Source: a virus | Strand: one strand, 5' to 3' | DNA length: 27,879 nucleotides | UHGV virus genome: UHGV-2100961 | Part shown: piece after piece, positions 1 to 27,879 of the stretch | How positions within the stretch are numbered: position 1 is the stretch's first letter | Layout: every line of letters begins with the position of its first letter | Notes under the pieces: model-generated | Databases searched by the model: none | What the model saw: the letters and a program-made list of their open reading frames with translations, nothing else | What the model was told of the DNA's origin: nothing | Program-made: the position numbers and the translations under genes

Positions 1-50
1 GGAACCAGATAAACGCGTTACTGGATGAACGGGAAGGATTACAGAAATGA
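1..50 (+). CDS. 3' end of an upstream gene (partial; stop TGA 48-50 overlapping the next ATG as ATGA)
   Basis: Frame 3 is open from the window edge (..NQINALLDEREGLQK*); 4-nt overlap with the next gene suggests translational coupling. Too short to name. Confidence 0.3.
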   Translation, partial: NQINALLDEREGLQK

Positions 51-373
51 CACTGCAGGTTGAATTCTGGACGGTGGTGAGTTTTCTGCTCACCTTCATG
101 GGGTTTGTGGGAGGGCTCGCCAAATGGTTGTTCAGTAAAACAGAAGAACGCCAGGCGGCACGATTCGCCTCCCTTGAACAGGCCCTGCAACAATCCGCCT
201 CCAACTGGGGCGAGCTGGAAAAAGAATTTATGCGATTTAAAGCGGATTTACCGCTGAATTATGTCCGTCGAGAGGATTATATCCGTGGCCAGACAGTCAT
301 TGAGGCCAAACTGGACGCGCTTTATAACAAACTGGAAGTGGTACAGCAGTACCGCAATACCGGAGGTCAATAA
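47..373 (+). CDS. Small membrane protein, Mu gp25-like (N-terminal TM helix plus coiled coil; lysis-region accessory / releasin-like)
   Basis: 108-aa ORF with hydrophobic N-terminus (FWTVVSFLLTFMGFVGGLAKWLF) followed by a charged helical region; sits two genes upstream of the terminase as in Mu-like late operons. Confidence 0.6.
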   Translation: MTLQVEFWTVVSFLLTFMGFVGGLAKWLFSKTEERQAARFASLEQALQQSASNWGELEKEFMRFKADLPLNYVRREDYIRGQTVIEAKLDALYNKLEVVQQYRNTGGQ

Positions 374-684
374 TGGTCGATATTACCCGGGTACGCCGCG
401 AATCCCTGCGCTGGAGTCTGCTGGTTGCCCTGAACAAGACCCGCCCTTACACCGCCAGCGAGACGCTGCTGCTGGATGTGTCCCGTGCCATCTACCCGGA
501 CACCACACCGCTGGAACTGCGCCGCGAACTGGATTATCTGGCTGACCGTAAAATGGTTGATCTGGAGAAAAAACCTTCTGGCGACTGGTTTGCTGACCTG
601 ACCCGCCTCGGCGTAGACCTGGTGGAATACACCGTGGAATGTGGTCCGGGTATTGCCCGCCCGGAAAAGTACTGGAGTGAATAA
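373..684 (+). CDS. Hypothetical protein, Mu gp26-like
   Basis: 103-aa ORF, start overlaps previous stop (ATAATGG), same strand and spacing as the Mu late operon. Confidence 0.6.
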   Translation: MVDITRVRRESLRWSLLVALNKTRPYTASETLLLDVSRAIYPDTTPLELRRELDYLADRKMVDLEKKPSGDWFADLTRLGVDLVEYTVECGPGIARPEKYWSE

Positions 685-1229
685 TGGCCAGACGCAGCAC
701 AATAGAAAAGCTGCCGGAAGACGTGCGCCGCTGGCTTGAACGGGCGCTGACTGAATCCGGCTTCAGCGGGTATAACGAGCTGGAGTCCCTGCTGCGTGAG
801 CGGGGGTACGTCATCAGCAAATCCGCTATCCATCGCTATGGACAGAAGATTGAGCGCCGCTATGGTGCTATCCGTGCGGCAACAGAAGCGGCCCGCATGC
901 TGACCGAAGGCGCAGCAGACGATCAGGATGCGCGTTCGGAGGCTGTGATAGCCCTTATTCAGACCGAGCTGTTCGAGAGTATTGTCCAGTTGCAGGAGGC
1001 GGAAGAAGGCGAAGTCGATCCTAAAGAACGCGTGGCCCTGCTGTCGAAGGTGGCGAAGAATGTGGCTACGCTGTCCCGCGCGTCCGTCAACCTCAAAAAG
1101 TTCCAGTCTGAAGTACGGGCCAGAGCGCAGCAGGCAGCCAGCAACGCCGAGAAAATTGCCCGTAAGGGGGGACTGTCAAGCGACGCAGTACAGGCGCTTC
1201 GTCGCGAGATTCTGGGGATTGCCACATGA
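684..1229 (+). CDS. Mu gp27-like protein (candidate small terminase / DNA-binding subunit)
   Basis: 181-aa ORF immediately upstream of, and overlapping (ATGA), the large terminase; N-terminal region is HTH-like (RRSTIEKLPEDVRRWLERAL). Confidence 0.65.
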   Translation: MARRSTIEKLPEDVRRWLERALTESGFSGYNELESLLRERGYVISKSAIHRYGQKIERRYGAIRAATEAARMLTEGAADDQDARSEAVIALIQTELFESIVQLQEAEEGEVDPKERVALLSKVAKNVATLSRASVNLKKFQSEVRARAQQAASNAEKIARKGGLSSDAVQALRREILGIAT

Positions 1230-2821
1230 CAAAATCATCCGGAGTGATTTTAAACGCCGCTGGCGGCGGCCCCGAAGGGATGAGTCCCATGGACGGGAGG
1301 AATAACCTTGCTCCCGTTTTGCCTGATACCTCGGCGCTGGATGCCCCTCCCGTTCTGTTGCCTTACCAGCAGCGCTGGGTGGCAGACACCTCTCCGCTTA
1401 AGGTGATAGAAAAGAGCCGTCGTACCGGTATTACATGGGCTGAGGCATCCGATAACGTACTGACCGCCGCCTCTTCTGCGCCAGCAGGCGGGATGAATGT
1501 GTATTACATCGCTTATAACCAGGACATGACCGTCGAATACATTCAGGCGTGTGCGATGTGGGCACGGGCATTCAACTATGCGGCCAGTGAAATTGAAGAA
1601 GGATTCTGGGAAGAGGACGACGACGACAAACACATCAAGACTTACACCATCAAATTTCCTGACTCCGGCTTTCGTATTGTTGCGCTCTCCAGCCGCCCGT
1701 CTAACCTGCGTGGCCGTCAGGGTATTATTGTTATCGACGAAGCGGCGTTCCATGAGCAACTGGACGAACTGCTGAAAGCGGCGCTGGCGATGCTTATCTG
1801 GGGGGGAAAGGTACGCGTTATCTCCACCCATGACGGTGACGACAATCCGTTCAATACGCTTATCGGGGATATCCGTGCCGGACGTCAGGGAGGCAGCATA
1901 CATCGCATCACTTTCCGGGAAGCCGTATCTGAGGGGCTGTTCCGGCGCGTCTGTCTGCGCACCGGGAAGGAATGGTCGGAGGCATCCGAGCAGGCCTGGA
2001 TGGCATTGGTGTACAAATTCTACGGTGCCGGCGCATCCGAAGAGCTTGACTGTATTCCGGCCAACGGTGGCGGTGCCTGGCTGTCCCGTGCCCTGATAGA
2101 GTCCCGCATGTCCGCTGATACGCCGGTATTGCGTCTGACCTGCAAGGAAGGTTATGAACTGCTGTCTGATGAGGTTCGCTTCCGCGAGACGCAGGACTGG
2201 CTTGATGAGTATCTGAAACCCTTGCTGGAGGCACTCCCCACTGATGCCCGCTCTTTCCTGGGGCGCGACTTTGGCCGTAGCGGTGATTTGTCGGTGGACT
2301 ATCCCCTGCTGCAGGAGAAGAACCTGGTACGACGCGTGCCATTCGTACTGGAGCTGCGTAACGTGCCGTTCAGACAGCAGGAGCAAATCACCTGGTATCT
2401 GATGGATGGCCTGCCCGGTCTGCTGGGTGCAGCGTTTGATGCCCGTGGTAATGGTGCCTATCTGGCTGAATACGCCATGCAGCGCTACGGCTCCAGCCGG
2501 GTTCAGCAGGTGATGCCAACCGAAGGCTGGTACCGGGAGCATATGCCTCCGGTCAAAGCTGCACTGGAAGACGGTAACCTGGTGGACTTACCAAAGGATG
2601 AAGACACACTGGATGACCTGCGGGCCGTTCAGGTGGTGAACGATGTCCCCCGCGTACCGGAGCAACGCTCAAAAGCAAAGGCTGACGGTGGTAAACGCCA
2701 CGGGGATTCAGCCATCGCACTGGCGCTGGCGTATTTCGCCAGCCGTGAAATTAACAAAGGGCCGGTGAAGGCAAGCTCACGCCGTCGTCGTCAGGCGGCC
2801 CGTATGCTGGAGGGATTCTGA
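1226..2821 (+). CDS. Terminase large subunit (Mu gp28-like)
   Basis: 531-aa ORF with a Walker-B-like IIVIDEAAF motif; positioned directly before the portal gene; start overlaps the upstream stop. Confidence 0.85.
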   Translation: MTKSSGVILNAAGGGPEGMSPMDGRNNLAPVLPDTSALDAPPVLLPYQQRWVADTSPLKVIEKSRRTGITWAEASDNVLTAASSAPAGGMNVYYIAYNQDMTVEYIQACAMWARAFNYAASEIEEGFWEEDDDDKHIKTYTIKFPDSGFRIVALSSRPSNLRGRQGIIVIDEAAFHEQLDELLKAALAMLIWGGKVRVISTHDGDDNPFNTLIGDIRAGRQGGSIHRITFREAVSEGLFRRVCLRTGKEWSEASEQAWMALVYKFYGAGASEELDCIPANGGGAWLSRALIESRMSADTPVLRLTCKEGYELLSDEVRFRETQDWLDEYLKPLLEALPTDARSFLGRDFGRSGDLSVDYPLLQEKNLVRRVPFVLELRNVPFRQQEQITWYLMDGLPGLLGAAFDARGNGAYLAEYAMQRYGSSRVQQVMPTEGWYREHMPPVKAALEDGNLVDLPKDEDTLDDLRAVQVVNDVPRVPEQRSKAKADGGKRHGDSAIALALAYFASREINKGPVKASSRRRRQAARMLEGF

Positions 2822-4317
2822 TGGCGAGGGGTATCTGGGTTTCACCCGATGAATTTGTTGCTTTTTCTGAGCCTCAGAAATCACTGACCGCGCAGATTGC
2901 CTCCCGCAGCCGCGCGATCGACTTTTACGGACTGGGCATGTATCTGCCCAATCCTGATCCCATTCTCAAGGCTCAGGGACGGGATATCCGTATCTACCGC
3001 GAACTGCGCACCGACCCGCTGGTCGGGGGCTGTATCCGCAGACGTAAAGCAGCGCTCAAATCGCTGGAGCGTGGACTGGAGCGTGGTCACGCCTCTGCCC
3101 GGGTCTTCCGTTTCATCCGCGACATGCTCGACGATCTGGATCTGTCCCGCATCATCGGTGAAATGAGCGATGCCGTGCTCTACGGGTATCAGCCCTGTGA
3201 AATCATGTGGGGCCGTTCGGTCAGGTCGTGGGCGGTGACGGATATTGTCGGCAAACCGCCTGAGTGGTTTCAGTTTGATACGGACAACTGCCTGCGCTTC
3301 CGGGCGCGTGATGCGGGTGTGGAGGGTGAGCTGCTGTCACCGTCAAAATTCGTGGTGCCGGCACAGGATGCCTCGTATGACAATCCTTACGGTTTCCCGG
3401 ACCTGTCCATGTGCTTCTGGCCGGTCGCCTTCAAGAAAGGCGGGATGAAATTCTGGCTCCGCTTTGCCGAAAAGTTTGGCTCCCCGTGGGTGATCGGTAA
3501 GCACCCGAGGGGCGCAAATGATGCAGAGATTGAAAAACTGCTGGACTCCATGGAGCAGATGGTGGAGGACGCGGTGGCCGCCATCCCCGATGACAGCAGT
3601 ATTGAGCTCAGGGCAGCGGATGGCAAGGCAGACAGCAGCGAGGTATTTCGCGAGCTGATCACACTGTCACGCAGTGAGATCTCCATTGCATTACTCGGTC
3701 AGAATCAGACCACGGAAGCGAACAGTAACAAGGCCTCTGCACAGGCCGGGCTGGAGGTAACGGCTGATATCCGCGATGCGGATGCGGACATCATTCAGGC
3801 GGCAGTGAATCAGGTCATCAGAACGGTGGTCACCCTGAACTTCGGCGATGTGCCGTGTCCGGTCTGGGCCATGTGGGAACAGGAGGCCATTGATGACACC
3901 CGTGCCACCCGCGACGAAAAACTCACCCGGGCGGGTCTGCGTCTGACCCCGCAGTACTTCAAGCGTGAGTACCAACTGCAGGACGGCGATATTGACGAGA
4001 CACCACCGTCGGAACGCCAGAATAACATGCTGCCGCTGTCATTTGCCGAGGCGATTGATGCTGATATTCAGGCTCAGCAGCAGCTTGACGACGCGCTGGA
4101 CATTCTGATGAACGGAGGCGCGTTAAATGGCACGCTGGAACCCGTCCTGGCACCTCTGTTCAGGCGGGTCGAAAATGGGGTTAACCCGTCTGAGCTGCTG
4201 GGCGAACTGGCGGAGCTCTACCCTCAGATGAACACGGACGATCTGCAGGAGCGGCTGGCCCGCATTCTCTTTGTGACAAATATCTGGGGGCGTCTGCATG
4301 AGCGTGACAACGGCTGA
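2821..4317 (+). CDS. Portal protein (Mu gp29-like)
   Basis: 498-aa ORF following the terminase with TGATG overlap; acidic C-terminal region; size and position typical of Mu-like portal. Confidence 0.85.
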   Translation: MARGIWVSPDEFVAFSEPQKSLTAQIASRSRAIDFYGLGMYLPNPDPILKAQGRDIRIYRELRTDPLVGGCIRRRKAALKSLERGLERGHASARVFRFIRDMLDDLDLSRIIGEMSDAVLYGYQPCEIMWGRSVRSWAVTDIVGKPPEWFQFDTDNCLRFRARDAGVEGELLSPSKFVVPAQDASYDNPYGFPDLSMCFWPVAFKKGGMKFWLRFAEKFGSPWVIGKHPRGANDAEIEKLLDSMEQMVEDAVAAIPDDSSIELRAADGKADSSEVFRELITLSRSEISIALLGQNQTTEANSNKASAQAGLEVTADIRDADADIIQAAVNQVIRTVVTLNFGDVPCPVWAMWEQEAIDDTRATRDEKLTRAGLRLTPQYFKREYQLQDGDIDETPPSERQNNMLPLSFAEAIDADIQAQQQLDDALDILMNGGALNGTLEPVLAPLFRRVENGVNPSELLGELAELYPQMNTDDLQERLARILFVTNIWGRLHERDNG

Positions 4318-5119
4318 ACTGGCGTACTGCATGACGCTTCCCCCGAAGCGGGCAATCAACTACCTGAAGTCCAAAGGGTATCAGATTACCTGGGACTGGG
4401 AAGAAATGTGGCAGGAGGCCCATGCCCGCGCCTTTACCGTTGCTAAAGTGACCCGCCTGGATATCCTGGAAGATATTCGCGGGGCACTGCAGCAGGCTGT
4501 CGATGAAGGAAAAACCGATCGCTGGTTCCGGCAGGAGCTGGAGCCGGTGCTGAAGCGTAAGGGATGGTGGGGACCACGTGACACGACTGACCCGGTAACG
4601 GGTAAGCCGGTCACCATTCAGCAGGGCAGTCCGTGGCGGCTCGATACCATCTTTCGCACCAATATGTCCGTACTCTACAGCGCCGGTCGTTGGGCGGAAC
4701 AGATGGAAAACGTCGACGACAGGCCGTACTGGATGTATACCGGCATCAACGACAGCCATACCCGCAGGAGCCATCTGGCGCTGCATGGTCTGGTGCTGCG
4801 CTGGGATGACCCGTTCTGGCAGGCATTTTACCCGCCGAACGGCTGGCGCTGCCGCTGTAGTGTGATTGCCCTGAGTGCGGCGGATGTACGTGCCCGTGGC
4901 CTGAAGGTTATCAGCTCCGGCTCTGCCATGGGCCAGGAACTGAAACTGGTCTCAGAGAAAACCGGCGAAATGCGGAACGTGGCCACCTTTAATACCGGCA
5001 CCACGAAGGTGACCACCGACGTCGGCTGGTCTTATGCACCGGGGGCAGCATACCGTCCCGACCTGGCCCGCTATCAGGGTACGCTTCAGCCACTGGCACA
5101 ACAGGAACTGAGAGGATAA
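4298..5119 (+). CDS. Head morphogenesis protein, Mu F-like (gp30-like)
   Basis: 273-aa ORF overlapping the portal 3' end; contains the Cys-rich WRCRCSV segment; third gene of the terminase-portal-F block. Confidence 0.8.
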   Translation: MSVTTAELAYCMTLPPKRAINYLKSKGYQITWDWEEMWQEAHARAFTVAKVTRLDILEDIRGALQQAVDEGKTDRWFRQELEPVLKRKGWWGPRDTTDPVTGKPVTIQQGSPWRLDTIFRTNMSVLYSAGRWAEQMENVDDRPYWMYTGINDSHTRRSHLALHGLVLRWDDPFWQAFYPPNGWRCRCSVIALSAADVRARGLKVISSGSAMGQELKLVSEKTGEMRNVATFNTGTTKVTTDVGWSYAPGAAYRPDLARYQGTLQPLAQQELRG

Positions 5120-5121
5120 CA

Positions 5122-5580
5122 ATGGCTTCCGATAACCTGGTCAGTATCACCATTAACGATAAATCCCTGCGCCGGAGCCTCCGTGCGCTGGATCTTGCTG
5201 CCACAGACCTGGAGCCCGCGATGCGCAAAATCGCCGGAACCCTGCTGGCGGAAACACAGTTTAACTTTCTTGATGAGGGGCGTCCGGGGTGGATCCCCTC
5301 GCTGGCAGCGGAAGAACGTGACGGGCAGACACTGCAGGATACCGGGCGTCTGATGGGGTCAGTATCAACCGACCATGACGACCGGCAGGCTGTTGTGGGG
5401 ACCAACGTTGTTTACGGTGCCATTCACCAGTTCGGGGGTAAAACGGGGCGTAATGAGTCTGTTGAACTTCCGGCCCGCCCGTTCCTGCCGGTGACGGGGG
5501 ATGGAGAACTACAGCCTGAAGTGGTAATCCCCATCCTCGATACCATTGTCCGCCATCTTGAATCAGCGGCCCGTCGCTGA
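5122..5580 (+). CDS. Virion morphogenesis protein, Mu G-like
   Basis: 152-aa ORF 3 nt after the F-like stop; followed by a 214-bp intergenic gap, as at the end of the first Mu late transcript. Confidence 0.75.
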   Translation: MASDNLVSITINDKSLRRSLRALDLAATDLEPAMRKIAGTLLAETQFNFLDEGRPGWIPSLAAEERDGQTLQDTGRLMGSVSTDHDDRQAVVGTNVVYGAIHQFGGKTGRNESVELPARPFLPVTGDGELQPEVVIPILDTIVRHLESAARR

Positions 5581-5639
5581 GTTTTCTCTCTTCAGGCGGG
5601 TGATTTATCATTGCCAGCGAATGAGGGGCTGTATTACCT

Positions 5640-5670
5640 TTATAAAGGCTTTACAGCCTCTGTTTTATAA
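5640..5670 (+). terminator. Palindrome / weak intrinsic terminator after the G-like gene
   Basis: TTATAAA-AGGCT-TTAC-AGCCT-CTG-TTTATAA: inner 5-bp stem-loop followed by TTTT, nested in an outer 7-bp dyad. Confidence 0.35.
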
Positions 5671-5710
5671 CCGCCTCCGGTTCACCGCATTGCTTTCCCT
5701 GTCCTTCTCC

Positions 5711-5745
5711 CCTGATGTTTTCTAAAGCAGATTAAAATCGCCGGG
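5711..5745 (+). promoter_or_regulatory. Candidate activator-dependent late promoter for the I/T head operon
   Basis: Good -10 hexamer TAAAAT at 5733-5738 with no recognisable -35 (CCTGAT), about 55 nt upstream of the I start; a poor -35 is the pattern expected for C-activated Mu late promoters. Confidence 0.2.
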
Positions 5746-5794
5746 CCTGCATTTCTCACAAACTGTCTCCGACAACATAACGCGGGACAGCAAA

Positions 5795-6910
5795 ATGTCA
5801 GCCATTCACATTTTTAAAGCCGGTACTCATACCGATATGCACGGCAAAAAACTGCCGTTCACGCCAGACGATCTTGCCGCCTGCGTGAAAGCCTATGACC
5901 CGTCCGTCCATGAAGCACCACTCGTGATTGGTCATCCCAGAACGGAAGACCCGGCGTGGGGCTGGGTGAAAGCCCTGTCGCTCAGCGGCGTCGATCTGAT
6001 GGCAGAGCCTGCCCAGCTGGACCCGCAGTTTGCTGAGATGGTCACCGACGGACGATTCAAAAAAGTGTCCGCCTCTTTCTACCTCCCGGATTCACCGTCC
6101 AATCCGAAGCCCGGCGTGCTCTACCTTCGCCATGTGGGCTTTCTCGGGGCACAGCCACCTTCCGTCAAGGGGCTGAAACAGGTGTCCTTCAGTGAGCAGG
6201 AAGAAGGTGTGGTGGAGTTCGCCGACTGGCAGGCCATCACGAATGCCTCCCTGTGGGGAAAGCTGCGCGATTTTCTGATCGCCCGCTTCAGTCTGGACGA
6301 GGCAGAAAAAGTCCTGCCGGAATGGCAGCTCAACAGTCTGCGCGAAGAGGCGTACCGCGACACACTGTCGCAGGATGCAGCAGGTGCACAATTCAGTGAG
6401 ACAGGCCCGGGGCCGTCTTCCGCAAGTAACGAGGAATCATCGATGACAAAAGAAGAGATTGAAGCCCTTCAGGAGGAGAACCGCCGCCTGAAGCAGCAGG
6501 CTGCTGATCGCGATGCGCGTGATGCACAGGTCAGACAGGAGCAACTGCATAAGGACAATGTGGCCTTTGCAGAAAAACTGGTCGCAGAGGGCCGTCTGGC
6601 TCCCCGCGCCTCCTCCGTGGTGGTTGCCCTGCTGGATGCCGTCGCCGGTGGCGACAAGCCGGTGGAGTTTGCTGAGGGGGAAAGCCGCACACCGCTGGCC
6701 ACCGCCTTTCGTTCATTGCTCTCCGACGGGGAGCCGGTGATGAATTTCGCCGAACAGGCCACAAAAGAGCGTGTCGGCGACACGGTGAAGGTGGATGTGG
6801 CAGAGTTTGCGGAAGCCGATCCTGAGCGTCTGGCCCTGCATCAGAAAGCAGTGGCCCTGTCCAAAAAAGAAGGCATCAGCTATGAGGCTGCTGTCGCACG
6901 CTGCCTGTAA
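5795..6910 (+). CDS. Head maturation protease / scaffold, Mu I-like
   Basis: 371-aa ORF; C-terminal third is a charged coiled coil (EEIEALQEENRRLKQQAADRDARDAQVRQEQL); lies immediately upstream of the major head gene. Confidence 0.8.
   Translation: MSAIHIFKAGTHTDMHGKKLPFTPDDLAACVKAYDPSVHEAPLVIGHPRTEDPAWGWVKALSLSGVDLMAEPAQLDPQFAEMVTDGRFKKVSASFYLPDSPSNPKPGVLYLRHVGFLGAQPPSVKGLKQVSFSEQEEGVVEFADWQAITNASLWGKLRDFLIARFSLDEAEKVLPEWQLNSLREEAYRDTLSQDAAGAQFSETGPGPSSASNEESSMTKEEIEALQEENRRLKQQAADRDARDAQVRQEQLHKDNVAFAEKLVAEGRLAPRASSVVVALLDAVAGGDKPVEFAEGESRTPLATAFRSLLSDGEPVMNFAEQATKERVGDTVKVDVAEFAEADPERLALHQKAVALSKKEGISYEAAVARCL
6443..6910 (+). CDS. Nested in-frame scaffold ORF (Mu Z-like) from an internal start within the I gene
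   Basis: In-frame ATG at 6443 preceded by GAGGAA (6431-6436) at 6-nt spacing; the product would be the coiled-coil C-terminal 155 aa. Confidence 0.4.
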   Translation: MTKEEIEALQEENRRLKQQAADRDARDAQVRQEQLHKDNVAFAEKLVAEGRLAPRASSVVVALLDAVAGGDKPVEFAEGESRTPLATAFRSLLSDGEPVMNFAEQATKERVGDTVKVDVAEFAEADPERLALHQKAVALSKKEGISYEAAVARCL

Positions 6911-6924
6911 TTTAAGGAGAGAGC

Positions 6925-7878
6925 ATGTCTGATTACTTAAAAGGTAAACGTGTCGTTGATCCGGTACTGACCAGTATCGCCCGTGGCTATAAAAATGCCG
7001 CATTCATCGGCGAACGTATTTTCCCCGTCGTGCTGACGGACAAGGAAGGCGTGCGTGTACCGACCTTCGGGAAAACCGCCTTTGTGGAATATGACACCGA
7101 GCGTGCCGTCGGGGCGGACAGCAATGTTCTGGTCCGTGAAAAAACAGGCACGCTGGACCTGGTGCTGGGTGAACACGATCTGGCTGCGCCGGTGGACTAT
7201 CGCGAGCAGGCGGAGTCCATGTTTAACGAAGAGAGCAAGGCCATCCGTCGCGCCACGAATGGCGTGAACCTGCGCCGTGAACTTATCGCTGCCCGTCTGG
7301 CTCAGGATGAAAAGGTCTACCGTACCGGGCACGTCAAAAAACTGACAGCCAGTGATCGCTGGGCCGGTGGTAAGGGGGACCCCATCGGGGTGATTGAAGC
7401 CGGTATGGAAGCGGTCCGTACGGCCACGGGGCTGCGTCCTAACCTGATGACCATGGGGGCCGGCGTGATGGCGCTGCTGAAGTTCCACCCGGCGATTCAG
7501 GCCGCCATCGGAGCCAACGAACGCAAGCGCATCACCACAGAAATCCTGCAGGACCTCTTTCAGATCGAAGAGATCGTCATCGGTGCCCCAGTCTCCCTGC
7601 CGTCCATGAAAGCGGCAATGGATAAGAACAGCGTGCCGGCGGATATCTGGGGAGACAATCTGATGCTGCACTATGTCGGCAAACCGCAGCCGGGGGCGGA
7701 CAGCGCGGACGAGAACGAGCCGTCCTTCGGCTACACCCTGCGTCGTAAGGGGATGCCTGTTGCCGACAAATACGACGGAGCCGGTGGCAAGGTGAAGTAC
7801 TGCCGTTATACCGATATCTACAAAGTCGCCGTGGTTGGTGGCGATGCCGGGTATCTCATTACCGGTATCAGTAAATAA
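6925..7878 (+). CDS. Major head subunit (Mu T-like)
   Basis: 317-aa ORF with a strong RBS (TAAGGAGAGAG) 14 nt after the I stop; size and position of the Mu-like major capsid gene. Confidence 0.85.
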   Translation: MSDYLKGKRVVDPVLTSIARGYKNAAFIGERIFPVVLTDKEGVRVPTFGKTAFVEYDTERAVGADSNVLVREKTGTLDLVLGEHDLAAPVDYREQAESMFNEESKAIRRATNGVNLRRELIAARLAQDEKVYRTGHVKKLTASDRWAGGKGDPIGVIEAGMEAVRTATGLRPNLMTMGAGVMALLKFHPAIQAAIGANERKRITTEILQDLFQIEEIVIGAPVSLPSMKAAMDKNSVPADIWGDNLMLHYVGKPQPGADSADENEPSFGYTLRRKGMPVADKYDGAGGKVKYCRYTDIYKVAVVGGDAGYLITGISK

Positions 7879-7887
7879 GGAGGCGTT

Positions 7888-8226
7888 ATGGGAACCACTC
7901 AGCAGGTCATTCTGATCACAACCGTAACGGCAGGGGCAGCACTGGCACAGCAGCGTTTTGTCGGGGCAGATAATACCCCCTGTAAAGCCGGTGCCGCAGC
8001 GCTCGGGGTTGCCGAAGTGGATGCTGTTACCGGCGACAGCACGCCGGTGAGCGTTCTGGGCATTATTGCTGTCGAGGCCGGGGCCGCTGTCAGCCGTGGT
8101 GTGGCTGTTCAGTCAGATGCTCAGGCCAGAGCCGTGCCGCAGTCCGGCGACGGTAAATCCTGTGGTATTGCACTTGATGAAGCCGGGGGTGAAGGCGACG
8201 TCATTCGTATCCTGCGCGGGGTGTGA
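7888..8226 (+). CDS. Small Gly/Ala/Val-rich protein (Mu gp35 position; possible head accessory/decoration protein)
   Basis: 112-aa ORF with a strong RBS (AAGGAGG) directly after the capsid gene; low-complexity Ala/Gly/Val-rich composition. Confidence 0.6.
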   Translation: MGTTQQVILITTVTAGAALAQQRFVGADNTPCKAGAAALGVAEVDAVTGDSTPVSVLGIIAVEAGAAVSRGVAVQSDAQARAVPQSGDGKSCGIALDEAGGEGDVIRILRGV

Positions 8227-8227
8227 C

Positions 8228-8674
8228 ATGTACTGCACCCTGGAGGATTTGCTTGCGCAGGTGCCGGAGCGGACGCTTATCGAACTCACCAGTGAAGAGA
8301 TGGACTTCGACTCGCCTGCAACAGTGAATACCCGTGTGGTGGACAGCTGTATCCGCTATGCCGACGAGCTGATTGATGCCCATCTGCGCGGACGCTATAT
8401 CCTGCCACTGGCAGAGATACCGACTGTTCTGCGGGATATTGCCATCACGCTGGTCCGTTACCGGCTCTACGCCCGCCGCCCGGAAGGTGACCTCCCGGAT
8501 ACGGTGAAGGATGACCACAAAGAAGCGCTGCGGCAACTCAGGGAGTTACGTGATAACAGGCTCACGCTGGGGCTGCCGTCCACTCAGAAAGATGTGCCTG
8601 AGCCTGGCGAGTTTCGTGTACGCAGTCGCCCGGCCACTTTCGGCGGTCGTGACGGTTTACTGGAGAAATACTGA
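8228..8674 (+). CDS. Head-tail connector/completion protein, Mu gp36-like
   Basis: ATG at 8228 overlaps the upstream stop (TGACATG); the ORF-track start at 8066 is an upstream in-frame extension that overlaps the previous gene and is rejected. Confidence 0.7.
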   Translation: MYCTLEDLLAQVPERTLIELTSEEMDFDSPATVNTRVVDSCIRYADELIDAHLRGRYILPLAEIPTVLRDIAITLVRYRLYARRPEGDLPDTVKDDHKEALRQLRELRDNRLTLGLPSTQKDVPEPGEFRVRSRPATFGGRDGLLEKY

Positions 8675-9138
8675 TGAACGTTCTGCCCGTCCTTGATGCG
8701 GTGCTGGCCCGGTTACGCGAGAAGCTGCCGCAACTGCAGGTGGAGTACTTCCCGGAGAAACCGGCTGAATATCGCCTGAACCATCCGGTTGGCGCGTTGC
8801 TGCTGAGCTATGCCGGTTCGCGCTTTGACAGGCCGGATGATACCGGTGCGGTGATCCAGTCTCAGACTATCCAGCTCTGCGTCACGGTGGTCTTCCGCCA
8901 GCTCAACGGTAAAAAAGGGGCGATTAATGTCCTGGATGCTGTCCGCCGCATTCTCGGTGGCCACACCCCGCCCGGGTGCCGCCGCCGTATCTGGCTGACC
9001 CGCGAGGTGTTTATCGGTGAAGTCAGGGGGCTGTGGCAATACGCCCTCGACTTCGCGACTGAAAGCATCTTTATCGAAGACAGCGATTTACCGTCCGGCC
9101 CGCTGTTAACCGAAGTGAACTATGAGGAAAGCGAGTGA
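8674..9138 (+). CDS. Mu gp37-like protein (head-tail joining)
   Basis: 154-aa ORF, start overlaps previous stop (CTGATG); conserved position. Confidence 0.7.
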   Translation: MNVLPVLDAVLARLREKLPQLQVEYFPEKPAEYRLNHPVGALLLSYAGSRFDRPDDTGAVIQSQTIQLCVTVVFRQLNGKKGAINVLDAVRRILGGHTPPGCRRRIWLTREVFIGEVRGLWQYALDFATESIFIEDSDLPSGPLLTEVNYEESE

Positions 9139-9389
9139 TGAAAGAATACCGCTATTCCGGCCCGGCCAGCGGCGTCACGCTGTCGGACGGAACCGAAATC
9201 CTGCTCTGGCCGGGGAAGACGGTTTCCCTGCCGGAGGAGCATGACTACGTGAAGGTACTGGTGGCGCTGAAGCATCTGACGCCGGTACCAGAAGATACTA
9301 AACCCGCCGTCACACCGGCTGTGCAGTCACCAAAGCGCAGAAGCAGCAGTGACAGCGAAGTGAAAACGGAGGACGCCCATGGCAGCTAA
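9135..9389 (+). CDS. Mu gp38-like small protein
   Basis: 84-aa ORF overlapping both neighbours (GTGATG, ATGG); immediately precedes the sheath gene. Confidence 0.6.
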   Translation: MMKEYRYSGPASGVTLSDGTEILLWPGKTVSLPEEHDYVKVLVALKHLTPVPEDTKPAVTPAVQSPKRRSSSDSEVKTEDAHGS

Positions 9390-10806
9390 CTATCTGCATG
9401 GTCCCGAAACCATTGAGGTGGAAAACGGTGCCCGCCCGGTTAAAACGGTGAAATCTGCCGTTATTGGCCTGATTGGTACCGCCCCGATGGGGGATGTCAA
9501 TACGCTGGTACAGTGCCTGTCTGAGAAAGACGCAGCGGCATTTGGCAGCCAGTTCACCGGCTTTACCATTCCGCAGGCGCTGGATGCGATTTATGACCAT
9601 GGTGCAGGTATCGTTCTGGTCATTAACGTCCTCGACCCGGCGAAACATAAAACGGCGATCGAGGATGAGGTGGTTACCTTTGACAAATCGACAGGGCAGG
9701 CCAGACTGGCGCATCCGGTTGTCGCTAATGTGGTGGTGAAAAACAGTGAAGGCAGCACCACCCACACGGCGAACACGGACTACCGTGTTGATGCGCAGGC
9801 GGGTGTGCTCACGAACCTGGGCAAGGCTATTGAGGCCGGTGGCAGCGTGAAGGTGAGCTATGAGTACGCGGACCCGTCGAAGGTGACTGCGGCGGACATC
9901 ATCGGCGGGGTGAACAGCGCCGGAAACCGAACCGGCATGAAGCTGCTTAACGACAGCTTCAACCTGTACGGCTATTTCGCCAAAATTCTGATTGCGCCGG
10001 TGTTCTGCACCCAGAAGAGTGTCGCAGTTGAGCTTATCGCCATGGCAGAGAAGCTGGGCGCGGTAACCTACATTGATGCGCCTGTCGGTACCACCTTTGC
10101 ACAGGCTCTGGCAGGTCGTGGCCCGGAAGGCACCATCAACTTCAATACCAGCTCCGACCGCGTCCGTCTGTGCTATCCGCATGTGAAGGTATATGACCCG
10201 GTGACAAACACAGAGCGTCTGGAGCCGCTCAGCCAGCGTGCAGCAGGTCTGCGTGCCAGAGTCGATCTGGACAAGGGCTACTGGTGGTCATCCTCCAATC
10301 AGGAGATTCTGGGGATCACTGGCGTGGAGCGCCAGCTGTCCGCGATGATTGATGACCCGCAGAGTGAGGTGAACCTGCTTAACGAACAGGGGATCACCAC
10401 GGTATTCAGCAGTTACGGCAGCGGCCTTCGTCTGTGGGGTAACCGGACGGCAGCATGGCCAACGGTCACCCATATGCGTAACTTTGAGAACGTTCGCCGC
10501 ACCGGTGATGTGATCAACGAGTCCATTCGTTATTTCAGCCAGCAGTACATCGACATGCCGATTACTCAGGCGCTGATTGATGCACTGACGGAGTCGGTCA
10601 ACGCCTACGGTCGCAAAATGACTGGTGATGGTGCGGTACTGGGCTTCCGTTGCTGGTTTGATCCGGCCCGCAATCCGGAGACGGAGCTGGCCGCCGGGCA
10701 CCTGTTGCTGAGCTACAAATATACGCCACCACCGCCGCTGGAGCGACTGACGTTTGAGACTGAGATCACCTCGGAATACCTGTTAACCCTGAAAGGGGGC
10801 AACTGA
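9379..10806 (+). CDS. Contractile tail sheath protein (Mu L-like)
   Basis: 475-aa ORF followed directly by the tube gene (stop/start overlap TGATG). Confidence 0.85.
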   Translation: MAANYLHGPETIEVENGARPVKTVKSAVIGLIGTAPMGDVNTLVQCLSEKDAAAFGSQFTGFTIPQALDAIYDHGAGIVLVINVLDPAKHKTAIEDEVVTFDKSTGQARLAHPVVANVVVKNSEGSTTHTANTDYRVDAQAGVLTNLGKAIEAGGSVKVSYEYADPSKVTAADIIGGVNSAGNRTGMKLLNDSFNLYGYFAKILIAPVFCTQKSVAVELIAMAEKLGAVTYIDAPVGTTFAQALAGRGPEGTINFNTSSDRVRLCYPHVKVYDPVTNTERLEPLSQRAAGLRARVDLDKGYWWSSSNQEILGITGVERQLSAMIDDPQSEVNLLNEQGITTVFSSYGSGLRLWGNRTAAWPTVTHMRNFENVRRTGDVINESIRYFSQQYIDMPITQALIDALTESVNAYGRKMTGDGAVLGFRCWFDPARNPETELAAGHLLLSYKYTPPPPLERLTFETEITSEYLLTLKGGN

Positions 10807-11327
10807 TGTCAAAGATTGAGATAAACCGCATCACGAATGCCAACATCTATCTGGATGGTACTAACCTGCTGGGACGGGCTGAGGAAGTTAAACTCCCCGA
10901 TGTCTCCATGATTATGCAGGAACACAAGGCGCTGGGGATGGTGGGTAAGGTGGAACTCCCGGCTGGTTTTGACAAACTGGAAGGCGAAATCAAATGGAAC
11001 AGCTTTTACCGCGATGCGATGCTGTCTGCAGCGAACCCGTACAGGTCGCTGGCACTGCAGTGTCGTTCCAGCGTCCAGCGCTACAGCTCGCAGGGGCTGA
11101 TTGACGAAATCCCGCTGGTCACCTTCCTGACGATTATGTTCAAGAAGAACCCGCTGGGGACGTTCAAACAGCACGAGAACGCCGAGTTCTCCAGTAGCTT
11201 CACCTGCACGTATATCAGACAGGTACTGGATGGTGAAGAGCTGCTGCAACTGGACTATCTGGCCAACATCTTCCGGGTCGGCGGTGTTGATCAACTGACT
11301 GACTACCGTATCAATATCGGGGGCTGA
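10806..11327 (+). CDS. Tail tube protein (Mu M-like)
   Basis: 173-aa ORF directly downstream of the sheath gene. Confidence 0.8.
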   Translation: MSKIEINRITNANIYLDGTNLLGRAEEVKLPDVSMIMQEHKALGMVGKVELPAGFDKLEGEIKWNSFYRDAMLSAANPYRSLALQCRSSVQRYSSQGLIDEIPLVTFLTIMFKKNPLGTFKQHENAEFSSSFTCTYIRQVLDGEELLQLDYLANIFRVGGVDQLTDYRINIGG

Positions 11328-11329
11328 CG

Positions 11330-11611
11330 GTGAGTGTTGAACTGACGGATAAAGGAGGACGATGTGCGGCACTGGGCATGTCAAATGGTACGTGGTTTAC
11401 CCTCCTTGATATTCCGGGGGTGGAAACCCTTTTTAATACCCGTAAAACCAATGACCCGATTGACTGCACACGTTCAAAGGCCCGCAAACTGGCGGATTTG
11501 ATTGAAGCATGGGAGCCTCCCGACCACTGGTTCTCCGGCATCGGCAAATCTGAGGGAAAGACGCTTCTCATCGCTTTCCTGCGTAACTGCAAGGGGTTTC
11601 GCACTTGCTGA
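11330..11611 (+). CDS. Hypothetical small protein (moron-like insertion between tube and chaperone genes)
   Basis: 93-aa ORF if GTG 11330 is used, 77 aa from ATG 11378; no family recognised; followed by a stem-loop at 11618-11633. Confidence 0.45.
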   Translation: MSVELTDKGGRCAALGMSNGTWFTLLDIPGVETLFNTRKTNDPIDCTRSKARKLADLIEAWEPPDHWFSGIGKSEGKTLLIAFLRNCKGFRTC

Positions 11612-11617
11612 CATCAC

Positions 11618-11640
11618 AGGGGCTCCGGCCCCTTCTTCTT
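11618..11640 (+). terminator. Candidate intrinsic terminator
   Basis: AGGGGC-TCCG-GCCCCT hairpin (6-bp GC stem, 4-nt loop) followed by TCTTCTT, 7 nt after the stop of the small ORF. Confidence 0.4.
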
Positions 11641-11708
11641 AATCTCCTTTAATATCCGTCACGCGCTTCTCCCGACATACTGCCCTGAACTTACACAGGA
11701 GCACAATC

Positions 11709-12044
11709 ATGTCACAGACCCCATCCGATACTTTTAAATTGTCTTATCCCTTCACCACTGCTGCAGGCACCAGAATTGAGCTGGTTGAACTGAAACGCCT
11801 GACGGTAAAAGACCTGAAGCAGGTGCGCAAAATCAGCAAAAACCCGGCAGACTGGGACGAACCGCTGATTGCCCGCAGTACTGGTCTTCTCCCGGAAGAT
11901 CTCGACAATATGGATCTGGCTGATTACCTGCAGTTACAGAAACGATTTCAGCTCATCACGGGGATGGGTGAGAGCAACCAGGGCGCTGACGCAGGCGCAG
12001 GGGCTGCTGGCGAGATGGTTCCGGTTTCAGCCGGGGGAGATTGA
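11709..12044 (+). CDS. Tail assembly chaperone (Mu gp41-like)
   Basis: 111-aa acidic ORF with RBS CAGGAG, located between tube and tape-measure genes; ends in a G-rich run (CCGGGGGAG) with an overlapping ORF in the +1 frame. Confidence 0.7.
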   Translation: MSQTPSDTFKLSYPFTTAAGTRIELVELKRLTVKDLKQVRKISKNPADWDEPLIARSTGLLPEDLDNMDLADYLQLQKRFQLITGMGESNQGADAGAGAAGEMVPVSAGGD

Positions 12045-12126
12045 TGCCCTCGATACTGACGATCTGGAGATGTGGCTGGAGCAGGCTGAAGAGCAAATAA
12101 AAAGCGAGTACGGCGACAAATCATAG
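12031..12126 (+). CDS. Candidate frameshift extension of the tail assembly chaperone (+1/-2 frame)
   Basis: ORF 11869..12126 is open in the +1 frame across the chaperone stop; a shift at GGG-GGA (12033-12038) would append about 29 aa (..EIDALDTDDLEMWLEQAEEQIKSEYGDKS). Confidence 0.3.
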   Translation, partial: PGEIDALDTDDLEMWLEQAEEQIKSEYGDKS

Positions 12127-12201
12127 TACAGACAGCCGCCAGTAGCGGCTGTTCTGCGTTATTCCCTCACGTCTTTTCACCTTCCCCGGAGGTTAACCAC
12201 T

Positions 12202-15153
12202 ATGTCGGGACAGTTTTCAGTCGGCGTTGTTATCGGCGGGATGATTGGCAGCACATTCCGTTCTGCAATGAGCGGTACCCGCCGTGCGCTTGATTCCCTG
12301 AGCGATACCTCACGCCGCCTGCAGGAACGTCAGAACGCTTTAACCCGTGCAACAGAACGTTATGGTCAACTGGGTTCTTCCCGGATGCAGCATCTCAACA
12401 GCGAGCTGCTGCGGGTAAGCCGCACCATGGAGCAAATTGAGCGCCAGCAGCGCCGTCTGTCAGCGGCATCCGCTACCAGTGATGCGCTGAAAGCTAACCG
12501 CATGGCGCTGTATGGTCAGGGGATTGAAGCGTATGGCATGGCACAGACTGTTTATCATACGGTTTCCCCTGCCGTTCAGCAGTCCATGTCTTTTCAGGAC
12601 AAAATGATTGATATGTCGATCACCGCAAAATATGACAATAAAACGCGGGATGCACTTGCCGGACAGATAAAAGGCTGGGCGCTTAAATACAATCAGTATC
12701 AGGATGAGCTGCAGGAGGCGGTGGGTTCACTCATCAGCGACAATATTGATAATGTGTCAGATATCGGTTTTCTGATGCCGGATATTGCCCGCGCGGCAAC
12801 GGCAACACGCACGTCTGCTCAGGACTGGGCAAAAGTGGCCGCAGTCTGGCAAAACTCCCTGAAAGGTGCGGCCAGAGATTTTGGTGCCGTTCAGAATATT
12901 ATGGCTTATGCCGGTGACCAGGGGTCATTTGAAATCCCGGATCAGGTCAAGTGGATGCAGTCCCTGGCCCCAATGATGGCGGGTATTGCCAGTGGAAAAG
13001 AGGCTGTTGCTGAAATCGGGGCCAGTCTCCAGATAGCAAAAATCGGTGCAGGTTCCACCGACGAAGCAGCTAATAATTTTAAAAACTTTCTTACCAAAAT
13101 TTTTGCCCGCGATACTCAGAAACAGTTTGCTGATCTGGGTATTGATTTGCAGGGATCTATTGCGAGTTATAAAGCTGCGGGGATCTCTCCGATTGAAGGG
13201 ATGTTGAGTGTTATAGAACGTTACCTCAATGCCAAAAGCCCCGAAGCGCTGGCCGGCTTCAAATCAGCCATGAAAATAAAGAATGATACGGCAAGAGATG
13301 AGGCACTTCAGGCTCTGGCGAAAAACTTTGGTCTGGGCGATATGTTCGCGGATATGCAGGTCATGGCATTTATCCGCCCGATGCTGGCCAACATGGACAG
13401 ATATCGAGAGATCCGTGCCGGTGCTCTCAGGGCTGCGGATAACGATTTGCTTGCCAGTGCTTATGATCAGCGGCTGAAATCTCCCCTTGAAGCCACTAAA
13501 ACACTTATGGTCAGCAGTCGCGATCTGGCAATTACGCTGGGCGATCAATTAGCTCCATCTTTTATTTCTTTGACTCAGGAACTGCTTCCACTCATTCAGG
13601 GGGCAAAACACTGGGTAGCGACTCACCCGCAATTTGTCAGTGGGGCTTTTAAGCTCATCAGTGCGCTCCTTGCGATTAAGATAGCGACTGTTGGTCTCAA
13701 ACTGGGGCTGAATCTCCTTATTTCCCCCTTTGTAAGTGTCTGGAAAAATGCTGTTTTACTTCGGGCCAACTGGCTTCGTCTGTCGCTCGCACTGGGGCAA
13801 GGCGGTAAGCTCCGCTGGCTGGTGACCGGATTTAGCGCCGTCGCCAGAGGAGCCAGAACACTGAGTGGCGTGCTCTCCGGGGGGCTGGTTCGCGGAATTA
13901 TGCTCGCCGGACGTGCTGTTCTCTGGATTGGACGTGCGCTGATGATGAATCCCATCGGTCTCGTTATCACCGCTGTCGCGGCAGCAGCTTACCTTATCTA
14001 CCGCAACTGGGGGGCAGTCAGTGGCTGGTTTAAACAGCGCTGGGCAGACATTCAGGAAGCCTTTAACGGCGGCATTGTGGGAATTGGTAAGTTACTGATT
14101 AACTGGTCGCCGGCAGGCCTGCTCTATAAAGCCTTTGCGGCTGCGCTGAAATATTTCGGCGTTGCTCTGCCGGCAAAGTTCACCGACTTCGGTGGCCATC
14201 TTATCGACGGTCTGATTAACGGTATCAAAAACAAATGGGGGTCGCTCAAATCCAGTGTAACCGGAATGGGTGACAGCATCAGTAGCTGGTTTAAACAGTG
14301 CTGGGCTGACATTCAGGAAGCCTTTAACGGCGGTATCGCGGGAACTGGTAAGCTGCTGATTAACTGGTCGCCGGCAGGTCTGCTCTATAAAGCCTTTGCA
14401 GCTGCGCTGAAATATCTTGGTGTTGATCTGCCGGCAAAGTTCACCGACTTCGGTGGCCATCTTGTCGACGGTCTGATTAACGGTATCAAAAACAAATGGG
14501 AGTCGCTCAAATCCAGTGTAACCGGAATGGGTGACAGCATCAGTGGCTGGTTCAGCGAAAAGCTGGGCATTCATTCGCCGAGCCGCGTGTTTATGGGCTT
14601 TGGTGACAATATCGCGCAGGGGGCCGCCATTGGCCTGCAGCGGACCACTCCGCTTGCAGCTCTGGCCGGGCAGCGAATGGCCAGTGAACTGCTCCCCAGA
14701 ATGCCCGTGAGCATTCAGGGGCCAGAAATACGGGATAACACTTCAGGTGTTCGCTTCAGTATGCCGTTGCCCGATATCAATGGGTTTATGTCGTCTGCTA
14801 AAAATGCGATCGGAGCCGTAATCAATAGTTTGTCTTCCATGCCCGCTATCCCGCTCTCCACCCGGGCATCGATTTTACCAGGGCAACGTCTGGCAAATGA
14901 GATGACACCGGATGTTCCCCGTATCCCCTCGCCTGAAATCATGGCTGCCGGATATTCAGGCCGTGGTGCAGCTGCAACCGGCGGTGGAACGTCTGGTGGT
15001 ATCCAGGTCAGCTTTAATCCTCAGTTTTTCCTCAATGGCAGGGAAACCACAGCGCCTGCAGGACTGACTGGTGCCCTGAATATGAGTCTGCATGAGCTGG
15101 AAAAAATGCTGGAGCGTCTGCTGGCTCAGAAACAACGTAAGGAGTACCGCTGA
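12202..15153 (+). CDS. Tail tape measure protein
   Basis: 983-aa ORF after the chaperone; coiled-coil N-terminus, hydrophobic Gly-rich central segments, internal tandem duplication. Confidence 0.85.
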   Translation: MSGQFSVGVVIGGMIGSTFRSAMSGTRRALDSLSDTSRRLQERQNALTRATERYGQLGSSRMQHLNSELLRVSRTMEQIERQQRRLSAASATSDALKANRMALYGQGIEAYGMAQTVYHTVSPAVQQSMSFQDKMIDMSITAKYDNKTRDALAGQIKGWALKYNQYQDELQEAVGSLISDNIDNVSDIGFLMPDIARAATATRTSAQDWAKVAAVWQNSLKGAARDFGAVQNIMAYAGDQGSFEIPDQVKWMQSLAPMMAGIASGKEAVAEIGASLQIAKIGAGSTDEAANNFKNFLTKIFARDTQKQFADLGIDLQGSIASYKAAGISPIEGMLSVIERYLNAKSPEALAGFKSAMKIKNDTARDEALQALAKNFGLGDMFADMQVMAFIRPMLANMDRYREIRAGALRAADNDLLASAYDQRLKSPLEATKTLMVSSRDLAITLGDQLAPSFISLTQELLPLIQGAKHWVATHPQFVSGAFKLISALLAIKIATVGLKLGLNLLISPFVSVWKNAVLLRANWLRLSLALGQGGKLRWLVTGFSAVARGARTLSGVLSGGLVRGIMLAGRAVLWIGRALMMNPIGLVITAVAAAAYLIYRNWGAVSGWFKQRWADIQEAFNGGIVGIGKLLINWSPAGLLYKAFAAALKYFGVALPAKFTDFGGHLIDGLINGIKNKWGSLKSSVTGMGDSISSWFKQCWADIQEAFNGGIAGTGKLLINWSPAGLLYKAFAAALKYLGVDLPAKFTDFGGHLVDGLINGIKNKWESLKSSVTGMGDSISGWFSEKLGIHSPSRVFMGFGDNIAQGAAIGLQRTTPLAALAGQRMASELLPRMPVSIQGPEIRDNTSGVRFSMPLPDINGFMSSAKNAIGAVINSLSSMPAIPLSTRASILPGQRLANEMTPDVPRIPSPEIMAAGYSGRGAAATGGGTSGGIQVSFNPQFFLNGRETTAPAGLTGALNMSLHELEKMLERLLAQKQRKEYR
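14026..14547 (+). repeat. In-frame tandem duplication inside the tape-measure gene (2 x 261 bp, 87 aa each)
   Basis: Anchor TGGTTTAAACAG at 14026 and 14287 (period 261); encoded units WFKQRWADIQEAFNGGIVGIGKLLINWSPAGLLYKAF.. and WFKQCWADIQEAFNGGIAGTGKLLINWSPAGLLYKAF.. are near-identical; a third partial start (GWFSEK) at 14548. Confidence 0.85.
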
Positions 15154-16037
15154 TGTTTGCCGTACTGGGTGATATTGAGTTTGAGCTGATTACCTACTGG
15201 GACGGCTTCGAGGCCACGTTCGGCGTCGATTATGCGGAGCATGCCCGCATCGGGGGTAAGCCTGGCCTGCAGTTCGTCGGCGACAGGCTGGACGAAATCC
15301 AGATAACTCTGGTTTTCCATCAGCATTATTGTGTACCCGATGTGGAGCTGGCGAGACTGCGAACAGCCATGAAAGCCCATCAGGCACTGGCGCTGGTCTT
15401 CGGCAACGGTGACTATCGCGGCTGGTTCGTGATTACCGATGTGACTGCAACCAGCGAGCAGACTGACAGTACCGGCAACGTGCTGGCTGTCAGTGCCACC
15501 GTGTCTCTCCGGGAATACACCGGTGACCCGAAAAATCCTCTGCAACCACCGGCAATACGCACGAAGCTCCCGGGTGTCGGGGCGGTCTCCGGTGCCATTC
15601 CTTCGCCTTCAGGGGTGGCGCAGTTCATCCGCAACGGCGTCAACTATGCGAAACAGGCGCAGTCTGTACTCCAGACCACTATCAGCGCCGTTCGGGTGAC
15701 ACAGAAAATGAAGGATAACCCCGTTGTCGCACTGACCCGTGTGCCGGGGCTGATGAGCGGACTGGGTAATATCTCCGGGGCTCTGGGGAAAAGTGTTCCG
15801 GCGTTTAACGCACTCTCTGAATCCATGCCCGATGCCATCAGTCTGGCCAGAACAGCCAGCGAAGCAGCCACGTATGTACAGCAGGCACAGTCTGCGCTGA
15901 GTGGTGTGGACAAAAGAAATATTGCAGGTGCTCTGGATACCGTTTCCGGGCAGCTTAACGCCGCCGGAACAGCATTCAACCGCATGTCTCCGGGATTAAG
16001 TGCAATGGCCGCCAGAATACTGACGAGGAGTGTGTGA
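15153..16037 (+). CDS. Mu N-like protein (DNA circularisation protein family)
   Basis: 294-aa ORF starting at the tape-measure stop (TGATG overlap); position between tape measure and baseplate hub. Confidence 0.7.
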   Translation: MFAVLGDIEFELITYWDGFEATFGVDYAEHARIGGKPGLQFVGDRLDEIQITLVFHQHYCVPDVELARLRTAMKAHQALALVFGNGDYRGWFVITDVTATSEQTDSTGNVLAVSATVSLREYTGDPKNPLQPPAIRTKLPGVGAVSGAIPSPSGVAQFIRNGVNYAKQAQSVLQTTISAVRVTQKMKDNPVVALTRVPGLMSGLGNISGALGKSVPAFNALSESMPDAISLARTASEAATYVQQAQSALSGVDKRNIAGALDTVSGQLNAAGTAFNRMSPGLSAMAARILTRSV

Positions 16038-16249
16038 TGTTTCTTGAACATATTACCCGTGACGGAGAGCGCTGGGATTCGCTGGCATGGCAGTACTACG
16101 GTGACCCGCTGGGCTATCCCCGGATTATTGCAGCCAATCCGCACGTGGCCATCACGCCGGTGCTGCCCTCCGGGTTGTTGTTACTGATCCCGGTTATTGA
16201 GGCTGAAGATGCCCGTACAGAAGAGGATATTGCCCCATGGCTGAGATAA
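16037..16249 (+). CDS. Small LysM-like tail protein (P2 X-like)
   Basis: ATG 16037 overlaps the upstream stop (TGATG) with RBS GAGGAG 6 nt upstream; about 70 aa with a DGERWDSLAWQYYG.. ANP.. LP.G pattern resembling P2-type tail protein X. Confidence 0.55.
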   Translation: MFLEHITRDGERWDSLAWQYYGDPLGYPRIIAANPHVAITPVLPSGLLLLIPVIEAEDARTEEDIAPWLR

Positions 16250-17391
16250 ACAGTACTGCGCAAGCCACATCAGCGTTAACCGGCGTCAGCGATGTGCTGA
16301 CGCCGGTATTCACTCTGTGGTATCTGCAGAAAAACATCACCTCTGATATCGCGCCTTATGTCACCCGTGTGGTCTGGAGCGATAACATCAAAAATGAGTC
16401 CGATACCATTGAGGTGGAGCTGGACGACACCGATGGCCGCTGGCTGGATAAGTGGTATCCGGGCAAGGGTGACACGCTGACGCTGAAAATGGGTTATCAG
16501 GGCGAGAAACTGCTGTCCTGCGGTACATTCTCAATAGACGAGATCGAAGTGAGTTCGCCCGCGTCCGTTGTCGCTATCCGTGGGGTGGCCACCTCGGTTA
16601 ACAGTGCTCTGCGGACTAAATCCAGCCGTGGTTTTGAGAACACCACGCTGGCAGCTGTTGCGGGGCGGATTGCCAGAAAGCACCGGCTGAAACTGGTGGG
16701 CAGCATTGAGTCCATCAGAATCGACCGGGTGACCCAGTATGCTGAAACCGACGTGGGTTTTCTGCGCCGGCTGGCCAGCGAGTATGGTTATGCAGTGAAA
16801 GTGGTCAGTGACCAGCTGATTTTTTCTCATCTGGCCACACTGCGCAGTCAGGAGCCGGTCAGGCAGTTAAAACCGCAGGATGTGGCCCGCTTTTCCCTGC
16901 GTGACACCATCAACCGGGTCTATAAATCTGCAAAGGTAAAACACCAGAAAAGCAGCAGTAAAAAACTGATCGTCTACGAAGCTGATGGTGGTACCCGTGA
17001 AAGCGACAAAAAGCTCAAAGGTGGTAAGGTTACCAGCGCTGACTCACTTAAAGTTAACAGCCGCGTCAGCGACCCGGACAGTGCCCGGATTAAAGCGGAT
17101 TCAGCACTGGCCAGACATAACGAATACCAGCAGAACGGCTCCCTGACGCTGACGGGAACACCTCAACTGACAGCAGGCAACAAAATTGAACTGGTGGGTT
17201 TTGGGCAGTTATCCGGGCCATGGCTCATAACCACTGCCCGCCATGCGTTTGACCGTAACAGCGGCTACACCACAGAGCTGGAAGTGGCACGGGGGCCAGT
17301 CACAAGAGGGAAAAAACAAAAAACTCAGAAACTCACGGTTTATCACCCGGATGGCAGTACATCGACGGTGATTAAGGAGAAGAAAAAATGA
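16237..17391 (+). CDS. Tail/baseplate hub protein (Mu P-like, P2 gpD-like)
   Basis: 384-aa ORF with Lys-rich C-terminus; precedes the baseplate spike gene. Confidence 0.75.
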   Translation: MAEINSTAQATSALTGVSDVLTPVFTLWYLQKNITSDIAPYVTRVVWSDNIKNESDTIEVELDDTDGRWLDKWYPGKGDTLTLKMGYQGEKLLSCGTFSIDEIEVSSPASVVAIRGVATSVNSALRTKSSRGFENTTLAAVAGRIARKHRLKLVGSIESIRIDRVTQYAETDVGFLRRLASEYGYAVKVVSDQLIFSHLATLRSQEPVRQLKPQDVARFSLRDTINRVYKSAKVKHQKSSSKKLIVYEADGGTRESDKKLKGGKVTSADSLKVNSRVSDPDSARIKADSALARHNEYQQNGSLTLTGTPQLTAGNKIELVGFGQLSGPWLITTARHAFDRNSGYTTELEVARGPVTRGKKQKTQKLTVYHPDGSTSTVIKEKKK

Positions 17392-17984
17392 CTGGTGTCA
17401 CTCGTCAGGTCGGTACGGTCAGTGCCGTTGATGCCGACAGGGTTCAGGCCCGCGTTCGTCTGCCTGAATGCGATAACCTGCGCACAAACTGGCTTAACGT
17501 GCTGCAGCGCAATACCCAGGATAACAAAGATTACTGGCTCCCTGACGTGGGGGAGCAGGTTGAGGTGCTGCTCGATGCCAACGGCGAGGATGGTGTTATT
17601 CTGGGCGCGGTGTATTCAGACGTCGATAAACCACCGTTCAGTGACAAAAATATCCGGGGAACCCGGTTTGCTGATGGTGCAGAGTACAGCTACAACCGGA
17701 AGACGCACACTCTGATCATCCGGGGCGGCATTGAGCATATTGTCATTGAGTGTGGTGCTGATGTGGTATTGAAAACACAGAAAGCCACGATTGACGCACC
17801 GGAAACCGAACTTACCGGAGATCTGCGTGTCAGGGGTAAGCTGATTTACGAAGGAGGCATGGCGGGTTCTGGTGGTGAAGGTGTTACCGCGACCATCCAT
17901 GGCAATATCGAGATTAAAGGGAATGCCCATGCCACGGGCAGTATGTTGTCTGATGGCGAAAACTCCAGCCACCACTCCCACTGA
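17388..17984 (+). CDS. Baseplate spike / assembly protein V-like
   Basis: 198-aa ORF with RBS GGAGAAG; Gly-rich C-terminal region ending in an His-rich tail (SSHHSH). Confidence 0.75.
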   Translation: MTGVTRQVGTVSAVDADRVQARVRLPECDNLRTNWLNVLQRNTQDNKDYWLPDVGEQVEVLLDANGEDGVILGAVYSDVDKPPFSDKNIRGTRFADGAEYSYNRKTHTLIIRGGIEHIVIECGADVVLKTQKATIDAPETELTGDLRVRGKLIYEGGMAGSGGEGVTATIHGNIEIKGNAHATGSMLSDGENSSHHSH

Positions 17985-18038
17985 GCTTTTTAAACGCCTT
18001 TAATATCAGCGTTCCCGCACGGGGGCAATACTGCCCCC

Positions 18039-18386
18039 ATGAAAACAACCTCAGTATTCTGGCAACCAGCCCTGCAGGCTCCCGGCGAAATTGTCCGGGG
18101 GCTGGATGATATCCGGCAGGCGATTCAAATTATCCTGCGGACTCCCCGCGGCAGCGACCCGCATCGCCCGGAGTTCGGCAGCAATCTGCATCTTTATATC
18201 GACTGGCCTGTAGACCGGGCCATTCCGCATGTGGTGCGCGAATCCGTCGATGCCATCCGGCGCTGGGAGCCCCGCTGCCAGCTTATGTCAGTTAAACCCG
18301 CCGTCGACGGCGAACATCTTACGCTCCGGGTGAGCTGGAAAGGCTCAGACGGACAGACCCGGACTCAGGAGCTGCTATGGCGCTGA
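18039..18386 (+). CDS. Baseplate wedge protein (gpW / gp25-like)
   Basis: 115-aa ORF between the V-like and J-like genes; typical size and position. Confidence 0.7.
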   Translation: MKTTSVFWQPALQAPGEIVRGLDDIRQAIQIILRTPRGSDPHRPEFGSNLHLYIDWPVDRAIPHVVRESVDAIRRWEPRCQLMSVKPAVDGEHLTLRVSWKGSDGQTRTQELLWR

Positions 18387-19480
18387 CAGAACCCGATTTT
18401 ATTGAACGCGATGCCGACAAAATCACGGCAGAAATGATTGCGAAGTATGAAGCGGATACCGGCAAAACGCTGTACCCGGCACAGGCAGAACGTCTGCTGA
18501 TTGATCTGTGGGCCTATCGCGAAATGCTGGTCAGGGTTGCGGTACAGGAGGCAGCAAAGCAGAATCTGGTCGCCTTTGCCCGTGAGCCGATGATTGATTA
18601 CCTCGGTGAACTGGTTGGTGTATACCGTCTTGCCGCGCAGCCTGCCACCACCACGCTCCAGTTCTCCGTAGATGAGGCACTGGCCATTGATGTGCTGATC
18701 CCGGCAGGCACCCGCGTCAGCGCTTCCGACAGCGTTATTTTTGCCACCGATACAGATGTGGTACTGAAGGCCGGATTGCTGCTGGTCAATGTCACGTCCA
18801 CCTGTACCGAACCCGGTACCGCTGGTAACGGCTGGCAACCTGCGCAGGTCAGTCAGTTACTCGATGAGATTGATAACGTCGACCTGCTGGTGAGCAATCT
18901 GACGGCCAGTTCCGGCGGTTCAGAACAGGAAGACGATGACAGGCTCCGGGAGCGTATCAGGCTGGCCCCGGAGTCATTCACCAATGCCGGAAGCCGTGGC
19001 GCATACCGCTTTCATGCCATGCAGGCCCATCCCAACATTGTCGATGTTGCTGTGCTTTCCCCGGTTCCCGGGACCGTAGATCTGTATCCGCTGCTCAGTA
19101 CCGGTCTGCCGGACGGCGGTGTTCTCACGCTGGTAGAGAGTTTCTGCTCTGATGAGAAAGTCAGGCCACTCACTGATACAGTGCGGGCTAAAACACCAGT
19201 GAAGGTGGATTACACCATTGAAGCCAGGATTACGATCTATCGTGATCAGGATGCCAGGTCTGTAAAAGATGCCGCTAACAGCGCCATACAGAACTGGGTG
19301 GCATCACGTGCCGCCACGCTGGGGCGCGATATTGTCCCCAGCCAGATTATCAGTGCATTGTCCGTTTCCGGGGTGTACCAGGTTGAACTGGTGACACCGG
19401 CACTGCGGGTGGTGGCAGAAAACGAATGGGCAAACTGTACGGCAATCACTCTTAACATGACTGGAGTGTCTGATGACTGA
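18377..19480 (+). CDS. Baseplate J-like protein
   Basis: 367-aa ORF overlapping the W-like stop; followed by the gp48-like gene and then the tail fibre. Confidence 0.75.
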   Translation: MALTEPDFIERDADKITAEMIAKYEADTGKTLYPAQAERLLIDLWAYREMLVRVAVQEAAKQNLVAFAREPMIDYLGELVGVYRLAAQPATTTLQFSVDEALAIDVLIPAGTRVSASDSVIFATDTDVVLKAGLLLVNVTSTCTEPGTAGNGWQPAQVSQLLDEIDNVDLLVSNLTASSGGSEQEDDDRLRERIRLAPESFTNAGSRGAYRFHAMQAHPNIVDVAVLSPVPGTVDLYPLLSTGLPDGGVLTLVESFCSDEKVRPLTDTVRAKTPVKVDYTIEARITIYRDQDARSVKDAANSAIQNWVASRAATLGRDIVPSQIISALSVSGVYQVELVTPALRVVAENEWANCTAITLNMTGVSDD

Positions 19481-20051
19481 GCCATTACAACTCCCGCCAC
19501 CGCTTGAGGGTGATATCAGTCTCAGGACGCTGGGAAGACTGGCAGGACGGCTGGATAACATCGACCTGAGCGTACTGATGGTCTTTCTCGTCGATATCGT
19601 CGACAGTTCCGCGCTGCCATGGCTGGGCGAGCAGTTCTCACTGTCTGGCGATGGCTGGGAGCTGGCGGAATCGGACGATGTTCGCCGCATGCTTATAAAA
19701 GCAGCCATCGAACTGCACCGGTATAAAGGGACGCCGTGGTCAATCCGGGAAGTTATCCGCCGTTTTGGCTTTGGTGAAGTGGATCTGATTGAAGGCACAG
19801 GTCGTCTCAGTTACGACGGCAATCGCAGCTATAACGGACTGTTTGTTCATGGAGATGCAGCCGCCTGGGCAGTTTATCGCGTTATTCTGAAACAGCCCAT
19901 TACTAACGATCAGGCCGCGATGCTGCGTCAGACGCTGGCTGCATTTGCACCGGCCCGCTGCCATCTGGCCAGCCTGGAGTATCAGTCTGTGGCCATTCGC
20001 TATAACAATACTGCCATCCATGATGGCAGTTATAACCACGGGAGCAGTTGA
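19473..20051 (+). CDS. Baseplate/tail protein (Mu gp48-like, P2 gpI-like)
   Basis: 192-aa ORF overlapping the J-like 3' end; immediately upstream of the tail fibre. Confidence 0.7.
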   Translation: MTEPLQLPPPLEGDISLRTLGRLAGRLDNIDLSVLMVFLVDIVDSSALPWLGEQFSLSGDGWELAESDDVRRMLIKAAIELHRYKGTPWSIREVIRRFGFGEVDLIEGTGRLSYDGNRSYNGLFVHGDAAAWAVYRVILKQPITNDQAAMLRQTLAAFAPARCHLASLEYQSVAIRYNNTAIHDGSYNHGSS

Positions 20052-20053
20052 TT

Positions 20054-21349
20054 ATGGGAAACCTGAATGAAACAGAAAAGTGGGAAGAAAATATCTATCA
20101 ACTGGAGACATCAGATCCGGTTCTGGGTGGTGCAGACGGGATATCAAATCGAGCCCCCCGGCAACTGGCAAACAGGACGAAATGGCTGAAGAAAAAAACG
20201 GAGGAAGCCGCACAGTCACTGGCTGAACACGTACGTTCCCGTAACCACCCGGACGCGACACTGACAGCTAAGGGGTTCACCCAACTGAGCAGTGCCACCA
20301 ACAGCACCTCTGAAACGCTGGCCGCCACACCAAAAGCCGTCAAGGCTGCATACGACCTTGCAGCCGGCAAGGCGCCCGTCAGCCACACTCACCCGTGGAG
20401 TCAGATAACGGGAGTGCCTGCGGCTTCACTGACGGCAAAAGGCACCGTACAACTGAGCAGCGCCACGGACAGTCAATCAGAAACTGAGGCTGCCACGCCG
20501 AAGGCGGTCAAGGCTGCATACGACCTTGCAGCCGGCAAGGCGCCCGTCAGCCACACTCACCCGTGGAGTCAGATAACGGGAGTGCCTGCTGCCTCGCTGA
20601 CGGCAAAAGGCACCGTACAATTGAGCAGTGCCATCAACAGCACGTCTGAAATACTGGCCGCCACACCGAAAGCGGTCAAGGCTGCATACGATCTGGCAAA
20701 CGGAAAACAACCGGCAGATGCCACGCTCACTGCTCTGGCAGGACTTGCCACTGCAGCAGATCGGTTGCCTTATTTTACCGGAGCAGACCGCGCAGCGCTG
20801 GCAACCCTTACAGCTATTGGTCGCGCTATTATCGCTAAGGGCAGTATAAAAGATGTCCTCAATTACCTTGGTTTGGGGGAAGGCTCTGCATTGCCTGTTG
20901 GTGTACCGGTTCCATGGCCCACCGCCACACCGCCAGCAGGCTGGTTACAGTGCAACGGAGCTACGTTCACCAAAGAACAATATCCTGTTCTGGCCAGAGT
21001 CTACCCGACCCTCCGTCTTCCCGATTTGCGCGGTGAGTTTATCCGTGGATGGGATGACGGACGAAAGATTGACACCGGGCGTGCCCTGCTAAGCAGCCAG
21101 AGCGGAATGATTGAGAAACACCGTCATATTGTTGTTGCCAATGATGGTTACGACACAAAAGATGAATGGGAACTGGCTGCGATTTTCAAAAAAACATACA
21201 CACAAGGACGAGGACTTGATGCCACAAATACAGGAGGGAGTCTGACCCCATCACCAACACTTCATTCGCGAGGGAGTATCGGTAATACTGGCGGGAGGGA
21301 AACCCGTCCACGAAATATTGCCTTTAACTACATTGTCAGGGCGGCCTAA
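20054..21349 (+). CDS. Tail fibre protein (constant N-terminus, repeat shaft, C-terminal tip cassette 1)
   Basis: ATG 20054 (RBS GGGAG); three 56-aa shaft repeats; C-terminal region has the LPDLRGEFIRGWDDGRK motif and ends ..RPRNIAFNYIVRAA. Confidence 0.85.
   Translation: MGNLNETEKWEENIYQLETSDPVLGGADGISNRAPRQLANRTKWLKKKTEEAAQSLAEHVRSRNHPDATLTAKGFTQLSSATNSTSETLAATPKAVKAAYDLAAGKAPVSHTHPWSQITGVPAASLTAKGTVQLSSATDSQSETEAATPKAVKAAYDLAAGKAPVSHTHPWSQITGVPAASLTAKGTVQLSSAINSTSEILAATPKAVKAAYDLANGKQPADATLTALAGLATAADRLPYFTGADRAALATLTAIGRAIIAKGSIKDVLNYLGLGEGSALPVGVPVPWPTATPPAGWLQCNGATFTKEQYPVLARVYPTLRLPDLRGEFIRGWDDGRKIDTGRALLSSQSGMIEKHRHIVVANDGYDTKDEWELAAIFKKTYTQGRGLDATNTGGSLTPSPTLHSRGSIGNTGGRETRPRNIAFNYIVRAA
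20261..20700 (+). repeat. 168-bp (56-aa) in-frame tandem repeats in the tail-fibre shaft, about 2.6 copies
   Basis: Anchor CAAGGCTGCATACGA at 20341, 20509 and 20677 (period 168); encoded units LTAKG.. QLSSA.. AATPKAVKAAYDLAAGKAPVSHTHPWSQITGVPAAS. Confidence 0.85.
20868..20947 (+). repeat. Direct repeat copy A (80 bp, identical to 21353..21432) at the constant/variable junction of the fibre gene
   Basis: TTGGTTTGGGGGAAGGCTCTGCATTGCC..CAGGCTGGTTA read identically at both positions; about 90% similarity continues for another ~120 bp. Confidence 0.85.
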
Positions 21350-21352
21350 ACG

Positions 21353-21432
21353 TTGGTTTGGGGGAAGGCTCTGCATTGCCTGTTGGTGTACCGGTTCCAT
21401 GGCCCACCGCCACACCGCCAGCAGGCTGGTTA
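21353..21432 (+). repeat. Direct repeat copy B (80 bp, identical to 20868..20947) at the 5' end of silent tip cassette 2
   Basis: Same 80-mer begins 4 nt after the fibre stop codon. Confidence 0.85.
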
Positions 21433-21870
21433 AAGTGCGACGGGCGCGCCTTTACAAAAGAACAATATCCTGTTCTGGCCAGAGCCTACCCGACCCTCCG
21501 TCTTCCTGATTTACGCGGTGAGTTTATCCGTGGATGGGACGACGGGCGCAAAGTTGATACAGGACGTAAGTTGCTGTCCGCACAAGGGGCAACGCTGTTA
21601 AGAACAGCAATGCTGGATTATTATAACCAGGACACTACGGGAACCTCGGGGATAGTCGGCATGGGATTCAACAATGAAGATTCCATTACAGACCTTCGTG
21701 AGGGCAGCTTTAAAATGCCGGACGGGACAACATTCAGCGATCCTGTCATAGTAATGTCAGACAATGGTATGCAGGCTACTATTCTGACCTCTATCAGAAG
21801 CGGGTATGCGAAGGGTATCACTGTCAGACCCCGTAGCATTGCACTTAATTACATTGTGAGGGCAGTTTAA
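21353..21870 (+). other. Silent alternative tail-fibre C-terminal tip cassette 2 (no ATG or RBS of its own)
   Basis: Open frame encoding GEGSALPVGVPVPWPTATPPAGWLKCDGRAF..LPDLRGEFIRGWDDGRKVDTGR..RPRSIALNYIVRAV, paralogous to residues ~275-432 of the fibre; only a TTG codon at 21358, no SD. Confidence 0.7.
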
Positions 21871-22484
21871 TGAGTAACACTGCAGTTCTGGATGAAAACG
21901 GTATCGCCACTGTAGCGGGCGATATCACTGTATATCACTATGACGAGGAAACCCGGGAATACACCTCATCCTCTGTGGAGTATCTCGCCCTTGGGGTGGG
22001 TACTCCGGCACATTCGTGCGCCGATGCACCGCCGGAGGCAATTTCGGGTTACGTGGTTTGTCGGACTGCCACGCTGAACGGGTGGGAGCATGTGCCTGAT
22101 CACCGCGGCGAGACGGTATACAGCACGGAGAACGGTAACCCCGTTCTGATTACCCAACCGGGTGATTACCCGGCGGACACCACCACAAAACAGCCAGCCA
22201 CGCCATGGGATACCTGGAACGGTGAGGCGTGGGTAACCGATACTGAACGGCAGCGAGCCGCAGAACTGGAGGTTGCCAGACAGCAACGCCAGCAACGGGT
22301 GAAACAGGCGATGGCGTCCGTCGATCTTATCAACCTCAAACTGCGTGCTGGTCGCAGTCTGAAACCAGAAGAAACGGCAAAACTGAACGCCGTGCTGGAT
22401 TATATCGACGAGCTGAACGCACTGGATATCAGCAAGGCACCTGAAATCAGCTGGCCGGAAGCGCCACTGGCACTTGCCAGTTGA
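21870..22484 (+). CDS. Tail fibre assembly protein (Tfa/U-like chaperone)
   Basis: 204-aa ORF; ATG overlaps the cassette-2 stop (TAATG); N-terminal MSNTAVLDENGIATVAGDITVYHYDEETREY and Gln/Arg-rich helical C-terminus typical of Tfa proteins. Confidence 0.75.
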   Translation: MSNTAVLDENGIATVAGDITVYHYDEETREYTSSSVEYLALGVGTPAHSCADAPPEAISGYVVCRTATLNGWEHVPDHRGETVYSTENGNPVLITQPGDYPADTTTKQPATPWDTWNGEAWVTDTERQRAAELEVARQQRQQRVKQAMASVDLINLKLRAGRSLKPEETAKLNAVLDYIDELNALDISKAPEISWPEAPLALAS

Positions 22485-22490
22485 ACGGTA

Positions 22491-22826
22491 TCACGCCGCC
22501 CTCACGATATAGTTAAACGCGATATTGCGGGGGCGGGTTATGTTAAAGAATGCTCCGTTTAATTCGGCTTTTGCGCGACTGTTTGTTTCACCCAGCATTG
22601 CGTACCACAAATAATCGCTACGGTAATTCCCCGCAAACACCTTATCGCCGCCATAGTCAATATTATTTCCGTTACTCATGTACGAGATATCAAGCGCAGA
22701 ATCGTTATCGTCATGACCGCCGACCAGTGTACCTTTCTGCCATGAAAGCAACTTACGCCCCTCGTCAATCTTGCGCCCGTCATCCCATCCACGGATAAAC
22801 TCACCGCGCAAATCGGGAAGACGGAG
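22491..22826 (-). pseudogene. Inverted tail-fibre tip cassette 3, 5'-truncated by the IS21-family element
   Basis: Minus-strand frame encodes ..LRLPDLRGEFIRGWDDGRKIDEGRKLL..RPRNIAFNYIVRAA*; the 50 nt at 22777..22826 are the exact reverse complement of 21011..21060; homology stops at 22826/22827. Confidence 0.7.
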
Positions 22827-22891
22827 TATTAGACGTCAACTAGTTTTGCCGACTCGCGCCAACTATACTGGCCGCACCCTTCAGTGCGACA

Positions 22892-23647
22892 TCAAGTCGC
22901 GCTTGTTACTGCCTTCGCTGTCTTTTTCCTGTAGCTTTCACCTTTCAGTTCGAACATATATCCGTGATGGATCAGCCGGTCTGCCGCCGCCACCGCCATA
23001 GTCTCATCCACGAAGATGCTGCCCCACATGCTGAACGGATGGTTACTGGTTATCACCAGGCTCCCACGTTCATAGCGATGCGCTATTAACTCGAACAGTA
23101 CTCCCGTTTCGGCGCTGTCGCGTTTGACATAGCCAAGATCATCCACCACTATCACCCGGTAGCGATCCAGTTTCAGTAGCAGCTCATTCAGTTTCAACTG
23201 CGCTCTGGCTTTACGTAGTTCCTGCAACAACTCTCCTGCGCTGTAGAACCGGGCCCGGTAGCCCTGGCCTACTACGCCATCCACGATCGCTGCCGCCAGA
23301 TGGCTTTTCCCCAACCCGCTGGCTCCGAACAGCAGAACGTTTTCTCCTGCATCAACCCAGTCTGTCGTTTCACAGAGTTGCCGGAACTGAGCTCCATTCA
23401 GTTCCGGCACCTGACTGAAGTCGTATTCGCTTAGCGTTTTGGCAACTGGCAACCGGGCCTCCTTTTTATAACGACGCAGTTTTTCACTCTCGCGCCACAG
23501 GAGTTCTTCATTGCATAGCGTCAGAAGATAGCGCGATGGTGTCCAGCCTTCTGCCAGTGCTCGTTTTTCCAGAGCGTGCCATTCAGCTCCAACTCGTGTC
23601 AGGCGTAGTTTACGCAGGCTGCGTTCAAGGTGATGGATATTGCTCAC
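22892..23647 (-). CDS. istB: IS21-family ATP-binding helper protein IstB
   Basis: 251-aa ORF with Walker A (GASGLGKSH) and Walker B (VIVVDDLG) motifs and the C-terminal ..LKGESYRKK.. segment typical of IstB. Confidence 0.85.
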   Translation of the reverse strand: MSNIHHLERSLRKLRLTRVGAEWHALEKRALAEGWTPSRYLLTLCNEELLWRESEKLRRYKKEARLPVAKTLSEYDFSQVPELNGAQFRQLCETTDWVDAGENVLLFGASGLGKSHLAAAIVDGVVGQGYRARFYSAGELLQELRKARAQLKLNELLLKLDRYRVIVVDDLGYVKRDSAETGVLFELIAHRYERGSLVITSNHPFSMWGSIFVDETMAVAAADRLIHHGYMFELKGESYRKKTAKAVTSAT

Positions 23648-25143
23648 TGCGAACCGCCCTTGCCACGCAGTAGTTGCTCATAACTGCTCAGGTTATGCTG
23701 TTTCACATTGACTACCGGCAACGCCTTTTCCTTTATACCCAGGAAGCGCATCAGCCGGTGCAGATCCACGTTTCCCGGGGTATTCAGCATCTGCTCCATA
23801 CCTTTTGCCACGACTGAGATATCGTCGTATCCTGCAGCCAGTTTCAGAGCATGTACCATCAGCCTGCCTGCCATGTCGGGTTCCAGATGATTACATAAGC
23901 GACGCCACAGCCTCCGCCATTCATCGTCTGGCAGGATGTCATTTCTCAGCGTTGCATGGCAGAACGCACCGGGCTTTTTTGCCAGACTGTCGATCACATG
24001 TCGGAAGTCGATACGACGGGCCCGCGTCTTCCCTTTTTCTGGTCTGACACGTGGGCAGCTCATGACCTCGCTGCTGCCAACGTAACAGCTCAGACGATCG
24101 TCCCATAACCGGACCCGTAACAGTTGACCTACAAGCCGGGAAGGTACGCTGTAGACGACGTGCTTCACATTGATGGTACTGCTGCGGCTAACCCTCACAG
24201 TCAGCTCATCATAGTCAGCACTGCGACGAAGCGGCAGCGGTTTCAGATGAAGACGTTCTTCCTTGACCAGATCCTGATTGTTACGGTTGTGCCGCATAAC
24301 CTGCTGAGTGATGAAGGCCTGATATTCTTCTATGGTGCTGAAGTCGTTACTGCCCCGCAGTATCAGCGCCTGACAGATACGCCTTTTCAGATGTCCGTGG
24401 GCACTTTCAACCGAGCCATTTTCGTGGCCCCGACCGGCATTATTGTGTACGCCCTGCATTCCGTAGTGCTGACAGAGAGCAGCATAACGCTCAGTCAGCT
24501 CGCGGCGTCCATCTTCGCCCTGTTGTTTCCATGCTGCCCTCAGGCTGTCCGTTTTATGTTCTACCGGCACTCCGCCCAGTTGTCCGAGGGCTTCCTGCAG
24601 ACCTTCAGCCAGAGCAGAGAAGCTCTCACCACCCAGCACAACCCGCATCCAGCTCCAGTGGCTCCATTCCAGACGGAAGTGATACAACTTATGCGCCAAC
24701 AACTTACCGGCGATGGTGACAACTACACCTTTCAGTTCAGTAAAGTCCGACAGACCTCGCAGACCGGGCTGATGTCGCTGGCGGAACATGACCTCCTGCT
24801 CTGCACCATACTGTAGCTTCCATTCGCGGACCCGCCGTTGCATTGTTCTTCGAAGGCTGTTGGGGTACTGGCCGGGATATTTATCCTGTAGCATCTCCAG
24901 CAGAGTTGTTGGTGTCAGAGCCGGCCTCTCTTTCAACAGAGGAACAAGCATGCTGTCCCACACAGCTTCCAGAGGATCTTTGCGTGTGCGCCAGTGCCGA
25001 ACACTGTTTTTTGCCCACTCTCCTTTTTCGATCCGACGACCAGAACGGACTGAGATACCAGCCTTCATGGCCGAGATATGCTGAGTTATACCTTTCTTAC
25101 GCTGAGTCATATAGTAACTGACCTGAGAAGTATTGAGCGTCAC
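23644..25143 (-). CDS. istA: IS21-family transposase IstA
   Basis: 499-aa ORF immediately upstream of, and overlapping by 4 nt, an IstB-like ATPase gene; operon architecture diagnostic of IS21-family elements. Confidence 0.8.
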   Translation of the reverse strand: MTLNTSQVSYYMTQRKKGITQHISAMKAGISVRSGRRIEKGEWAKNSVRHWRTRKDPLEAVWDSMLVPLLKERPALTPTTLLEMLQDKYPGQYPNSLRRTMQRRVREWKLQYGAEQEVMFRQRHQPGLRGLSDFTELKGVVVTIAGKLLAHKLYHFRLEWSHWSWMRVVLGGESFSALAEGLQEALGQLGGVPVEHKTDSLRAAWKQQGEDGRRELTERYAALCQHYGMQGVHNNAGRGHENGSVESAHGHLKRRICQALILRGSNDFSTIEEYQAFITQQVMRHNRNNQDLVKEERLHLKPLPLRRSADYDELTVRVSRSSTINVKHVVYSVPSRLVGQLLRVRLWDDRLSCYVGSSEVMSCPRVRPEKGKTRARRIDFRHVIDSLAKKPGAFCHATLRNDILPDDEWRRLWRRLCNHLEPDMAGRLMVHALKLAAGYDDISVVAKGMEQMLNTPGNVDLHRLMRFLGIKEKALPVVNVKQHNLSSYEQLLRGKGGSQ

Positions 25144-25200
25144 GCCATTTCCTGTTGGATCATGTAAATGACACTCAGGTTACAAAACCGGCCAGAATAA

Positions 25201-26226
25201 TCGGCGCCAGGCGGACTGAGTTATTGTCGTCTCATAGTAACCGATCCCGCAGAAGCGTCCCGGCTGATTCGTCGGGGACATCTGACTTATACTCAGGCCC
25301 GTAATATCACCCGGTTCGGGACCATCGAATCGGTCACTTATGATATTGCCGAGGGTTCGGTTGTCAGTCTGGCGGCCGGAGGGATCAGTTTTGCCCTGAC
25401 GGCATCGGTCTTCTGGCTCAGCACCGGCGATCGCGATGCTGCCCTGCAGACAGCTGCTGTCCAGGCAGGAAAAACCTTCCCCCGCACACTGGCTGTCTAC
25501 GTCACAACCCAGCAACTCCACCGGCTCAGTGTTGTTCAGGGTATGCTGAAGCACATTGATTTTTCGACTGCCAGCCCGACTGTCCGACTGGCTCTTCAGA
25601 AGGGGACCGGTGCAGGAAATATCAGTGCCCTGAACAAAGTAATGAAGGGTACGCTGGTGACATCTCTGGCACTGGTAGCTGTCACAACCGGCCCTGACAT
25701 GATCAAAATGTTGCGGGGACGGATCTCCGGTGCGCAGTTCATCAGGAATCTTGCCGTGGCATCTTCCGGTGTGGCAGGTGGAGCTGTCGGGTCAGTGGCG
25801 GGCGGGATACTGTTCAGTCCACTGGGACCATTTGGTGCACTGACAGGGCGTGTGGTTGGCGGTGTTCTGGGGGGAATGATTGCCTCCGCTGTATCAGGAA
25901 AAATTGCCGGAGCGCTGGTTGAAGAAGATCGCGTCAAAATTCTGGCAATGATTCAGGAGCAGGTGACATGGCTTGCCGGCAGTTTCCTGCTGACCGGACA
26001 TGAGATTGAAAATCTGAACGAGAATCTGGCCCGTGTTATCGATCAGAATGCTCTGGAGATCATTTTCGCCGCCGGTATACAACAACGGGCCGCGACCAAT
26101 ATGTTAATCAAACCACTGGTGGTCAGTATCATCAGGCAACGCCCCGTCATGGAATATGATGCATCCCATCTCGGCAATATGGTTAACCGGCTGGAAGAAG
26201 CATTACCCCCGGAGTTACCGGCATAA
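25201..26226 (+). CDS. Glycine-zipper membrane protein ORF, probably 5'-truncated at the IS junction (alternatively a 227-aa protein from ATG 25543)
   Basis: Frame is open for 114 codons upstream of the first ATG back to the IS edge with no in-frame ATG/GTG/TTG; contains GVAGGAVGSVAGGILFSPLGPFGALTGRVVGGVLGGMIASAVSG (GxxxG repeats); no family assigned. Confidence 0.45.
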   Translation, partial: SAPGGLSYCRLIVTDPAEASRLIRRGHLTYTQARNITRFGTIESVTYDIAEGSVVSLAAGGISFALTASVFWLSTGDRDAALQTAAVQAGKTFPRTLAVYVTTQQLHRLSVVQGMLKHIDFSTASPTVRLALQKGTGAGNISALNKVMKGTLVTSLALVAVTTGPDMIKMLRGRISGAQFIRNLAVASSGVAGGAVGSVAGGILFSPLGPFGALTGRVVGGVLGGMIASAVSGKIAGALVEEDRVKILAMIQEQVTWLAGSFLLTGHEIENLNENLARVIDQNALEIIFAAGIQQRAATNMLIKPLVVSIIRQRPVMEYDASHLGNMVNRLEEALPPELPA

Positions 26227-26301
26227 CGGCTATTCTGCGCCTTTTACGCTTTATCACCTGATTTGTCAGTGTCATCGTCATGACTCAGAGAGGTAAATAC
26301 C

Positions 26302-26757
26302 ATGATTCACCTGTTCAAAACCTGCATGATTACCGCCTTCATTCTGGGGTTAACGTGGTCTGCCCCACTCCGGGCACAGGATCAACGTTACATCAGTATA
26401 CGCAATACAGATACGATATGGCTCCCGGGAAATATTTGTGCTTACCAGTTCCGGCTGGATAATGGCGGAAACGGTGAAGGATTTGGCCCCCTCACCATCA
26501 CTCTGCAACTCAAAGACAAATATGGTCAGACGCTGGTGACCAGAAAAATGGAAACGGAAGCTTTTGGTGACAGTAATGCCACGCGAACCACAGACGCATT
26601 TCTGGAAACGGAGTGCGTGGAAAATGTCGCCACAACCGAAATCATTAAAGCAACTGAAGAAAGTAACGGCCATCGTGTCAGTCTGCCGTTATCGGTTTTC
26701 AATCCCCAGGACTACCATCCACTGCTGATTACCGTTTCCGGAAAAAACGTTAACTGA
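26302..26757 (+). CDS. Small secreted/periplasmic protein of unknown function
   Basis: 151-aa ORF with RBS AGAGAGG; N-terminal signal-peptide-like sequence (MIHLFKTCMITAFILGLTWSAPLRAQDQ); followed by a strong terminator. Confidence 0.65.
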   Translation: MIHLFKTCMITAFILGLTWSAPLRAQDQRYISIRNTDTIWLPGNICAYQFRLDNGGNGEGFGPLTITLQLKDKYGQTLVTRKMETEAFGDSNATRTTDAFLETECVENVATTEIIKATEESNGHRVSLPLSVFNPQDYHPLLITVSGKNVN

Positions 26758-26781
26758 TCCCTGAAGTCAGTTTCATGCTTC

Positions 26782-26820
26782 AGCCTCTGTCACAACGCGT
26801 GGCAGAGGCTTTTTATTTAT
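26782..26820 (+). terminator. Rho-independent terminator
   Basis: AGCCTCTGTC / GGCAGAGGCT 10-bp stem with 9-nt loop, followed by TTTTTATTTAT. Confidence 0.75.
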
Positions 26821-26839
26821 CAGGAGAAAACAGATATGC

Positions 26840-27879
26840 GTAAGCGTGCAGCAAGAACCGTATTGACGGGGATGTGTTATTCAGTCGGCAGTGCTACGCG
26901 CCAGGGGAGCAGTTCGCCGACCCGGTTTATCGGCCAGTCGGCTATGACGTCAAGGACATAGCGGAGGTAGCTTTCTGGCTCCACTCCGTTCAGTTTGCAC
27001 GTCCCGATCAGGCTGTACAGCAGCGCTCCCCGCTCTCCTCCATGATCCGAACCGAAGAACAGGTAGTTTTTGCGGCCCAGACTGACCATCCGCAACGCAT
27101 TTTCAGCGATGTTATTGTCCGCCTCAGCCCAGCCATCATCTGCATAGTACGTCAGCGCCGGCCACTGGTTCAGGGCGTATGCGAACGCTTTCGCCAGTTC
27201 TGAGTGTCGCGACAGGGTTTTCATCTTTTCACGCAGCCAGCTTTCCAGGGATTTCAGCAGCGGTTTCGTTTTCAACTGACGTTCGGCAAGGCGCTGCTCC
27301 GCCGTCATTCCCCTTATCTCTGCCTCGATGGCGTACAGTTCGCCGATCCGTTTCAGCGCTTCCTCCGTCAGGGCTGACGGGGTGCGAACGTGCACATCGT
27401 GGATTTTACGGCGGGCATGAGCCCAACAGGCGGCTTCCGTTATCCGGTCATCCCGGTACAGCTCGTTGAACCCGGCGTATGCATCCGCCTGCAGTACACC
27501 ACTGAACCCCGCAAGATGGGTCTGCGGATGGATGCCTTTTCTGTCCGGGCTGTAAGCGAACCACACCGCCGGCGCCAGCGTTGACCCGGCGTTACGGTCG
27601 TCACGAACGTAGGTCCATAACCGCCCGGTCTTCGTTTTCTTATTGCCTGGCAACAGCACCGGGACAGGCGTGTCATCAGCATGGAGCTTACCGTCAGTCA
27701 GCACATAGTCCTGAAGCGCCTCTTCCAGCGGAGACAGCAGCCGGCAGCATGCATCCACCCAGCCCGACAGCAGTGAACGGCTCAGCTCCACACCTTGCCG
27801 ACCGTATATTTCTGACTGGCGATACAGCGGGGTGTGCTCTGCATACTTCGAGGTCAGCACGCGGGCCAGCAGCCCCGGT
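26840..27879 (-). mobile_element. IS66-family element, terminal ~1 kb (continues beyond the window)
   Basis: Terminus begins GTAAGCGTGCAGCAAG at about 26840, 37 nt from the end of a TnpC-like transposase ORF that runs off the window edge. Confidence 0.7.
26877..27879 (-). CDS. IS66-family transposase (TnpC-like), C-terminal portion; N-terminus outside the window
   Basis: Minus-strand ORF of at least 327 aa ending ..[22 protein letters not shown]..; recognised as the IS66-type transposase C-terminal region; frame still open at the window edge. Confidence 0.75.

What the first reader, a model, noticed from the sequence alone, without database searches (positions are those of the whole stretch)
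11330..11640. Moron-like small ORF with its own terminator between tube and chaperone genes
In canonical Mu-like tail operons the chaperone follows the tube gene directly. Here a 77-93-aa ORF (start ambiguous, GTG 11330 or ATG 11378) is wedged in, followed by a GC hairpin terminator and a ~100-bp gap before the chaperone RBS. I recognise no family for the product (..TRKTNDPIDCTRSKARKLADLIEAWEPPDHWFSGIGKSEGKTLLIAFLRNCKGFRTC). Small terminator-bearing insertions inside structural operons are a classic site for lysogenic-conversion, anti-defence or superinfection-exclusion cargo.
Basis: partly seen in the sequence, partly recalled or inferred. Interest (0 to 1): 0.5.

Follow-up and report, generated by a model that had tools for sequence, protein, structure and literature searches.

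The report
Accessory gene after phage tube gene
A small, real but dispensable phage gene of unknown function (family DUF7739) sits at the end of the sheath-tube transcription unit of a BcepMu-like E. coli prophage, just upstream of a terminator that belongs to the phage backbone; this is an ordinary cargo gene at a variable junction.

Summary
The ORF is real. It runs 11330..11611 (+), starts at GTG and encodes 93 aa. It matches PHROG 1239 end to end (E 5e-48) and is a divergent member of Pfam DUF7739. It is under purifying selection (dN/dS 0.09-0.18).

It is an accessory gene. Among 80 viral contigs with a tube protein at least 91% identical, the tube/chaperone junction has four states:
- empty (8)
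- this ORF alone (61, 8 of them disrupted)
- a Gp49/Sf6-gp66 gene plus this ORF (10)
- an unrelated ORF (1)

BcepMu itself has an empty junction. Homologues at 28-56% identity lie in the early-left, nin or replication regions of lambdoid, P22-like and larger phages, so the function does not depend on the tail.

The "own terminator" reading is wrong. Empty junctions keep the same hairpin, U-tract and downstream motif, so the ORF was inserted between the tube stop codon and a backbone terminator. It starts 2 nt after the tube stop. The scan found no promoter, and base composition matches the flanks. It is therefore late-transcribed cargo, not a self-contained moron.

The parts
10806..11327 (+). 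Tail tube gene (P2 FII type), the backbone gene upstream. Its last codons (ATC GGG GGC TGA) supply a Shine-Dalgarno-like G-run for the ORF.
   Evidence: PF04985 E 2.9e-53. 67% identical to BcepMu gp40.
11319..11323 (+). GGGGG run, a Shine-Dalgarno-like element 6 nt upstream of the GTG start and inside the end of the tube gene.
   Evidence: Read directly from the sequence. Its function as a ribosome-binding site is inferred.
11330..11611 (+). Accessory gene of 93 aa with a GTG start. Member of the DUF7739 / PHROG 1239 family; predicted to be a small soluble alpha/beta protein.
   Evidence: PHROG 1239 E 4.7e-48 over the full length. DUF7739 24.7 bits. dN/dS 0.09-0.18. AlphaFold2 pLDDT 89. Present or absent among near-identical backbones.
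11618..11643 (+). Backbone intrinsic-terminator-like hairpin (stem-loop 11618..11633) with a U-rich tail (11634..11643). It marks the 3' end of the sheath-tube(-cargo) transcription unit.
   Evidence: An equivalent hairpin with a different stem sequence follows the tube stop or the cargo in 10 of 11 junction types, including empty ones and BcepMu.
11646..11689 (+). Conserved intergenic motif CCTTTAATATCCG ... GACATACTGCCCTGAA upstream of the chaperone gene. Possibly a late promoter or regulatory site belonging to the backbone.
   Evidence: Conserved in both empty and occupied junctions. A second copy lies at 17997..18036, before gpW. Function untested.
11709..12126 (+). gpE-type tail assembly chaperone (11709..12044) with an overlapping frameshift-extension ORF (11869..12126). 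This is the backbone gene downstream.
   Evidence: PF10109 E 5.5e-21. ORF map. BcepMu gp41-43 annotation.

Best explanation
ORF 11330..11611 is a functional accessory (cargo) gene of the DUF7739 / PHROG 1239 family. It was captured at the 3' end of the sheath-tube late transcription unit of an enterobacterial BcepMu-like prophage, between the tube stop codon and a pre-existing intrinsic terminator.

It has no promoter or terminator of its own. It is most likely transcribed with the sheath and tube genes late in lytic growth. Translation would start at a GTG 2 nt after the tube stop, using a G-run inside the tube gene's last codons. Because the downstream chaperone/tape-measure genes keep their own conserved upstream region, insertion here costs the phage nothing. 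That would explain why this junction collects different small genes.

The product is a 93-aa soluble alpha/beta protein that works independently of the tail. The most likely mechanism is that it binds and neutralises a host protein, either a defence factor or a DNA-metabolism factor.

**Shown:** the gene is real, it is under selection, it is dispensable and mobile, the terminator belongs to the backbone, and the composition matches the flanks.

**Inferred:** late co-transcription, translational coupling, and the inhibitor role. I put about 0.85 on the genomic and regulatory picture and about 0.3 on the inhibitor mechanism.
For: **Real gene**
- Full-length PHROG 1239 match.
- 33 close and 76 distant cluster representatives.
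- dN/dS 0.09-0.18, against 0.02-0.04 for the tube gene and 0.18-0.26 for the chaperone.
- Confident AlphaFold2 model, pLDDT 89, pTM 0.80.

**Cargo at a hot spot**
- Among 80 IMG/VR loci with tube identity of at least 91%: 8 empty, 1 with an unrelated PHROG 9518 ORF, 10 with an extra PF13876 Gp49/Sf6-gp66 gene plus this ORF, and 61 with this ORF alone, 8 of them disrupted.
- Empty junction in BcepMu, Ralstonia YO107_2 and ECO95.

**Backbone terminator**
- Empty junctions retain the hairpin, U-tract and CCTTTAATATC motif.
- Stems differ in sequence but all fold, at -11.8 to -24.1 kcal/mol.

**Not an autonomous unit**
- No promoter-like site in 10500..12500.
- GC 52.3% against 53.2% and 54.1% for the flanking genes.
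- No flanking repeats.

**Tail-independent function**
- Sf6 gene 22, HK620/CUS-3 hkaH and HK75 homologues lie in the early-left region, next to abc2, Lar and Ea22.
- Homologues in nin regions lie next to Ead/Ea22.
- Others sit in RecT/YqaJ or Erf/SSB early regions and in large-phage replication regions.

**Fold**
Against: - There are no expression data. The promoter scan is a crude consensus test and cannot exclude an activator-dependent or internal promoter.
- The fold similarity is modest. Foldseek finds nothing at E <= 1e-3 in the PDB or BFVD, and DMP12 shares only 6% identity.
- No member of the family has a tested function. Literature searches for DUF7739, PHROG 1239, hkaH and fHe-Yen8-01 found nothing relevant.
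- There is no match in PADLOC or NCBIfam.
- Net charge is not conserved across the family (-10 to +5). This copy has pI 8.4, which argues against DNA mimicry.
- About 1 in 8 copies in the surveyed prophages is disrupted.
- One homologue, in Yersinia phage fHe-Yen8-01, is annotated 'particle associated protein', which hints at a virion role instead.
Confidence: 0.6

Rival explanations
1. Classical moron: an autonomous cassette expressed from the repressed prophage that gives the lysogen a new trait, such as superinfection exclusion or lysogenic conversion.
For: It lies between genes that are adjacent in related phages. A hairpin follows it. The prophage is widespread in E. coli, 633 of 5426 complete genomes, including clinical strains.
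Against: The hairpin is a backbone feature present in empty junctions. No sigma-70-like promoter was found in the 800 nt upstream on either strand. The start codon lies 2 nt after the tube stop. Composition does not differ from the flanks. By inspection of the sequence, the protein has no signal peptide or membrane segment, unlike most exclusion proteins.
Confidence: 0.12
2. Virion-associated cargo protein: made late so that it is packaged or bound to the particle and delivered into the next host, where it acts before any phage gene is expressed.
For: It sits in a late operon, coupled to the tube gene. The 39%-identical homologue gp123 of Yersinia phage fHe-Yen8-01 is annotated 'particle associated protein', near other particle-associated proteins.
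Against: Most homologues are in early-left, nin or replication regions, which are expressed early. The basis of the Yersinia annotation could not be traced. No packaging signal or fusion to a structural domain is evident.
Confidence: 0.1
3. Tail morphogenesis accessory: a lineage-specific helper of tube or sheath assembly, or a second chaperone.
For: It lies between the tube and chaperone genes. There is a weak, non-significant PHROG 1442 'tail assembly chaperone' hit (E 0.41).
Against: It is absent from relatives whose tube proteins are 91-96% identical, and from BcepMu. Homologues occur in podoviruses that have no tube or sheath (Sf6, CUS-3, HK620 type) and outside structural modules. The PHROG hit is at chance level.
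Confidence: 0.04
4. DNA-mimic protein like DMP12 that titrates a DNA-binding host protein such as HU or a nuclease.
Against: This copy has net charge +2 and pI 8.4, and the enterobacterial clades are neutral to basic. Foldseek gives DMP12 only E 0.86. The conserved residues (NGTWF, TNDP, W-x-PP, C-x-GF) are not acidic patches.
Confidence: 0.05

Closest known systems
Morons of lambdoid phages (HK97/HK022 concept; recalled from my own knowledge of Juhala et al. 2000)
   Same: An extra gene lies between two genes that are adjacent in related phages. It is dispensable, and its homologues are scattered in other phage contexts.
   Different: It has no promoter of its own by the scan and no terminator of its own, since the hairpin is backbone. 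Its composition is not distinct. It is coupled to the upstream tube gene, so late lytic expression is expected rather than prophage expression.
Sf6 gene 22 / HK620-CUS-3 HkaH / PHROG 1239 / Pfam DUF7739
   Same: Homologous at 42% identity over the full length, with the same length of about 93-100 aa and the same conserved motifs.
   Different: Those copies sit in early-left or nin accessory arrays of lambdoid and P22-like phages. This clade (67-99% identity, Escherichia to Photorhabdus) sits after the tube gene of BcepMu-like myoviruses. No member has a known function.
Neisseria DMP12 (PDB 3w1o), a DNA mimic that binds HU (PMC3643605)
   Different: Only 6% identity. Foldseek is not significant. 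This protein is slightly basic and lacks the global negative charge that defines a DNA mimic.
N4 Gp49 / Sf6 gene 66 family (PF13876)
   Same: Another small phage accessory gene of unknown function. In 10 of 80 relatives it occupies the same junction, immediately upstream of the ORF with an overlapping stop/start.
   Different: It is unrelated in sequence and absent from this window.
Variable cargo slots of P2-like phages, such as the positions holding old, tin and Z/fun (recalled from my own knowledge)
   Same: A fixed junction between conserved genes holds alternative, unrelated non-essential genes in different isolates.
   Different: This slot lies inside the tail gene cluster upstream of a terminator. 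The P2 cargo genes have known exclusion phenotypes; this gene has none shown.

Membership tests
Moron (autonomous accessory transcription unit) | Inserted between genes that are adjacent in related phages | tested here: met
   Empty tube/chaperone junctions in BcepMu, Ralstonia YO107_2, ECO95 and 8 of 80 close relatives.
Moron (autonomous accessory transcription unit) | Own promoter immediately upstream | tested here: not met
   No sigma-70-like sites in 10500..12500 on either strand. The GTG lies 2 nt after the tube stop. This is a consensus scan only; an experiment is needed to be certain.
Moron (autonomous accessory transcription unit) | Own factor-independent terminator | tested here: not met
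   The hairpin and U-tract are also present in junctions without the ORF, with varied stem sequences. The terminator belongs to the backbone.
Moron (autonomous accessory transcription unit) | Nucleotide composition distinct from the neighbours | tested here: not met
   GC 52.3% against tube 53.2%, chaperone 54.1% and tape measure 52.8%. GC3 0.548 against 0.568 and 0.539 for chaperone and tape measure.
Moron (autonomous accessory transcription unit) | Expressed from the repressed prophage | not testable with these tools
   No transcriptome data are available here.
PHROG 1239 / Pfam DUF7739 | Significant full-length profile match | tested here: met
   PHROG 1239 E 4.7e-48, residues 1-93 to profile 1-96 of 96. 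Pfam DUF7739 gives 24.7 bits, just under the 27-bit cut-off, for this copy. A 98%-identical cluster carries a precomputed PF24881 hit, and 12 of 49 relatives hit it, best at 7.3e-19.
DNA mimic proteins (DMP12 type) | Fold resemblance to DMP12 | tested here: inconclusive
DNA mimic proteins (DMP12 type) | Strongly acidic protein with a DNA-like negative surface | tested here: not met
   pI 8.4 and net charge +2 for this copy. Family charge ranges from -10 to +5.
DNA mimic proteins (DMP12 type) | Binds a DNA-binding protein (HU) in competition with DNA | not testable with these tools
   Needs biochemistry.
Tail structural or assembly genes of Mu/P2-type tails | Conserved at this position in phages with the same tail module | tested here: not met
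   Absent in BcepMu and in relatives with 91-96% identical tube proteins. Homologues occur in podoviruses.
Known anti-phage defence proteins (PADLOC) | Profile match to a defence-system component | tested here: not met
   No PADLOC families at E <= 10.

The most novel reading that the evidence does not exclude
DUF7739 / PHROG 1239 is an uncharacterised family of small phage-encoded inhibitors of a host defence or DNA-metabolism protein. It moves between the early accessory arrays of lambdoid phages and a cargo slot upstream of the post-tube terminator of BcepMu-like prophages. That slot would then be a small counter-defence or accessory island that also hosts Gp49/Sf6-gp66 and PHROG 9518 genes.
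Probability: 0.3. Interest if true: 0.55.

Novelty: new member of a known kind. Interest (0 to 1): 0.3.

Why it matters
About 12% of complete E. coli genomes (633 of 5426, many of them clinical isolates) carry this prophage junction with the gene, always annotated 'hypothetical protein'. Knowing that it is selected, dispensable, mobile cargo makes it, and the junction's alternative occupants, reasonable candidates for counter-defence or host-takeover screens. The analysis also shows that a hairpin downstream of a small ORF need not belong to that ORF; comparison with empty sites settles the question. Beyond that, this is the usual mosaic pattern of phage accessory genes and does not open a new question.

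Tried and rejected
**Tried, with no useful result**
- Pfam, NCBIfam and PADLOC scans gave no functional family.
- A profile search of PDB sequences gave only a chance hit, E 1.4.
- Foldseek against the PDB and BFVD gave nothing at E <= 1e-3.
- The afdb50 library was unavailable.
- Literature searches for DUF7739, PHROG 1239, hkaH and fHe-Yen8-01 returned nothing relevant.
- A search for flanking direct or inverted repeats that would mark a transposition or integration event found only chance-sized matches.
- The possible 63-aa minus-strand ORF at the Pseudomonas Komp_PAO1_1 junction has no PHROG match.

**Considered and rejected**
- ATG 11378 as the start codon, because the N-terminus is conserved across the family.
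- The minus-strand shadow ORF 11311..11604, because selection and the profile matches are in the plus frame.
- A structural tail role, because of the presence/absence pattern and the homologues in podoviruses.
- DNA mimicry for this copy, because it is basic.
- Recent foreign origin judged from composition, because GC matches the flanks.

Full report
**Context.** The window is the late region of a BcepMu-like (Bcepmuvirus) prophage of E. coli. It is 99.8% identical across the region to Escherichia phage PhiKM and 88% identical to Klebsiella phage KP12. The gene order is: gp37-like, a small gene, sheath (9379..10806), tube (10806..11327), the ORF in question, gpE-type chaperone (11709..12044, with frameshift ORF 11869..12126), tape measure (12202..15153), then gpU, gpD, spike, gpW, gpJ, gpI, fibre and fibre assembly.

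**Observation.** The ORF runs 11330..11611 on the plus strand and encodes 93 aa from a GTG located 2 nt after the tube stop codon. A GGGGG run formed by the last tube codons lies 6 nt upstream of the GTG. Six nt after the ORF stop there is a hairpin, AGGGGC-TCCG-GCCCCT (11618..11633), followed by TCTTCTTAAT. It folds at -12.8 kcal/mol with z -3.5. A further 97 nt separate the ORF stop from the chaperone ATG.

The GTG start is the correct one. PHROG 1239 aligns over residues 1-93 (E 4.7e-48), and every one of 49 aligned relatives starts M-[TS]-V-E.

**Is it a gene?** Yes.
- Close homologues are abundant in Escherichia, Salmonella, Citrobacter, Shigella, Serratia, Morganella and Photorhabdus.
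- An exhaustive profile search of 1.84 billion cluster representatives finds a small family: 76 representatives at E <= 1e-3, nearly all stand-alone proteins of about 90-100 aa.
- dN/dS against the window copy is 0.09-0.18 for homologues at the same position. The tube gene gives 0.02-0.04 and the chaperone 0.18-0.26.
- AlphaFold2 gives a confident compact model (pLDDT 89, pTM 0.80) with topology beta-beta-alpha-beta-alpha-alpha-beta.
- Conserved motifs are NGTWF, TNDP, W-x-PP and a C-terminal C-x-GF-x-T.
- By inspection, there is no hydrophobic segment or signal peptide.

**Is it an insertion?** Yes. I fetched 80 viral contigs whose tube protein is 91-100% identical and mapped the tube gene, the ORF and the chaperone on each.

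| Junction state | Loci (of 80) |
|---|---|
| ORF alone (8 of these have frameshifts, premature stops or an internal deletion) | 61 |
| Extra 97-aa gene plus the ORF, with overlapping stop/start | 10 |
| Empty, 87-129 nt between tube and chaperone | 8 |
| Unrelated 66-aa ORF instead | 1 |

- The extra 97-aa gene belongs to PF13876, the N4 Gp49 / Sf6 gene 66 family (E 4.6e-12).
- The unrelated 66-aa ORF matches PHROG 9518 (E 1e-31).
- BcepMu itself, Ralstonia phage YO107_2 and the ECO95 fragment go from tube to chaperone without any ORF.
- These loci are not independent samples, because many are near-identical. The four junction states are nevertheless unambiguous.
- In complete E. coli genomes, 641 of 5426 hold the locus. 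Of these, 633 cover at least 80% of a tube-ORF-chaperone query, and the ORF is always annotated 'hypothetical protein'.

**The terminator is not the ORF's own.** Aligning empty and occupied junctions shows that empty sites read: tube stop, a few nt, GC hairpin, U-rich tract, CCCCTTTAATATCCG, about 20 variable nt, GACATACTGCYCTGAA, RBS, chaperone ATG. Occupied sites have exactly the same string after the cargo stop codon.

The hairpin stems differ between lineages:
- GGGGCTCCGGCCCC
- GGGGGCCGCAAGGCTCCC
- GGGAGCCTTACCGCTCCC
- GGGGCCTGGTGGCCCC
- BcepMu: GGCCCGCTTCGGCGGGCC
- Ralstonia: GCCCACTTCGGTGGGC

All fold at -11.8 to -24.1 kcal/mol and are followed by U-rich tracts. Only one junction type (L078/L085) lacks a hairpin. 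The hairpin is therefore a conserved backbone element that ends the sheath-tube unit. It probably acts as a partial terminator that lowers expression of the low-copy chaperone and tape-measure genes; that role is an inference. Cargo genes are inserted just upstream of it.

**No autonomy.**
- The consensus scan finds no sigma-70-like promoter on either strand in 10500..12500, where shuffles give a mean of 1.0.
- GC content is 52.3%, against 53.2% for the tube gene and 54.1% for the chaperone. GC3 resembles the chaperone and tape measure.
- No flanking repeats are detectable.

The gene is thus best described as passenger cargo on the late sheath-tube transcript, translationally coupled to the tube gene. 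It is not a promoter-plus-terminator moron cassette.

**Where else the family lives.** By tblastn against phage genomes and by looking up contigs that encode distant members:

| Context | Identity to this ORF |
|---|---|
| After the tube gene in BcepMu-like phages, out to Photorhabdus | 67-99% |
| Lambdoid early-left or nin regions next to Ead/Ea22 or EaA genes (Edwardsiella EPP-1, Enterobacter MII_001, Citrobacter Omnitron, a metagenomic lambdoid) | 52-56% |
| Sf6 gene 22, CUS-3/HK620 hkaH, HK75, in the early-left operon two genes from abc2 and near a Lar-like gene | about 42% |
| SSU5/pHCM2-like phage-plasmids | 39-44% |
| Between RecT/YqaJ and int in a Xenorhabdus prophage | 39% |
| After Erf/SSB/dUTPase | 27% |
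| Replication or nucleotide-metabolism regions of larger phages | 24-37% |

Some of these hosts are podoviruses, so a role in tube or sheath assembly is excluded. The pattern fits a single capture from a lambdoid accessory array into the enterobacterial BcepMu lineage.

**Function.** Nothing is known for any member.
- Foldseek lists the same proteins but none is significant, and BFVD adds nothing.
- DMP12's defining property is a DNA-like acidic surface (PMC3643605). Most DUF7739 members are acidic, with median pI 4.84. This copy and the other enterobacterial clades are neutral to basic (pI 8.4, net charge +2). The charge is not conserved, so DNA mimicry is unlikely for this protein.
- The small size, the soluble single domain, the resemblance to binding or immunity proteins, and the residence among anti-RecBCD, restriction-alleviation and Ea genes all point the same way. 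I consider a stoichiometric inhibitor of a host protein the most likely mechanism, at roughly 0.3 probability.
- One Yersinia phage homologue is annotated 'particle associated protein'. I could not trace the basis of that annotation, so I keep a virion-cargo rival at 0.1.

**Verdict.** The family is already catalogued (DUF7739, PHROG 1239) with unknown function. This is an ordinary example of phage mosaicism with a tidy explanation for why the site tolerates insertions. Interest is modest.

Noticed in passing
window 11646..11689 and 17997..18036: The motif CCTTTAATATC-N18/19-CA(A/T)ACTGCCC occurs twice. One copy lies between the post-tube hairpin and the chaperone gene; the other lies immediately upstream of gpW (18039). 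The loose pattern is expected 0.21 times by chance. It is conserved in relatives whether or not cargo is present. It may be an activator-dependent late promoter or another regulatory site. In the second copy, part of the motif can pair as a GGGGGC/GCCCCC hairpin.
   Followed up: partly
window 14018..14552: The tape-measure gene contains a 261-bp tandem duplication: 2.0 copies, 93% match, in frame, about 87 aa per copy. This would lengthen the tail ruler. The PhiKM GenBank record has a sequencing gap inside the same gene, probably caused by this repeat.
   Followed up: partly
window 22892..27860: Downstream of the tail-fibre assembly gene lie an IS21-type IstA/IstB pair (22892..25143, minus strand), an ORF of the IrmA family (interleukin receptor mimic protein A, PF18673, E 3e-38) at 26302..26757, and an IS66 transposase (26877..27860, minus strand). 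A virulence-associated gene is thus flanked by IS elements at the prophage end.
   Followed up: no
L034, L042, L046, L051, L055, L056, L061, L063, L071 (about 3520..3810) and L039: Relatives carry a PF13876 (N4 Gp49 / Sf6 gene 66) gene of about 97 aa between the tube gene and the DUF7739 gene. Its stop overlaps the DUF7739 start (ATGA). This is a second mobile accessory gene, also found in lambdoid phages, at the same slot.
   Followed up: partly
L083 3520..3720: One relative has an unrelated 66-aa ORF (MSEKIVVNAEQIKALAEF..., PHROG 9518, unknown function) at the same junction, followed by its own version of the hairpin and U-tract.
   Followed up: partly
L089 (Pseudomonas phage Komp_PAO1_1) 3016..3410: The equivalent tube/chaperone junction is about 390 nt long. 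It has a terminator-like hairpin right after the tube gene and a possible 63-aa ORF on the opposite strand downstream of the hairpin. That ORF has no PHROG match. The junction may be a cargo site in other genera too.
   Followed up: partly
L004 (Yersinia phage fHe-Yen8-01) 3501..3809: The 39%-identical homologue gp123 is annotated 'particle associated protein'. It sits near other particle-associated proteins and a giant ADP-ribosyltransferase toxin gene. No paper describing the basis of this annotation was found.
   Followed up: partly
L078, L085 junction (about 3520..3610): Two relatives with empty junctions lack the post-tube hairpin altogether but keep the CCCTTTAATATCCG motif. The terminator is therefore not universal in the lineage.
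   Followed up: no

Follow-up and report, generated by a model that had tools for sequence, protein, structure and literature searches.

The length of a phage tail is set by the length of its tape-measure protein, and the evidence for this ruler rule comes, to our knowledge, almost entirely from engineered siphovirus mutants. In-frame mutants of the TP901-1 tape-measure gene were reportedly obtained by Pedersen in 2000, and periodic tape-measure repeats of 11 aa marked by W or F are said to have been described by Siponen in 2009. Outside phages, the copy number of coding minisatellites, such as the repeats of bacterial surface proteins, changes by unequal homologous recombination.

The ruler rule is credited in PMC13585406 to work on lambda gpH (Katsura and Hendrix 1984) and on T4 gp29 (Abuladze 1994). 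In-frame mutants of TP901-1 were studied by Mahony 2016 (PMC5099701), in whose deletions tail length scaled with protein length, repeat and hydrophobic regions alike, such that every residue between the terminal regions served as ruler; a rule of 0.15 nm per residue has already been used for E. coli prophages (PMC9928086). For phages of Staphylococcus and others, Belcaid, Bergeron and Poisson (2011; PMC3271669) reported tape measures with 11-aa W/F-marked repeats in variable number.

The locus analyzed here, a tape-measure gene in a window comprising the whole 27,879-nt stretch of UHGV virus genome UHGV-2100961, shares features with each of these systems. Similar to the lambda gpH and TP901-1 mutants, in which the tail follows the protein at about 0.15 nm per residue, the gene gains or loses an internal segment in frame; unlike these laboratory deletion and duplication mutants of non-contractile siphoviruses, it does so naturally, with one to four units, in a contractile-tail prophage. 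It has in common with the Staphylococcus-type repeats tandem units whose number varies among related phages and a history of duplication and loss, but its unit is 87 aa long with neither 11 nor 11-11-18 periodicity, and is present in one to four copies only; the copies are 91% identical, and recombinant intermediates are directly visible. In role and in the place of its gene within a contractile tail module, it corresponds to T4 gp29 and P2 gpT, with neighbors of the P2 gpE/E′, gpU, gpX and gpD types; in contrast to myovirus tape measures, which were found in a 2026 survey to be typically devoid of tandem repeats (PMC13585406), it carries one. Finally, its in-frame head-to-tail units, whole-unit alleles, crossover chimeras and gene conversion between units are reminiscent of coding minisatellites, from which it differs by its low copy number and apparent stability within clones, as judged from the sampled EC958-like genomes, with no sign of switching at high frequency. 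The locus would thus represent a natural example of an already known route to phage tail-length change, the effect on length being predicted.

A tape-measure gene with an in-frame tandem repeat

The 983-aa product of the gene is a phage tail tape-measure protein. It matched PF10145 over residues 159-340 (E 2e-20; 74 bits for a curated cut-off of 33.2), TIGR01760 over residues 119-493 (E 5e-16; 58.6 bits for a curated cut-off of 28.8) and phrog_28 (E 9e-135), and a 100% identical gene from E. coli MS 21-1 (WP_016235488.1) bears the PGAP name 'phage tail tape measure protein'. The gene is flanked by a chaperone pair on one side and a gpU-type gene on the other [Table 1], and in L002 and L007 the position equivalent to that of the chaperone bears the annotation 'GpE family phage tail protein'. 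The sheath and tube genes located upstream indicate that the tail is contractile.

Table 1 Features of the tape-measure region of the window (1-based positions).
Position	Strand	Feature	Basis
9379..11327	+	Tail sheath (9379-10806) and tail tube (10806-11327)	PF04984, PF17482, PF04985
11709..12126	+	Tail assembly chaperone gene, P2 gpE type (ORF 11709-12044, PF10109), and overlapping frameshift-extension ORF, gpE+E′ type (11869-12126)	PF10109
12202..15153	+	Tail tape-measure protein gene, 983 aa	ORF, PF10145, TIGR01760, phrog_28, PGAP
13633..14001	+	Segment upstream of the repeat with the protein's two most hydrophobic stretches (aa ~478-508 and 579-600)	Kyte-Doolittle
14018..14030	+	13-nt direct repeat TCAGTGGCTGGTT, codes S-G-W-F, left array edge	
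14026..14286	+	Repeat unit 1, 87 aa, WFKQRWADIQ...GDSISS	Tandem Repeats Finder and unit alignment
14279..14291		13-nt direct repeat, unit junction, one mismatch	
14287..14547	+	Repeat unit 2, 87 aa, WFKQCWADIQ...GDSISG	Tandem Repeats Finder and unit alignment
14540..14552		13-nt direct repeat, right array edge	
14548..14685	+	Conserved segment immediately 3′ of the repeat, WFSEKLGIHSPSRVFMGFGDNIAQGAAIGLQRTTPLAALAGQR	Cross-lineage comparison
15153..16037	+	P2 gpU-type tail protein gene, directly 3′ of the tape-measure gene	PF06995

The initial annotation had placed a tandem, in-frame repeat within this gene, at window positions 14026-14547, which was borne out by Tandem Repeats Finder and by the phase of the ORF. 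The program returned positions 14018-14552 as a single array (period 261; 2.0 copies; 93% matches; no indels; score 951), the codon-phased register of which is 14026-14547: its distance from the start of the gene (14026-12202) is divisible by 3, and its 522 nt correspond to 2 x 87 codons. Both 261-bp units thus lie within the same ORF, head to tail, in frame and without spacer. They are identical at 244 of 261 positions in an ungapped alignment, which is far beyond chance, and the 17 nt that differ (6.5%) amount to nine synonymous codon changes and eight amino-acid changes (R/C, V/A, I/T, F/L, A/D, I/V, G/E and S/G, unit 1/unit 2), yielding a dS of 0.168 and a dN/dS of 0.24. Local alignments against shuffled controls (z 0.7-1.9) revealed neither a significant older periodicity within the unit nor significant additional diverged copies elsewhere in the 983-aa protein.

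Similarity between the units ends abruptly beyond the edges of the array, apart from a 13-nt direct repeat, TCAGT(G/A)GCTGGTT, present at the left edge, at the junction and at the right edge. The single-unit allele of TUM1857 displays a perfect 13-nt direct repeat at both edges of its unit, and the edge repeats of the single-unit A31, KP12 and 21KM1392 match partially, around a common GCTGGTT/CTGGTT core. The original illegitimate duplication may have taken place at this short direct repeat. The regions surrounding the array are conserved, with positions 13633-14001, where Kyte-Doolittle values in 19-aa windows exceed 1.6 in the two hydrophobic segments, being highly conserved across lineages, and the segment at 14548-14685 being almost invariant across proteins of 821, 896, 983 and 1070 aa.

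Copy-number alleles and the age of the duplication

Comparison of tape-measure length in relatives, as proposed in the initial annotation, revealed alleles of 896, 983, 1070 and 1157 aa in complete E. coli genomes, corresponding to one (TUM1857, F1140), two (the window, MS 21-1 and the ST131 strain EC958), three (Z0117EC0055, M-17, CU568-3) and four units (LH50-c), respectively. One unit is also present in EcPF7, and three in NCTC9022 and ABU 83972. Lengths step by exactly 87 aa and the frame is kept in all; it is accordingly not the case that all homologues are fixed for two diverged units, a pattern that would have spoken against the proposal. The gene is carried by about 634 of 5426 complete E. 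coli genomes. The one-unit arrangement was found in 68 of these carriers and at least 80% of a two-unit query was covered in 464, whereas a three-unit query was unfit as a census in that pieces of matches were joined and 629 of the 634 reached 80% coverage; record spans in an evenly spaced sample of 60 carriers were used instead, and showed two units in 40, three in 13, one in five and four in one. Estimated from these coverage thresholds and this sample, the rough shares among carriers are 10% for one unit, 70% for two and 20% for three, with at least one allele of four units. Among the sampled genomes, those with an allele of the EC958 type, which include many from ST131, all keep two units.

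The sequences of the units in alleles other than the two-unit form point to how these alleles arose. The single unit of TUM1857 consists of unit-1 sequence to nt 92 and unit-2 sequence from nt 113, that of F1140 switches from unit 1 to unit 2 between nt 214 and 258, and the middle unit of Z0117 is the reciprocal product, with unit-2 sequence to nt 58 and unit-1 sequence from nt 66. Breakpoints are clean single switches, and at least 11 unit-1/unit-2 mosaic patterns were counted among one-unit proteins and at least 11 among three-unit proteins. Over 1824 nt and 606 nt of flanking sequence, the one- and three-unit alleles depart from the window at 3-9 positions in each case, such that the changes in copy number themselves are recent. 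With in-frame head-to-tail units, whole-unit steps and reciprocal chimeras on near-identical flanks, the repeat is a tandem-coding-repeat polymorphism. The earlier proposal that the repeat serves as a substrate for expansion or contraction is strongly supported by the natural one- to four-unit alleles and by chimeric units of the type expected from unequal crossing-over.

The same proposal had read the differences between units as a mere handful and the duplication, consequently, as recent, which was not supported in this form: 17 nt differ, for a dS of 0.168, and the same two diverged units are also present in the EC958 allele. Unit 1 of EC958 differs from its ortholog in the window at 9 nt and unit 2 at 4 nt, as against 16-17 nt between the paralogous units within each of the two alleles; the duplication is therefore older than the diversification of the lineage in E. 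coli. A single unit is present in the sister lineage, whose tape measures are 821 aa long and to which Klebsiella phage KP12 belongs; given the shared diverged two-unit alleles, this places the duplication after that split and before the E. coli diversification. With this single-unit lineage as the reference for polarity, the derived state lies in unit 1 at 9 of the 17 differences and in unit 2 at 7. A clustering of the amino-acid changes at the junction, as expected had they been imported from a diverged allele, was considered and rejected in that the derived nucleotide changes are spread over the whole length of both units.

Two other accounts of the alleles were weighed. If the single unit of the close lineage were ancestral, the two-unit allele would be a very recent duplication whose unit differences were brought in by recombination, and the single unit of the sister lineage and the visibly mosaic nature of the gene are in keeping with this. 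However, single units in the close lineage begin with unit-1 sequence and continue with unit-2 sequence, the breakpoints varying between alleles, derived changes are distributed over both units, and unit-specific states are common to diverged two-unit alleles such as that of EC958, such that this very improbable account is already contradicted. We find it even harder to credit that the two-unit form alone is real and that the other copy numbers are assembly artefacts produced by collapse or expansion of the 261-bp repeats. Such repeats are mishandled by short-read assemblers, and the GenBank record of the close relative PhiKM has a sequencing gap precisely at the repeat; the variants, however, come from genomes deposited as complete, their length differences are exact multiples of 261 nt with intact frame and single-switch breakpoints, and the same forms recur in different strains. 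Thus, the one-unit chimera of H44 is 100% identical over 561 nt to that of TUM1857, an independent strain, and at least six of the sampled strains share one three-unit array with 100% identity (H104-H109 being 100% identical over 983 nt).

The module is not restricted to this lineage. It was found in 604 clusters (50% identity); of the best 150 of these, 27 contain at least two near-full copies, and copies in the clearly tandem cases are 34-69% identical within one protein. The 87-aa module, which is conserved and devoid of Pfam or NCBIfam coverage despite its presence in hundreds of clusters, has undergone independent and older amplification in numerous distant tape measures, such that this region of the protein tolerates changes in copy number.

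Predicted effect on tail length

The reading we favor, and regard as probable as a whole, is that of an in-frame duplication that arose once, followed by unequal recombination giving rise to the one-, three- and four-unit alleles, with extra units lengthening the tail. The 87-aa module was duplicated a single time after the split from the one-unit 821-aa sister lineage, possibly via the short direct repeat at the unit edges (13 nt here), and the two copies, kept under purifying selection, have since come to differ by 6.5%. Recombination between them, by homologous unequal crossing-over as well as by gene conversion, has generated the other alleles and appears to continue, leaving a gene that is length-polymorphic in exact 87-aa steps in natural E. 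coli populations. Tube and sheath presumably polymerize along the extended tape measure up to its end; with polymerization stopping there, an extra unit would translate into a longer tail. At about 0.15 nm per residue, 87 aa would add about 13 nm, or roughly three tube/sheath rings, and the predicted ruler lengths for one to four units are about 134, 147, 160 and 174 nm.

Alternatively, the copy-number variants may be real and tail length unchanged, the module being a folded or membrane-inserting domain, for instance part of a DNA-injection channel adjoining the hydrophobic segment, whose extra copies are neutral or otherwise affect infection. The module does lie directly 3′ of the protein's most hydrophobic segments, and the aromatic residues of the unit do not recur every 11 aa as they do in classic ruler repeats: the 11-aa [FW]-x10 x7 and 11-11-18 aromatic patterns are both absent from the 983-aa protein, anywhere in which no three consecutive F/W residues at 11-aa spacing were found. 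A search of Protein Data Bank sequences at E up to 0.01 yielded no solved structure matching the protein, and a single-sequence AlphaFold2 model of residues 560-830 is of low confidence (mean pLDDT of only 44); weak as it is, this model is helical throughout. Preservation of the frame in all alleles and the dN/dS of 0.24 also speak against this alternative, as do the TP901-1 deletions in repeat and hydrophobic regions, which shorten the tail proportionally (PMC5099701). On balance, we consider an unchanged tail length unlikely. Less likely still is a further extension of the ruler reading, in which the one- to four-unit series would be a maintained tail-length polymorphism, with quanta of ~13 nm matched to the thickness of the host capsule or O-antigen, and the module a conserved 'extension cassette' amplified for this purpose in many lineages.

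Existing strains thus provide a natural, nearly isogenic series of tape measures with one to four copies of an 87-aa module on a contractile tail, which opens the way to a test of the ruler rule in contractile tails and raises the question of how ruler length translates into an integer count of tube and sheath rings. On the practical side, the repeat disrupts short-read assemblies, as in the PhiKM record, and inflates the apparent diversity of tape measures in clustering.

The host prophage

The head genes of the prophage are of the Mu type (PF06074 Portal_Mu, DUF3486 and a Mu-type minor head protein) and its tail genes of the P2 type (sheath, tube, gpE/E′, gpU, gpX, gpD and baseplate). This combination of Mu-type head and P2-type contractile tail genes in the window identifies the host as a BcepMu-like prophage of E. 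coli, and PhiKM is placed in Bcepmuvirus by GenBank. Literature searches returned no description of this repeat or of phage PhiKM. No genome sharing the right-hand arrangement of the window was found, the best coverage of positions 19400-27879 being at most 49%. An IS21-family element abuts the tail-fibre region of the prophage. Roughly 12% of the complete E. coli genomes carry the prophage, ST131 and ABU 83972 among them.

The repeat and its gene

The 983-aa protein has matches to PF10145 (aa 159-340), TIGR01760 (aa 119-493) and tape-measure PHROGs, and its 100% identical counterpart in E. coli MS 21-1 bears the annotation 'phage tail tape measure protein'. It is preceded by genes for the sheath, the tube and a P2 gpE-type chaperone with an overlapping frameshift ORF, and followed by gpU, gpX, gpD, V, W, J, I and tail-fibre genes. 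Because these P2-type tail genes are combined with Mu-type head genes (Portal_Mu, DUF3486, Mu F-like minor head protein) and GenBank places the close relative Escherichia phage PhiKM under Bcepmuvirus, the host element is a BcepMu-like prophage with a contractile tail.

Tandem Repeats Finder returned a single array at window 14018-14552 (period 261, 2.0 copies, 93% matches, zero indels), whose codon-phased register corresponds to 2 x 87 codons. The initial annotation was thus right in describing a tandem, in-frame repeat within the tape-measure gene. The two units differ at 17 of 261 nt, yielding 9 synonymous codon changes and 8 amino-acid changes. Their similarity drops off sharply beyond the array edges, except for a 13-nt direct repeat, TCAGT(G/A)GCTGGTT, which codes for S-G/S-W-F and recurs at both edges of the array and at the unit junction. 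In the protein, the array lies after the most hydrophobic part (aa ~478-600) and before a highly conserved segment (WFSEKLGIHSPSR...). No significant sub-repeat was found within the unit, nor any further unit copy in the rest of the 983-aa protein, from which the 11-residue W/F patterns of Belcaid et al. are likewise absent. A 160-aa antisense ORF running across the repeat, accompanied by shorter ones, is most likely a by-product of duplicated stop-free sequence and not a gene.

Positions of the tape-measure repeat and of other features in the window
Feature	Position	Strand	Remarks
Tape-measure ORF	12202-15153	+	983 aa, contains both units
Codon-phased array	14026-14547		two 87-codon units
Unit 1	14026-14286		261 bp, 87 aa
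Unit 2	14287-14547		261 bp, 87 aa
Antisense ORF	14092-14574	-	160 aa
Shorter antisense ORFs	14124-14312, 14385-14570	-	
71-aa segment (aa 829-899)	~14686-14898		
Tail-fibre gene	20048-21349		
Second tandem repeat	20282-20698		period 168 nt
Alternative fibre-assembly ORF	22491-22811		truncated
ISEc10 (IS21 family)	~22825-25236	-	istA 23644-25143, istB 22892-23647
Stretch beyond ISEc10	26877-27860	-	part of the ISEc10/island arrangement

Tape-measure length varies in 87-aa steps

By Megablast, the tape-measure gene was present in 636 of 5426 complete E. coli genomes. At the fetched loci, protein lengths step by exactly 87 aa, from 896 aa with one unit (TUM1857, F1140) through 983 aa with two (the window, MS 21-1, EC958) and 1070 aa with three (Z0117EC0055, M-17, CU568-3) to 1157 aa with four (LH50-c). 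The best 120 protein-database clusters, all from E. coli, comprised proteins of 896 aa (n=26), 983 aa (n=43) and 1070 aa (n=17), along with fragments. Tape-measure protein length varies in 87-aa quanta. At least 80% of the two-unit gene was covered in 464 genomes; a one-unit query was matched over at least 80% of its length in 68, ~49 of which belonged to lineages only 85-90% identical. When unit number was read from record spans in 60 evenly spaced genomes among the 634 carriers, two units were found in 40, three in 13, one in 5 and four in 1. These figures provide estimates, as opposed to a full count, of ~10% of carriers with one unit, ~70% with two and ~20% with three, four-unit alleles being rare.

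The 17 sites separating unit 1 from unit 2 served as markers for mapping chimeras. The single unit of TUM1857 carries unit-1 states to nt 92 and unit-2 states from nt 113, while in F1140 the switch comes later, between nt 214 and 258. Conversely, the middle unit of Z0117EC0055 has unit-2 states to nt 58 and unit-1 states from nt 66, and is the reciprocal product expected from pairing of unit 2 in one copy with unit 1 in another. The flanks of these three alleles are shared with the window, with 3-9 differences in the 1824 nt to the left and 3-9 in the 606 nt to the right, and the copy-number changes are therefore recent and occurred on one backbone. In M-17 and CU568-3, two near-identical first units precede unit 2, and both middle units of LH50-c are identical. 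At the protein level, at least 11 mosaic patterns were seen among one-unit alleles and at least 11 among three-unit alleles. Unit-2 states in the first third of unit 1 of EC958 indicate gene conversion. With natural alleles of one to four units and reciprocal chimeric units, the repeat is indeed a substrate for expansion and contraction, as had been proposed.

Assembly error is an unlikely source of the copy-number variants, since the same chimeric one-unit allele and the same three-unit array each recur, 100% identical, across independent strains. The repeat does nevertheless defeat some assemblies: in the PhiKM record (PQ738613.1, 3414-3740), the tape-measure gene is deposited as a pair of CDS marked 'coding region disrupted by sequencing gap', and the gap coincides exactly with the 261-bp repeat. 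As to the effect of the variants, tail length would be expected to follow the 87-aa steps, each unit adding ~13 nm of tail at 0.15 nm per residue, or three to four tube/sheath rings at a rise of ~4 nm. Ring rise in contractile tails is near 4 nm. It is established that tape measures can contain tandem repeats and that their length governs that of the tail. Earlier work on E. coli prophages applied the 0.15 nm rule (PMC9928086), lambda gpH and T4 gp29 are cited in support of the ruler rule in PMC13585406, and in TP901-1 tails were shortened in proportion to deletion size, in repeat and hydrophobic regions alike (PMC5099701). The main rival reading, in which the 87-aa module is not part of the ruler, appears rather improbable. 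Structure lends weak support: the 983-aa tape measure has no relative in the PDB, and a single-sequence AlphaFold2 model was all-helical with a mean pLDDT of only 44.

Age of the duplication and spread of the module

Tape measures of the sister lineage (Klebsiella phage KP12, E. coli A31, 21KM1392) are 821 aa long and contain one unit. Polarization with this lineage assigns 9 of the 17 differences to unit 1 as derived changes and 7 to unit 2, leaving 1 ambiguous; the derived changes are distributed along the entire unit, a pattern that fits a single duplication with later divergence. The two units are separated by a dS of 0.168 and a dN of 0.041; the resulting dN/dS of 0.24 indicates that both copies evolved as constrained coding sequence. 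Orthologous units of EC958 and the window differ at 9 nt for unit 1 and at 4 nt for unit 2, with a dS of 0.07 outside the repeat, compared to 16-17 nt between paralogous units. The duplication is therefore older than the diversification of the prophage lineage in E. coli, and its initial description as recent was overstated, being apt only by comparison with the wider family. In single-unit alleles, too, the unit is bordered by related short direct repeats: TUM1857 has a perfect 13-nt repeat, and the unit edges of the sister lineage show partial direct-repeat matches around a common GCTGGTT/CTGGTT core; such repeats may plausibly mark the site of the original illegitimate event.

A search of 1.84 billion representative proteins with one 87-aa unit matched 604 clusters at E <=0.001 and 323 at E <=1e-10. 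Among the best 150 of the 604, 27 had at least two near-full copies, with periods of ~50 to 114 aa (mostly 72-87 aa), and others had additional half-modules of 42-49 aa. Copies within clearly tandem proteins are 34-69% identical and, in several, nearer each other than the query, pointing therefore to older, independent amplifications with differing boundaries; the E. coli case, at 91% amino-acid identity, is the youngest seen. Distant tape measures (P0122, P0123, P0152, P0184 and P0243) display 3-5 copies of the module or half-modules, with periods of ~42, 76 and 110 aa. Since it has no Pfam or NCBIfam coverage, the module would be useful as a new domain family.

Variable repeat numbers among the tape measures of related phages have been described (PMC3271669), the TP901-1 authors suggested that repeats ease duplication and deletion (PMC5099701), and myovirus-type tape measures are reported as a rule to be without tandem repeats (PMC13585406). 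We found no description of this 87-aa tape-measure repeat in the literature. New here are a non-periodic 87-aa module in a myovirus-type tape measure and a directly visible population series of one to four units that includes reciprocal recombinants and occurs in a very common E. coli prophage.

Other features of the gene and window

The 71-aa segment is present in the window lineage, missing from the 821-aa sister lineage and bounded by similar ~20-aa stretches, GQRMASELLPRMPVSIQGPEI and GQRLANEMTPDVPRIPSPEI, which suggests a second, older indel via recombination between short direct repeats. The gene is also mosaic (window 12500-13650 and 13550-14000): comparison of the 983-aa with the 821-aa lineage shows near-identity over the first 100 residues and the C-terminal half but only weak similarity over residues ~100-480. 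Of the 83 nt differences between the window and EC958 genes, 59 are located in the 300 nt (gene nt 1500-1800) immediately before the repeat.

Within the tail-fibre gene, the second tandem repeat (56 aa, 2.5 copies, 85% matches) corresponds to the known Pfam 'phage tail fibre repeat' PF03406 (three stretches), followed by a Collar domain. ISEc10 adjoins tail-fibre assembly genes and truncates the alternative fibre-assembly ORF; the region past it contains IrmA-family and DUF905 island genes and an IS66 transposase. The whole ISEc10/island arrangement occurs in no complete E. coli genome of the collection (best coverage 49%). In MS 21-1, by contrast, the prophage copy with the 100% identical tape-measure gene has its baseplate J gene interrupted by ISEc10.

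Follow-up and report, generated by a model that had tools for sequence, protein, structure and literature searches.

The stretch of viral DNA analysed in this study (UHGV virus genome UHGV-2100961, 27,879 nucleotides, hereafter the window) raises the question of how a tail-fibre gene followed by alternative tips, with perfect repeats in both direct and inverted orientation, could switch host range when no invertase gene accompanies it. Very probably, the locus serves a Mu-like E. coli prophage for switching tail-fibre tips, and with them host range, by means of a serine invertase of the Gin/Pin family, and is locked in this copy by the insertion sequence ISEc10. The switch is of an already known kind; the same locus has been published for prophage Phi2 of EC958.

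The fibre gene and its tip cassettes

The fibre gene and the open frames behind it are arranged as follows.

20048..21349, + strand: expressed tail-fibre gene, 433 aa (open reading frame; three Pfam Phage_fiber_2 domains and a Tail Collar domain)
20048-20869, + strand: fibre constant part, joined in frame to the tip 1 cassette
20259..20762, + strand: three tandem 168-nt coding repeats (Phage_fiber_2) within the constant part (repeat analysis and Pfam)
20870..21349, + strand: tip 1 cassette, 159 aa and stop, currently expressed (translation)
21355..21870, + strand: tip 2 cassette, 171 aa and stop, silent (open frame without ATG; Tail Collar domain)
21870..22484, + strand: tail-fibre assembly chaperone, sole copy in the locus (Pfam Caudo_TAP, E = 5.6e-27)
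22491..22826, - strand: tip 3 cassette, 3' fragment of 111 aa and stop, its head and crossover site C absent (open reading frame, translation)

This layout agrees with the anatomy proposed in the earlier note, namely a constant fibre part, three alternative tips with the third inverted, and one chaperone. The tip 2 frame, open over 21358-21870, contains no ATG, and for want of its own start codon the cassette is silent in the window. Such silent cassettes are annotated in RefSeq as partial or as pseudogenes. The fibre gene is 98-99% identical to its counterparts in the Mu-like prophages of CE10, Ecol_448 and MS 21-1, the last being a complete genome otherwise near-identical to the window. The repeat section is longer in relatives: the Ecol_448 fibre as a whole has 533 aa, and the fibre genes of other genomes measure 1800-1965 bp. 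Full-length tip 3 is a cassette of 474 bp in Ecol_448 (locus L004, 7210-7683), and the tip 1 cassette of MS 21-1 lies inverted, adjoining the invertase gene (locus L006, 8791-9267).

All three cassettes start with GLGEGSALPVG... when translated from their right half-site, and each reads on to a stop codon. They have in common a head of 72 aa (90-97% identity) and the end motif RPRNIAFNYIVRAA, whereas their central parts show only 29-44% identity among the three, in keeping with the shared ends and different centres described earlier. Presumably the tips confer different receptor specificities.

Both of the repeats that had been noticed proved to be exact. The direct repeat (20868-20947 and 21353-21432) is identical at 80 of 80 positions, is not extendable by a single base on either side, and goes on at 90% identity over 218 nt (20865-21082 against 21350-21567); an exact 80-nt repeat within 28 kb cannot arise by chance. 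The inverted repeat pairs 21011-21060 with 22777-22826, which are reverse complements at 50 of 50 positions; the arm reaches 72 nt at 93%, and the repeat stops at 22826 only because ISEc10 begins at 22827. The perfect 80-mer is peculiar to the window sequence: the tip 1 cassette of MS 21-1 differs at 7 of 477 aligned positions, within the 80-mer stretch, and in Ecol_448 the same two heads have only a 5-nt exact prefix in common.

It could be supposed that old duplications merely left tips 2 and 3 behind as decayed paralogues that take no part in switching, as the missing start codon of tip 2, the truncation of tip 3 in the window and the RefSeq labels might suggest. Little credence indeed can be given to this supposition: the cassettes are open in frame from crossover site to stop codon, they are 98-100% conserved across genomes, and the frame disruptions named in the earlier note as a mark of decay were found in none of the three tip translations. 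It is refuted by the finding that each of the three cassettes is joined to the constant part, as a full-length fibre fusion, in some complete genome.

Crossover sites and arrangements in related genomes

Two sites of the kind used by serine invertases were recognized by pattern scan in the window.

20856..20881, + strand: crossover site A, TCCTCAATTACC-TT-GGTTTGGGGGAA, 26 bp, at the constant/variable boundary (central TT at 20868-20869)
21341..21366, + strand: crossover site B, GCGGCCTAAACG-TT-GGTTTGGGGGAA, 26 bp, overlapping the tip 1 stop codon

Sites A and B have one orientation, and the identity of the 80-mer starts exactly at the central TT of site A. The left half of site A is the Phi2_5prime sequence of EC958 and the right half is Phi2_3prime, and both sites match the published Phi2 sites as well as the consensus quoted with them (Forde 2014 Table 3, PMC4134206). 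The gix site of Mu, for comparison, is TTATCCAAAACC-TC-GGTTTACAGGAA, and the right half-site GGTTT is common to gix and the locus. No inverted pair of crossover sites in cis was found by the site scan of the window, which returned only A and B. Three crossover sites are present in intact relatives, and the window keeps two of them. The inverted site C was found in loci L003, L004, L010-L015 and EC958, while the orientation of site B is + in L004, L013 and L015 and - in L006. Across genomes the left half-sites remain with the upstream DNA and the right half-sites move with the cassettes.

Beyond site C, beside tip 3, the intact relatives encode a serine invertase of 190 aa (WP_000904922.1; Pfam Resolvase and HTH_7), which is 76% identical to Mu Gin and matches the Gin structures 4m6f and 3uj3 (E = 2e-93). 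When the window was searched by tblastn with the relatives' invertase and Mu Gin, no invertase was found (best E = 0.67), as had been noted earlier, and its expected position is taken up by ISEc10. The likeness to Mu G, P1 C and Min remarked upon before holds down to canonical 26-bp sites and a Gin-like invertase in relatives.

An intact locus would carry sites A and B in one orientation, site C inverted and the invertase gene just past C. Each cassette would begin with the right half of a 26-bp site followed by the conserved 72-aa Tail Collar head, and the constant part would end in the left half-site. The invertase would act on inverted pairs only, that is on A/C, on B/C, or on A/B after B has been flipped, and successive inversions would give four arrangements, two of them expressing tip 1, one tip 3, and one tip 2 followed by the chaperone. 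A tip in direct orientation would be a normal intermediate and not an anomaly, because successive three-site inversions yield it.

Four arrangements are possible with three sites, and all four were found in complete E. coli genomes.

L004, L015: fibre-tip1, tip2, chaperone, inverted tip3
L013: fibre-tip1, forward cassette, inverted chaperone and tip2
L010: fibre-tip3, inverted chaperone and tip2, further cassette
L006, EC958: fibre-tip2, chaperone, inverted tip3 and tip1 (in EC958 two other cassettes replace tips 1 and 3)

Tip 2 is joined to the fibre constant part in CE10, phage 503046, MS 21-1 and EC958. Alternative junctions, which the earlier note had asked after, exist in related genomes, and composite junction queries (fibre-tip3 and invertase-tip2) matched dozens of complete genomes over their full length, in a single piece, at 98-99.6% identity. 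The clearest pair is L013 and L015, which are identical over 4290 nt to the left and 669 nt to the right, while the 1601 nt between the B and C cores are exact reverse complements with zero mismatches. Their breakpoints are placeable only within about 60 nt of identical sequence, the crossover site included, so that homologous recombination could formally also have produced this inversion.

It was also observed that the chaperone lies directly 3' of tip 2 in every case, and that both invert as one unit in the relatives compared. With tip 3 expressed, the chaperone runs opposite to the fibre gene, and in two of the four states it is directed away from the fibre, unlike in Mu, P1 and e14. This single chaperone sits awkwardly with the explanation preferred here.

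Switching had been attributed in the earlier note to RecA-dependent homologous recombination between the repeats, deletion fusing the fibre to tip 2 and inversion swapping tips 1 and 3. The repeats are certainly long enough (80 nt exact; 218 nt at 90%), two-cassette loci with a fibre-tip 2 fusion occur in CE10 and phage 503046, and the tip 1 head of the window has an 80-mer of the tip 2/tip 3 type, which a crossover or gene conversion within the heads could give. Such a mechanism is nevertheless very improbable as the driver of switching, since there is a canonical invertase site at every boundary, the half-sites, left and right, reassort exactly at the site across genomes, and high-frequency inversion of this very locus is seen in cultures of EC958 (PMC4134206). 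Moreover, the inverted partner in the window is a truncated cassette, so inversion would yield a fragment-tipped fibre and would be irreversible. RecA-only switching as the main mechanism is rejected on account of the canonical sites and of the invertase gene that every intact relative has next to the locus, and it is also unneeded, the direct tip 2 fitting a three-site, Min-like scheme. The predicted deletion is borne out to the extent that fibre joined directly to tip 2 without tip 1 is found in CE10 and phage 503046, but these loci may either have lost tip 1 or never have had it. In these particular strains the inversions are presumably made by the invertase and not by homologous recombination.

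ISEc10 and the state of the window copy

The fragment of tip 3 is followed directly by an insertion sequence.

22827..25236, - strand: ISEc10, IS21 family, inserted in tip 3 (RefSeq annotation of identical copies; istB 22892-23647, istA 23644-25143)

Homology to the window ends at 22826 in all relatives. The target duplications of this ISEc10 differ, the left flank ending in ACGGAG and the right flank starting with GTAACC, whereas in MS 21-1 every IS copy has a matching duplication on its two sides. Judging from these sequences, the two flanks in the window derive from different IS copies, and with target duplications so mismatched site C and the invertase gene would therefore be separated from the locus. 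MS 21-1 has the same ISEc10 insertion in tip 3, but there the head of tip 3 follows on the far side, along with tip 1 and the invertase gene. Past 25236 the window contains instead the IrmA island flank of another ISEc10 copy, and the window's two IS flanks are 2.7 Mb apart in MS 21-1. The simpler picture of a single IS insertion, past which the locus would continue, is ruled out by this IrmA flank and by the unmatched target duplications.

According to the proposed course of events, ISEc10 would have landed in the tip 3 head, and the DNA downstream would now be the surroundings of another IS copy, that of the IrmA island. Of the three sites the window would keep only A and B, in direct orientation, having lost C together with the head of tip 3 and the invertase. 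Gin/Hin-type invertases are not known to recombine directly oriented sites, and by analogy A and B would not be recombined. In the window copy the switch thus appears to be locked on the expression of tip 1, while tip 2 stays silent and tip 3 is destroyed. The alternative to RecA offered earlier, a switch that froze when its recombinase was lost, is the one upheld: relatives have the invertase beside tip 3, and ISEc10 would have removed it along with the tip 3 head and the third site. For the remainder of the source genome, GAGAGATAAACGTTGGTTTGGGGGAA and WP_000904922.1 are the search targets.

Part of the window's layout may itself stem from faulty assembly; the places in doubt are the join at the IS, the shortness of the fibre repeats and the perfection of the 80-mer. 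On this reading the assembler would have left the shared heads, the ISEc10 copies and the 168-nt repeats by the wrong path, and the true genome would resemble MS 21-1, with fibre-tip2, chaperone, inverted tip 3 with ISEc10, inverted tip 1 and the invertase. Over 16583-20250 and 21350-25236 the identity of the window to MS 21-1 is 100% or 99.9%. All differences fall where repeats bound the sequence (the fibre repeat section is shorter, the head of tip 1 is of the majority type, the isomer state is different and the IS flanks are distant), and the tip 3/ISEc10 junction occurs in only 1 of 5426 complete genomes. Against this, the fibre-tip1-tip2 order is real in the independent complete genomes Ecol_448 and 2014EL-1343-2, the window is without any N, inversion isomers and IS-by-IS recombination are ordinary biology, and the exact structure of the window is reachable by one invertase step and one shared-head crossover. 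An artefact is accordingly possible but rather unlikely, and it touches the question of whether this copy is truly locked, not the identity of the system.

Wider significance and relation to known systems

If the preferred explanation of an invertase switch locked by ISEc10 is correct, a three-cassette locus that seemingly has no invertase is an ordinary published switch disabled by an insertion sequence. The labels partial and pseudogene are routinely given to silent tip cassettes, and assemblies across these repeats call for care. Two minor questions concern the lone chaperone and the occurrence of shared sites in Mu-like, P2-like and P1-like elements.

With regard to the latter, it is tentatively suggested that the crossover sites might be portable junctions, letting one invertase move tips between unrelated phages in one cell. 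The P1-like phage-plasmid L014 has four sites with the same site sequences, and its invertase gene is 100% identical at the DNA level to that of the Mu-like prophages. In many ST131 genomes the place of site C in this prophage is taken by an A-type site, which adjoins a P2-like prophage's fibre gene in inverted orientation, as invertase inversion between two prophages would yield. The switch is also asymmetric, with one chaperone for three tips, and inversion would therefore alter chaperone expression along with tip identity.

The closest known system is Phi2 of EC958, in which a 2067-bp segment was seen either way round among PacBio reads (Forde et al. 2014, PLoS One, PMC4134206). Phi2 is of the same prophage family; its invertase is the identical protein WP_000904922.1, and it has in common the 26-bp sites, Phage_fibre_2 repeats followed by Tail Collar cassettes, tip 2 and the chaperone. 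It differs in that two other cassettes stand where the window has tips 1 and 3, and the window for its part would have lost site C and the invertase to ISEc10. Only two outer sites and the one 2067-bp inversion were reported for Phi2 (Forde 2014, PMC4134206), whereas the site scan of the present analysis found three crossover sites there; such loci thus hold more sites than the two reported.

The G/Gin system of Mu, C/Cin of P1 and P/Pin of e14 likewise have a site inside the fibre gene at the constant/variable boundary and an invertase gene at the segment end. They have two sites and two mirror-image sets with a chaperone per tip (Mu annotation), whereas the locus described here has three sites, tips of about 160 aa of the Tail Collar type and a single chaperone tied to tip 2. 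No chaperone of its own was found behind each tip, as in the S-U and S'-U' pairs of Mu; the one Caudo_TAP gene of the locus is always behind tip 2. The R64 shufflon (Rci) is similar in that multiple inversions shuffle C-terminal cassettes of a surface adhesin, but it uses a tyrosine recombinase and other sites (sfx-type). A shufflon-type system was ruled out for this locus, with which a recombinase of the serine type is associated.

The Min system of plasmid p15B also has more than two sites, a serine invertase of the Cin/Pin type and overlapping invertible segments that shuffle fibre tips. Min reportedly has six sites and many more isomers, whereas the present locus has three sites and four isomers, and its carrier is a Mu-like prophage, not a P1-like plasmid.

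Fibre tips, repeats and crossover sites

Self-comparison of the window confirmed both repeats described in the earlier note: the direct 80-mer is identical at 80/80 positions (20868-20947 vs 21353-21432) with no further extension possible, the wider similarity being 90% over 218 nt, and 22777-22826 is the exact reverse complement of 21011-21060. The gene layout proposed there (fibre, start-less tip 2, chaperone, convergent tip 3) also agrees with the ORF coordinates.

Features of the tip locus
20048-21349, plus strand: fibre gene (ORF; Pfam Phage_fiber_2 three times and Tail Collar)
20856-20881: site A, TCCTCAATTACC-TT-GGTTTGGGGGAA
21341-21366: site B, GCGGCCTAAACG-TT-GGTTTGGGGGAA, overlapping the tip 1 stop codon
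21358-21870, plus strand: open frame of tip 2, without start codon (ORF; Pfam Tail Collar)
21870-22484, plus strand: chaperone (ORF; Pfam Caudo_TAP)
22491-22826, minus strand: tip 3, convergent (ORF)

All three tips share a 72-aa head (90-97% identity between translated cassettes) and the end motif RPRNIAFNYIVRAA, while their middles are just 29-44% identical; translation of the three cassettes revealed no frame disruptions. Three tandem 168-nt coding repeats were also noted within the fibre gene (20259-20762), the later copies being 84% and 63% identical to the first. This section is longer in relatives, with fibres of 533 aa or 1800-1965 bp compared with 433 aa in the window, where it may have been collapsed in assembly.

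The first bases of the 80-mer are the central TT of a 26-bp site. Sites A and B are the same crossover sites as in the published prophage Phi2 of E. coli EC958 (Phi2_5prime TCCTCAATTACCTTGGTTTAGGAGAA and Phi2_3prime GAGAGATAAACGTTGGTTTGGGGGAA), a strain whose PacBio reads showed both orientations of a 2067-bp segment (PMC4134206). The gix site of Mu, for comparison, is TTATCCAAAACC-TC-GGTTTACAGGAA. Across genomes, the right half-sites move with the cassettes and the left half-sites remain with the upstream DNA.

The invertase and inversion isomers

Homology to the window ends at 22826 in every phage and E. coli relative. In the intact relatives (CE10, Ecol_448, phage 503046, 2014EL-1343-2 and EC958), tip 3 extends about 140 nt further, up to an inverted site C, and within about 70 nt after that site begins a 190-aa recombinase (WP_000904922.1) with Resolvase and HTH_7 domains (Pfam), which matches structures of Mu Gin (E = 2e-93) and shares 76% identity with Gin. 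As the earlier note had claimed, the 27,879-nt window holds no invertase homologue detectable by tblastn with the relatives' invertase and Mu Gin; its absence is explained by ISEc10, an IS21-family element occupying 22827-25236.

With A and B in plus and C in minus orientation, four arrangements can be generated by an invertase restricted to inverted pairs, a scheme that also explains the tip in direct orientation. All four were found in complete genomes.

Arrangements of the three-site locus
Fibre-tip 1, tip 2, chaperone, inverted tip 3, invertase (same order as the window): Ecol_448, 2014EL-1343-2
Fibre-tip 1, forward cassette, inverted chaperone and tip 2, invertase: ECAMP047
Fibre-tip 3, inverted chaperone, tip 2 and further cassette, invertase: AVS0973
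Fibre-tip 2, chaperone, inverted tip 3, inverted tip 1, invertase: MS 21-1, EC958

The cleanest inversion case is ECAMP047 against 2014EL-1343-2, which are identical over 4290 nt on the left and 669 nt on the right, the 1601 nt between the site B and C cores being exact reverse complements with 0 mismatches. Two-cassette loci express tip 2 (CE10, phage 503046) or tip 3 (strains 510016 and Iso00225), and dozens of complete genomes match composite queries for the fibre-tip 3 and invertase-tip 2 junctions at full length, in one piece, at 98-99.6%.

One chaperone gene serves two or three tips (window 21870-22484; loci L010, L011 and L012, which express tip 3). In loci whose fibre carries tip 3, as in L010-L012, the chaperone runs in the opposite direction, converging on the fibre gene, and from this layout production of tip 3 seems to take place with no chaperone on the same transcript. 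The MS 21-1 record has lost single bases within site C (L006, about 9270-9295; GTGGTTGGGGG vs GTTGGTTTGGGGG) and has one additional G where the IS joins (6226); the cause is either miscalled homopolymers in sequencing or genuine damage to site C.

State of the window's copy

Invertases of the Gin/Hin type do not recombine direct sites; their action depends on Fis and an enhancer as well as on sites lying inverted in cis. Since A and B, a direct pair, are the sole sites left in the window, its copy is predicted to be locked, with tip 1 expressed, tip 2 silent, the chaperone co-transcribed and tip 3 broken. This agrees with the second option of the earlier note, a switch frozen after loss of its recombinase. 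The RecA-dependent switching also suggested there is not needed for the architecture, which is explained without it. Such events may still occur, rarely, and a two-cassette form without tip 1 exists.

The complete MS 21-1 genome has the same ISEc10 insertion within tip 3 (L006), flanked on both sides by ACGGAG and followed by the tip 3 head, site B, inverted tip 1 and the invertase. A second copy 2.7 Mb off (L007), flanked on both sides by GTAACC, adjoins the IrmA island; the two copies lie in inverted orientation. In the window the target duplications are unmatched (ACGGAG on the left, GTAACC and the IrmA island on the right), so that it passes from the neighbourhood of one IS copy into that of the other. 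Either IS-by-IS recombination really took place, in which case the unmatched duplications imply a large IS-mediated inversion, or the assembly is mis-joined and chimeric. Homology to the MS 21-1 island stops at 26839; the unlike sequence (26840-27879) bears an IS66-family transposase ORF (26877-27860, minus strand) where MS 21-1 carries a DUF905 gene.

Window and MS 21-1 are 100% identical over 16583-18500, differ by one mismatch over 18500-20250 and are 99.93-100% identical over 21350-25236. Besides the hybrid IS join, the window has a shorter constant fibre part (817 vs 1279 nt), a different cassette isomer and a tip 1 cassette differing at 7 of 477 aligned positions, all in the head. This head stretch is of the tip 2/tip 3 type, hence the perfect 80-mer. 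Every one of these differences is located at repeats. Genuine recombination could account for them, since a single invertase step and a crossover in the shared head give the structure; choices made by the assembler could do so equally. The identity of the system is independent of this question; the claim of a locked copy depends on it.

Related elements and known systems

At the prophage right ends compared (L003, L004, L006, L009-L013 and L015), the same prophage occupies different positions in the chromosome, next to flgA, potG, aroA, irp2, yehR, clbH or a lambdoid gpJ, and several adjoining host genes are truncated, as expected of a transposable, Mu-like phage. In E. coli ST131 strain 4/0 (L005, 7446-9158), site C and the invertase are replaced by an A-type site in inverted orientation (TCCTCAATTACC as left half), which is joined to a full-length P2-like prophage fibre gene facing the Mu-like one; this match pattern recurs in about 35 other genomes, several labelled ST131. 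The arrangement resembles the product of an inversion that joined two prophages at their crossover sites; if true, tips would be swapped between phages.

The description in the earlier note was accurate, and the system is one already known: the EC958 Phi2 system, a member of the Gin/Pin/Cin type whose third site is Min-like. A four-site, four-cassette version is present on a P1-like phage-plasmid that has darA and holin genes (plasmid pCUVET20-PYO4.3, L014, 4035-9472); its sites have the same sequences, its tip 2 body is 100% identical, and its invertase gene matches the one in the Mu-like prophages at 100% DNA identity. Compared with Mu, P1 and e14, the present locus differs by its short Tail Collar tips, its third site and a single chaperone tied to tip 2.

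Follow-up and report, generated by a model that had tools for sequence, protein, structure and literature searches.

The window, the whole 27,879-nt stretch of virus genome UHGV-2100961 analyzed here, carries an intact, ordinary copy of ISEc10 that joins a phage tail-fibre cassette to the yeeR gene of a pathogenicity island. Each of its junctions is identical to one side of a different simple ISEc10 insertion, and each of those insertions has its own target duplication. As the two flanks trace to two separate known insertions, either two IS copies have exchanged flanks or the assembly has joined them wrongly, and no new biology is involved. We put at about even the chance that the IS in the window is a hybrid made by real homologous recombination between two pre-existing ISEc10 insertions. 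The loci and relatives compared with the window are given L-numbers.

The element is 2410 bp long and occupies 22827..25236 on the minus strand. On the same strand it encodes the transposase IstA (499 aa, 23644..25143; NF033546, 227 bits against a cut-off of 160, E=3.4e-67) and the helper ATPase IstB (251 aa, 22892..23647; NF038214, 266.7 bits against a cut-off of 200). The istB gene lies directly downstream of istA and the ends overlap, with the istA stop at 23644 and the istB start at 23647. All 2410 bp recur at 100% identity and coverage in hundreds of contexts, in which PGAP labels the genes 'ISEc10 family'. The termini are 48-nt inverted repeats (22827-22874 and 25189-25236; 71% complementary). 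IstA, IstB, these repeats and the near-identity to a named element place it in ISEc10 of the IS21 family, and the profile scores above both cut-offs bear out the family given in the preliminary description. The left terminus given there, 22827, also stands: homology to the fibre cassette of intact relatives runs up to 22826 and goes on beyond that point in the relatives. The right terminus had been set at 25200. The inverted repeats and eight other ISEc10 copies, which terminate at the same bases as the window copy, move it 36 bp further, to 25236. In E. coli MS 21-1 (NZ_CP146670.1), ISEc10 is present in nine places at 99.9-100% identity. Active transposition of ISEc10 has been reported in CFT073 (PMC7482066).

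Perfect 6-bp target duplications flank all eight of the other ISEc10 copies, whereas the window copy has ACGGAG on its left (22821..22826) and GTAACC on its right (25237..25242). The partner of each is absent from the window. ACGGAG is the left half of a duplication in fibre cassette 3 that is found on both sides of the IS in L009 and in MS 21-1 (L024). GTAACC is the right half of a duplication in yeeR found, in the same orientation, on both sides of ISEc10 in MS 21-1 (L005). The window copy lacks a matching duplication because its flanks derive from two different insertions, which bears on the history of this copy and not on its family membership. The flanks are not contiguous, the left being a phage fibre cassette and the right yeeR from codon 510 onward, in agreement with the earlier view that this was no simple insertion. 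Matching duplications with a phage right end close by, named beforehand as what would overturn that view, were looked for, and mismatched flanks followed by yeeR, irmA and ISEc22 were found. With no phage DNA in that right flank, and with gin and the phage right end absent from the window, a simple ISEc10 insertion into a prophage that is otherwise complete and ends just past the IS is refuted by the sequence as it stands.

Both parent insertions are known from relatives. Over the 40 bp that precede the IS, the window does not differ from the simple insertion into cassette 3 of GCA_900448165.1 (L009), where the sequence past the IS continues with the start of the cassette, another cassette, gin and then potG. 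MS 21-1 has this insertion too, with a single G added directly ahead of the IS terminus; the prophage concerned is Bcepmuvirus-like, lies at potG and is near-identical (99.9%) to that of the window. The right junction shows no difference from the simple insertion in yeeR that the MS 21-1 pathogenicity island carries. Both insertions co-occur in MS 21-1, GCA_900448165.1 (L009 for cassette 3, and L021) and GCA_964039125.1 (L012 and L022). The MS 21-1 pair is 2.69 Mb apart and on opposite strands, at about 3,540,387-3,542,796 (window orientation +) and about 843,287-845,696 (window orientation -). A single exchange between them gives the order and orientation seen in the window.

An IS-associated deletion or rearrangement had been proposed in the preliminary description. 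In a transpositional event of this kind, one end of ISEc10 would have attacked nearby DNA and removed the stretch from the fibre cassette to yeeR, consistent with the activity of ISEc10 and the lack of a target duplication at the window copy. However, both junctions pre-exist elsewhere as insertions with their own duplications, in a 99.9% identical prophage, and therefore no new transposition event is required. A new event would also have to strike the very base of the existing cassette-3 insertion, and with the two loci 2.69 Mb apart, as in MS 21-1, such a loss would take out essential genes. We regard this explanation as very improbable. What survives of the earlier proposal is that the insertion was not simple; in place of a deletion, the evidence points to an exchange between two ISEc10 insertions whose junctions are both known elsewhere and occur together in MS 21-1.

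A search of 5426 complete E. coli genomes did not turn up the hybrid joint itself. A 35-mer across the left junction was absent from genome_contigs, viral_contigs and metagenome_contigs, and a 36-mer across the right junction was absent from viral_contigs. Exact look-ups of the tail-fibre protein S (433 and 431 aa) returned no record, while those of the 227-aa yeeR' ORF and the IrmA variant led to many islands, in none of which the IS has phage DNA on its left. We also looked for SNPs inside the IS that would mark the crossover. The window IS does not differ from either of the two MS 21-1 copies, and in the NCTC-type genome the two IS variants are present in both of its own copies. As the copies carry no distinguishing SNPs, the crossover point cannot be mapped. 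The best match to the right flank, strain CEA106S, has a 100% identical IS, but there ISEc10 lies 17 kb off, within the afa/dra operon, and yeeR is uninterrupted. Many genomes have ISEc10 in yeeR, most of them at a different site 146 bp downstream with the duplication GATCAG (window 25383-25388), and these were rejected as the same insertion. Also rejected, as a carrier of the left junction, was the P1-like plasmid pe1-39_A, whose own fibre cassettes were hit independently by ISEc10 (duplication GGCGTG).

Directly after the IS comes a yeeR-family gene reduced to its 3' portion (codons 510-838 of 838; 25237..26226, plus strand), position 25237 corresponding to 7001 in L002, within the YeeR family CDS 5474..7990. 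Its first in-frame start opens the 227-aa ORF (25543..26226). It is followed by irmA (151 aa, 26302..26757, plus strand; PF18673), labelled 'IrmA family protein' in all matches, and by a partial ISEc22 of the IS66 family (26840..27879, minus strand; NF033517 on 26877..27860) that is cut by the window end. Beyond the IS, where an unrelated ORF had been noticed earlier, there is no phage sequence. From 22827 to 26839 the window differs from MS 21-1 island copy 1 by one mismatch in 4013 bp. ISEc22 is inserted at the start of a DUF905 gene, a junction shared with L002, L008 and MS 21-1 island copy 2. The window has a second unusual join 1.6 kb further right, where yeeR'-irmA of the copy-1 type is followed by ISEc22 as in copy 2, with only 138 bp of shared sequence between the two types. 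For yeeR'-irmA-ISEc22 we considered whether one clean switch between the two island copies of MS 21-1 would account for the sequence and rejected this, since 26474 is copy-2-like and 26701 copy-1-like; the 26474 allele is also found in a copy-1-type island without ISEc22 (L029).

To the left of the IS is the tail-fibre region. The expressed gene S (431 aa, 20054..21349, plus strand), an intact ORF aligned to relatives, consists of a constant part and cassette 1 and has 468 bp fewer internal repeats than the MS 21-1 copy. A crossover-type sequence, CCTTGGTTTGGGGGAAGG, lies in S at about 20866 and is repeated at the start of silent cassette 2 (170 codons, 21358..21870, plus strand), which encodes a collar-domain C-terminus (PF07484 Collar, on the identical ORF in L010). 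The assembly gene U (204 aa, 21870..22484, plus strand) is intact and called 'tail fiber assembly protein' in relatives. Only the C-terminal 336 bp remain of the inverted cassette 3 (22491..22826, minus strand; aligned to L006 38686-39021), with a remnant ORF at 22491..22811 starting from TTG. The identical truncated ORF, of 106 aa, is present in 40 collection blocks. The IS removes about 144 bp of the N-terminal part together with the crossover site of this cassette, which is complete in L001 and L006. Two crossover sites remain, near 20866 and 21350, both facing the same way. The window contains no gin (tblastn E=1.5) and no phage right-end sequence. As given, it therefore lacks two features of a Gin-type invertible segment, the invertase gene and the cassette-3 site, both of which are present in relatives.

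Intact relatives have gin as their last gene, and 78 bp beyond it the phage ends. The start of cassette 3, gin and this 78-bp end, about 0.87 kb together, are missing from the window. The earlier statements that cassette 3, the invertase and the phage end do not continue past the IS, and that the right end is lacking, are accordingly borne out in the sequence as given. The missing mom-like gene, also mentioned there, does not amount to a loss. We rejected that reading, as the relatives have no mom after gin and the gene is not expected in this phage group. All 25 late genes are whole, as are S, cassette 2 and U, confirming that the late structural module is intact. The phage part of the window is 99.93-99.97% identical to the MS 21-1 prophage, gapless up to 20505, and 99% identical to Escherichia phage PhiKM over 89%. 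Relatives that are 99.5-99.97% identical to the phage part of the window encode a DDE transposase, an ExeA/MuB-like ATPase, Gam and Mor. They are inserted in hyfJ (duplication AACAGA) and potG (CCTTTA) with ends TGAT...ATCA. The early genes, varied insertion sites and TG...CA termini of a transposable prophage are thus seen in the relatives; for the window prophage no right end lies in the window, and the left end and early genes fall outside it. The description of the phage as Mu-like holds to the extent that it is transposable and of BcepMu/Mu type, but it is not Mu proper; it is Bcepmuvirus-like, with an early operon inverted relative to Mu.

If the joint arose by recombination, relatives display the first two steps. 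ISEc10 inserted into silent cassette 3 of the potG prophage, duplicating ACGGAG, and a separate ISEc10 inserted into yeeR of the pathogenicity island, duplicating GTAACC. RecA-type homologous recombination between the inverted copies would then have swapped their flanks. As the MS 21-1 copies are inverted and 2.69 Mb apart, a real event would be an inversion that moves the right end and does not delete it. In an MS 21-1-like chromosome about 2.69 Mb would be inverted across the terminus, bringing cassette 3', ISEc10 and yeeR' together. The cassette-3 start and its crossover site would pass, along with gin and the 78-bp right end, into the reciprocal joint at the far side of the inverted segment. 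Reasoning from Mu biology, the prophage would retain all its head, tail and lysis genes. It would probably be unable to transpose or replicate as a unit because its two ends would no longer form a correctly oriented pair. The fibre switch would be frozen on cassette 1 because the only inverted partner site would be gone and gin and the enhancer would no longer be nearby.

Several observations favor recombination: the duplications do not match, both junctions are known, the parents co-occur, their geometry fits, the lineage is the same and ISEc10 is multicopy and active. The straight read-through of a 2.4-kb multicopy IS suggests long-read data, in which false joins are uncommon. Set against it are the absence of the joint from all 5426 complete genomes and the second odd join 1.6 kb to the right, and a wrong assembler exit from a multicopy IS yields the same sequence. 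Such a chimera, in which a strain has both simple insertions and the assembly or scaffolding path ran from the prophage into ISEc10 and out again into yeeR, is a serious possibility to which we give somewhat less than an even chance. A second jump, from island copy 1 to copy 2 before ISEc22, may have followed. The prophage in the cell would then be complete except for an IS in a silent cassette. The flanks exactly copy simple-insertion junctions that co-occur in three assemblies, and the 2.4-kb repeat is found at 99.9-100% identity in nine places in MS 21-1. Many public contigs (L010, L014-L018) stop precisely at this end of the IS. The second atypical join comes only 138 bp past the last SNP specific to island copy 1, and the window end falls inside ISEc22. 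The 468 bp fewer repeats in S could likewise be repeat collapse, but the repeat number varies naturally in relatives, from 599 to 655 aa. Short-read assemblers, however, usually halt at such repeats and long-read misjoins are rare at 2.4 kb, and the alleles at 26474 (copy-2-like, and also in L029) and 26701 (copy-1-like) do not make yeeR'-irmA a clean mosaic with one switch. Chromosome balance also speaks for an artefact, as a real event would probably give a strongly unbalanced chromosome. The MS 21-1 record starts at dnaA, and in that layout the inversion would leave replication arms of roughly 34:66. An imbalance of this size is usually counter-selected.

Taking recombination as the preferred reading, the fuller picture has, in our estimate, a little under an even chance. 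A strongly asymmetric ISEc10 inversion of about 2.7 Mb, spanning the terminus and splitting the prophage, would be present in an E. coli isolate from nature that belongs to the MS 21-1 lineage. The invertase gene and right end would lie megabases from an otherwise intact 37-kb body, and the three-cassette switch would be locked on one receptor-binding variant. A real joint would mean that an IS copy in the prophage had served as portable homology, at the cost of mobility and with the structural genes untouched. With the host-range switch frozen and half of the chromosome rearranged, it would be a textbook example involving no new principle. If the joint is an artefact, mismatched half-duplications at a multicopy IS are a cheap flag for doubtful joints that needs only sequence, and a read-level check is called for before a prophage is named defective. 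Either way the biology is ordinary and already known.

The phage resembles the BcepMu-like phages (Bcepmuvirus; PhiKM) in its identity to PhiKM and, in relatives, in its transposition genes and TGAT...ATCA ends with 6-bp duplications. It differs in that the right end is unattached in the window, the left end and early genes being outside it. Similar to the Mu G segment with Gin, the P1 C segment with Cin and Min of p15B, a constant fibre part is combined with alternative C-terminal cassettes and a U-type assembly gene, and in relatives a serine invertase gene adjoins the segment and inversion states vary between genomes. Unlike those systems, this phage type has three cassettes and only one assembly gene, and the window lacks the invertase gene and the only inverted partner site, hence the predicted freezing of the switch.

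Inversions between IS copies by homologous recombination are known for IS1 and IS150 in long-term E. coli cultures and from the IS-rich genomes of Shigella and Yersinia. As in IS-mediated chromosomal inversions, the window has a hybrid IS with mismatched half-duplications, its parents are inverted and the parent junctions are kept in relatives. The window case differs in being a predicted inversion, in its unusual asymmetry (2.69 Mb, with arms of about 34:66), and in placing one predicted endpoint within the fibre-switch region of a prophage.

The IS21-family element that cuts the inverted fibre cassette 3 spans 22827-25236 on the minus strand. Its first 48 bases (22827-22874) pair with 25189-25236, the longest inverted repeat of the region. 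The whole 2410 bp has full-length 100% matches on many E. coli chromosomes and plasmids, and the genes of those identical copies carry the ISEc10 family label. Two overlapping minus-strand genes lie within 22892-25143, istA (499 aa) and istB (251 aa). Both score above the curated NCBIfam thresholds, istA for the IS21 transposase and istB for the IstB helper ATPase. ISEc10 is known and active, with fresh insertions near lpp selected in CFT073 (PMC7482066). In a comparison of flanks, all eight independent ISEc10 copies start with TATTAGACG, end with CGTCTCATA and have a perfect 6-bp target duplication (GATCAG, GGCGTG, GTAACC, ACGGAG, GAAGAC, GGAGCC, AATCCC, and GGCACC). The termini of these copies place the left boundary exactly at 22827, as in the preliminary description. 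The right boundary proposed there, 25200, is 36 bp short of the true end at 25236, according to both the inverted repeat and the eight copies. When the two flanking 6-mers were compared, the target duplication was absent from the window copy, as ACGGAG on the left differs from GTAACC on the right.

When the truncated cassette ORF (106 aa) was searched for exact matches, GCA_900448165.1 was found, and at its locus L009 the 40 bases before the left end of the IS are the same as in the window. There ISEc10 is a simple insertion, with a second ACGGAG beyond the IS and then the start of cassette 3, cassette 1, gin, and potG. Only one of 5426 complete E. coli genomes has the left junction, MS 21-1, also as a simple insertion. 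Around position 12497 of its potG prophage locus (window 22822), MS 21-1 reads GACGGGAG before the IS terminus and the window and L009 read GACGGAG; this 1-bp homopolymer difference is possibly a sequencing error in the MS 21-1 record. The right junction is identical to the ISEc10 insertion in yeeR of MS 21-1, which has GTAACC on both sides, and the window and that locus show a single difference over 22827-26839. Left of the IS at the yeeR locus (L005 6669-8006) there are just 117 bp of yeeR, abutting a truncated iutA beside sat. The iutA/yeeR junction stems from an earlier rearrangement at this spot. Both insertions co-occur in GCA_900448165.1 (L009 and L021) and in GCA_964039125.1 (L012 and L022). 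Because each junction matches a different simple insertion, the comparison directly shows the ISEc10 copy, as it reads in the window, to be a hybrid that has the left flank of the cassette-3 insertion and the right flank of the yeeR insertion. The earlier view that the flanks are not contiguous and the insertion not a simple one thus holds, with flanks from two insertions and no matching duplication.

The parent copies, two of nine copies of this 2.4-kb element in MS 21-1, are inverted relative to each other, one near 3.540 Mb and the other near 0.846 Mb. A single homologous exchange between such inverted copies would invert the intervening 2.69 Mb, and on the MS 21-1 layout the predicted exchange reproduces the order and strands of the window exactly. 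We give real recombination between two ISEc10 copies about an even chance of having made the hybrid. As the MS 21-1 record begins at dnaA, this terminus-spanning inversion would be asymmetric, with replication arms of about 34:66. An imbalance of this size is tolerable but usually selected against. The same sequence would result if an assembler entered the 2.4-kb ISEc10 from the prophage side and exited on the yeeR side, a chimera that we rate at somewhat under an even chance. Public contigs often break at this IS end, and the hybrid joint was absent from all 5426 complete E. coli genomes searched, both as expected of a chimera, although read-through of a 2.4-kb repeat suggests long-read data, a point for a real event. 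The preliminary description proposed an IS-associated deletion or rearrangement. Rearrangement in general is supported, but deletion is unlikely because the junctions pre-exist as simple insertions, loss of the 2.69-Mb span is impossible, and a new transpositional event is unnecessary and would have to hit the very base of an existing insertion.

Comparison with matching islands identified codons 510-838 of a yeeR-family gene at 25237-26226, then irmA, and a partial ISEc22 (IS66 family) at 26840-27879. This is the usual order of the Ag43-yeeR-irmA module of CP4-44-like islands. ISEc22 sits in the start codon region of a DUF905 gene, a site at which about 216 complete genomes and island copy 2 of MS 21-1 also have it. 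The yeeR-irmA stretch is of the MS 21-1 island-copy-1 type, yet it joins ISEc22 the way island copy 2 does, and only 138 bp of sequence common to both lie between the copy-1-type part and the copy-2-type join. A second repeat-mediated join or gene conversion between island copies is possible. This second odd join nearby and the end of the window within ISEc22 favor an assembly chimera. In favor of a real event, the stretch through ISEc22 does not resolve into a clean mosaic of the MS 21-1 island copies, and an island of copy-1 type elsewhere (L029) carries the 26474 allele too.

On the phage side of the IS, an ungapped alignment of window 1-20505 to the hyfJ-inserted prophage of strain RIVM_C036569 has 99.5% identity. 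Identity of the phage part to the potG-inserted prophage of MS 21-1 is 99.93-99.97%, and to Escherichia phage PhiKM, classed as a Bcepmuvirus, 99%. The relatives have the leftward early operon of the BcepMu type (DDE transposase, ExeA/MuB-like ATPase, Gam, and Mor), and their prophages end in TGAT...ATCA with 6-bp host duplications (AACAGA in hyfJ, CCTTTA in potG). Judged by these relatives, the window phage is a BcepMu-type transposable phage and not Mu itself. All 25 late genes are complete, as are S, cassette 2, and U, in agreement with the intact late structural module described earlier. At 14000-14552 the tape-measure gene contains a direct repeat of about 290 bp (about 92% identity), as it does in the relatives.

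The fibre region of the phage consists of a constant S part, three C-terminal cassettes, and a single assembly gene, U. In relatives a serine invertase is the last gene, with the phage end 78 bp beyond it; no mom gene follows gin in those examined. In the fibre switch (window 20866-22826; 38540-40637 in the intact relative locus L006; 9745-15540 in the MS 21-1 locus L024), U sits after cassette 2. Neither cassette 1 nor cassette 3 comes with its own chaperone gene, and U is wrongly oriented when cassette 3 is expressed. Across genomes there are four inversion states: the constant part is joined to cassette 3 in RIVM_C036569, cassette 2 in MS 21-1 and L009, cassette 1 in the window, and an IS-interrupted cassette 3 in L010, where the expressed S gene itself is broken. 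Beyond 22826 an intact phage in the inversion state of the window is expected to have about 144 bp of cassette-3 start with the crossover site TAAACGTTGGTTTGGGGG, a spacer of about 70 bp, gin (573 bp), and the 78-bp right end, about 0.87 kb in total. In the window gin had no match (tblastn, best E=1.5), and blastn gave cassette paralogues only and no right end, confirming the reported lack of these parts beyond the IS. The constant part of S contains, at 20282-20698, tandem repeats that keep the reading frame, each about 168 bp (56 aa) long. S encodes 431 aa in the window versus 599-655 aa in near-identical prophages, with 468 bp fewer repeats than MS 21-1. Either natural repeat variation or assembly repeat collapse could account for this; the shortening is a further point for a chimera, countered by the natural variation in repeat number among relatives.

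A real joint would leave the phage body intact and its right end distant and flipped. Replication by transposition should then fail, as Mu-type transposition requires the two ends to be properly paired within a single DNA domain. With two crossover sequences left, in direct orientation, and with gin and its internal enhancer gone from the vicinity, the fibre switch would be locked on cassette 1, as follows from established Gin/Hin biology. In the case of a chimera, the prophage would be complete, like that of MS 21-1, with the IS within a silent cassette. From Mu biology, even that simple-insertion prophage may yield defective particles: Mu-type genomes are packaged by the headful, and an extra 2.4 kb of IS may by itself leave the 78-bp right end outside the packaged DNA.

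Other ISEc10 insertions were seen in similar places. A second, independent one in yeeR has the same orientation (L003 6153-8562) and lies at GATCAG (window 25383-25388), 146 bp downstream of GTAACC. About 20 complete genomes carry it, and yeeR seems to be hit by ISEc10 repeatedly. The 3103-bp L012 contig of GCA_964039125.1 (CAXJFM010000010.1) is one ISEc10 plus a 693-bp segment of U and the 3' part of cassette 3, circularly permuted, which implies either an excised circle or another copy in that strain, inserted in U with the flank GGATTT. The P1-like phage-plasmid pe1-39_A (NZ_AP040955.1, L004 9119-11528) has ISEc10 in its own fibre region, with at least nine annotated tail-protein cassette genes and the duplication GGCGTG. 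Fibre cassette arrays look like recurrent ISEc10 landing sites. Overall, what the preliminary description observed stands after the 36-bp boundary correction, and its interpretation is supported in part. Hybrid IS copies from recombination between IS copies are standard, and invertible fibre cassettes and BcepMu-like phages are already known. Nothing here is outside known kinds: it is ordinary biology correctly observed, or an artefact.

Follow-up and report, generated by a model that had tools for sequence, protein, structure and literature searches.

The locus considered here raises the question of whether the reading frame at positions 25201–26226, which abuts an insertion sequence, belongs to a new membrane-protein gene or to a known gene of which only a part is left. 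It lies in the viral genome UHGV-2100961, a stretch of 27,879 nt that we refer to as the window. An earlier note on this DNA described the frame as a probably 5'-truncated gene that had been broken by the adjacent IS and was missing its N-terminus, and could not place the product in any family. Our analysis leads, with high confidence, to the conclusion that the feature is the 3' end of the E. coli gene yeeR cut by ISEc10, that is, an ordinary pseudogene fragment and not a new gene.

The yeeR remnant occupies positions 25237–26226 on the plus strand and corresponds to nt 1528–2517 (codons 510–838 and the stop codon) of the 2517-nt gene. Compared to the intact yeeR of strain 504239, it is 99.8% identical over 990 nt and collinear through the stop codon, with two nucleotide differences, a single amino-acid change, T591P (25480–25482), and no frameshifts or stops. 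In strain 504239 this sequence forms the 3' end of a gene encoding an 838-aa “hypothetical protein,” which has agn43 (flu) on one side and an IrmA-family gene on the other; the DUF905, DUF932, antirestriction, yeeS, yeeT, and cbeA/cbtA genes belong to the same island. Megablast of the region 25150–26300 against 5426 complete E. coli genomes identified the sequence from 25237 onward in 2157 of them, and 1801 of the 5426 contain yeeR over at least 80% of its length. Full-length yeeR alleles and the window share the gene, the downstream neighbor irmA, and the type of island, with only the last 39% of the gene retained in the window. Thus, the earlier suggestion of a gene broken by an IS and truncated at the 5' end is borne out by the retention of codons 510–838 of an 838-codon yeeR and by a true ISEc10 site with a 6-bp duplication in E. 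coli MS 21-1 (see below), and the intact homolog that the note had proposed to look for in related genomes does exist, together with its neighbors agn43 and irmA. The 5' part is indeed gone, but the loss is larger than a missing N-terminus, amounting to 61% of the gene, with the cut inside the conserved YeeR_C unit; and a family can be assigned to the product, namely YeeR (Pfam PF27347).

The adjacent element is ISEc10 of the IS21 family, 2410 bp in length, located at 22827–25236 on the minus strand; prophage homology stops at 22826, immediately before it, and yeeR homology begins immediately after it. Its terminal inverted repeats, TATTAGACGTCAA at the left end (22827–22839) and TTGTCGTCTCATA at the right end (25224–25236), are imperfect and pair as TATTAGACGTCAA / TATGAGACGACAA. 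Two genes are encoded on the minus strand, istA for the 499-aa transposase (23644–25143; ORF, PGAP annotation, and the Pfam domain Mu-transpos_C_2) and istB for the 251-aa helper ATPase (22892–23647; ORF, Pfam IstB_IS21 with E 9.5e-62), and PGAP names both of them “IS21-like element ISEc10 family” in MS 21-1. With istA and istB, inverted repeats at its ends, and a short duplication of its target, the element has all the features used to define the IS21 family.

The duplication is seen in MS 21-1, where nt 1417–1533 of yeeR lie to the left of the IS, and nt 1528–2517, to the right of it. ISEc10 inserted into yeeR at nt 1528–1533, duplicating GTAACC; the right copy of this 6-bp target-site duplication is found in the window at 25237–25242, and the left copy is outside it. 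Exactly the same junction between the IS and yeeR is present in five of the 5426 complete genomes (EC1, MS 21-1, KE40, OZ546993, and GMM076). A separate deletion in MS 21-1 fuses the 117-bp left piece of yeeR to a fragment of iutA, and the right piece is annotated there by PGAP as a pseudogene “missing N-terminus.” In EC1 a further break, made by IS629 at nt 2375, interrupts the remnant, and istA is truncated too, so the decay of this locus is continuing. At the same time, as the remnant in the window is almost unmutated, either the insertion is recent or the piece is not wholly neutral.

The left flank of ISEc10 in the window is not yeeR, but the tail-fibre-assembly end of a P2/Mu-like prophage. 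This left junction is present in only one of the 5426 complete genomes, MS 21-1, where it sits within a prophage at 3.54 Mb, 2.7 Mb from the yeeR junction of the same genome (0.84 Mb), and the two ISEc10 copies are in inverted orientation. The prophage-side copy in MS 21-1 has its own 6-bp duplication, ACGGAG. In the window the flanks do not match each other (...CGGAG on the left, in the region 22816–22826, and GTAAC... on the right), and a simple insertion with matching flanks was rejected, as the flanks hold halves of different duplications, ACGGAG and GTAACC. The window thus joins the flanks of two ISEc10 copies, which can be explained either by an IS-mediated inversion or by chimeric assembly. 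Homologous recombination between two inverted copies of ISEc10 would invert the intervening segment and leave hybrid flanks such as those in the window, and short-read assembly collapsing the 2.4-kb IS repeat would create the same hybrid.

In the latter case the adjacency of the IS and the gene would be an assembly artefact, with the collapsed repeat falsely linking prophage DNA to the yeeR remnant. We regard this as a distinct possibility, although we lean away from it. The whole arrangement is found in no complete E. coli genome, no locus covering 80% of the region 18000–27879; the two junctions in the complete genome of MS 21-1 belong to different, distant ISEc10 copies; and the IS is longer than short reads. 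On the other hand, the two copies in MS 21-1 are mutually inverted, and a real inversion yields exactly this product. The cut in yeeR at 25237 is real under either explanation, because it is found in five complete genomes, and the question of an artefact touches the left flank only and not the identity of the remnant.

The tail-fibre cassette region of the prophage (approximately 20282–21501) is also arranged differently from that of MS 21-1. A part of it matches, in the reverse orientation, an alternative tail-fibre segment of MS 21-1 located beyond the IS, beside a recombinase gene, which suggests invertase-driven cassette switching.

The gene at the equivalent position in K-12 is yeeR (b2001) of the prophage CP4-44, known to be truncated (PMC6480617). 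It matches the long gene over nt 1–1521 only (aa 1–507), and the K-12 reference YeeR has no residue in common with the piece in the window (aa 510–838). K-12 YeeR, encoded at 2074779–2076311 of NC_000913.3, and the window remnant are near-exact complements of each other, the K-12 break at nt 1521 and the ISEc10 duplication at nt 1528–1533 being two independent breakpoints 6 bp apart in a 2517-nt gene. Such proximity could be a coincidence or could reflect a fragile site.

In CP4-44-type islands the genes agn43, yeeR, and irmA, in this order, constitute a single OxyR-repressed operon, in which YeeR is uncharacterised (PMC4807369), and this cluster is often disrupted by IS elements (PMC9431211). 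In the window, the gene order under the OxyR/Dam-controlled agn43 promoter is not preserved: irmA is present, agn43 and its promoter are absent, and ISEc10 and prophage DNA lie upstream. The known IS-disrupted operons of pathogenic E. coli, e.g., the one in PAI-CFT073-pheV (Moriel et al. 2016, Prieto et al. 2022; PMC4807369, PMC9431211), represent the same cluster and the same type of event, with the IS located between agn43 and irmA. Unlike these operons, the window has ISEc10 within yeeR, neither agn43 nor the 5' part of yeeR nearby, and a second IS, of the IS66 family, 80 bp past irmA.

The irmA gene (interleukin receptor mimic protein A; 26302–26757, plus strand) is intact and was identified by Pfam PF18673 (E 2.8e-38), by the PGAP name “IrmA family protein,” and by its place in the described operon (PMC4807369). 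It is followed by a strong terminator-like hairpin with a 12-bp stem (26782–26810) and a T-run (26782–26820 for the two together, plus strand), and then by the IS66-family element (26840–27879, minus strand), which runs off the end of the window and was recognized by Pfam DDE_Tnp_IS66 in the ORF 26877–27860 (E 1.6e-102). Normally irmA is followed by the DUF905 gene; here the similarity to the island extends no further than 26839, where the start codon of DUF905 has its third base, and the IS66-family element begins there, having inserted directly after the DUF905 ATG. With ISEc10 upstream and the IS66-family element downstream, the yeeR'–irmA segment is thus a 1.6-kb relic of the island between two IS elements. 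Though intact, irmA is cut off from the agn43 promoter (the intergenic stretch between the yeeR remnant and irmA is 26227–26301), and this vaccine-candidate gene would here rely on its own intergenic promoter, as described in strain 042.

The open frame is slightly longer than the piece of yeeR that it contains. Frame translation places a TAA stop at 25198–25200 on the plus strand, after which the frame is free of stops up to the TAA at 26224–26226; according to the translation and the junction alignment, the first 12 codons (25201–25236) are derived from the IS and are in the yeeR frame by chance. The earliest in-frame start codon after 25201 is the ATG at 25543, with no ATG, GTG, or TTG between these positions, and the 114 stop-free codons preceding it have a probability of about (61/64)^114 = 0.004 in random sequence. 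The only start-codon ORF reported in this frame by the ORF finder spans 25543–26226 (plus strand) and would yield 227 aa starting from the internal Met612.

The retained part of YeeR contains a hydrophobic helix at residues 549–570 (25354–25419, plus strand), identified by a Kyte-Doolittle scan and corresponding to the helix 539–572 in the structural model, and a glycine-zipper hairpin at residues 683–737 (25756–25920, plus strand), delineated by GxxxG counts with a shuffle test and by hydrophobicity. Ten GxxxG motifs are present in the remnant, eight of them at residues 687–730 (full-length numbering), where glycine content is 27% compared to 10% overall; shuffles of the same sequence contain on average 3.4 such motifs (sd 1.6), giving p ~2e-4 for the observed ten. 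AlphaFold2 models the remnant as helical throughout, with pLDDT of 85–95 in the last ~100 residues, and modeled alone the remnant is a compact helical domain (pTM 0.64), while pLDDT of the glycine zipper is below 50 in both structural models. The features described in the earlier note are therefore largely reproduced: the 114 open codons before the first ATG, the GxxxG-rich segment, and the helical domain of about 100 aa following it hold as stated, and the frame is open from 25201, but its extension to the IS edge needs correction, since the first 12 codons belong to the IS and the gene part begins only at 25237.

The remnant resembles the Gly-zipper modules PF13488 and PF20721 in having a GxxxG-rich hairpin with a helical domain after it, and the two give weak matches over residues 687–783. 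Gly-zipper_Omp (PF13488) scores 16.3 bits against the cut-off of 25 and matches one of 44 family members, and the C19orf12-like family (PF20721) scores 17.2 bits against the cut-off of 30 and matches three of 44. The remnant looks like these modules in composition or motif only, and we do not count it as a member of either. Overall, the matches to C19orf12, Gly-zipper_Omp, ssl2009, and a tape-measure protein, obtained in Pfam, NCBIfam, and PHROGs with both the fragment and full-length YeeR, were rejected as sub-threshold and driven by the glycine zipper. The sole match in a sequence profile search of PDB with the full-length family was to a tape-measure protein, over a stretch rich in glycine, and comparison with solved structures yielded no resemblance to either model beyond generic helical bundles. 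No similarity, structural or in sequence, was found to characterised pore-formers or to C-terminal domains of pore-forming toxins or effectors.

The family to which the remnant belongs is large. Exhaustive phmmer search with the 329-aa fragment retrieved 877 clusters (at 50% identity) with E ≤ 1e-3 and 602 representatives with E ≤ 1e-10, and the recent Pfam family PF27347, “YeeR_C,” is the precomputed label on all homologs. Homologs of 800–850 aa occur across Proteobacteria. The best 120 database relatives, most of them of this length, come from Enterobacteriaceae, Pseudomonas, Shewanella, Methylomonas, Burkholderiales, and Xanthomonadales; those that are shorter proved to be fragments located on short contigs. 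One candidate for a short stand-alone relative, a 480-aa protein (P0188), was rejected as a partial gene on a 1.5-kb contig. The domain order in YeeR is an N-terminal multi-TM region, a winged-helix pair, a CxxC...CxxxC motif, a GHGFAAE alpha/beta domain, and the helical glycine-zipper module. The GHGFAAE-type domain is observed in YeeR proper, in most stand-alone forms of ~500 aa, and in long fusion proteins; in 20 of 22 relatives checked it is located about 100 residues upstream of the point where the fragment starts, so the cut falls inside a conserved unit. The homology of the window to YeeR extends over the C-terminal conserved unit (the 990 nt described above, with 99.8% identity, nt 1528–2517), and of the complete ~838-aa architecture only residues 510–838 are present; the window sequence is a gene fragment and not a member protein of the YeeR family.

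Intact YeeR is an uncharacterised inner-membrane protein, and a literature search returned neither a functional study of it nor any mention of PDC-M09, the candidate system discussed below. Our best guess, drawn from homology and gene context only and given a low probability, is that intact YeeR may be a membrane-anchored, phage-defence-like protein of a conflict system. In such a protein the glycine-zipper helices of YeeR_C would disturb the membrane once the upstream domains were triggered, and the membrane-targeting effector would be controlled by variable sensor domains. The PADLOC model PDC-M09B matches 26 of 44 diverse members of the YeeR family, with E values down to 1e-14, and its two regions of collinear homology cover the GHGFAAE alpha/beta domain and the helical/glycine-zipper module; the fragment in the window matches it with E 5e-4, and the PADLOC match lies partly within the low-complexity glycine zipper. 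A separate PDC-M09A gene is not present, and the A model is matched by three members, in the zipper region at the C-terminus of each. PDC systems are candidates that came to notice by their position inside BREX, DISARM, or type I RM loci (bioRxiv 10.1101/2024.01.29.577857). PDC-M09 is a two-gene candidate with a protein of ~480 aa, whereas YeeR has an extra 400-aa N-terminal region with membrane, winged-helix, and zinc-ribbon parts, and lacks a PDC-M09A partner.

The genomic context of the module varies. A 546-aa YeeR_C protein is encoded directly after type I HsdR, YgjP, and Schlafen/AlbA_2 genes. A 1335-aa fusion protein (P0204) combines YeeR_C with a microbial PARG macro-type domain and an ADP-ribosylglycohydrolase, and two others (P0159 and P0166) combine it with Sel1 repeats, which hints at a link between the module and the sensing or processing of ADP-ribose in some lineages. 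One YeeR_C protein, of 562 aa, shares an operon with a Sel1 protein. Stand-alone yeeR genes of other genera are located beside RES-Xre or HicAB toxin-antitoxin pairs, transposases, or a TIR-domain gene, with no conserved neighbor. Among the points against the conflict-system guess is that yeeR of E. coli sits in an adhesin/immune-mimic operon and not in a recognised defence island. We consider it rather unlikely that the 877 clusters (at 50% identity) make up a widespread but unrecognised family of membrane-acting conflict or anti-phage proteins with YeeR_C as the effector module.

The operon context itself points to another role, in which intact YeeR would be an accessory factor of the Ag43/IrmA surface system, acting in export, anchoring, or regulation, and the remnant would be a relic of an adhesion operon. 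It is consistent with co-transcription of yeeR with agn43 and irmA under OxyR regulation (PMC4807369, PMC8614746) and with the levels of YeeR varying together with those of Ag43 in the membrane proteome (PMC8144685). Yet IrmA is secreted without YeeR and Ag43 (PMC4807369), K-12 has functional Ag43 despite only a truncated yeeR, and neither an autotransporter nor IrmA is encoded next to the homologs of YeeR in Pseudomonas, Dyella, Methylomonas, and Stenotrophomonas, which makes this role improbable.

Whatever intact YeeR does, the remnant in the window would lack most of what surrounds its C-terminal part: the phase-variable agn43 promoter driving yeeR, the start codon, all six transmembrane helices of the N-terminal part, the winged-helix pair, the zinc ribbon, and the greater part of the conserved GHGFAAE alpha/beta domain. 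What is kept of YeeR_C is its helical membrane half. The invariant residues removed by the cut are C333–C367 (CxxC...CxxxC), H410, E415, N418, D422, D442, R443, Q451, and K453. A crude scan with the sigma-70 consensus found no promoter-like site on the plus strand of the region 24900–26900, read-through from within the IS being possible. The sole purine-rich stretch before the ATG at 25543 is AGGG, at a distance of 1 nt, too near to serve as a Shine-Dalgarno sequence, and Met612 is not conserved outside enterobacteria. As far as can be judged from these signals, the remnant is most likely neither usefully transcribed nor translated into a working protein, and its expression as a free glycine-zipper membrane protein appears less likely still than the conflict-system role of intact YeeR. 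Homologs of about 227 aa that start at the equivalent of this ATG and have a promoter of their own, which according to the earlier note would make the upstream open frame a matter of chance, were not observed, the homologs being 800–850 aa long and Met612 unconserved.

The notion that the 227-aa ORF is a real gene for a free-standing glycine-zipper membrane protein, e.g., a toxic or pore-forming half of YeeR freed from the regulatory N-terminal domains, is highly improbable: the ORF is intact, gene callers report similar short products elsewhere (P0123, 223 aa and 99% identical, and P0146, 263 aa), and the region, except for the zipper, models as a confident helical fold, but the start is internal and unconserved, with the AGGG stretch misplaced and no promoter-like site, well-sampled homologs on long contigs are either 800–850 aa in length or have the GHGFAAE domain upstream, PGAP calls the piece a pseudogene, and the same remnant is further truncated in EC1.

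The remnant of yeeR is a finding of an already known kind: a pseudogene created by an IS within a mosaic island of E. coli, and part of a cluster for which frequent disruption by IS elements has been reported. Its annotation should read yeeR' and not a new membrane-protein gene, and the mixed flanks of ISEc10 flag a large inversion or a misassembly in the window. As the K-12 reference YeeR is devoid of the region present here, work on K-12 is uninformative about the conserved YeeR_C module. If the conflict-system reading of intact YeeR were true, phase-variable aggregation would be linked to defence through the agn43-yeeR-irmA operon; the homology to the PDC-M09 candidate, together with the domain fusions, provides a hypothesis open to testing for a protein that roughly one in three complete E. 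coli genomes encodes.
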